This document shows, piece after piece, positions 1-25,174 of a stretch of 25,174 nucleotides of DNA. The translations under genes and the position numbers were made by a program. Within the stretch, counting starts at the first letter, position 1; each line of letters begins with the position of its first letter. The stretch is taken from NCBI GenBank assembly GCA_029856105.1, contig JAHQWH010000158.1, positions 1 to 25,174 of the forward strand, read 5' to 3'. The notes beneath the pieces were generated by a model, which worked only from the letters and a program-made list of their open reading frames with translations, searched no databases and was not told where the DNA came from. Source of the DNA: Promethearchaeia archaeon. Its GTDB lineage: Archaea; Asgardarchaeota; Lokiarchaeia; Sigyniarchaeales; SOKP01.

Positions 1-183
1 GCAGGAATAGATTTTTCTCGATACGATAACATTGTCCGTGAATTTTCGGATGGAAAGTTAACGAAAGTTGTTAACATTGCTAAACGTATTCTGCAAAACC
101 CAAATAAAAAAGCCATTCAAAAGCTCGCTACATCGTTAATTGAAGAAACTGGTTTCGATGAGCACCTCTATTTCACAGATTGA
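1..183 (+). CDS. 3' end of a CDS entering from the left edge (unknown product)
   Basis: Frame 1 is open from base 1 (AGIDFSRYDNIVREFSDGKLTKVVNIAKRILQNPNKKAIQKLATSLIEETGFDEHLYFTD) to TGA at 181-183, followed by AT-rich intergenic DNA. Confidence 0.7.
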   Translation, partial: AGIDFSRYDNIVREFSDGKLTKVVNIAKRILQNPNKKAIQKLATSLIEETGFDEHLYFTD

Positions 184-305
184 ATTTTGTACTTTCAATT
201 TTATTCGAGAGAAATTTAATCTCAATTTTGATTAAAAGTTGAAAATTGAAATATGATTAAGTTTTAAATCATAATAACCTACAACTAAATTACAAATTTT
301 AATAT

Positions 306-575
306 TTGGTGGTTAAAATCCCTTTTTTTAAACATAAAGATGTCGAATTATTTTATACCAAAGAAGGAAAAGGAGAACCTTTAGTCTTGATAAGTGGATT
401 AGGAACCAAAATGAGTTGGGATTTCCAAATTCCGTTTTTTAAAGAAAAGATGATGGTTATATCGTTGCATAACCGTGGGGTTGGCAAAAGCTCTCGCCCT
501 AATTATCCCTATACTATGGATATGTTTGTTGACGATATTAAAAATTTACTAGAACATTTTTTCATTCTTTCTTAA
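306..575 (+). pseudogene. Truncated alpha/beta hydrolase (N-terminal third only)
   Basis: Typical hydrolase N-terminus (LFYTKEGKGEPLVLISGLG, HNRGVGKSSRP, YTMDMFVDDI), but it ends at 89 aa before the GxSxG nucleophile elbow and runs into the stop codon of the convergent amidohydrolase. Confidence 0.75.
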
Positions 576-2178
576 AAACTGATTTACCTCTGATAATTGT
601 TTCAAGAACGCGAATTTCTTTAATCTCGTCTTTAGGAACTTCTAATGGGTTTTTATCTAAAATAACAAAATCTGCCATTTTTCCTACTTCTATGCTCCCC
701 TTAATGTTTTCCTCAAAAGCAGCGTATGCAGCGTTAATAGTATAGGTTTTTAAAGCCTCTTCCATACTTAAACACTGTTCTGGAATAAATCCATTTCTAG
801 TTACTAATGCATGTAATCCTAAGATTGGGCTAGGATCTTCGATCGGACAATCTGATCCTGAAACAAGAGCAACGCTCGCATCAACAATTGATTTCATTGG
901 ATAAGTATATTTACATCGTTCTTTACCGAGCCGTTTTACCAACCAATTGTATTCTGAATTAATAAAAGGGGGTTGACACGAAGCAATTACACCATAGGTC
1001 GCCATATCTTTAATAACATCCTTAGTTAACATAGAGGCGTGCTCAATTCTATGGCGATGGTCGTCCCGAGGAAATTCCGTTAAAAGCTTTTTAAATAAAT
1101 CCATAGCTATTCGGTTTCCTTTATCTCCGATTGCGTGAATCCCAATTTGAAAACCATTGTTATGGGCTACAACCATCTTCTCGTAAATTGCTCCTTCCTC
1201 AACAACACAAAATCCACACGCACCTGGCTCATCTGAAAAGGGTTCGAACATACACGCCGTTTTTGCTCCAAAAGTACCATCGAGAAATAGTTTTAAAGCA
1301 CCAACCTTAAACTTACTATCTTTCTTTCCACCATCTAAGGGAGGTTTTCTTAATTTGAGCAACTTTTTAGGTTTCTCAGTATTGATTAAAGCGTACCAAT
1401 TTTGTAAAATACTATTTTGGATTGATTTACGTAATGGTAGTTCCATTGCTCCTGCATCACCAAACTCTCCCGTGCTATCGGCACTAAGTATACCGTGAAG
1501 CGATGTCAATCCTTTCTGAGCGAAATTCCTAAAAGCTTTAACAGATGCCACTTTTATTTTATCTACACTTGGAAATGACATTTTAGATAAAATGATGTCT
1601 AATGCTTTCTCAGATATGACGCCCGTAAGATTTCCCGTACTATCTTTTCGTATTTCGCCACCTTCAGGAACTACAGTGTGCTCGTCTATTTTCGCTAGCT
1701 CTAACGCTTTAGTGTTTGCGATGCCTATATGTCCGTCATATCGCAACACAAAAACAGGATGGTCGGGGCACGCTTCGTCTAAATCTCCCTTATTAGGTAA
1801 CTTTGGAACATCGAATTTTTCCTCGCTTAGATTAAATACCATCATAAGCTCGTCTTTGTTCTTTTCTTTAGATACTTTCCCTAAATATTCTTTAAGCTCT
1901 TTAATGCTTTTCACATCTGATACATCAGGACTTAACAAATAAAAAATATAAATAATCGGATGTAGATGACAATCGATAAATCCTGGAAGCAAAGAGTGAC
2001 CCTTTAAATCAATAAGCGTAGACTCATTCCCTAAGGCTTTTTTAACGCCTTCTAAATCACCAACAGATACGATCTTTTCGCCTTCAATTCCTACAGCCTC
2101 GACGGAGGGTTGGATTTCGTTTATCGTTACTATTGACCCTCCAAAATAAATTATTTTTTCTAAATTTATCATGCTCAT
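562..2178 (-). CDS. Metal-dependent amidohydrolase, YtcJ-like (Amidohydro_3 family)
   Basis: Motifs PGFIDCHLH, KLFLDG, HAIGD, RIEHA, GSDCP, GSIEVGKMADFVIL; 538 aa fits the family. Confidence 0.92.
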   Translation of the reverse strand: MSMINLEKIIYFGGSIVTINEIQPSVEAVGIEGEKIVSVGDLEGVKKALGNESTLIDLKGHSLLPGFIDCHLHPIIYIFYLLSPDVSDVKSIKELKEYLGKVSKEKNKDELMMVFNLSEEKFDVPKLPNKGDLDEACPDHPVFVLRYDGHIGIANTKALELAKIDEHTVVPEGGEIRKDSTGNLTGVISEKALDIILSKMSFPSVDKIKVASVKAFRNFAQKGLTSLHGILSADSTGEFGDAGAMELPLRKSIQNSILQNWYALINTEKPKKLLKLRKPPLDGGKKDSKFKVGALKLFLDGTFGAKTACMFEPFSDEPGACGFCVVEEGAIYEKMVVAHNNGFQIGIHAIGDKGNRIAMDLFKKLLTEFPRDDHRHRIEHASMLTKDVIKDMATYGVIASCQPPFINSEYNWLVKRLGKERCKYTYPMKSIVDASVALVSGSDCPIEDPSPILGLHALVTRNGFIPEQCLSMEEALKTYTINAAYAAFEENIKGSIEVGKMADFVILDKNPLEVPKDEIKEIRVLETIIRGKSVFKKE

Positions 2179-2351
2179 AAAACCAATATTTGATAATTCT
2201 TATATTATAAGAATTGATGTAAACAAATTAAAAATTGATTTTTTCTATTGAGTAAGTATTTTATAAGAAAAGTTTAAAAAATTTTGATTAATTCTTAGAT
2301 TTAACTGTAAAAAAATAAATAGCTTCAGTTAATAAGAAAGGCGTATAGCAA

Positions 2352-4709
2352 ATGGTTAAAAAATCCGACTTAAAGAAACTTAATTCGATTATGCAAGAAG
2401 GAAATGAATTCAAAAACCTAAGAAAATACAATAAATCGGTTGAAAAGTATTTAGAAGCTTTAAGATTTGTAGAGGAGAGAGTCAAAGAACCAGAAGAACG
2501 CGAAGACGAGACAGCAAACATCAAATCTCAAATTGACCAAATATATTCTGTAGAAATCATCGATATTATTGAAACGGCAAATAATTTCATTAATAACAAC
2601 GATTTCGACAATGCTTATAAAACATTTGACGAAGCAGGAAGGATCGCTGATAAAATTGTAGACAAGGGCTTGAGAGATTACGAAGTTAATGAAATTAATT
2701 ACATAATAAATAAAAGCAAAATTGAAGAGTCCCTCTTCCAAGCCGAAGCAGTAAAAAAGGAAGATCAATACGATCGAGCTATAAGTATGCTTAGAGACAC
2801 CTTAAATGCCGCCAAAGAGTTCTATATGGAAGATCTCGAAGGTGAACTGATTAAAAAAATTGAAAATTCTATCAATGAGACATATTCTAAAAAAGTTAGA
2901 GTTTTAGTTGAAAAAGCAAATCAATTAAAAGTGAGCGGTAATCTTGACGGCGCGCTTAAAATGTTTAGCGAAGGTTATAAATTGACAGATAATTATTACG
3001 AGTCTCAATTAAAAGATACTGAAATAACCAATTTAATAAGTTTGATCAACCAAATTTATTCGAATAAAGTGAAACCTATTGTACAAAATGGACAAAACTT
3101 AATCGAACAAAACAATTTCGAACAAGCAGCCAAAGAATTCGAAGAAGCATTAAGAATAACTAATGAAATGTACGATTCAGAACAAAAGAAATCGGAAATA
3201 GATCGAATAAATTCTATCGCCTCAGGTGTGCTGAATCCAATTTATTTAGAAAGGATTAAACCTATTTTAGATAAGGGAAAAGAGTTAACTATTAAAGAAA
3301 ATTTTGAGGAAAATGTTAGCGTTGTAAACGAAATAGTTGATTTTTATCAGAAGGCTTTGGATATTGCAAATAAAATGGCTGAATCAAGAGAAAGAAACGA
3401 GAAGATAACCGATATAACTAATTTAATTAACAATACTTGTAAAAAGAGAATAGAATTTATTAAAGAAAAATCGATTCAAAAAATAGGACAACGAGATTAC
3501 GAAAAAGCAATTAACGAGCTATATGCTGCAATTAGCGTCGCAAAGAGAATGGCTATTCCTGAAGAAACGAATGAATTTTTTATAGATTTGAAAAATACTG
3601 TAAATAAGGTCTATCTCGCCCAAATTGAGGACGTTCTTAAAGAAGGTACAGATAAATTAGCTCTGAAAAATTATAAGGAAGCAATAGTAATTTTTAATAG
3701 ATCTCTAGAAATGACTAACAAAATGTACTTAACTCAAGAGATGGAAGAAGAGATCAACAAAATTAAAGGTTTAGTCTATCAAGCAGAATTAAAAGAGTTA
3801 GTAGACCGTGGAGATTTATCTGAAGAAATACAGAAATTCGAAAAAGAAATCGAAAAACTTAACAAAAAAATGGATTACGCCAAAACTATCGATGACCCCA
3901 ACCGTAGATTTCAAGAAATGGAACAAATAAAGAAATCTATTGACGAAGTATACCACTCTGAAATCAAGCTACTAGTTGAGCAAGGCGTACAGTTAGCAGA
4001 TAGCGAAGCTTTTAAAGAATCCTTTGAAAACTTTGAAAAAGCAATTAATATTAACGAATCCATTAAAAGTCCAGAGTATAAAAACCTAATTGCTATTAAG
4101 TACGAATACAAGCTGAAATTAATTGAAAAAGCTATATTAGAAATTAAAAGAAAAAACTACGATATTGCCATCGCAGATTGCAATAAAGCAATAGAACTAG
4201 ATAGTACTTTTATAGACGCTTTCTATTACATCGGTATTGCAAACAACGATAGATACGAGTACAATACTGCCATTGACTATTTTAAGAAAGCTATTAATTT
4301 TAACCCTAAACACGCAAAATCATGGAATAATATGGGATTTAGTTACGAAAAATTAAGTCAATTCGATAAAGCAATCGATTCTTATAAAAAAGCAGTTGGA
4401 TTTGAACCAATTTACGCATTAGCGTACTATAATATGGCAAATTCGTATAAACATAAAGAACAGCTTGATTACGCAATTGACGCTTATAAAAAAGCAACGG
4501 AAATCGACCCAGATTACGCGCTCGCTTGGCTTTTTATGGGATATGCTTATTTAGATAAAAATGATTACCATTCGGCGATCCAAAACCTAGATAAAGCAAT
4601 CAATATTAATCCCGAAATAGGAAACGAGATTAACCCTTTTATTAATGAAATTAAAAAATCAGTAGAAAAACTTCAAAAAGGCTTATCAGAGAAGTTTACT
4701 AACAAATAA
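2352..4709 (+). CDS. Helical-repeat protein: about ten ~55-62-aa repeats followed by C-terminal canonical TPRs
   Basis: C-terminal 34-aa TPR pattern (AFYYIGIA, SWNNMGFSY, AYYNMANSY, AWLFMGYAY, each followed by A..y.KA...P); longer alpha-helical repeats N-terminally. Confidence 0.88.
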   Translation: MVKKSDLKKLNSIMQEGNEFKNLRKYNKSVEKYLEALRFVEERVKEPEEREDETANIKSQIDQIYSVEIIDIIETANNFINNNDFDNAYKTFDEAGRIADKIVDKGLRDYEVNEINYIINKSKIEESLFQAEAVKKEDQYDRAISMLRDTLNAAKEFYMEDLEGELIKKIENSINETYSKKVRVLVEKANQLKVSGNLDGALKMFSEGYKLTDNYYESQLKDTEITNLISLINQIYSNKVKPIVQNGQNLIEQNNFEQAAKEFEEALRITNEMYDSEQKKSEIDRINSIASGVLNPIYLERIKPILDKGKELTIKENFEENVSVVNEIVDFYQKALDIANKMAESRERNEKITDITNLINNTCKKRIEFIKEKSIQKIGQRDYEKAINELYAAISVAKRMAIPEETNEFFIDLKNTVNKVYLAQIEDVLKEGTDKLALKNYKEAIVIFNRSLEMTNKMYLTQEMEEEINKIKGLVYQAELKELVDRGDLSEEIQKFEKEIEKLNKKMDYAKTIDDPNRRFQEMEQIKKSIDEVYHSEIKLLVEQGVQLADSEAFKESFENFEKAININESIKSPEYKNLIAIKYEYKLKLIEKAILEIKRKNYDIAIADCNKAIELDSTFIDAFYYIGIANNDRYEYNTAIDYFKKAINFNPKHAKSWNNMGFSYEKLSQFDKAIDSYKKAVGFEPIYALAYYNMANSYKHKEQLDYAIDAYKKATEIDPDYALAWLFMGYAYLDKNDYHSAIQNLDKAININPEIGNEINPFINEIKKSVEKLQKGLSEKFTNK

Positions 4710-4818
4710 ATTTCTTACTCATAAATTTAATTTTAATTTGTTGATCTTAATCTAATTCACTTTTATGTTAAATTATGTGAATATTAAAAAAAAAGACAAG
4801 AATTACTAAAAATAAGTT

Positions 4819-5178
4819 CTATAAAATATTTGAGGCGTATTGTTCAACTAAATATTCAATTTTACTCGAGTCTAATTGTTCTTTCGCAAGTTCAGGGCAC
4901 ATATGCTCTAAGTGGCACAGTAATTCGTTTAACTCTTCTTCAGCTTCTTTAGGATCTATATTATCTTGATCACTAATAACTATTGAACCCATTAGATGTT
5001 TAGAGCGCTTTAAGATGATAATATTTCCGCTCATTTTTAGCTGGCTAAGTTCAGAATTAAATGATTCTTTTACAAAACTATTAATTGCAGCAAATAATCC
5101 TCCTTGTAAAATATCTGTGTTCGAAGATGATGTTAAAGGTATACCACCTTCATCAAAGATAGTTATAGCTTTTGGAAT
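4819..5178 (-). CDS. Small longin/roadblock-like protein (~119 aa), probable ATT start; longer than the 71-aa ORF-track call
   Basis: The frame stays open 48 codons upstream of ATG 5034 (IPKAITIFDEGGIPLTSSSNTDILQGGLFAAINSFVKESFNSELSQLK) up to an in-frame TGA at 5181-5179. GGAGG lies at 5191-5187. The 'I.IF...G.P' strand and 'L.GGLF.AI.SF' helix resemble Asgard longin-like proteins. Confidence 0.7.
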   Translation of the reverse strand: MPKAITIFDEGGIPLTSSSNTDILQGGLFAAINSFVKESFNSELSQLKMSGNIIILKRSKHLMGSIVISDQDNIDPKEAEEELNELLCHLEHMCPELAKEQLDSSKIEYLVEQYASNIL

Positions 5179-5427
5179 TCAAAAAACCTCCTAACTTACA
5201 TAAAACGCTATAATCCGTAGCCAAAATAATCACTCGATTTTGTATTTTGTAAAGATAAAAATTTTTTGATAACAAAATATTTTTAACTTTTTTTTTGTTA
5301 AACAAAATGTAATAATTTTGTTTTAAAAATAAGGTTTTTTTTCCCATTTTTTGTACTGTTGCCACAAATAATAATTATGTACACAATTTGGGTATAACTT
5401 TCTAAACATAACTTTCTAAGATTTAGA

Positions 5428-6693
5428 CTATTTAGACATAGCTTTCAAAAATTTTGGCCACAAGGTTAATTTTTGTAGCCCGGGTAGAGCACCAAATAAG
5501 CGCTCTCCGACATATCTATCTCTATCCGTGTCGTAATTCCATAAATCTTGGATAGTATGCGCTTCGTACACATATTTTCTAACTGTTTTATTAGTATTTA
5601 ATAAATTAGTATAAGTTGTCCATAAGGTTTTTGCGGAGGTATCATTACTATAAAACAGCAATTCGCAAGCAACGCCATTTCTAAAATAGCCATTTAACAA
5701 AATTCGAGCAATTTCCTGGTCGTATGTTATTAATTCTGGTCTTGAAAAGTTTGAATTGTTTTCTAATAATGGTTTTATGAGCTTTGCTGCGATATCAGCG
5801 CTAGCTAAACCACCTAAAAGTCCTTCGTAAAAGAATGCCGTAACCACTCCTGCGGCCTCTCCTAAGACAATCACGCGGTCTTTAGTCATGGCACTTATTG
5901 GATGTTTTGAAATCCCTCCAGTTGTAAATTTTCCGTCCCATTTCAATCCATTCATAAAAGGTTGAATTTTCTTATAGTTTCTTAGGATTCTAACTAATTT
6001 TTCTTTGAGCTGGTCAGGAGATTCTTTATTTCCTAGATATCCTGTCGAAATCCTACCCTTTCCTACATTAAAAAAGAAGGGGCCATTAGGGCTTATGTTA
6101 GGGTTTAGATGAAACATATATTGAAAGTTAAAATTCTCATCCAGTAGGCTTTCATCAGCGTAGGTGTTAGTATATATTCCCATAAAAGAGTCAGGAACTT
6201 CAAAACCTAACGATTTCTGTAAATTAAATCCACGAGAACCTGTAGCTAAAATTAAAAGTTTACTGGAATAAGATTCTCCTTTATTGTTAATAACCTCAAC
6301 ATAATCACTGTGTTTTACTACTTTTGCCACCTTTTCATTAAAATGCGTTATTCCACCTTGATCTTTAAACTTATCAATAAGCTTTTTAATGAATATTTCT
6401 GTGTGTGAAATCTTTCCTAGTGGTGCACCAAATTCTTTCGAATTCAAAAGACCATCATACTTGTCGCTCTTATAGTTTAATTGGAGAAAAAGTCTTGGAA
6501 AAATTGAATCGTCGTTCCAGAAGACATCGTCAATAAAAGGTTTATTATGTTCTGCAAATATATTTATTCTAACGGGTATTTCCCGATCGTAATCTTGCGA
6601 TTCAATTAGAAGCGTTTTTGCGTACTTTGATGCCTTATACGCTAATGACGCTCCGGAAATCCCAGCACCGATAATAATTATATCGTAATTCAT
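5428..6693 (-). CDS. FAD/NAD(P)-dependent oxidoreductase, geranylgeranyl-reductase-like
   Basis: N-terminal Rossmann motif IIIIGAGISG, ILATG and VIVLGEAAG (GDAAG-like) motifs; 421 aa. Confidence 0.8.
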   Translation of the reverse strand: MNYDIIIIGAGISGASLAYKASKYAKTLLIESQDYDREIPVRINIFAEHNKPFIDDVFWNDDSIFPRLFLQLNYKSDKYDGLLNSKEFGAPLGKISHTEIFIKKLIDKFKDQGGITHFNEKVAKVVKHSDYVEVINNKGESYSSKLLILATGSRGFNLQKSLGFEVPDSFMGIYTNTYADESLLDENFNFQYMFHLNPNISPNGPFFFNVGKGRISTGYLGNKESPDQLKEKLVRILRNYKKIQPFMNGLKWDGKFTTGGISKHPISAMTKDRVIVLGEAAGVVTAFFYEGLLGGLASADIAAKLIKPLLENNSNFSRPELITYDQEIARILLNGYFRNGVACELLFYSNDTSAKTLWTTYTNLLNTNKTVRKYVYEAHTIQDLWNYDTDRDRYVGERLFGALPGLQKLTLWPKFLKAMSK

Positions 6694-6792
6694 TAAATCT
6701 TTAAATTATTAATAAAAAAAAAAGATTATTAAATAGAATTTTAATAGAGCCTCTTAAATTCACTAGTATAGAATACTAATTAGGTCAAAAAA

Positions 6793-7545
6793 TTAAAGAA
6801 TATTTTCGATAGTTTTAATAAATTTATCTAAATTTAGTTCAGCCATACCGAGAGGGACCGAAGAGTCGAATAACACTACGATCAATAATGGATCGAGCTT
6901 CCACGGAATATTAATTTTTCTCGTAAAGATTTTTTGTTCATTATCTAAGCTAACAAATGTCAATTTGAATTCGTTTGCCACCATATGTCTAATTTCTAAT
7001 TCTTTTAAAGAGGATAACAATATATTGTGCGGAAGAGAAGTAAAAATTACTTTTCCATTGATCGTAAATAACGTAGCACCTAATATCTCATTTTCTAACG
7101 TTAATCTCTTAATGAGATCGATAATTTTTCTATATAAAGGTTGACTATCGATCAATTCCTCTTCACCGGTAATAATTGAATCAATTTTAGAGTCGAATTC
7201 GGCGCTTTCGATTTCTTGGTAATCTTCAACTTCGTTGTTCTCTAAAAATTCTTCAAATACATCAACTATACTGACCAAACGGGAATTAATAAACAATAAA
7301 CTAGCACTTGAATCCGCTAAAATAGCATAAATAAATTCCCCACTCACTTTAAAAGCAATTCTAAATCCACCCATTTCGAGAATTTCCGGAGTTTGTTTAG
7401 ATATAACATTTGCTGAGAATGAAAATAACGCTGAAAAAAAGGGTGTAATTAAATTAGGGTCAATATTATCAAAATCGCTCGTTATATTTTTGCTGTAAAT
7501 ACAGATTCCAGTATTTTTTAATATAAAAAGCGAATGGATGTTCAT
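6793..7545 (-). CDS. Longin-like N-terminal domain fused to a roadblock-like C-terminal domain
   Basis: N-terminal MNIHSLFILKNTGICIYSK...NLITPFFSALFSF is a longin-like pattern. C-terminal ILGATLFTINGKVIFTSLP...LLIVVLF...LG resembles roadblock/LC7. Confidence 0.65.
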   Translation of the reverse strand: MNIHSLFILKNTGICIYSKNITSDFDNIDPNLITPFFSALFSFSANVISKQTPEILEMGGFRIAFKVSGEFIYAILADSSASLLFINSRLVSIVDVFEEFLENNEVEDYQEIESAEFDSKIDSIITGEEELIDSQPLYRKIIDLIKRLTLENEILGATLFTINGKVIFTSLPHNILLSSLKELEIRHMVANEFKLTFVSLDNEQKIFTRKINIPWKLDPLLIVVLFDSSVPLGMAELNLDKFIKTIENIL

Positions 7546-7740
7546 CTTGAATTACTCAGAAATTTACTTATAGAAAAATATAAAAAATTTACTCTTTTAA
7601 GTGTTATTAAAAGAAGAATAGTCTACAAATATTGTTAATCTTTATCAAATATAAAAAAAAGTTTAGAATATTTTTCGTTTTTTCGTTCTTATGTTGGGAC
7701 TTTTTTTTCATAATCGCGAGCTTTAAATAGAAGGCTAAAT

Positions 7741-7784
7741 TTTATAAATTAATAAAGTTATGTGATTGTGATGCACTATATCAC
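7741..7784 (+). promoter_or_regulatory. Putative TATA box (TTTATAAA 7741-7748) and downstream inverted repeat GTGAT-N7-ATCAC (7768-7784), a candidate operator
   Basis: Both motifs are read directly upstream of the thioredoxin gene; the function is inferred. Confidence 0.4.
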
Positions 7785-7827
7785 CACTTTAAACATAATT
7801 GTAAACAACACAAAAACGGAAAAGAAA

Positions 7828-8235
7828 ATGTCTGATAATGATTTAGAAAAAATTCGGCTAAAAAAAGCCAAAATGCTGGTAAAATCTCAATCAATGCCAA
7901 CAGAAATAGTTAAAATTCATTCGGCAGAAGAGTTTGATAAATTAACCCAAGATTTCTCTGATAAGGTTATAATAATAGATTTCTGGGCGGTTTGGTGTTC
8001 TCCTTGCCTGATGTTTGCGCCAATATTCGAAAAACTACAAAAAGAACGCTATCAAGATTTTATCTTTGTTAAAGTAAACGTTGACGAAGTCGGTTCTATT
8101 GCTCAAAATTATAGAATTACGGGAATACCTACTACATTATTTATTAAAGATAATAAGGTAATACATAAAATTGTTGGCGCAGTAAACGAAGATTACATGA
8201 ACAGAATCCTGGAAAAACTTCAGTCTTTCGCGTAA
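7828..8235 (+). CDS. trxA: Thioredoxin with an N-terminal 'DLEKIR' extension
   Basis: DFWAVWCSPC active site, KVNVDE, GIPT cis-Pro motif. ATG 7828 (MSDNDLEKIRLKK) is preferred over GTG 7762. Confidence 0.9.
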   Translation: MSDNDLEKIRLKKAKMLVKSQSMPTEIVKIHSAEEFDKLTQDFSDKVIIIDFWAVWCSPCLMFAPIFEKLQKERYQDFIFVKVNVDEVGSIAQNYRITGIPTTLFIKDNKVIHKIVGAVNEDYMNRILEKLQSFA

Positions 8236-8289
8236 TTTGTTTTTTATTTTTTATTTATTAAATAGCAAAATAATTATTAGTGTTAAGCC

Positions 8290-8742
8290 TTGGAAATAGA
8301 AAGTATTTCAGAACAATTAAAAGGTATGTTAGAAGAGAAAAAGATTTTTAAAAGTGGAAAATTGTTTAAATGTATATTAGGACTTAACGTTATAGAATCA
8401 GTTGTGTTTTCCTATCTATTAAAGCACCAAGACGTTAGTACGATGGAATTAACTGAAATATTCAAAAAAGATCGTAGCTCAATTCAAAGAGCTCTCCAAA
8501 CTCTAATTGAAGTTAATGTTATCGAAAGAAAATCAATGTCTTTAAAAGATTTCAGCGAAAAAAAGGATAGAGAAGATAAAACTAAACGTGGATACCTATA
8601 TGTTTACGGAGCAAAAGATTTAGAAATGGTTAAAGCGCAAACTCGCGAATTACTCGATAAGTGGTACGCGTCTATGTTAAACTATATCGAAAATATAGAT
8701 AGTGTCTTTGACTGCTACGAGAAACAAGGAGACCTTTGTTAA
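8290..8742 (+). CDS. Winged-helix transcriptional regulator (TrmB-like archaeal family)
   Basis: CILGLNVIESVVFSYLL, HTH STMELTEIFKKDRSSIQRALQTL, wing motif GYLYVY. Confidence 0.82.
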   Translation: MEIESISEQLKGMLEEKKIFKSGKLFKCILGLNVIESVVFSYLLKHQDVSTMELTEIFKKDRSSIQRALQTLIEVNVIERKSMSLKDFSEKKDREDKTKRGYLYVYGAKDLEMVKAQTRELLDKWYASMLNYIENIDSVFDCYEKQGDLC

Positions 8743-8884
8743 GTTTTAATCTGTATATCTATATTTTTAAACTCTGCCTCTAATGTAAGACTAATTAAAA
8801 TATTGCAATCTAATTCTTTGTGAATTAATTTAAGTTTCAAAGTCTTTTTTAATCTTTTTATAGAATAAAGTTTAAATTTATAGT

Positions 8885-10210
8885 ATGAACGATAATTCTA
8901 AGAAAATGCCGTTATTGTCAATAATTCTATTTGTTTTGATCATTACGCTAATAAATTCAGTATCAAATATGATTTCGCCGAATTTACTCGTGATATCAAG
9001 TTATTTCGGGTTTGGGGGTGATACAGCACCTATTGGAGTGCTTACTTTCTCCTTTATGATTTTTACTGGTGTTACGATGTTAATTTTTGGGTATTTGGCC
9101 GATAAAATCGTTAGAAAATGGATCGTGTTTTTTGGTTCATTAATGTTTTCCATCTTTTCGCTTTTCGTTATAACGGTTCCAACTGGAATTATTGGTTATT
9201 CCATATTTTTCTTCTTAACTATCTTAACAGGAATAGGATACGGCGCATTAATTCCAAGTATTTTTTCGTTAATGGGGGATTTGGTCTCGCGTGAGGATCG
9301 CTCTAAAGGCTTTTCGTTTTTCTCGATCGCATCTTTTTTTGGAATAGTTTTTGGTAGCGCTTTAGCTACATATGCGGGCAGTGCTGATTGGAGATTTCCC
9401 TTTCTATTAATTGGCATTGTTGGAATTCTGGCATCGTTATTATTTTTGCTTTTTAAAGAACCTTCTCGTTTGGGTAAAGATCACTCCTTTGATATAGACG
9501 TTGTCGATTACTCTTATAGGATAAAACTATCAGATGTAAGGATAATTTTTAAAAAGAAAGCTAATATTTGGTTAGTCGTTAATTTTGTAGATACGATTCC
9601 GACCGGTATTATACTAACATTACTTTACGCATATATGGAAGTATATCATGGAATTACCGCTGATGTGACTGTGCTAATTTTCTTAATCATCCTCGTAAGT
9701 ATCATACTTGGAACTTTAGTGTTTGGGTATATTGGAGACAAGAAGTTTAAAAAAGGCAATAAAAAAGCGAGGGTTCTTTTAGCGTTATTTGGCAACATTG
9801 CTCCTATTCCATTTCTATTCGCCGCATTGATTATTCCGTTTAGCGCTCCTAATTTATTTCCTGGTTTAATAATTTGGATCGTACTATTCAGTATTGGAAT
9901 GTTTACAAATGGAGCAGTAAATGGGAACTGGTACGCCACAGTCGTAGACTTAAACCTACCAGAAAACCGTGGGACTGTGTTGGCAACCTCAAATTTCTTT
10001 GACATCATTGGTCGAGCCATTGGTCCTTTAATCGGAACCATTATCGCAGATATATTCGGTTTTGTTATTGGAATGATGATTTCAATTTTCTTTTGGATTT
10101 TTATTCCCTTTTTCTGGATTCCAGTCCTTAAAAATGTCGTAAGAGAAATTGAATCTACCGAGAAAATATTTGACGAGAGAATAAAATCTTTAGCTAAAGT
10201 TAAAGACTAA
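8885..10210 (+). CDS. Major facilitator superfamily transporter
   Basis: About 12 hydrophobic segments; motif A-like GYLADKIVRK and GYIGDK; PENRG loop. Confidence 0.92.
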   Translation: MNDNSKKMPLLSIILFVLIITLINSVSNMISPNLLVISSYFGFGGDTAPIGVLTFSFMIFTGVTMLIFGYLADKIVRKWIVFFGSLMFSIFSLFVITVPTGIIGYSIFFFLTILTGIGYGALIPSIFSLMGDLVSREDRSKGFSFFSIASFFGIVFGSALATYAGSADWRFPFLLIGIVGILASLLFLLFKEPSRLGKDHSFDIDVVDYSYRIKLSDVRIIFKKKANIWLVVNFVDTIPTGIILTLLYAYMEVYHGITADVTVLIFLIILVSIILGTLVFGYIGDKKFKKGNKKARVLLALFGNIAPIPFLFAALIIPFSAPNLFPGLIIWIVLFSIGMFTNGAVNGNWYATVVDLNLPENRGTVLATSNFFDIIGRAIGPLIGTIIADIFGFVIGMMISIFFWIFIPFFWIPVLKNVVREIESTEKIFDERIKSLAKVKD

Positions 10211-10282
10211 TACTTAAAAAATCCTTTTTTTATAATTATCAAATTTGTTTTTTCATTTAGCTTAAGAAAAAAAAATAAAGAT

Positions 10283-10684
10283 TTAAAATGGTAAAACGAT
10301 TAAGTTAATACTAAATAGCATCTCCAGCAATAAAGCAACAATTATATAGAGTATAAAAGCTATAACTGTAACCAATATCGCTCCTAAAAATCCAACATGG
10401 TGCCGTCCGCTAATAATTAACCACGCAGCAATTAAAACTATGAGCCAAGCTAACCAACCACCCAGAAACAGAAATGTAAGAGCGTAAATAATGGTTATGA
10501 TGAAGGATGTTATAAAGACTTGTCCGAATTCTGTGTGTCTCGCACTACTGAAAATATTTAAGGCAAGCTTAAGAAAGATCGCCATTATAATAAGAAAGAT
10601 CAAATAAAAAATAAGAAACCACATTATTCCTTCAAGACTGCTAAACATTTGAGCCCAATCTTCGTTAAAAATTTCAAATATCAT
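10283..10684 (-). CDS. Small integral membrane protein of unknown function (~4 TM)
   Basis: 133-aa, strongly hydrophobic ORF filling the gap between neighbouring genes. Confidence 0.75.
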   Translation of the reverse strand: MIFEIFNEDWAQMFSSLEGIMWFLIFYLIFLIIMAIFLKLALNIFSSARHTEFGQVFITSFIITIIYALTFLFLGGWLAWLIVLIAAWLIISGRHHVGFLGAILVTVIAFILYIIVALLLEMLFSINLIVLPF

Positions 10685-10883
10685 ATGAAAACCTTGTTTT
10701 TAAGTATATTAAATATGATCTTTTTTAAAATTTCATGAATATTTAATTTATCCATTATTTAAAATTCTAAAACAATTTATTGATTTTTTAGCTACTCCTA
10801 TTTTGATTGATAAATGAAGATTTTTAAATAACATTCTATATTTCTAGTTTTTATTAGGAGAAAATTTTTTGAATGGATGTATT

Positions 10884-11858
10884 ATGACAAAAGAGAAAAA
10901 ACAAAAGAAACAGGTTAATGAAAGTTACGATTTATCCGATAAGGACGAATATAGCCACGATTGGGGCAATTTTCCTCCATTCCATAATGAGAGTTGGTAC
11001 TTCAATTTTATTGATCGGCCAAATAACGTTTTTTTAGTTACGAGATTATCTTACCACATGGATAAAAAAAAGTCTCTGGTTTTAGTTTTGCTGATAATTG
11101 ATGGTAAGGCTAGAGTTTATTTTCAGGAAATTCCTCTTGAAAAAATGCCTGCTAATACTTGGGAAATCGATAAGAAAATAAAATATTACTGCGTCAAACC
11201 AATGAAGCAATGGACAATTAAATTCATAAATAGTCAAATTGATTTAAATGTCAACCTTGAGGGAAGGTTTCCAGTATTTAATTCAGCTGCGGGTATGGAT
11301 CCCTTAGCATTTCTTAAGGAGGACTATACTAACACAGAGCTAGTATTTGCTCAAATGCATTATGAGCAACCTATGATAGCGACAGGAACTTTGATCATGA
11401 AGAAAAAGGGGGAAGTAATTGAAACGCGAACCATTAAAGGTTTCGGTCATCGCGATCACAGCTGGGGCATTAGAGAGTGGGGCGGGATTGATTCGTGGAA
11501 TTGGGTTGTTGCCCAGTTTGAAGATGAGACAATTAATTTTTACAAAGCTGAAGCCCTTGGTGAAGTAAAACAAGATGGAATAATTTATTCTGAAGGCGCT
11601 GATAATATTAGAATAGAAAAAATAGAAGTGACAACAGAAACGAAAGAAGACGAAAAAACGCCTGTTTCATCAACATTTATCATAACGGATGAAAATGGAA
11701 AGAAAAGAACCATAGAATCAAAAACAATATTTTCGCAATATTTACCTCTTCCATCCGAGAAAGGATTAACTGAAATTTACGAACAAGTAGCAATATTCAC
11801 TTTCAATGGTAAAGAAGGCGATGGTATTTCGGAGTACTTATCCACAACGCGGGATTAA
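10884..11858 (+). CDS. Tocopherol-cyclase/AttH-like beta-barrel protein of unknown substrate
   Basis: Motifs HNESWYFNF, HYEQ, GFGHRDHSWGIREW, WNW. The start could be ATG 10884 or TTG 10869. Confidence 0.7.
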   Translation: MTKEKKQKKQVNESYDLSDKDEYSHDWGNFPPFHNESWYFNFIDRPNNVFLVTRLSYHMDKKKSLVLVLLIIDGKARVYFQEIPLEKMPANTWEIDKKIKYYCVKPMKQWTIKFINSQIDLNVNLEGRFPVFNSAAGMDPLAFLKEDYTNTELVFAQMHYEQPMIATGTLIMKKKGEVIETRTIKGFGHRDHSWGIREWGGIDSWNWVVAQFEDETINFYKAEALGEVKQDGIIYSEGADNIRIEKIEVTTETKEDEKTPVSSTFIITDENGKKRTIESKTIFSQYLPLPSEKGLTEIYEQVAIFTFNGKEGDGISEYLSTTRD

Positions 11859-12054
11859 CGCGCTATGAGTTAAAGTTTGAGCTTTTTTTTCATTTTATTT
11901 CTTATTATCATTAAATGTTCTGTTTTTATATCTATTTATGAATAAATATTGTGAGACAGTATAATGCTATTAGAAACCGTTGGTTGAAGATAGCAGGCTT
12001 ATATATACAATATTCACTTTATATTTCATCAAAATAATTTGAGGTAAAGGTAAG

Positions 12055-12084
12055 ATGCCAGGAACTGCTGATGCTACTCCTTAA
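12055..12084 (+). CDS. Candidate 9-aa peptide MPGTADATP
   Basis: ATG CCA GGA ACT GCT GAT GCT ACT CCT TAA, preceded by GAGGTAAAGGT (12041-12051). GC-richer than the surrounding intergenic DNA. Confidence 0.3.
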   Translation: MPGTADATP

Positions 12085-12087
12085 ATG

Positions 12088-12154
12088 TTTCTCCCGCATT
12101 TTGGGTTAGAAAATAACCCGAAGCGGGAAAACCATATTTTTTCCCTTTTTTTTT
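12088..12154. terminator. Strong GC-rich hairpin (12088-12131) followed by T-tracts; terminator/stability element or small structured RNA
   Basis: TCCCGC/GCGGGA and GGGTTA/TAACCC arms around a GAAAA loop, then two T-runs on the + strand; lies between convergent genes. Confidence 0.5.
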
Positions 12155-12168
12155 GTAAGTATGATTAA

Positions 12169-13536
12169 CTATTCATCTTGTAAATTATAATAAAAGGGGT
12201 CTAATTTTTGGGCTTTTCTGGTCCTAAACATTCGCGTAAGAAAGGGATGTACCCCTTCGTATTTTTCTAAAGCTATAATTTGCAATTTCTCTGCTTCTGT
12301 TTCAGCTAGGTTAGACTTTATTTTTTTCCCTAATTTATAAATGTAAAACTTTATTTTATCTTTGTCCACTAAGTTGGTTTTTAATGGTTTACCCTCGGCA
12401 TAGTCAAAAGCCCAAGTCCAGTTAAATTTATCTTCTATATCTGCGTATTGGGCGTATACACCTAAGACGATATTAGCATAAAGGTTACTCCCAATCATCA
12501 ATTTTTTAGTAAAGTTCCATTTCGATATATCAATATATAATTCTTTCGTGGCATTTTTTGCAAATTTCGATAGTTCCTCTAAGATATTAAGCGAAAGAGG
12601 TTTTAATTCACCTAGATAATCAGGATATCTAAGATCTTTTGGGTGCGATAATTCTCTTGTCCAAATCCCTATTGATGTTATGTTTGAAGAATAATCGGTT
12701 GGATCGGCAAATAAAGTGCTCCAATCATTAAACTCGATTTTTTTCATATCTTTTAGCGTCATTCCAAATATCACATTTGAAAACGGTGCAATCTCGCTGA
12801 TTTTATATGGCATATTTCCAGACATATCTAATCCATACATTACATCCCCAGTGTATAGTTCTATGAATTCTTTGAATATTAAAGGTTCAGTGTTGTCTTT
12901 AAAATAATATGGTCCATGCTCAGATATAGTAAATCTACACTCGGCTTGGGAAAGGAAACTATAGATGGTTAAATGGGCGATGGTTTGCTTTAAACGCTTG
13001 GTTATCTCTTTATTATTATTTATAGGGATCATATTACCTTTTAATTTTTCAATATAGTCGTCAGAAAGACATGTAAGTCTTTTATTTTTTAATATTAAAG
13101 TCTCGTCATTGAGATAATTAGGGCTCAATCTTTTCCAAAAGTCAAGAACGAATTTAGTTTCTTTTTTCTTCGTTTCTGGCTCTACAACGATATTAGTTTC
13201 GCCACCTTTTTTTTTATTTAAGTTATCATAAATAACTTGAGCTCGACCATGCAAATACAACATACCTGTAGAATAAAAACCCAAATGGTTTAATCCTGGG
13301 CCTAAGGATTTCGATCTTCTGGCGATTTCCTCAGGCGATATCTTACTTGCAACTTCTTTTAAGATATTATATAAATAAGATTGATCGTATAAAATATAAC
13401 AAGCAACATGAATGTAGTGCGATACCGGAAACATTTTACTTTCAACCATTCCACGATTTAGAAGATTTGCTACAGTGGTCTTAGAAATCAACGCGATTAG
13501 TTCATTTGCTTCTTGGTCGCTAATATCACCTAACAT
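12169..13536 (-). CDS. Hypothetical protein (455 aa), candidate substrate-binding subunit of a split dikinase
   Basis: Long ORF with AGGAG SD, directly downstream of and co-oriented with the phospho-His domain gene. No family motif recognised. Confidence 0.8.
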   Translation of the reverse strand: MLGDISDQEANELIALISKTTVANLLNRGMVESKMFPVSHYIHVACYILYDQSYLYNILKEVASKISPEEIARRSKSLGPGLNHLGFYSTGMLYLHGRAQVIYDNLNKKKGGETNIVVEPETKKKETKFVLDFWKRLSPNYLNDETLILKNKRLTCLSDDYIEKLKGNMIPINNNKEITKRLKQTIAHLTIYSFLSQAECRFTISEHGPYYFKDNTEPLIFKEFIELYTGDVMYGLDMSGNMPYKISEIAPFSNVIFGMTLKDMKKIEFNDWSTLFADPTDYSSNITSIGIWTRELSHPKDLRYPDYLGELKPLSLNILEELSKFAKNATKELYIDISKWNFTKKLMIGSNLYANIVLGVYAQYADIEDKFNWTWAFDYAEGKPLKTNLVDKDKIKFYIYKLGKKIKSNLAETEAEKLQIIALEKYEGVHPFLTRMFRTRKAQKLDPFYYNLQDE

Positions 13537-13629
13537 ATAAACAACTCCTTATAATTTGATTTTTTAATTACTTAAACTCATTTTCTAAATATAATATTTT
13601 TAAATTTAAATGGAAAATAATTTTGTTAA

Positions 13630-13986
13630 TTACTCAAGTAAATAAATAATCCCCTTGTCTTCACTTTCCGTAACTATTTTTCCCTTTTTCCCAGTCAGTG
13701 AGGACAAATCGTCTATTAAAAATTCTACAGTCATTATGCAAGGTATTTCGAATTCTCTTGAAACTATGGCGAGATGTGAGCCTACAGAACCGAGTGAGCA
13801 TAATACTCCTGCTAAATCTGATAAAATTGGACCAAGAGTAGTAGAACCAGAATCTTCGACTATACATATTTTCCCGTTGGCATCATCAAATATATTTATT
13901 ACATCTTCAACAGATTGGATAAACACAAATTCCCCTATTACTTCTGAATTGGAAGAACAAGATGCACCTTCCCCTATTTTTTTCAT
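13630..13986 (-). CDS. Stand-alone PEP-utilising enzyme mobile (phospho-histidine swivel) domain
   Basis: GSVGSHLAIVSREFEIPCIM matches the G.G..SHaAIvaRE.giP signature with the catalytic His; only 118 aa. Confidence 0.88.
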   Translation of the reverse strand: MKKIGEGASCSSNSEVIGEFVFIQSVEDVINIFDDANGKICIVEDSGSTTLGPILSDLAGVLCSLGSVGSHLAIVSREFEIPCIMTVEFLIDDLSSLTGKKGKIVTESEDKGIIYLLE

Positions 13987-14190
13987 TTAAATCAACTAAA
14001 AATTATATTTTAAAATAATATCAATCTATTATTTTTTAAATTTATAGTTATTTATCGTAGTTATTTTAATTTTTTATTTACAATTTTAGAAATTTTTACA
14101 TAAATATATAATGTTTTACCTTATCTTAGAAACTAAATATTTAAAAATTTAGTAAACAAATTATATTATTTACTATTTTAAAGAACATCG

Positions 14191-15174
14191 ATGATAGAAT
14201 CAGAATTCGTTGTATTTTTTCCAGAAGCAAAGCCTAATACTGCTTTATTAGGGGGAAAAGGTTCTAATTTAATCAAATTAATTAAGATGAAAGCAAAAGT
14301 TCCCCCCGGATTTATAATCAATACCAATTGTTTCAAGAAATTTCTTAATGAATCGAAATACTACGACCAATTGAGTAAATTATTGGCAAAGAACTTAAAT
14401 CCAAAAGAAATTTTACGCCATTCAGCCAAAATTACGAGATTAATATTGGAATCAAAAATTCCGAAAAAAATAATTGAAAGCATCGAAGTAGCTTTAGATA
14501 AATTGGTTAAGGGAAAGGATATAGGCTTATCTTTTGCCGTAAGATCTTCAGCAACAATCGAGGATTCAAGCAAATTCTCCTTTGCCGGACAAGCAGAGAG
14601 TTTTTTACACAATCTTACTTTACATGATTTATTACAATCGTTAAAAAATTGCTGGGCATCTTTATTTTCACCTAGTTCAATATTATATATGCTTCATATG
14701 AGAAAGTTGGGCGTAAATTTCTCGTTGAAGAATGTTCATATGGCAGTTATTGTTCAACAAATGGTTAATTCACAAATATCAGGAGTTTTATTTACATCTA
14801 ACGTGATCAATAACGATTCAAACCAAATGTTGATTAATTCCACATGGGGGCTTGGTAATACGATTGCTGATAATTTAATTATCCCGGATTCTATTGTAAT
14901 TAAGAAGAGTAAATTTGAAGTTTTAAAAAGGATTATCGGTAAAAAAAAGAAAAAGTCGATTAAAAACCCTGAAGGCGCCCATACTGTTATGGTAGAAAAC
15001 TACCCAAAATCAAGGACTATTTGCTCTTTAAACGATAATCAACTGCGCCAACTTCATAATTTAGGATTAAAAATTGAAAAAGAATTTAATTTTCCTCAAG
15101 ACATTGAATGGGCCATAGAAAACGATGAAATCTACATATTACAAAGCCGCCCAATCACTACATTAAAAAAGTAA
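14191..15174 (+). CDS. Stand-alone ATP-grasp domain of the PEP synthase/pyruvate phosphate dikinase family (PPDK_N)
   Basis: GGKGSNL, VPPGF, AVRSSATIEDSSKFSFAGQ, MAVIVQQMV, SGVLFT, QDIEWA, LQSRPIT. It stops right after the domain, with no His domain. Confidence 0.92.
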   Translation: MIESEFVVFFPEAKPNTALLGGKGSNLIKLIKMKAKVPPGFIINTNCFKKFLNESKYYDQLSKLLAKNLNPKEILRHSAKITRLILESKIPKKIIESIEVALDKLVKGKDIGLSFAVRSSATIEDSSKFSFAGQAESFLHNLTLHDLLQSLKNCWASLFSPSSILYMLHMRKLGVNFSLKNVHMAVIVQQMVNSQISGVLFTSNVINNDSNQMLINSTWGLGNTIADNLIIPDSIVIKKSKFEVLKRIIGKKKKKSIKNPEGAHTVMVENYPKSRTICSLNDNQLRQLHNLGLKIEKEFNFPQDIEWAIENDEIYILQSRPITTLKK

Positions 15175-15253
15175 GCAATTAAAATTAACTTTTTCATGAA
15201 TTAAATTAATATTAAAAGAAAAAAAGAGTTTTATTTTTATTAAATTTGATTAA

Positions 15254-16045
15254 TTAAATACCGATATCCCACTTTAGAAAAGAATACGGAAAGAATTTTT
15301 CTTGTTCTAATTCTGCTACTACATATCCCTTTTTCATAGAGTTATCTCCCTTTAAATACGCAGCACCTAATATTCTTACCACCTCTATTTCGCCCCAAGG
15401 ATCGCTCTCAGATGACCTTAATGTAATTTCTGCGTTCCCCAGTTTTAATTCCTTAGGTCTTAATAGAACCTCTTCTCTTATTAACCGCGGGTTGTAATCA
15501 AAACCCTCACCATCTGGAGAAGGAAAGTGCTTAAAATTATATATTACTGTCACAATTTCAGAGCCATCACCAATTGTGCCAGTAAAAAGCTCCATAGCAT
15601 CAGGTGCATTTAATCGACCGTTCAGTTTTGCCTTCACTTCGAAATATCGCGTTCCTTGGCGCTCTATCCATCCTTCAACGATTCTCTTTTCGCGTTTAAG
15701 ATAGAGATCTGCCATTTTTTTTGGATATCCAAATACTTCTCGACCAGCGACTAACGCTTGGTCGTCTGTAACTGGCATCGATAGGCAATAGCTTCCTTCT
15801 ACACCGTCATATTCTGCACTTAAAAAAAGAGCGCCTTCGTTATATGTCACTCCGAAATTTGTTTTAGGATAATAAGCGATAAACGCGTTAGCAATTGGAG
15901 TGCTTGTAGGTTTTAACGGTGGCGGCAGCAATCGTTTTATTATTTCGGGTTTTGTCTCCCAATAGACGACCAGCATTTCTGCGTCGTAGAAGTCAGCGGT
16001 TTCTCTTTTAGTCATAAACCCGCCCGAAGATCTTAAAAAACTCGT
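15254..16045 (-). CDS. Acetoacetate decarboxylase-like (ADC superfamily) protein, copy 2; probable ACG start (ATG 16015 is the alternative)
   Basis: LLPPPL, YNEG, GREVFGYPKK Schiff-base Lys motif. The frame extends to ACG-AGT-TTT-TTA-AGA-TCT, 7 nt after GAGGTGA. Confidence 0.85.
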   Translation of the reverse strand, partial: TSFLRSSGGFMTKRETADFYDAEMLVVYWETKPEIIKRLLPPPLKPTSTPIANAFIAYYPKTNFGVTYNEGALFLSAEYDGVEGSYCLSMPVTDDQALVAGREVFGYPKKMADLYLKREKRIVEGWIERQGTRYFEVKAKLNGRLNAPDAMELFTGTIGDGSEIVTVIYNFKHFPSPDGEGFDYNPRLIREEVLLRPKELKLGNAEITLRSSESDPWGEIEVVRILGAAYLKGDNSMKKGYVVAELEQEKFFPYSFLKWDIGI

Positions 16046-16132
16046 TTTATTTTCACCTCAAATTAGATTTTTACTGATACTATTATTAATATTTCAATTT
16101 TTAATTTAATATTACTGGATTGATTATTTATT

Positions 16133-17347
16133 TTATGACAATGCTTGATCTATTAGTTCCATGAGATCAACCATCTTAATATTTGAATTTAAAGCGGTTA
16201 TTGCATCCATTAGATTTCTATAACAAAACGGACATATACTCACAAGATAATCTGCGCCAGTCTCCTCAGCTTCCTGAACTCTAGTCTTAGCAACTTCTAA
16301 TGCTAAATCGGGAAAGCCTTTCTTTACGCCTCCCCCAGCTCCGCAACATTTAGCGTTCTCTTTAATCGTTTTCATCTCGGTCAAATTAGATATTTTTGAT
16401 AGTATCTCTCTTGGTTCTTCGTAAATCGGTGAAAGGCCAGAATTTCTTCCTGTATGACAGGGGTCGTGATAGGTCGTATTAATTTCTAAATTCTTAAGAG
16501 TTATATCTTTTTCCTCTAAAAAAGATTTAATATACTCGATTGTATGAAGCACTTTAATTTCTATGTCCTCAATAAAGTCAGCGTAGTCTATTTTTAAAGT
16601 CCTGTAACAACCTGCGCAACTCGTAATTATAGTTTTAACGCCACTTTTTTTGAATAACTCGTAGTTTTTCACAGCCACTGAATTGAATGTTTTCATATCC
16701 CCAGTTCTCTTACCTACGCTTCCGCAACATACTTCATGTTCTCCAAAAATAGAAAAATCAACTCCAAGTTTACGAAGTACTTTTGCTGTGTTTATAGCTA
16801 CTGGTTGAATTTCTGGAGTTAGAGCAGCAGTGCATCCAACAAAATAAAGCACATCCGCTTTTTCAGAATAGGCATTTTTTACCTTAAAATCAAGTTTTTC
16901 AATCCAATTACTTTTCTCTTTATTATCTCTCTGATATGGATTTAATAAATCAACCATTGCCTGATTCATTGGTATGTGTGCTTCCAGACCACAACCCGCG
17001 TCTATTAATTCTGCTCTTAAAGCCTCGTAAATAGTTGCGTTATCCATATCATAGGCGCAAGCTTCAGAGCACGCGTTACAAGTTGGACATTGATAAATTA
17101 CTTCAGCCATATCTTTGCTCAGCTCTAATTTTCCTTGCCAAAGAGAGCGAATAATTTGCATTTTTCCTCTTCCAAAGAAAGCTTCAAAGCCAGATGTGTG
17201 ATCTCTTGCCACGCAAACGCCCCATTTTTGGGGATCTGAAGTATAATCTGTAGCTTCTCGACAATCTCCACAACTGATACATTGTAAAATTGTCGGACCG
17301 ATTTTGCTTAAATGTTTAAACTTTTCGTTAGGATTTATTTCAGTCAT
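16133..17347 (-). CDS. Fe-S oxidoreductase with N-terminal 4Fe-4S motifs and two CCG domains (GlcF/HdrD-like)
   Basis: CISCGDC, CPTCNACSEAC, YFVGC, EVCCG, TSCAGC, YHDPCH, CCGAGGG, SICPFC. Confidence 0.92.
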   Translation of the reverse strand: MTEINPNEKFKHLSKIGPTILQCISCGDCREATDYTSDPQKWGVCVARDHTSGFEAFFGRGKMQIIRSLWQGKLELSKDMAEVIYQCPTCNACSEACAYDMDNATIYEALRAELIDAGCGLEAHIPMNQAMVDLLNPYQRDNKEKSNWIEKLDFKVKNAYSEKADVLYFVGCTAALTPEIQPVAINTAKVLRKLGVDFSIFGEHEVCCGSVGKRTGDMKTFNSVAVKNYELFKKSGVKTIITSCAGCYRTLKIDYADFIEDIEIKVLHTIEYIKSFLEEKDITLKNLEINTTYHDPCHTGRNSGLSPIYEEPREILSKISNLTEMKTIKENAKCCGAGGGVKKGFPDLALEVAKTRVQEAEETGADYLVSICPFCYRNLMDAITALNSNIKMVDLMELIDQALS

Positions 17348-17358
17348 ATTATTTCCAT

Positions 17359-18894
17359 CTACTCTTTATTTTTAATAATATTTTGTGTTATATCGTTATC
17401 GTAACTATACATATGAAATTTATTTGGAGACAATAAAAAATCAGGGTCTACAACCCTTTTCATATCTTTAAATAATCGTAGAAATTCGGGAGTATAAGCG
17501 TTGGCTTCTACTATTGATTGAGAGATCGATTCTCCTAACCAATAATGTACACCTCCATACTGAACCTGATATATTACCTTTTTATGCCATATATCCATAG
17601 CGACTTGACGCTGATCATCTACATTTTCGGCATTAAAACCACCAGCAAAAATACAATGACCATTAGGTAATAAATGGATTGATCTGGCGAATAACGAAAA
17701 ACTTTGAGCCGGGAAATTACCTGTATTTTCGTTATCAAACAACTCGTTTAACTCTTTCTTATCTGCTATTGATGAAATTGGGATTTTATGACAAGTTGTA
17801 CATGATATCTTAGGAGGCGCTAACGAGATGAATTTGTTAAAATAGCTATAGGGAAACTTAAAATCGAACTTCCAGTCCTTAGCTAATTTTAAATCTAGAT
17901 CGATTTCTGTCCATTCAAAAGGTCTTGCAACATTATCTTTAGTCATTATTCTATTTACTTGTTCAATATAGACGTCCAAAATTCGCTCGTCAAACGCTTC
18001 AAGTATAAACATAAAAACAGGTCCACTAAGTCTAGCTCTTTTTGGAGGTCGGATTTTAGCTTGGGAAGCTAAGAGTTGTACTACTACGCGTGGGTTTATA
18101 TAAAGATCGTGTATTCCGTCTTTAACTTCTTTTTGTAGTTCATACATTAATTCAAAAACTTTATTGTAATCGTCTTTTTTCAGTATGTAATTCTTCTGTA
18201 TCTTATAAGGCGAATTAGGGAATAACCTTAAAGAACATTTAGTTTTAATGCCCATAGTTCCGGCATCTCCCATAAATAGCCCCGTAAAATCGGGAGCAAC
18301 GCCGTACCTACAAAAAGGTTTTGAGTACTTATTAGCTGCAGCCCCAGTCCAAATTATCGTGCCTTGTGGATTTAGTAATACCACCTCAACACCTAAACAA
18401 ATGTTTGGAACTAAACCATATTTAGTGGACCCAAAACCAGCGGTGCTGTTAGAAAGCCCTCCTCCAATTGTTGCTGAAAATCCACTTCCGGGACCGAGTA
18501 CTCCTGTCGTTAAATCTTTTTTGTATAGTTCTGATAGTAAAGCCCCCCAGGTTACTCCACATTCTACCTCACAATAGAAATCCTTTTCATTTATTTCAAT
18601 AATTTTATTCATCCGCGTAAGATCAATAAGGATTCCCCCTTCAATTGTCGCACCTCCAACTAAATCGGCCCCTCCTCCTCGCGGTACTATAGGAATTTTA
18701 TATTTATTAGCAATTTTTACAATATCTGAAACTTCTTCCGTATTCTCTGGACGTACTATAATATCAGCCCATCTATCAGGAAAGGCAGGATCAACGTTTC
18801 TAGAATAGGCAGCTTTCATAAAATCTTTATTAGTGATATATTCTGTTCCAACCGCTATTTCAATTTCTTTGTATACCTTATCAATTTTGGACAT
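17359..18894 (-). CDS. FAD-binding oxidoreductase (FAD_binding_4 / GlcD-VAO superfamily), copy 2
   Basis: IVRPENTEEVS, PRGGGADLVGG, IDLTRMNKI, ATIGG, FMGDAGTMGI, C-terminal KRVVDPDFLLSP. Confidence 0.92.
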   Translation of the reverse strand: MSKIDKVYKEIEIAVGTEYITNKDFMKAAYSRNVDPAFPDRWADIIVRPENTEEVSDIVKIANKYKIPIVPRGGGADLVGGATIEGGILIDLTRMNKIIEINEKDFYCEVECGVTWGALLSELYKKDLTTGVLGPGSGFSATIGGGLSNSTAGFGSTKYGLVPNICLGVEVVLLNPQGTIIWTGAAANKYSKPFCRYGVAPDFTGLFMGDAGTMGIKTKCSLRLFPNSPYKIQKNYILKKDDYNKVFELMYELQKEVKDGIHDLYINPRVVVQLLASQAKIRPPKRARLSGPVFMFILEAFDERILDVYIEQVNRIMTKDNVARPFEWTEIDLDLKLAKDWKFDFKFPYSYFNKFISLAPPKISCTTCHKIPISSIADKKELNELFDNENTGNFPAQSFSLFARSIHLLPNGHCIFAGGFNAENVDDQRQVAMDIWHKKVIYQVQYGGVHYWLGESISQSIVEANAYTPEFLRLFKDMKRVVDPDFLLSPNKFHMYSYDNDITQNIIKNKE

Positions 18895-18930
18895 GATTCA
18901 ATATTAACGAATAATAGATTTGTAATATAA

Positions 18931-19731
18931 TTAATACCAATCCCATTTGAGAAACGAATAGGGTAAAAAATCTGTTTGATCTACCTTAGCAACAACCTCT
19001 CCAGGAAGCATAGTATTGTCTGTTTTAAGATATAACGCGCCTAGTACCTTTACTACTTCAACTTCAGCCCATGGATCGTGCACAGTTGAGTTTAATTTTA
19101 TTTCTGCTACACCCATTTCCATTGATTTTGGACGAACCGAAGTTTCTTGCTTAACTAACCACGGATCGTAATCAAAACCCTTTTTATTAGGTGCTGGAAA
19201 GTACTTGAAGTTATAATTAATCGTATTTCTCTTTCTTCCCGGAAGAAGACCCAACTCTTTTATGATACTTGGCGTTTCGCTATCGTTGAATTTACCGGTT
19301 AATTTTACTTTAATTTCAATATTCTTAACTCCAAGACGCTCAGACCAAGCTTCAACATCTTTATCCTTTCGATGAAAATGTATTTTAGCTATTTTTTTGG
19401 GGAATCCAAAAATCTCCCGACCTCCAATCATCGCTCGATCGTCGTCAACGGGCATAGCTAAGTAATAATTTCCCTGTAAGCCATTATATTCACATCTTAA
19501 CGTCAAAGCACCTTCAAAATACGGTAATCCTTGATTGGTACTAGGGTAATTTGCTATAAATGACATAACTACGGGTCTACTAACAGGCTTTAAAGGAGGG
19601 GGTAAAATCTTTTCGACTATCTCAGGTTTAGTTTCCCATAAAACGGTTATCATTTCAGCACTTTTAAATACGCTCGTCCTTAACCTTTCTTTTCTCTCTT
19701 CTATCTCTTTTATTGAACGCTTAAAACTAAT
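18931..19731 (-). CDS. Acetoacetate decarboxylase-like (ADC superfamily) protein, copy 1; probable ATT start
   Basis: ILPPPL, YFEG, GREIFGFPKK. The frame extends 26 codons upstream of ATG 19653 to ATT-AGT-TTT-AAG-CGT-TCA, 6 nt after AGGTGA. Confidence 0.85.
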   Translation of the reverse strand: MSFKRSIKEIEERKERLRTSVFKSAEMITVLWETKPEIVEKILPPPLKPVSRPVVMSFIANYPSTNQGLPYFEGALTLRCEYNGLQGNYYLAMPVDDDRAMIGGREIFGFPKKIAKIHFHRKDKDVEAWSERLGVKNIEIKVKLTGKFNDSETPSIIKELGLLPGRKRNTINYNFKYFPAPNKKGFDYDPWLVKQETSVRPKSMEMGVAEIKLNSTVHDPWAEVEVVKVLGALYLKTDNTMLPGEVVAKVDQTDFLPYSFLKWDWY

Positions 19732-19741
19732 TTTAAATCAC

Positions 19742-21277
19742 CTAATTTTCCTCTTTTACAAAATGTTCTGATAAATCGTGATCATAACTATACATGTGAA
19801 ACTTTTTTGGACTTAACAAGTAATTTGGATCTACAGCTTTTTTCATATCTTTGAAAAATTGAATAAATCCAGGCGTATAGGCATTAGCTTCAACTATAGA
19901 TTGAGAGATTGCTTCTCCAAGCCAATAATGTACGCCTCCATATCGTACTTGAAGACGTAGCTTTTTGTGCCACATTTTCATGGATTTTTCGCGTTGTTCA
20001 TCTATGTTATCGGCATTGAATCCACCTACAACTACACAATTACCGTTAGGTAAAAGAAATATAACTGTTGCAAATAATGCAACACTTTGTGGTGGATATT
20101 CATCCCGGTAGTTAATATCAAATTGATCGCTTAAATTTGCTACTTTATGTAAAGCAGAAATTGGAACTTTATGACAAGTGGTACACGATATTTTCGGCGG
20201 GGCTACCGATATAAATTTATTAAAGTAGTGATAGGCATATTTTAAATTAAATTCCCAATCTTTGGATAGAGGCGCTTCTGGATCAATTTCTTGCCATTCA
20301 AACGTTCGAGCATCGTCTTTCATAAGATTTTCAATTTGTTCAAGGTAAACATCTAGCACCCGCTCATCTGTAGATTCCACCAATATCGAAAAAACCGGCC
20401 CTTTTAATCTCGGTCTTTTAACTGGTTTATTTTCCACCATACCTGCCATTAATTGAACTACAACAATAGGAATTACAAGTACATCGTGTAATCCGTCCCG
20501 TACTTCTTTCCGTAATTTATACAAGAGCTCAGAAACTTTATTATAATCGTTCTTCTTTAACATGTAATATCGCTGCGCTTTAAACGGTGTCTCGGGATGC
20601 AATCGTAGGAAAGCTTTAGTCTTAATACCCATAGTTCCTACATCCCCCATAAATAATCCCGTAAAATCGGGAGCCACCCCATATCTACAAAAAGGCTCTG
20701 CGTATTTATTAGCTGCTGCTCCTGTCCTAATTATCGTTCCTTGTGGATTTGGTAAAACTACTTCGACACCTAAACAAATGTCAGGAATAACACCGTATTT
20801 TGTGGATCCAAAACCAGCAGTACTATTAGAAAGGCCCCCTCCGATAGTAGCAGAATAACCGCTCCCAGGACCGAGTACTCCTGTTGTTAAACCTTGTTTT
20901 TGTAATTCCGATAGCAACTCACCCCATGTTATTCCACATTCTACCTCGCAATAGTAATCCTTTTCATTGATTTCAATAATTTTATTCATTCGCGTAAGAT
21001 CAATTAGGATCCCCCCTTCGCTTACAGACCCCCCTACGAGATCTGCGCCACCACCTCTCGGAATCATTGGGATTTTGTACTTATTAGCGATTTTTACGAT
21101 TTCAGAGACCTCTTCAGATGATTCTGGCCTCACTATAATATCTGCCCATCTATCTGGAAACGCCGGGTCAACATTTCGAGAATATGCCGCCTTCATAAAA
21201 TCTTTGTCTGATATAAAATCGGAACCGATTATTCCCTCTATTTCCTTATACGCATCCTTTACTTTTGACATTATCAT
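19742..21277 (-). CDS. FAD-binding oxidoreductase (FAD_binding_4 / GlcD-VAO superfamily), copy 1
   Basis: Same motifs as 17359-18894, with long near-identical blocks (KDFMKAAYSRNVDPAFPDRWADIIVRPE; FCRYGVAPDFTGLFMGD). The start may be ATG 21271. Confidence 0.92.
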   Translation of the reverse strand: MIMSKVKDAYKEIEGIIGSDFISDKDFMKAAYSRNVDPAFPDRWADIIVRPESSEEVSEIVKIANKYKIPMIPRGGGADLVGGSVSEGGILIDLTRMNKIIEINEKDYYCEVECGITWGELLSELQKQGLTTGVLGPGSGYSATIGGGLSNSTAGFGSTKYGVIPDICLGVEVVLPNPQGTIIRTGAAANKYAEPFCRYGVAPDFTGLFMGDVGTMGIKTKAFLRLHPETPFKAQRYYMLKKNDYNKVSELLYKLRKEVRDGLHDVLVIPIVVVQLMAGMVENKPVKRPRLKGPVFSILVESTDERVLDVYLEQIENLMKDDARTFEWQEIDPEAPLSKDWEFNLKYAYHYFNKFISVAPPKISCTTCHKVPISALHKVANLSDQFDINYRDEYPPQSVALFATVIFLLPNGNCVVVGGFNADNIDEQREKSMKMWHKKLRLQVRYGGVHYWLGEAISQSIVEANAYTPGFIQFFKDMKKAVDPNYLLSPKKFHMYSYDHDLSEHFVKEEN

Positions 21278-21326
21278 CTATTATAAGATAGAACTTGTGA
21301 ATTAATAAAAGTATATGAAAAAAAAA

Positions 21327-22112
21327 TTATTTTAATTTCTTGACTCGTTTAGCTATTTTCTTTTTAACATCTTCGTAAGAAGGCGGGGGTCCAGTTCTAA
21401 TCTCCTTCTCGTCAATAAAAAGCGCATCAGCAATTCCCCACTCCAAAAAAGTCTCCCTATTGAATGTATCTATTTCTGTGAAAACTACTTTATCTCCAAA
21501 TTCGGAAGCTGCTCTTTTTGCTCTTTCAAAAACTATATTTTGAGCAGGGCACCAGCCATTTATAAACGAAGTCACTGATACCTTCCCTGGTATTTTTTTG
21601 GGCTTTTTTTTCTGCCTTATCATTTTAGGCGGAATAGCATCGTTGGAAAAAGGTTTCCATAGTAAAACGCTTATACTCTGCTTATCAACTTTAACATATC
21701 CTTGCTTTTTAAACCAAGAAGCTCTCATAAAAACGGGTATAGAAAGCCCCCATGCTACTAATCCTTTCGCACCCTTACCCCTTACATCCTCTTCAGCAGC
21801 TCTTATTAAAGCCTTACCAATTCCTTTCTTCTGGAAGTTTCCAACTCCTTCTTTGTAGCCGTGTACCCAGATACAATTTATAAAGTATAAATTATCGCCT
21901 TCTGCGGTTGAATATTCAAGAGGAACGTATTGTATCATTCCCACTACTTTGTCGTCCTCAGTCACAGCAATTTTAACTCCAAGCCCTTTGTCTTTCATTT
22001 TATTATACCAAAGCTCCTTGTGATCCCCTGCTTCTTTCATCTCGTCGCTCCAATCTTCAAGACACATAAAATAAAGTCCGTTATATTTTTCCTCTAAATC
22101 AATTATTTTCGT
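21327..22112 (-). CDS. GNAT acetyltransferase with a C-terminal thioredoxin-like (YoaP-like) domain; probable ACG start
   Basis: Acetyl-CoA motif FQKKGIGKALI, FINCIWV, WFKKQGY; C-terminal GWCP. The frame extends 15 codons upstream of ATG 22067 to ACG-AAA-ATA-ATT-GAT-TTA. Confidence 0.85.
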   Translation of the reverse strand, partial: TKIIDLEEKYNGLYFMCLEDWSDEMKEAGDHKELWYNKMKDKGLGVKIAVTEDDKVVGMIQYVPLEYSTAEGDNLYFINCIWVHGYKEGVGNFQKKGIGKALIRAAEEDVRGKGAKGLVAWGLSIPVFMRASWFKKQGYVKVDKQSISVLLWKPFSNDAIPPKMIRQKKKPKKIPGKVSVTSFINGWCPAQNIVFERAKRAASEFGDKVVFTEIDTFNRETFLEWGIADALFIDEKEIRTGPPPSYEDVKKKIAKRVKKLK

Positions 22113-22209
22113 AAAACATCACTCTCCTAAGTATTGGATTTGTTTAAATAAAACTTAATGAATATATAAATATCTAACAATAAAAACTTATCATATATTA
22201 AATAAGTCT

Positions 22210-22560
22210 TTACATCCACGAAGCTATCTTTGGAGTTTTCGCTAAAATATCGACGAGAACATCGTATTCAATACAATTTATTCTCGTGTCAACTGATTCT
22301 GGGTCAATCCCACGCGCTAAAAGGTCGGGTGTCATCGCAAATACGGTTATGGGCAGATTTAGTAATAAATTTAAAGAACTGGGCATCACTCCCTTTTTAG
22401 AGGTTCCTATAACTCCGTCGTGGATTAAAACAACAGTGACATTTGCGTCTTTAATCTGTTCCTTTATTATATTAAATAGATTATCTATGGACGTACTTTT
22501 TCTCGTGCTAAATCCAAAAAGGTACACCAATTTATTTATATCTTCCATTTGTACAACCAT
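22210..22560 (-). CDS. DsrH/TusB-like sulfur relay subunit
   Basis: VVLIHDGV, DLLARGI, IEYDVLVDIL, C-terminal SW; third gene of a DsrEFH-like trio. Confidence 0.82.
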   Translation of the reverse strand: MVVQMEDINKLVYLFGFSTRKSTSIDNLFNIIKEQIKDANVTVVLIHDGVIGTSKKGVMPSSLNLLLNLPITVFAMTPDLLARGIDPESVDTRINCIEYDVLVDILAKTPKIASWM

Positions 22561-22572
22561 AATCCCATCACA

Positions 22573-22941
22573 CTAATACCTATAAAACACATCTGCTTGT
22601 AAAATAAACTCTGAAATCTCCTTCCAGCTGGCAATTTTTACGTTGTCAAAATCTATCAAATCTGAAGGCTCAATACTAGCTATTTCTAAGGCAGAGTCTA
22701 ACGCGTAAACCTCGAAGTCAGATAGTTCCATCATTCTAAAGATGTTCGAGGGGGTTTCCATGTTAACTTTCTCAGGATCAAAATTCTTACTTAAAAAATA
22801 GACCGAATCGCCGATGAATACTATCTTACATTCGTCAAGATCCCCCACTGCCATAATTCCAGCGGCCATGCGGATTGCTTCGAGAGAAGAATTTTTACCT
22901 ATTGGAGAATCTTCGCACAAAATTACCACAGATTTAACCAT
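22573..22941 (-). CDS. DsrF/TusC-like sulfur relay subunit
   Basis: SPIG...EAIRMAAG, VFIGDSVY. ATG 22941 is preferred because it removes the overlap with the upstream gene. Confidence 0.8.
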   Translation of the reverse strand: MVKSVVILCEDSPIGKNSSLEAIRMAAGIMAVGDLDECKIVFIGDSVYFLSKNFDPEKVNMETPSNIFRMMELSDFEVYALDSALEIASIEPSDLIDFDNVKIASWKEISEFILQADVFYRY

Positions 22942-22945
22942 TAAT

Positions 22946-23314
22946 TTACACCCCCGGACCAAATACTATAACTCTTTCTGATTCTGCCATCCACTCAGAC
23001 AATCCACCTAATCCCACTTGAAGCGCCCCCTCAATAAAATCGTCGGATTTTAGCCCCGTGAAGTTAACCCAAGTACTACAGACAGATAGATTTAGGTTAT
23101 TCTTCTTTATGAAATTCTCGAGGCGTTCGGGTAGATTTCTCATGCTTGAGCTTATATTTATTTCACGTTTGACGTTATACACGCCACTCCCGTAGAAAAA
23201 AATACCTAAAATTTGATGCCCTTTCTTTAAGATTGCCTTTCCTAAGTTAAGCATCGTATCTATCGCTTCAAATTTATAAGGTTCCGCGCATACGACAAAA
23301 GTAAAAACAACCAT
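22946..23314 (-). CDS. DsrE/TusD-like sulfurtransferase subunit
   Basis: EPY, KGHQILGIFFYGSGVYN, Cys in LSVCST at the DsrE active-site position, GLGGLSEW...SERVIVFG. Confidence 0.87.
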   Translation of the reverse strand: MVVFTFVVCAEPYKFEAIDTMLNLGKAILKKGHQILGIFFYGSGVYNVKREINISSSMRNLPERLENFIKKNNLNLSVCSTWVNFTGLKSDDFIEGALQVGLGGLSEWMAESERVIVFGPGV

Positions 23315-23375
23315 AATAGTAAAATCACTTTTTTTAATGATTATTTATATAACGTATTCTTATTTATCATTTTTC

Positions 23376-24708
23376 GCAAAAGAAAACACGTTCCTTTAGG
23401 GAAGTGATGAATTTTGCATCATTAAAAGTTGAACCTCTTCTTCTTTAAATATAAAAAAATAATAGATTAACCAATGCAACTCGTTCGACAAGTTCAATTC
23501 AAACGCTCGAAATTATTGGACGAGATCACTTTTCTTTCAAAAAACTTGTTTAACGTCGCCACCTACACGGTTCGACAACGATTCTTCGTGGATCGTCATT
23601 GGACTCGATATAACGAGTTATGGCGATTGTTAAAATCACACAAGGCGTATAAAAAGCTTCAAGAGATGTGCGGTTCTCATCCACCACAACAAGTCTTAAA
23701 GCAAGTAGATCGAAACTTCAAGAGTTTTTTTAAAGCAATTAAAATGTGGAAAAAAGAACCATCTAAATTTCAAGGAATGCCAAGGCTCCCCCATTACAAG
23801 CGTAAGAATGGTCGTAATTTGGCCTATTTCACTTCATTACAATGTAGGTTGAATGAAGGTTTTGTTTTACTCACGAAAAAGATGGAAAGATTAGGCTTTC
23901 CGAAAATAAAAACGGATCTCGAAAATGTAAAAGGAGTTCGCATCGTTCCTTTCGGGGATCGATATAACGTCGAATTGATCTACGACTACGAACCACTAGA
24001 CTTGTACTTGAACGAGGATAACATGTTAGGGATCGATTTAGGACTTAACAACATCGTAACTGCGTCAGATAACGTTGGAAATAATCCATTGATTATCAAG
24101 GGCGGTGTCGTGAAGTCGATCAATCAATTCTATAACAAGCAATTAGCCAAATACAAATCGTTAAGCAAGATTTGTAACGACACCGAATTGACTAAACGCA
24201 TCTTGAAACTTCATCGAAAGCGAAACAATAAAATTAGAGATTTTTTCCACAAAACTTCGAGAAAAGTAGTCAATCACTGCATTTCTAACGATATAGGGAC
24301 GATAATCATCGGGTATAACGAGGGTTGGAAACAGAAAGTTAAGATCGGCAAGAAAAACAACCAAAACTTCGTGTCAATACCTTTTCTAAAACTTGTCCGA
24401 CAAATCGAATACAAGTCCGAGATGGTCGGAATTAAAGTAGTGAGAATCACCGAAGAATATACTTCGCAAACTTGCTCTTCGTGTGGAGTCGTTCGCAAGT
24501 CAAACCGCAAGTATCGCGGTCTATACGCGTGTAAAGATTGCGGGTTAGTATTAAACGCCGATGTGAACGCTTCAAGAAACATGATACAAAAAGGAGTCCC
24601 TGAGTCCAAGTGGTTAGGGGATAGAGGATGTTTGAACCATCCATTAGTGTTAAAAGTTTAAAGACTCTTAACCTACGAATCCAAGCCCTTTAGAGCGTGG
24701 TAGTTCAA
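23376..24708 (+). mobile_element. IS200/IS605-family (IS1341-like) element carrying only tnpB
   Basis: Left hairpin CACGTTCC-TTTA-GGGAAGTG (23387-23406) inside GCAAAA/TTTTGC arms. Right hairpin CCAAGCCC-TTTA-GAGCGTGG (24681-24700) followed by TTCAA (to 24708). No tnpA. The left boundary is approximate. Confidence 0.78.
23474..24661 (+). CDS. tnpB: RNA-guided endonuclease TnpB
   Basis: RuvC-I GIDLG, DFFHKTSR, EEYTSQTCSSCG and CKDCG zinc finger, RuvC-III NADVNASRN; intact 395-aa ORF. Confidence 0.93.
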   Translation: MQLVRQVQFKRSKLLDEITFLSKNLFNVATYTVRQRFFVDRHWTRYNELWRLLKSHKAYKKLQEMCGSHPPQQVLKQVDRNFKSFFKAIKMWKKEPSKFQGMPRLPHYKRKNGRNLAYFTSLQCRLNEGFVLLTKKMERLGFPKIKTDLENVKGVRIVPFGDRYNVELIYDYEPLDLYLNEDNMLGIDLGLNNIVTASDNVGNNPLIIKGGVVKSINQFYNKQLAKYKSLSKICNDTELTKRILKLHRKRNNKIRDFFHKTSRKVVNHCISNDIGTIIIGYNEGWKQKVKIGKKNNQNFVSIPFLKLVRQIEYKSEMVGIKVVRITEEYTSQTCSSCGVVRKSNRKYRGLYACKDCGLVLNADVNASRNMIQKGVPESKWLGDRGCLNHPLVLKV

Positions 24709-24728
24709 ATAGCGTTAATATTTTATAA
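24600..24728 (+). ncRNA. Predicted TnpB omega/reRNA (3' scaffold plus flanking guide); 5' boundary unknown
   Basis: Stacked hairpins GGATG/CATCC (24626-24642), GTTAAAAGT/ACTCTTAAC (24649-24672) and the right-end hairpin. Known TnpB guide RNAs overlap the ORF 3' end and read into flanking DNA. Confidence 0.55.
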
Positions 24729-24879
24729 ATCATACTTCTCCCTTAAGTTCAAATTTCAAGTGAAAATTGTATTTATCTTATATTATATCGTAACAACTTT
24801 TTTTGCTATTCAATATCATAAAGTAATTGAATCTTAATATATTGTAGTATCAAAATTATTAATATGAGGTTTATCTAAA

Positions 24880-25174
24880 GTGTCTATCGTTGATTTACTA
24901 GTTCCGATGTTTTTAAGTTTTAGAGAAGGTTTAGAATCTGTTATTATTGTAGTTATTATTTTATCCTATTTAAAGAGCACAAACCAAAAAAGTTATTATA
25001 AATACGTGTATATCGGAGCTATTTTGGCCGTAATTTTCAGTATTATTTTTTCTATTGTCTTCTCGTTAATATTGGGAGGATTTACAGGAATATTGGAAAA
25101 ATTATTCGAAGGATATACTTTTGTTATTTCTGGAATATTTATTGTAACACTCATTTTATGGATAAGTAAAGAGG
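24880..25174 (+). CDS. FTR1-family iron permease, 5' part (runs off the window)
   Basis: GAGGT SD, GTG start, then SIVDLLVPMFLSFREGLESVIIVVIILSYL with the RExxE iron-binding motif, a hydrophobic helix and EKLFEG. Confidence 0.88.
   Translation, partial: MSIVDLLVPMFLSFREGLESVIIVVIILSYLKSTNQKSYYKYVYIGAILAVIFSIIFSIVFSLILGGFTGILEKLFEGYTFVISGIFIVTLILWISKE

Follow-up and report, generated by a model that had tools for sequence, protein, structure and literature searches.

The window analysed here, a stretch of 25,174 nucleotides, corresponds to contig C158 of a draft Lokiarchaeia genome (3.66 Mb in 238 contigs, 32% GC), and at 90% identity its proteins fall into the same clusters as those of Promethearchaeota (Lokiarchaeota) archaeon Loki_b31. 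A sequence-only reading had proposed that four of its minus-strand genes start at near-cognate codons, ATT at 5178 and 19731 and ACG at 16045 and 22112, each behind a Shine-Dalgarno (SD)-like word, with ATC at 318 as a possible fifth case. The codons, the SD-like words and the strand of the four sites are as described, with spacers of 8, 6, 7 and 6 nt, respectively, and in-frame TGA stops are found 0, 2, 4 and 2 codons upstream.

The gene coding for a GNAT acetyltransferase (21327-22112, minus strand) specifies 261 residues when counted from the ACG at 22110-22112, and its first ATG is located 15 codons downstream. The SD-like word GGAGAGTGA (22119-22127, minus strand) precedes the ACG by 6 nt, and the TGA within that word is the in-frame stop. 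The match to Pfam PF00583 starts at residue 19. In the start column of the alignment, ACG is found in four species, and the other loci have ATG (19) or TTG (4), two being shifted by one codon. The N-terminal extension contains no non-synonymous changes over four comparisons. An out-of-frame ATG that overlaps the SD-like word was dismissed, as an orthologue with an in-frame ATG has it too. The same part of the window harbours a DsrE, DsrE, DsrH sulfur-relay trio (22210-23314) and an IS605-family TnpB / Cas12f-like gene (23474-24661; PF01385, PF07282).

Two genes of the acetoacetate-decarboxylase (ADC) family, both with predicted near-cognate starts, belong to a tandem duplicated cassette (15254-21277) that also comprises genes for two FAD-binding oxidases of 511 residues each and a CCG/Fe-S subunit. 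ADC gene 1 (18931-19731, minus strand) codes for 266 residues from the ATT at 19729-19731, its first ATG being 26 codons downstream. Its SD, AGGTGA (19738-19743, minus strand), is separated from the ATT by 6 nt and overlaps the TAG stop codon of the upstream FAD-oxidase gene, so that the translation of the two genes is possibly coupled. The PF06314 match of the protein starts at residue 21, i.e. upstream of the first ATG. Six species have ATT in the start column and a seventh has GTT; the paralogues have ATG there, and their products begin with M-S/G-F. The GTT-containing orthologue, from a congener (locus L067), has an intact AGGTGA and no canonical alternative; GTT has two mismatches relative to ATG and one relative to GTG. 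ADC gene 2 (15254-16045, minus strand) codes for 263 residues from the ACG at 16043-16045, 10 codons ahead of the first ATG, with the SD GAGGTGA (16053-16059, minus strand) at a distance of 7 nt. Six species have ACG in the start column, three more distant orthologues have ATG, and a 263-residue allele with ATG (P0038) is present in databases. The neighbouring region (13630-15174) codes for divergent stand-alone PPDK_N (327 residues) and PEP-utiliser (118 residues) proteins, which resemble a split PEP synthase.

Errors in sequencing or assembly, or pseudogene decay, might have made ATT or ACG from ATG, as two of the five genes (those with the codons at 5178 and 318) are truncated and the genome is a draft of 238 contigs. 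Nevertheless, each of the five sites recurs unchanged in other public assemblies of the same population (8, 10, 6, 6 and 3 contigs), and thus they are not errors. The weak codons are common to four to six species that differ from each other at 9-31% of four-fold sites, which indicates that they last over real divergence, and the pattern extends to the essential genes for uS4 and aIF1. The chance that errors or decay account for the observations therefore appears negligible, and for the GNAT gene and the two ADC genes this explanation is already refuted. These three genes are intact, and given the in-frame stops 2-4 codons upstream they have no canonical alternative ahead of the near-cognate codon. 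In the comparison of orthologous starts, the codons at 22112, 19731 and 16045 align with the ATG of homologues, and the codon at 5178 is internal in its orthologues. Judged by their alignments, three of the four headline cases thus hold. The systematic N-terminal mis-annotation that had been anticipated is also borne out: the Loki_b31 orthologues of the GNAT, ADC 1 and ADC 2 proteins appear in public records with 246, 240 and 253 residues rather than 261, 266 and 263, and these calls are short by 15, 26 and 10 residues, respectively.

The gene callers picked those ATGs, 10-26 codons downstream, and translation might indeed begin at downstream ATG, GTG or TTG codons, the conserved extensions being untranslated leaders. 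In line with this, synonymous changes are scarce in the extensions, which could reflect constraint at the RNA level too. However, they align residue for residue with the coding N-termini of homologues, the Pfam match of the ADC protein precedes the ATG, and the spacing of the SD targets the near-cognate codon. Together with what downstream starts would remove from uS4 and aIF1 (see below), this makes untranslated leaders very unlikely.

The two remaining candidate genes are broken. The frame at 4819-5178 (minus strand, 119 codons, ATT at 5176-5178) is the orphaned C-terminal domain of an Arf-like GTPase, its orthologues being GTPases of 300 residues that carry this region as their C-terminal domain. 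The ATT at 5178 therefore occupies, by alignment, an internal position of a gene that lost its front half, rather than an orthologous start. The GTPase half is gone in the source species and in one sister, which retains an in-frame ATG. The SD-like word AGGAGG (5187-5192, minus strand, spacer 8 nt) lies inside what is left of the GTPase coding sequence, now scrambled and decayed; the word is found in this species only and is absent from all orthologues. Neither stops nor indels interrupt the orphan domain, whose private changes comprise eight synonymous and six non-synonymous ones (p 0.008 versus neutral), with only two synonymous and three non-synonymous in the first 47 codons. The region 4819-5300 represents a gene fission that left a C-terminal domain intact and under apparent purifying selection. 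We consider the odds about even that this ATT is a newly recruited start.

At the other end of the window, and on the plus strand, a 3'-truncated alpha/beta hydrolase gene (318-575; PF00561) codes for 85 residues, versus 262-274 in full-length homologues, from an ATC behind GGTGG. The initiator column of 38 homologues comprises ATG (11), ATA (12), ATC (7), ATT (7) and TTC (1), and several copies have a stop immediately upstream of this column. The suggested fifth case can thus be retained in part: the column matches that of the homologues and points to an inherited start, but in-frame TTG (306) and GTG (309) codons lie within the SD-like word. An in-frame GTG in the SD offers an alternative start in some other copies as well. 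Although the window copy is truncated, this family is the clearest case, its tree requiring at least six to seven switches between ATG and ATH. Anti-SD pairing is stronger in the ATH copies, with a median of -8.7 kcal/mol versus -2.7 kcal/mol for the ATG copies (Mann-Whitney p 4e-5, a value overstated since kin are not independent).

Essential genes show similar starts. The start column of uS4 has ATC in three family genomes (the source genome and two congeners), ATA in two and ATG in six, and a single genome from a different Asgard family has ACG there. Initiation at the next canonical codon would deprive uS4 of its first 22 residues. The Pfam S4 model misses the uS4 protein of the source genome. 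For aIF1, no canonical codon precedes the zinc knuckle in any of 30 family genomes; all 30 have an invariant ATT/ATC located 9 nt past a GG-GTGA word, and the nearest stops are one codon upstream. In the source genome, the first GTG occurs about 40 codons into the gene, and an aIF1 made from a downstream start would lack both the zinc knuckle and loop 1. Among 30 other Asgard aIF1 genes, ATA or CTG is the likely start in five and ATG or GTG is found in the rest, and aIF1 starts with ATG in the five non-Asgard genomes. Thus, a codon with a single mismatch stands at the initiator Met column of homologues in the GNAT gene, both ADC genes, uS4 and aIF1, and does not do so at 5178.

To estimate the genome-wide rate, we collected long ORFs that have an SD of 5 nt or longer. 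Such an SD precedes ATG, GTG or TTG in 450 of them, and 77 others have the SD but no canonical start; at 55 of these 77 sites, ATT, ATA, ATC, ACG or CTG is present in frame. ORF 5' ends that lack a canonical start but carry an SD of 5 nt or longer contain 69 near-cognate codons versus 18.9 expected from out-of-frame positions, a 3.6-fold excess (Poisson p about 6e-19), and ATT alone accounts for 32 versus 4.7 expected. When the SD spans 6 nt or more, the proportion of sites with a near-cognate codon reaches 24/26. AAG and AGG behind the SD are not enriched (7 versus 4.2 and 0 versus 2.1, respectively). Half of the near-cognate codons (43/86) have a spacer of 6-7 nt, inside the canonical peak, and other codons are low there. 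Corrected for chance, the total comes to about 36-45 genes (7-9% of the strongly SD-led genes), and the share among all genes of the source genome is probably 2-8%. Relaxed start-codon selection in the lineage, as first proposed, is thus supported; the rate of 4 in about 25 genes (16%) on which the proposal was founded is too high.

Three other approaches were set aside. A 61-codon EM start model classified 2805 starts, among which ATG (1937), TTG (280), ATT (132), ATA (88), GTG (75), ATC (28), CTG (19) and ACG (14), but its near-cognate share of 10% is inflated, because small non-Asgard controls (300-400 kb) also give 3.8-5.7%; it was not used as a rate. A homologue check of the 55 candidates, in which 23 of 27 had a canonical codon within two codons, was too loose, as it flags 5178 too, and an unfiltered positional profile was too noisy.

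We found an equal excess in another genus of the same family (8 candidates versus 48 canonical starts). Smaller excesses characterize two other genomes, which we take to be Odin-like (8 versus 142) and Heimdall-like (6 versus 76). In the Odin-like genome, the SD-led near-cognate starts include those of what, from their N-termini, are presumably genes for an aspartyl-tRNA synthetase (ACG) and a hisH-like protein (CTG). There is no clear excess in the small non-Asgard controls of 400 kb and 294 kb, Geothermarchaeum (4 versus 136) and Nitrosothermus (2 versus 30). Such starts could nevertheless be a pan-archaeal feature that has been overlooked, with the Lokiarchaeia at the upper end of the range rather than special. 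The convincing cases in the Odin-like and Heimdall-like samples and the one or two plausible ones in Geothermarchaeum are in keeping with it, as are the putative alternative sites of Haloferax, about 30% of which are near-cognate (PMC7261190). Conversely, the source genome differs from the pooled non-Asgard controls (55:450 versus 6:166, Fisher p 0.003), and the aIF1 genes of all five non-Asgard genomes begin with ATG and those of most other Asgard with a canonical codon. We regard the pan-archaeal explanation as rather unlikely, although it carries more weight than any other alternative considered here. In this sample, which comprises small controls and no cultured Lokiarchaeia, the trait is strongest in this Lokiarchaeia family and patchy elsewhere.

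We then looked at the initiation machinery. The anti-SD GATCACCTCCT, read from the 16S rRNA of the same genus as that of the source genome is unassembled, is standard, and the SDs are complementary to it, at the canonical distance (peak at 6-7 nt) and stronger in the hydrolase ATH copies. The source genome codes for aIF1A and for the alpha, beta and gamma subunits of aIF2. Few tRNAs are assembled, and the single match to an initiator tRNA has a standard CAU anticodon arm, like those of 11 congeners. No defect was found in aIF1, aIF1A, aIF2 or the anticodon arm of the initiator tRNA of the source genome. In the search for a defective aIF1, loop 1 and the net charge proved normal and only the beta-1 strand divergent, with no molecular cause of leniency. 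That strand reads QIIISND in the family versus RIKIRLE, and the SUI1 scores of the family are among the lowest of the phylum. The proposed bearing on initiation fidelity is thus supported only indirectly, by the ATT/ATC start of aIF1 itself, and not by any lesion in the machinery. The aIF2-gamma gene, outside the window (contig C65, 16805-18346), codes for 525 residues including an N-terminal helix-hairpin-helix (HHH_5) domain and a linker. Frames of 519-540 residues are found in 5 of 11 family genomes, one genome of a sister family and one other Asgard, most others having about 400-480 residues. HHH_5 has 16 matches on about 14 frames genome-wide, which suggests a promiscuous fusion domain in the lineage.

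Taken together, these data make it highly probable that this Lokiarchaeia family practises SD-compensated initiation at near-cognate codons with its ordinary Met-tRNAi machinery. Very probably, a few percent of the family genes, including those for uS4 and aIF1, start at ATT, ATA, ATC or ACG. The ordinary complex (30S, aIF1, aIF1A and aIF2-GTP-Met-tRNAi) would accept the single-mismatch codons AUU, AUA, AUC, ACG and CUG. Pairing of the SD with the anti-SD would park such a codon in the P site at the optimal distance of 6-7 nt, where Met-tRNAi would be accepted at lower efficiency; we infer both steps from the spacing and from the SD trade-off. The protein would then begin with Met, probably at reduced yield. 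As SD strength trades off with the start codon, genes would move back and forth many times between two states, ATG behind a weak SD and ATH behind a strong one. In archaea, aIF1 proofreads against non-AUG starts (PMC6237735), and its synthesis from its own ATT/ATC start most likely establishes a negative feedback that keeps stringency at a permissive level. Analogy with infC (PMC4705826) and Staphylococcus aureus (PMC13009471) suggests both this feedback and the reduced yield. By extension, feedback on aIF1, as an archaeal equivalent of infC and eIF1 autoregulation, may lower stringency so that several percent of genes use near-cognate starts to tune their expression, and new starts may arise from internal codons after gene fission, possibly as at 5178. 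This broader scenario is tentative, and we rate it at slightly under even odds.

Plant organelles edit ACG to AUG, and mitochondria have a tRNA-Met that reads AUA. C-to-U editing of the mRNA, or a dedicated or modified initiator tRNA for which AUH is cognate, of the type seen in animal mitochondria, therefore has precedents, and ATT, ATA and ATC do predominate here. However, C-to-U editing is unable to mend ATT, ATA or ATC, and the sole initiator tRNA match has a standard CAU arm at the DNA level, among the few tRNAs assembled. Furthermore, the dependence on strong SDs and narrowly set spacers argues that the codons are weak rather than cognate. Editing or an altered tRNA is thus very improbable, if marginally less so than initiation at downstream codons.

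Near-cognate primary starts in prokaryotes are thought to number a few genes per genome. Dozens of them in a lineage that stands near the ancestor of eukaryotes, with uS4 and aIF1 among the genes concerned, would bear on the evolution of start-codon fidelity, and the aIF1 start of the family makes it possible to test archaeal aIF1 autoregulation directly. On the practical side, Asgard proteins in databases are N-terminally truncated, as illustrated by three examples here, which harms heterologous expression and structural work. Such a truncation has already spoiled work on an Asgard tubulin (PMC13394414).

SD sequences are described in reviews as rare in Lokiarchaea (PMC12993045). The searchable literature yielded no genome-scale report of near-cognate starts, and one Asgard gene with an ATT start, Kariarchaeaceae AtubA, noted for its 'rare ATT start codon' (PMC13394414). 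As here, its ATT lies behind a ribosome-binding site and its GenBank entry is truncated, but it is a single Heimdallarchaeia gene mentioned in a methods section, with no genome-wide pattern reported. In Haloferax volcanii, ribosome profiling placed archaeal ribosomes on near-cognate putative sites, which were set aside as possible false positives (PMC7261190). Those are alternative sites, in contrast with the conserved, sole available primary starts predicted in our study. In eukaryotes, eIF1, which is homologous to aIF1, autoregulates through an AUG in poor context (as discussed in PMC6237735), and thus both factors appear to have a deliberately weak start. The eukaryotic set of non-AUG starts (CUG, ACG, AUU) is also similar, with AAG and AGG excluded. 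Nevertheless, eukaryotic initiation relies on scanning and on an AUG in Kozak context, whereas in this family the near-cognate codon itself would be used, positioned by the SD.

The closest parallels are bacterial. infC, which codes for IF3, has an AUU/AUA start with autoregulation, and Escherichia coli pcnB starts with AUU (PMC4705826; PMC13009471). In both infC and the family studied here, an SD directs a near-cognate start, and the gene of the proofreading factor itself uses a weak codon. However, IF3 and aIF1 have unrelated folds, and bacteria have a handful of such genes, as opposed to the dozens predicted here for each genome, among which ATG and ATH are often exchanged. infC is autoregulated, and the weak, conserved start of aIF1 suggests that its gene may be too. 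In S. aureus, cvfC1, ccpN and citZ have AUU/AUA starts behind extended SD motifs and about 10% of the AUG output (PMC13009471), and the weak codon is likewise offset by a strong SD. The whole Ribo-Ret map of that bacterium contains four such sites, compared with about 36-45 predicted from sequence here, where the machinery is archaeal and ACG is also used. The sequence-level features of infC/cvfC1-type initiation are present, and the starts described here apparently represent a lineage-wide, unpublished form of this known mechanism.

Follow-up and report, generated by a model that had tools for sequence, protein, structure and literature searches.

Candidate AUU and ACG start codons in a pair of ADC-family genes of a Lokiarchaeal genome

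Introduction

In E. coli, infC (encoding IF3) and pcnB start at AUU behind a Shine-Dalgarno sequence (SD). Both are rare, single regulatory cases and are policed by IF3. Initiation at near-cognate codons is also found in eukaryotes, where CUG, ACG, AUU and GUG serve as starts (PMC5666671). The codon-checking factors eIF1/aIF1, eIF1A/aIF1A and eIF2/aIF2 are homologous between eukaryotes and archaea (PMC6412873, PMC7531240). GUG and UUG are the standard permitted alternatives to AUG in archaea (PMC4705826), and aIF1 of S. solfataricus was reported to discriminate against non-canonical starts, according to the citing statement in PMC6237735. Lokiarchaea have few SD sites (PMC7531240, PMC12993045). 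A full-text search of largely open-access literature returned no report of Asgard genes starting at AUU, AUA or ACG.

The window analyzed here is a 25,174-nt stretch of Lokiarchaeal DNA (contig JAHQWH010000158.1) that carries two genes of the acetoacetate decarboxylase (ADC) family on the minus strand. The initial annotation had aligned these genes at two different non-AUG codons and proposed non-AUG initiation at a homologous start position.

Results

Copy 1 (positions 18931-19731, minus strand) comprises 266 codons and a stop when read from ATT. Copy 2 (15254-16045, minus strand) comprises 263 codons and a stop when read from ACG. The copies scored 182.3 and 182.8 bits against PF06314, respectively, both well above the curated cut-off of 29.8 bits. 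Rereading of the minus strand bore out the proposed alignment: x-S-F-x-R-S follows from the ATT and the ACG, and F..AEM..V.WETKPEI further on is common to both copies. The GREIFGFPKK stretch of the copies aligned with solved ADCs, FPKK being matched in 3bgt and 3c8w, and R105, E106, G109, P111, K112 and K113 within it were invariant in 47 homologues. We take the lysine of the G-F-P-K-K pair to be the Schiff-base residue of the ADC active site. Like the window proteins, the solved ADCs (PDB 3bh2, 3bgt, 3c8w) have an N-terminal segment ahead of strand 1, with 26-37 residues ahead of the position aligned to F22, although similarity between the two groups reached only ∼E 1e-12, over residues 22-120.

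The other genes of the cluster are also on the minus strand. A GNAT acetyltransferase gene comes first (21327-22112, PF00583), and a FAD_binding_4 (GlcD-like) gene lies directly upstream of copy 1 (19742-21277, PF01565, E 3.8e-41). A second FAD_binding_4 (GlcD-like) gene (17359-18894, PF01565, E 4.3e-39) had a partial glcD match. The remaining gene (16133-17347, PF02754, E 1.5e-38) encodes a CCG / 4Fe-4S protein resembling GlcF/HdrD/TfrB and scored 222 bits against NF004898, under the cut-off of that model. Given these neighbours (GlcD-like flavoproteins, the CCG iron-sulfur protein and the GNAT protein), the ADC copies need not act on acetoacetate.

The minus strand at the start of copy 1 reads TGA (19740-19738), TTT, AAA and ATT (19731-19729), and continues AGT TTT AAG CGT TCA. 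The ATT, the proposed start (19729-19731, minus strand), falls on the ATG of 13 copy-1-type orthologues, and copy 1 orthologues of 58-96% identity align from residue 1. The frame is closed by the TGA two codons upstream and by an additional TAA, and the first ATG, GTG or TTG is codon 27. A Shine-Dalgarno sequence, AGGTGAT (19737-19743, minus strand), overlaps the stop codon of the FAD gene upstream (TAG, 19742-19744), confirming an earlier observation. The spacer from GGTGA to ATT is 6 nt, the commonest spacing among SD-led genes that start at ATG. The SD is complementary to the 16S 3′ end (GGAUCACCUCCU) of G017, with a duplex energy of −11.1 kcal/mol. The anti-SD was taken from this same-genus genome because a search of the window's own assembly found no 16S.

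The sole in-frame ATG of copy 1 is Met27 (19651-19653, minus strand). It is the start in public annotations, and the resulting 240-aa form is recorded in NCBI, JGI and ENA. This ATG had been taken from the ORF track as the internal Met of AEM, and its position confirmed that identification. Among ATT-bearing orthologues, codons 2-27 had a pS of 0.46-0.96 and a pN/pS of 0.15-0.58 (remaining gene, 0.13-0.40), with 0 indels and 0 stops. These values indicate that the 26 codons between ATT and Met27 are under purifying selection, like the rest of the gene. An AF2 model of copy 1 (pLDDT 91.5) has a helix at residues 7-16 and a strand at 20-33. As Met27 is inside this predicted strand, a start there would cut strand 1.

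The corresponding reading of copy 2 is TGA (16060-16058), GGT, GAA, AAT, AAA and ACG (16045-16043), followed by AGT TTT TTA AGA TCT. The proposed ACG start (16043-16045, minus strand) aligns with ATG in 8 orthologues and with TTG in 2; six related genomes and three metagenome contigs have ACG. It is the sole near-cognate codon from the in-frame TGA, 4 codons upstream, to Met11, and no ATG, GTG or TTG lies between the TGA and the ACG. The gene is preceded by an 87-nt AT-rich spacer. Its Shine-Dalgarno sequence, GAGGTGA (16053-16059, minus strand), lies 7 nt ahead of the ACG and has a duplex energy of −11.5 kcal/mol with the anti-SD. At 37 nt it is too distant to serve the internal ATG.

This internal in-frame ATG, Met11 (16013-16015, minus strand), had gone unmentioned in the initial annotation. 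It is the annotated start, is used by ORF callers and gives the 253 aa on record. The orthologue N-terminus is MSFLR.SGGFM; Met11 is retained in most orthologues and is Ile in G099 and G107. In the ACG lineage, 3/3 single-base changes between the ACG and Met11 were synonymous, third-position changes. Because the clade is shallow, evidence for selection on the first ten codons is thin (3 synonymous changes, one changed codon). A JGI protein of 263 aa (P0023), in the same 90% cluster as copy 2, starts MSFLRSS, with M at the ACG position. An ATG allele of copy 2 may thus coexist. The three close loci that a metagenome scan recovered each carried ACG and differed from P0023. The in-frame ATG at 16015 makes initiation at ACG in copy 2, though well supported, less certain than initiation at ATT in copy 1, and a shorter copy 2 isoform from Met11 is possible.

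The codon ahead of S/G-F was compared in 59 homologues from related genomes (ATG 35, ATT 12, ACG 7, TTG 3, GTT 1, ATC 1). The homologues' N-termini were MSFKRS.. for the copy-1 type, MSFLR.SGGFM for the copy-2 type and MGFVKTPEEL for other paralogues. Thus homologues with M-S-F or M-G-F, the N-terminus that the initial annotation expected to be M-S-F-x-R, begin exactly at the ATT/ACG codon. F3 and F22 were invariant across 47 aligned homologues. With this invariance, and with the x codon lying exactly on the orthologue ATG, the N-terminal match of the two copies is judged to exceed chance. An in-frame TGA or TAG lay 2-4 codons upstream, and 18 of the 21 homologues with a non-canonical codon had no canonical start there. 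The homologue tree required at least 12 switches between ATG and non-ATG codons. ATT required 8 changes, at least 7 of which were forced by well-supported branches.

Duplex energies were compared between 12 non-canonical and 30 ATG homologues after near-copies had been collapsed. The median was −9.3 kcal/mol for the non-canonical group vs −4.75 kcal/mol for the ATG group (p 7e-6). In phylogenetically independent pairs, SD strength agreed with the start codon in 5, opposed it in 0 and tied in 4 (p 0.06, underpowered). With phylogeny controlled, the association of a strong SD with a weak codon was consistent in direction and amounts to only a trend.

A census of starts was made across the genome from long frames that are closed just upstream and carry an SD 5-mer at 5-8 nt, with non-near-cognate codons as the control (40/43809). 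The frames opened with ATG (131), TTG (31), ATT (26), ATA (15), GTG (12), ACG (5), CTG (3) and ATC (3). Odds ratios against the control codons were 12 for ATT (p 4e-17), 9.7 for ATA (p 1e-9) and 11.5 for ACG (p 1e-4). Starts without an SD clearly exist, since SD sites are rare in the window's genome. In 14 genomes of the genus, the gene for ribosomal protein uS4 (MGDPRR) starts with ATC in 6, ATA in 3 and ATG in 5. Within the cluster, the GNAT gene has ACG at 22110-22112, 6 nt past AGGAGAGTGA and two codons after a TGA; 20 relatives have ATG or TTG at the homologous position. Its start apparently is also ACG. An AOR-like gene likewise has ACG where relatives have ATG, and is ambiguous between ACG and AUA because ATA lies one codon upstream.

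ARAGORN detected 22 tRNA genes when introns were searched for and 7 when they were not; neither set included tRNA-Met, probably on account of introns. In a pattern search, a single canonical initiator anticodon arm (GGGCTCATAACCC) turned up on C34. The same search, of a genome that is 92% complete and may have other tRNAs, gave no initiator-like arm carrying a different NAU anticodon.

The letters of both start codons, which the initial annotation had marked for verification, were compared with independent assemblies and contigs, which gave ACG and ATT, not ATG. The same ATT was present in the same-genus assemblies G005, G009, G017 and G131, and the same ACG in these four and in G140. Among the differing letters listed, none was at 16043-16045 in DNA contigs from three runs of three studies, and none was at 19729-19731 in the X4 contig. 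The X8 contig had two differing letters over copy 1. RNA-library contigs spanning the starts come from a ∼95% relative, and the contig depth of this library is uninformative on expression level.

Discussion

Both ADC-family genes are probably translated from near-cognate starts, AUU in copy 1 and ACG in copy 2. Codon homology to the orthologue ATG, selection on the downstream peptide, an SD at working distance, enrichment across the genome and verified DNA letters argue for this reading, in keeping with the non-AUG initiation originally proposed. We infer that initiation takes place at AUU and ACG, that Met-tRNAi is used and that the SD enables it. The 7-nt SD would pair with the 16S rRNA 3′ end and so bring the P site of the small subunit over the codon 6-7 nt further on. 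The usual initiator Met-tRNA, with its CAU anticodon, would pair there with one mismatch, at the third base of AUU and the second base of ACG, so that the proteins would begin Met-Ser-Phe, like their orthologues. The weak codon would be offset by the strong SD.

As in E. coli infC and pcnB, an AUU behind an SD would be read by the initiator tRNA, and the conserved N-terminus starts there. The window organism differs in being an archaeon with aIF1/aIF1A/aIF2, in which such codons are common (∼1/5 of SD-led genes). The archaeal cases are ordinary enzymes and uS4, swapping freely with ATG, with no evident autoregulatory logic. Autoregulation of the infC type was considered and rejected, as the products are ADC-family enzymes and not initiation factors. 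Eukaryotic near-cognate initiation shares the one-mismatch pairing of Met-tRNAi and the acceptance of ACG and AUU. It depends on scanning and Kozak context and yields mostly minor isoforms and uORFs, whereas the Lokiarchaeal genes use SD pairing and the near-cognate codon is apparently the main or only start. Archaeal GUG and UUG starts show that archaeal ribosomes accept non-AUG codons, and the window's genome also uses TTG and GTG. These codons depart from AUG at the first base, whereas AUU, AUA, AUC and ACG depart at the third or second.

An unlikely alternative is that the downstream in-frame ATGs (Met27 at 19653, Met11 at 16015) are the starts, the SF.. sequence upstream being left over from a lost ATG and not translated. 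Gene callers do predict these shorter products (240 and 253 aa), most copy 2 orthologues retain Met11, and in a genome where SD sites are rare, starts without one exist. In copy 1, against this, purifying selection acts on the 26 codons across lineages that share ATT and whose synonymous divergence is saturated, F3 and F22 do not vary, and Met27 falls within predicted strand 1; a downstream start is essentially excluded there. In copy 2, the distance from the SD is 7 nt to the ACG vs 37 nt to the ATG, Met11 is replaced by Ile in G099 and G107, and the changes in the ACG clade are synonymous. Met11 is more plausibly the start of a second isoform than the sole start. It is less probable still that copy 1 depends on termination-reinitiation for its AUU start, with a ribosome that ends at the FAD TAG, 10 nt upstream, re-initiating without a full codon check. 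The overlap of SD and TAG, from which the initial annotation had suggested translational coupling, is real as sequence, and gaps are −5 to 12 nt in the G000 clade, G021 and G144. An upstream ORF ending a few nt from every weak start fits the window (10 nt) and fails across the ATT orthologues. In those with a G046-type context the upstream same-strand ORF is 51, 69, 75, 84 or 105 nt off, or none was found, so coupling is unneeded for ATT. Copy 2 follows its AT-rich spacer, and uS4 and other genes with AUH starts are not all coupled. Coupling to the FAD gene may help copy 1 and is not required.

The ACG of copy 2, with those of the GNAT and AOR-like genes, could in principle be edited to AUG in the mRNA by C-to-U conversion. 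In plant organelles, as here, a genomic ACG occupies the conserved Met-1 position, in exactly that place in three genes here, and one deamination would give AUG. There, however, editing of the mRNA is needed, and it cannot account for the far commoner ATT, ATA and ATC cases found here. We know of no C-to-U editing of archaeal mRNA and regard this explanation as very improbable. Least credible of all is an artefact or decay: misread or misassembled letters at the start codon, pseudogenization, or fusion of FAD and ADC by frameshift or readthrough. The genome is metagenome-assembled with 6% contamination, and only 10 nt separate the FAD stop from the ADC start. The same letters nonetheless recur across several independent genomes and the contigs of three studies, and purifying selection extends over the whole gene. 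A fusion by readthrough or frameshift was rejected, as the frame of FAD stop and ADC start varies among orthologues (gaps of 10, 1, −5, 12 and 51-105 nt); TGA and TAA also close the ADC frame.

On the preferred reading of near-cognate initiation, both enzymes are truncated in public records (240 and 253 aa), because ATG, GTG and TTG are the only starts that standard gene callers accept. In the predicted model, the truncation of copy 1 drops one helix and half of the first strand. We lean, with less assurance, towards relaxed start choice throughout one family of the Lokiarchaeia. AUU, AUA, AUC, ACG and some CUG would then be regular starts in ∼1/5 of SD-led genes, including that of the essential uS4, interchanging freely with AUG while SD strength compensates. 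In that case, many Asgard proteins in databases would be N-terminally truncated, and wrong N-termini would enter Asgard structure prediction and comparisons of 'eukaryotic signature proteins'. The ADC family offers a clean natural experiment, in which one codon has flipped at least 12 times, ATG and ATT having been swapped many times, and weaker codons go with stronger SDs. With relaxed start choice, the initiation checkpoint (aIF1/aIF1A/aIF2 and initiator tRNA) would be set differently in a close relative of eukaryotes. Since the archaeal and eukaryotic factors are homologous, a near-eukaryote lineage that tolerates AUU, AUA, AUC and ACG as main starts would be a natural system for the study of checkpoint stringency.

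Organization of the gene cluster

Two genes of the acetoacetate decarboxylase family (ADC; PF06314, 182 bits each) were located on the minus strand, copy 1 at 18931-19731 and copy 2 at 15254-16045, encoding proteins of ∼50% identity. They lie in a cluster spanning 15254-22112 with four further minus-strand genes, encoding a GNAT acetyltransferase (21327-22112), FAD_binding_4 proteins 1 (19742-21277) and 2 (17359-18894) and a CCG/4Fe-4S protein (16133-17347), the last separated from copy 2 by an AT-rich spacer of 87 nt. No Pfam domain match except FAD_binding_4 was found in the two 511-aa flavoproteins. The gene order suggests duplication of a module, each unit a GlcD-like flavoprotein and an ADC-like protein; the cluster also contains one GlcF/HdrD-like iron-sulfur protein and the GNAT. 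A TnpB-type RNA-guided endonuclease gene (23474-24661, plus strand; NF040570, 217 bits) adjoins it.

A single contig from sequencing run X4 links 18738 to 21138, with the intervening 2399 nt, approximately one FAD-ADC repeat unit, missing. The contig is of low depth (3.5x), with a 40-nt side and 22 foreign letters at the junction. This contig may represent a one-unit strain or a chimera of the paralogous FAD genes.

Host genome and translation components

The assembly comprises 3.66 Mb in 238 contigs at 31.9% G+C, and a near-identical relative in public records is the Lokiarchaeota/Promethearchaeota MAG Loki_b31. No 16S was found in the assembly itself. Genomes of the same genus contain an archaeal SSU rRNA (1458 bits, top family within its clan) and its 3′ end in one of them reads ..GGAUCACCUCCU, so that the full Shine-Dalgarno (SD) complement is AGGAGGUGAUCC. 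Reviews describe SD sites as rare in Lokiarchaea (PMC7531240, PMC12993045), in agreement with their presence on only ∼130 long ATG genes in the genome census described below. One initiator tRNA arm was detected, with a canonical anticodon arm (anticodon CAU), encoded on the minus strand of contig C34; the T-arm region of this gene appears to contain an insertion. Only 7 intron-free tRNAs were returned by ARAGORN from the entire assembly, a low number that probably reflects interruption of most tRNA genes.

Start-codon position across ADC homologues

Full-length ADC sequences (59) were taken from 154 genomes of the order and their 5′ ends read. An alignment had been proposed in the initial annotation as a check, with an M-S-F N-terminus expected, and this N-terminus was found at the position of the two non-AUG codons: the codon preceding the invariant S/G-F was ATG in 35 of 59 sequences, ATT in 12, ACG in 7, TTG in 3, and GTT and ATC in one each. 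Copy-1 orthologues begin (M/I)SFKRS, and copy-2 orthologues bearing ATG begin MSFLR(E/D/T)SGGFM in the same codon positions as ACG AGT TTT TTA AGA in the window. Other ADC paralogues begin MGFVKTPEEL, and remoter metagenome homologues begin MGFVK or MSFVK with ATG after an SD.

A maximum-likelihood tree was generated without the first residue. It required 12 changes between ATG and non-ATG. The count for ATT was 8 and that for ACG was 2; at least seven of the eight ATT changes were forced by well-supported branches. The start codon has thus switched many times between ATG and weaker codons.

The copy-1 orthologue of genome G144 (L037:1153-1155) reads GGTGA ATA TTA GTT AGT TTT at this position. 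Its GTT has two mismatches to AUG and lies in a frame that is closed two codons upstream; the ATA immediately after the SD is the sole other start candidate. A remoter ADC paralogue from a different genus (L064, genome G064) has an independent ACG-AGT-TTT preceded by ATT ATT, any of the three codons being a candidate start.

SD pairing was calculated over the 20 nt upstream of the start against the anti-SD. Median duplex energy was −9.3 kcal/mol for non-canonical homologues (n = 12, near-copies collapsed) versus −4.75 kcal/mol for ATG homologues (n = 30; Mann-Whitney p = 7e-6). Phylogenetically independent pairs gave the same direction (5 agree, 0 oppose, 4 tie; p = 0.06).

Initiation of copy 1

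Both leaders read as the initial annotation had described. That of copy 1 is AGGTGAT, overlapping a TAG, then TTTAAA and ATT AGT TTT AAG CGT TCA, the ATT lying at 19731-19729. An in-frame TGA is found two codons upstream, and the sole in-frame ATG, the annotated start Met27, lies 26 codons past the ATT (AEM). Coding constraint was assessed in seven orthologues carrying ATT (or GTT); all have an in-frame stop 2-4 codons upstream, and none has a canonical start. Codons 2-27 gave pS of 0.46-0.96 and pN/pS of 0.15-0.58, compared with pN/pS of 0.13-0.40 for the remainder of the gene, and contained no indels or stops in any of the seven. F3 and F22 were invariant in 47 aligned homologues. An AlphaFold model of copy 1 (pLDDT 91.5, alignment of 47 sequences) contains a helix at 7-16 and a strand at 20-33; a start at Met27 would lose this predicted helix and cut the first strand. 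Solved ADCs have 26-37 residues ahead of the position aligned with F22. The annotated 240-aa protein is considered wrong, and AUU very probably initiates copy 1, about as surely as comparative evidence permits.

Translational coupling to the upstream FAD_binding_4 protein 1 gene had also been suggested. The SD of copy 1 does overlap the TAG of that gene, with 10 nt from stop to start. Coupling is not required, as the nearest same-strand ORF upstream of ATT orthologues elsewhere ends 51-105 nt away, or none was found; it may contribute at copy 1. A FAD-ADC fusion produced by readthrough or frameshift was excluded because the frame relation of the FAD stop to the ADC start varies.

Initiation of copy 2

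The leader of copy 2 reads GAGGTGA, AAATAAA, then ACG AGT TTT TTA AGA TCT, with ACG at 16045-16043 and an in-frame TGA four codons upstream. This ACG is common to the genomes of six close relatives and also occurs on three metagenome contigs. An in-frame ATG, not mentioned in the initial annotation, lies ten codons past the ACG and is the annotated start (Met11, 253 aa). Besides the ACG, no near-cognate codon occurs from the TGA to Met11, and the SD lies 7 nt ahead of the ACG and 37 nt ahead of the Met11 ATG. Met11 is replaced by Ile in two orthologues starting at TTG. Within the ACG clade, the nine codons ahead of Met11 show the single-base changes GGC>GGT, GGC>GGA and GGG>GGA, all synonymous, and one further change, TCT>GAT, at a codon variable everywhere. 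The synonymous changes point to translation from ACG, although this clade is shallow. Initiation of copy 2 at ACG is judged likely on these comparisons; a shorter isoform from Met11, either sole or additional, is possible.

A JGI protein of 263 aa (P0023) in the copy-2 90% cluster has the recorded N-terminus MSFLRSS. Its M comes either from an allele whose start is canonical or from a gene caller that took the ACG.

Probable near-cognate starts elsewhere in the genome

The genome census was anchored on any 5-mer of GGAGGTGAT with a candidate codon 5-8 nt on. Frames were of ≥150 codons, closed ≤15 codons upstream and without a canonical start upstream or ≤5 codons downstream; odds ratios were calculated against all non-near-cognate codons (40/43809). 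Frames were opened by ATG (131), TTG (31), ATT (26; odds ratio 12, p = 4e-17), ATA (15; odds ratio 9.7, p = 1e-9), GTG (12), ACG (5; odds ratio 11.5, p = 1e-4), CTG (3) and ATC (3). From these counts, near-cognate codons appear to start about one-fifth of SD-led long genes.

Single cases were convincing. A GTPase with an ATA-KILLFGPGGAGKT start would lose its P-loop if the next ATG were used. The gene for ribosomal protein uS4 (MGDPRR; L099, L192-L198 and, in the window's genome, L087 with ATC at 10804-10806 of contig C7) was read in 14 genomes of this genus: six have ATC and three ATA, always after AAGGTGA. Five of these nine genes have an in-frame stop 1-2 codons upstream. uS4 in other genera has ATG in all sampled genomes with an MGDPR-type start. 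The GNAT gene, first of the cluster, seems to start at ACG 22112-22110, which lies 6 nt past AGGAGAGTGA and is preceded at two codons' distance by a TGA. Twenty relatives have ATG or TTG as the homologous codon (M[KEQ]II[DN]LEEKY). ORF callers use the internal Met16, a residue that is V, L or C in some relatives. An AOR-like gene (contig C194, 96621; L161/L162) has ACG versus ATG in >20 relatives (MDWxGYTGNIL), with some ambiguity from an ATA one codon upstream. The AOR-like gene of genome G145 has gained an ATG immediately ahead of the ACG.

Verification and comparison with known systems

Contigs from three DNA runs, each belonging to a different study, showed no difference at 16043-16045, and run X4 showed none at 19729-19731; both ATT and ACG recur in independently assembled genomes. 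Ten studies, on marine or subsurface sediment, include runs that contain the stretch. RNA-library contigs from a ∼95% relative cover both ADC starts, which weakly suggests transcription and does not bear on initiation.

SD-led AUU starts of bacteria (infC, pcnB) are rare and regulated, and the ACG, AUU and CUG starts of eukaryotes differ in being reached by scanning; with these precedents the near-cognate mechanism is known in kind. Archaeal starts are described as AUG, GUG and UUG (PMC4705826), and aIF1 of S. solfataricus reportedly discriminates against starts beyond these three (PMC6237735). Full-text literature searches returned no report of Asgard archaea starting genes at AUU, AUA, AUC or ACG. 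The initial interpretation of non-AUG initiation at both ADC genes is supported by the comparative data, more firmly for copy 1 than for copy 2. What appears to be new is the frequency of such starts, their use as main starts in ordinary and essential genes, and their occurrence in an Asgard lineage.
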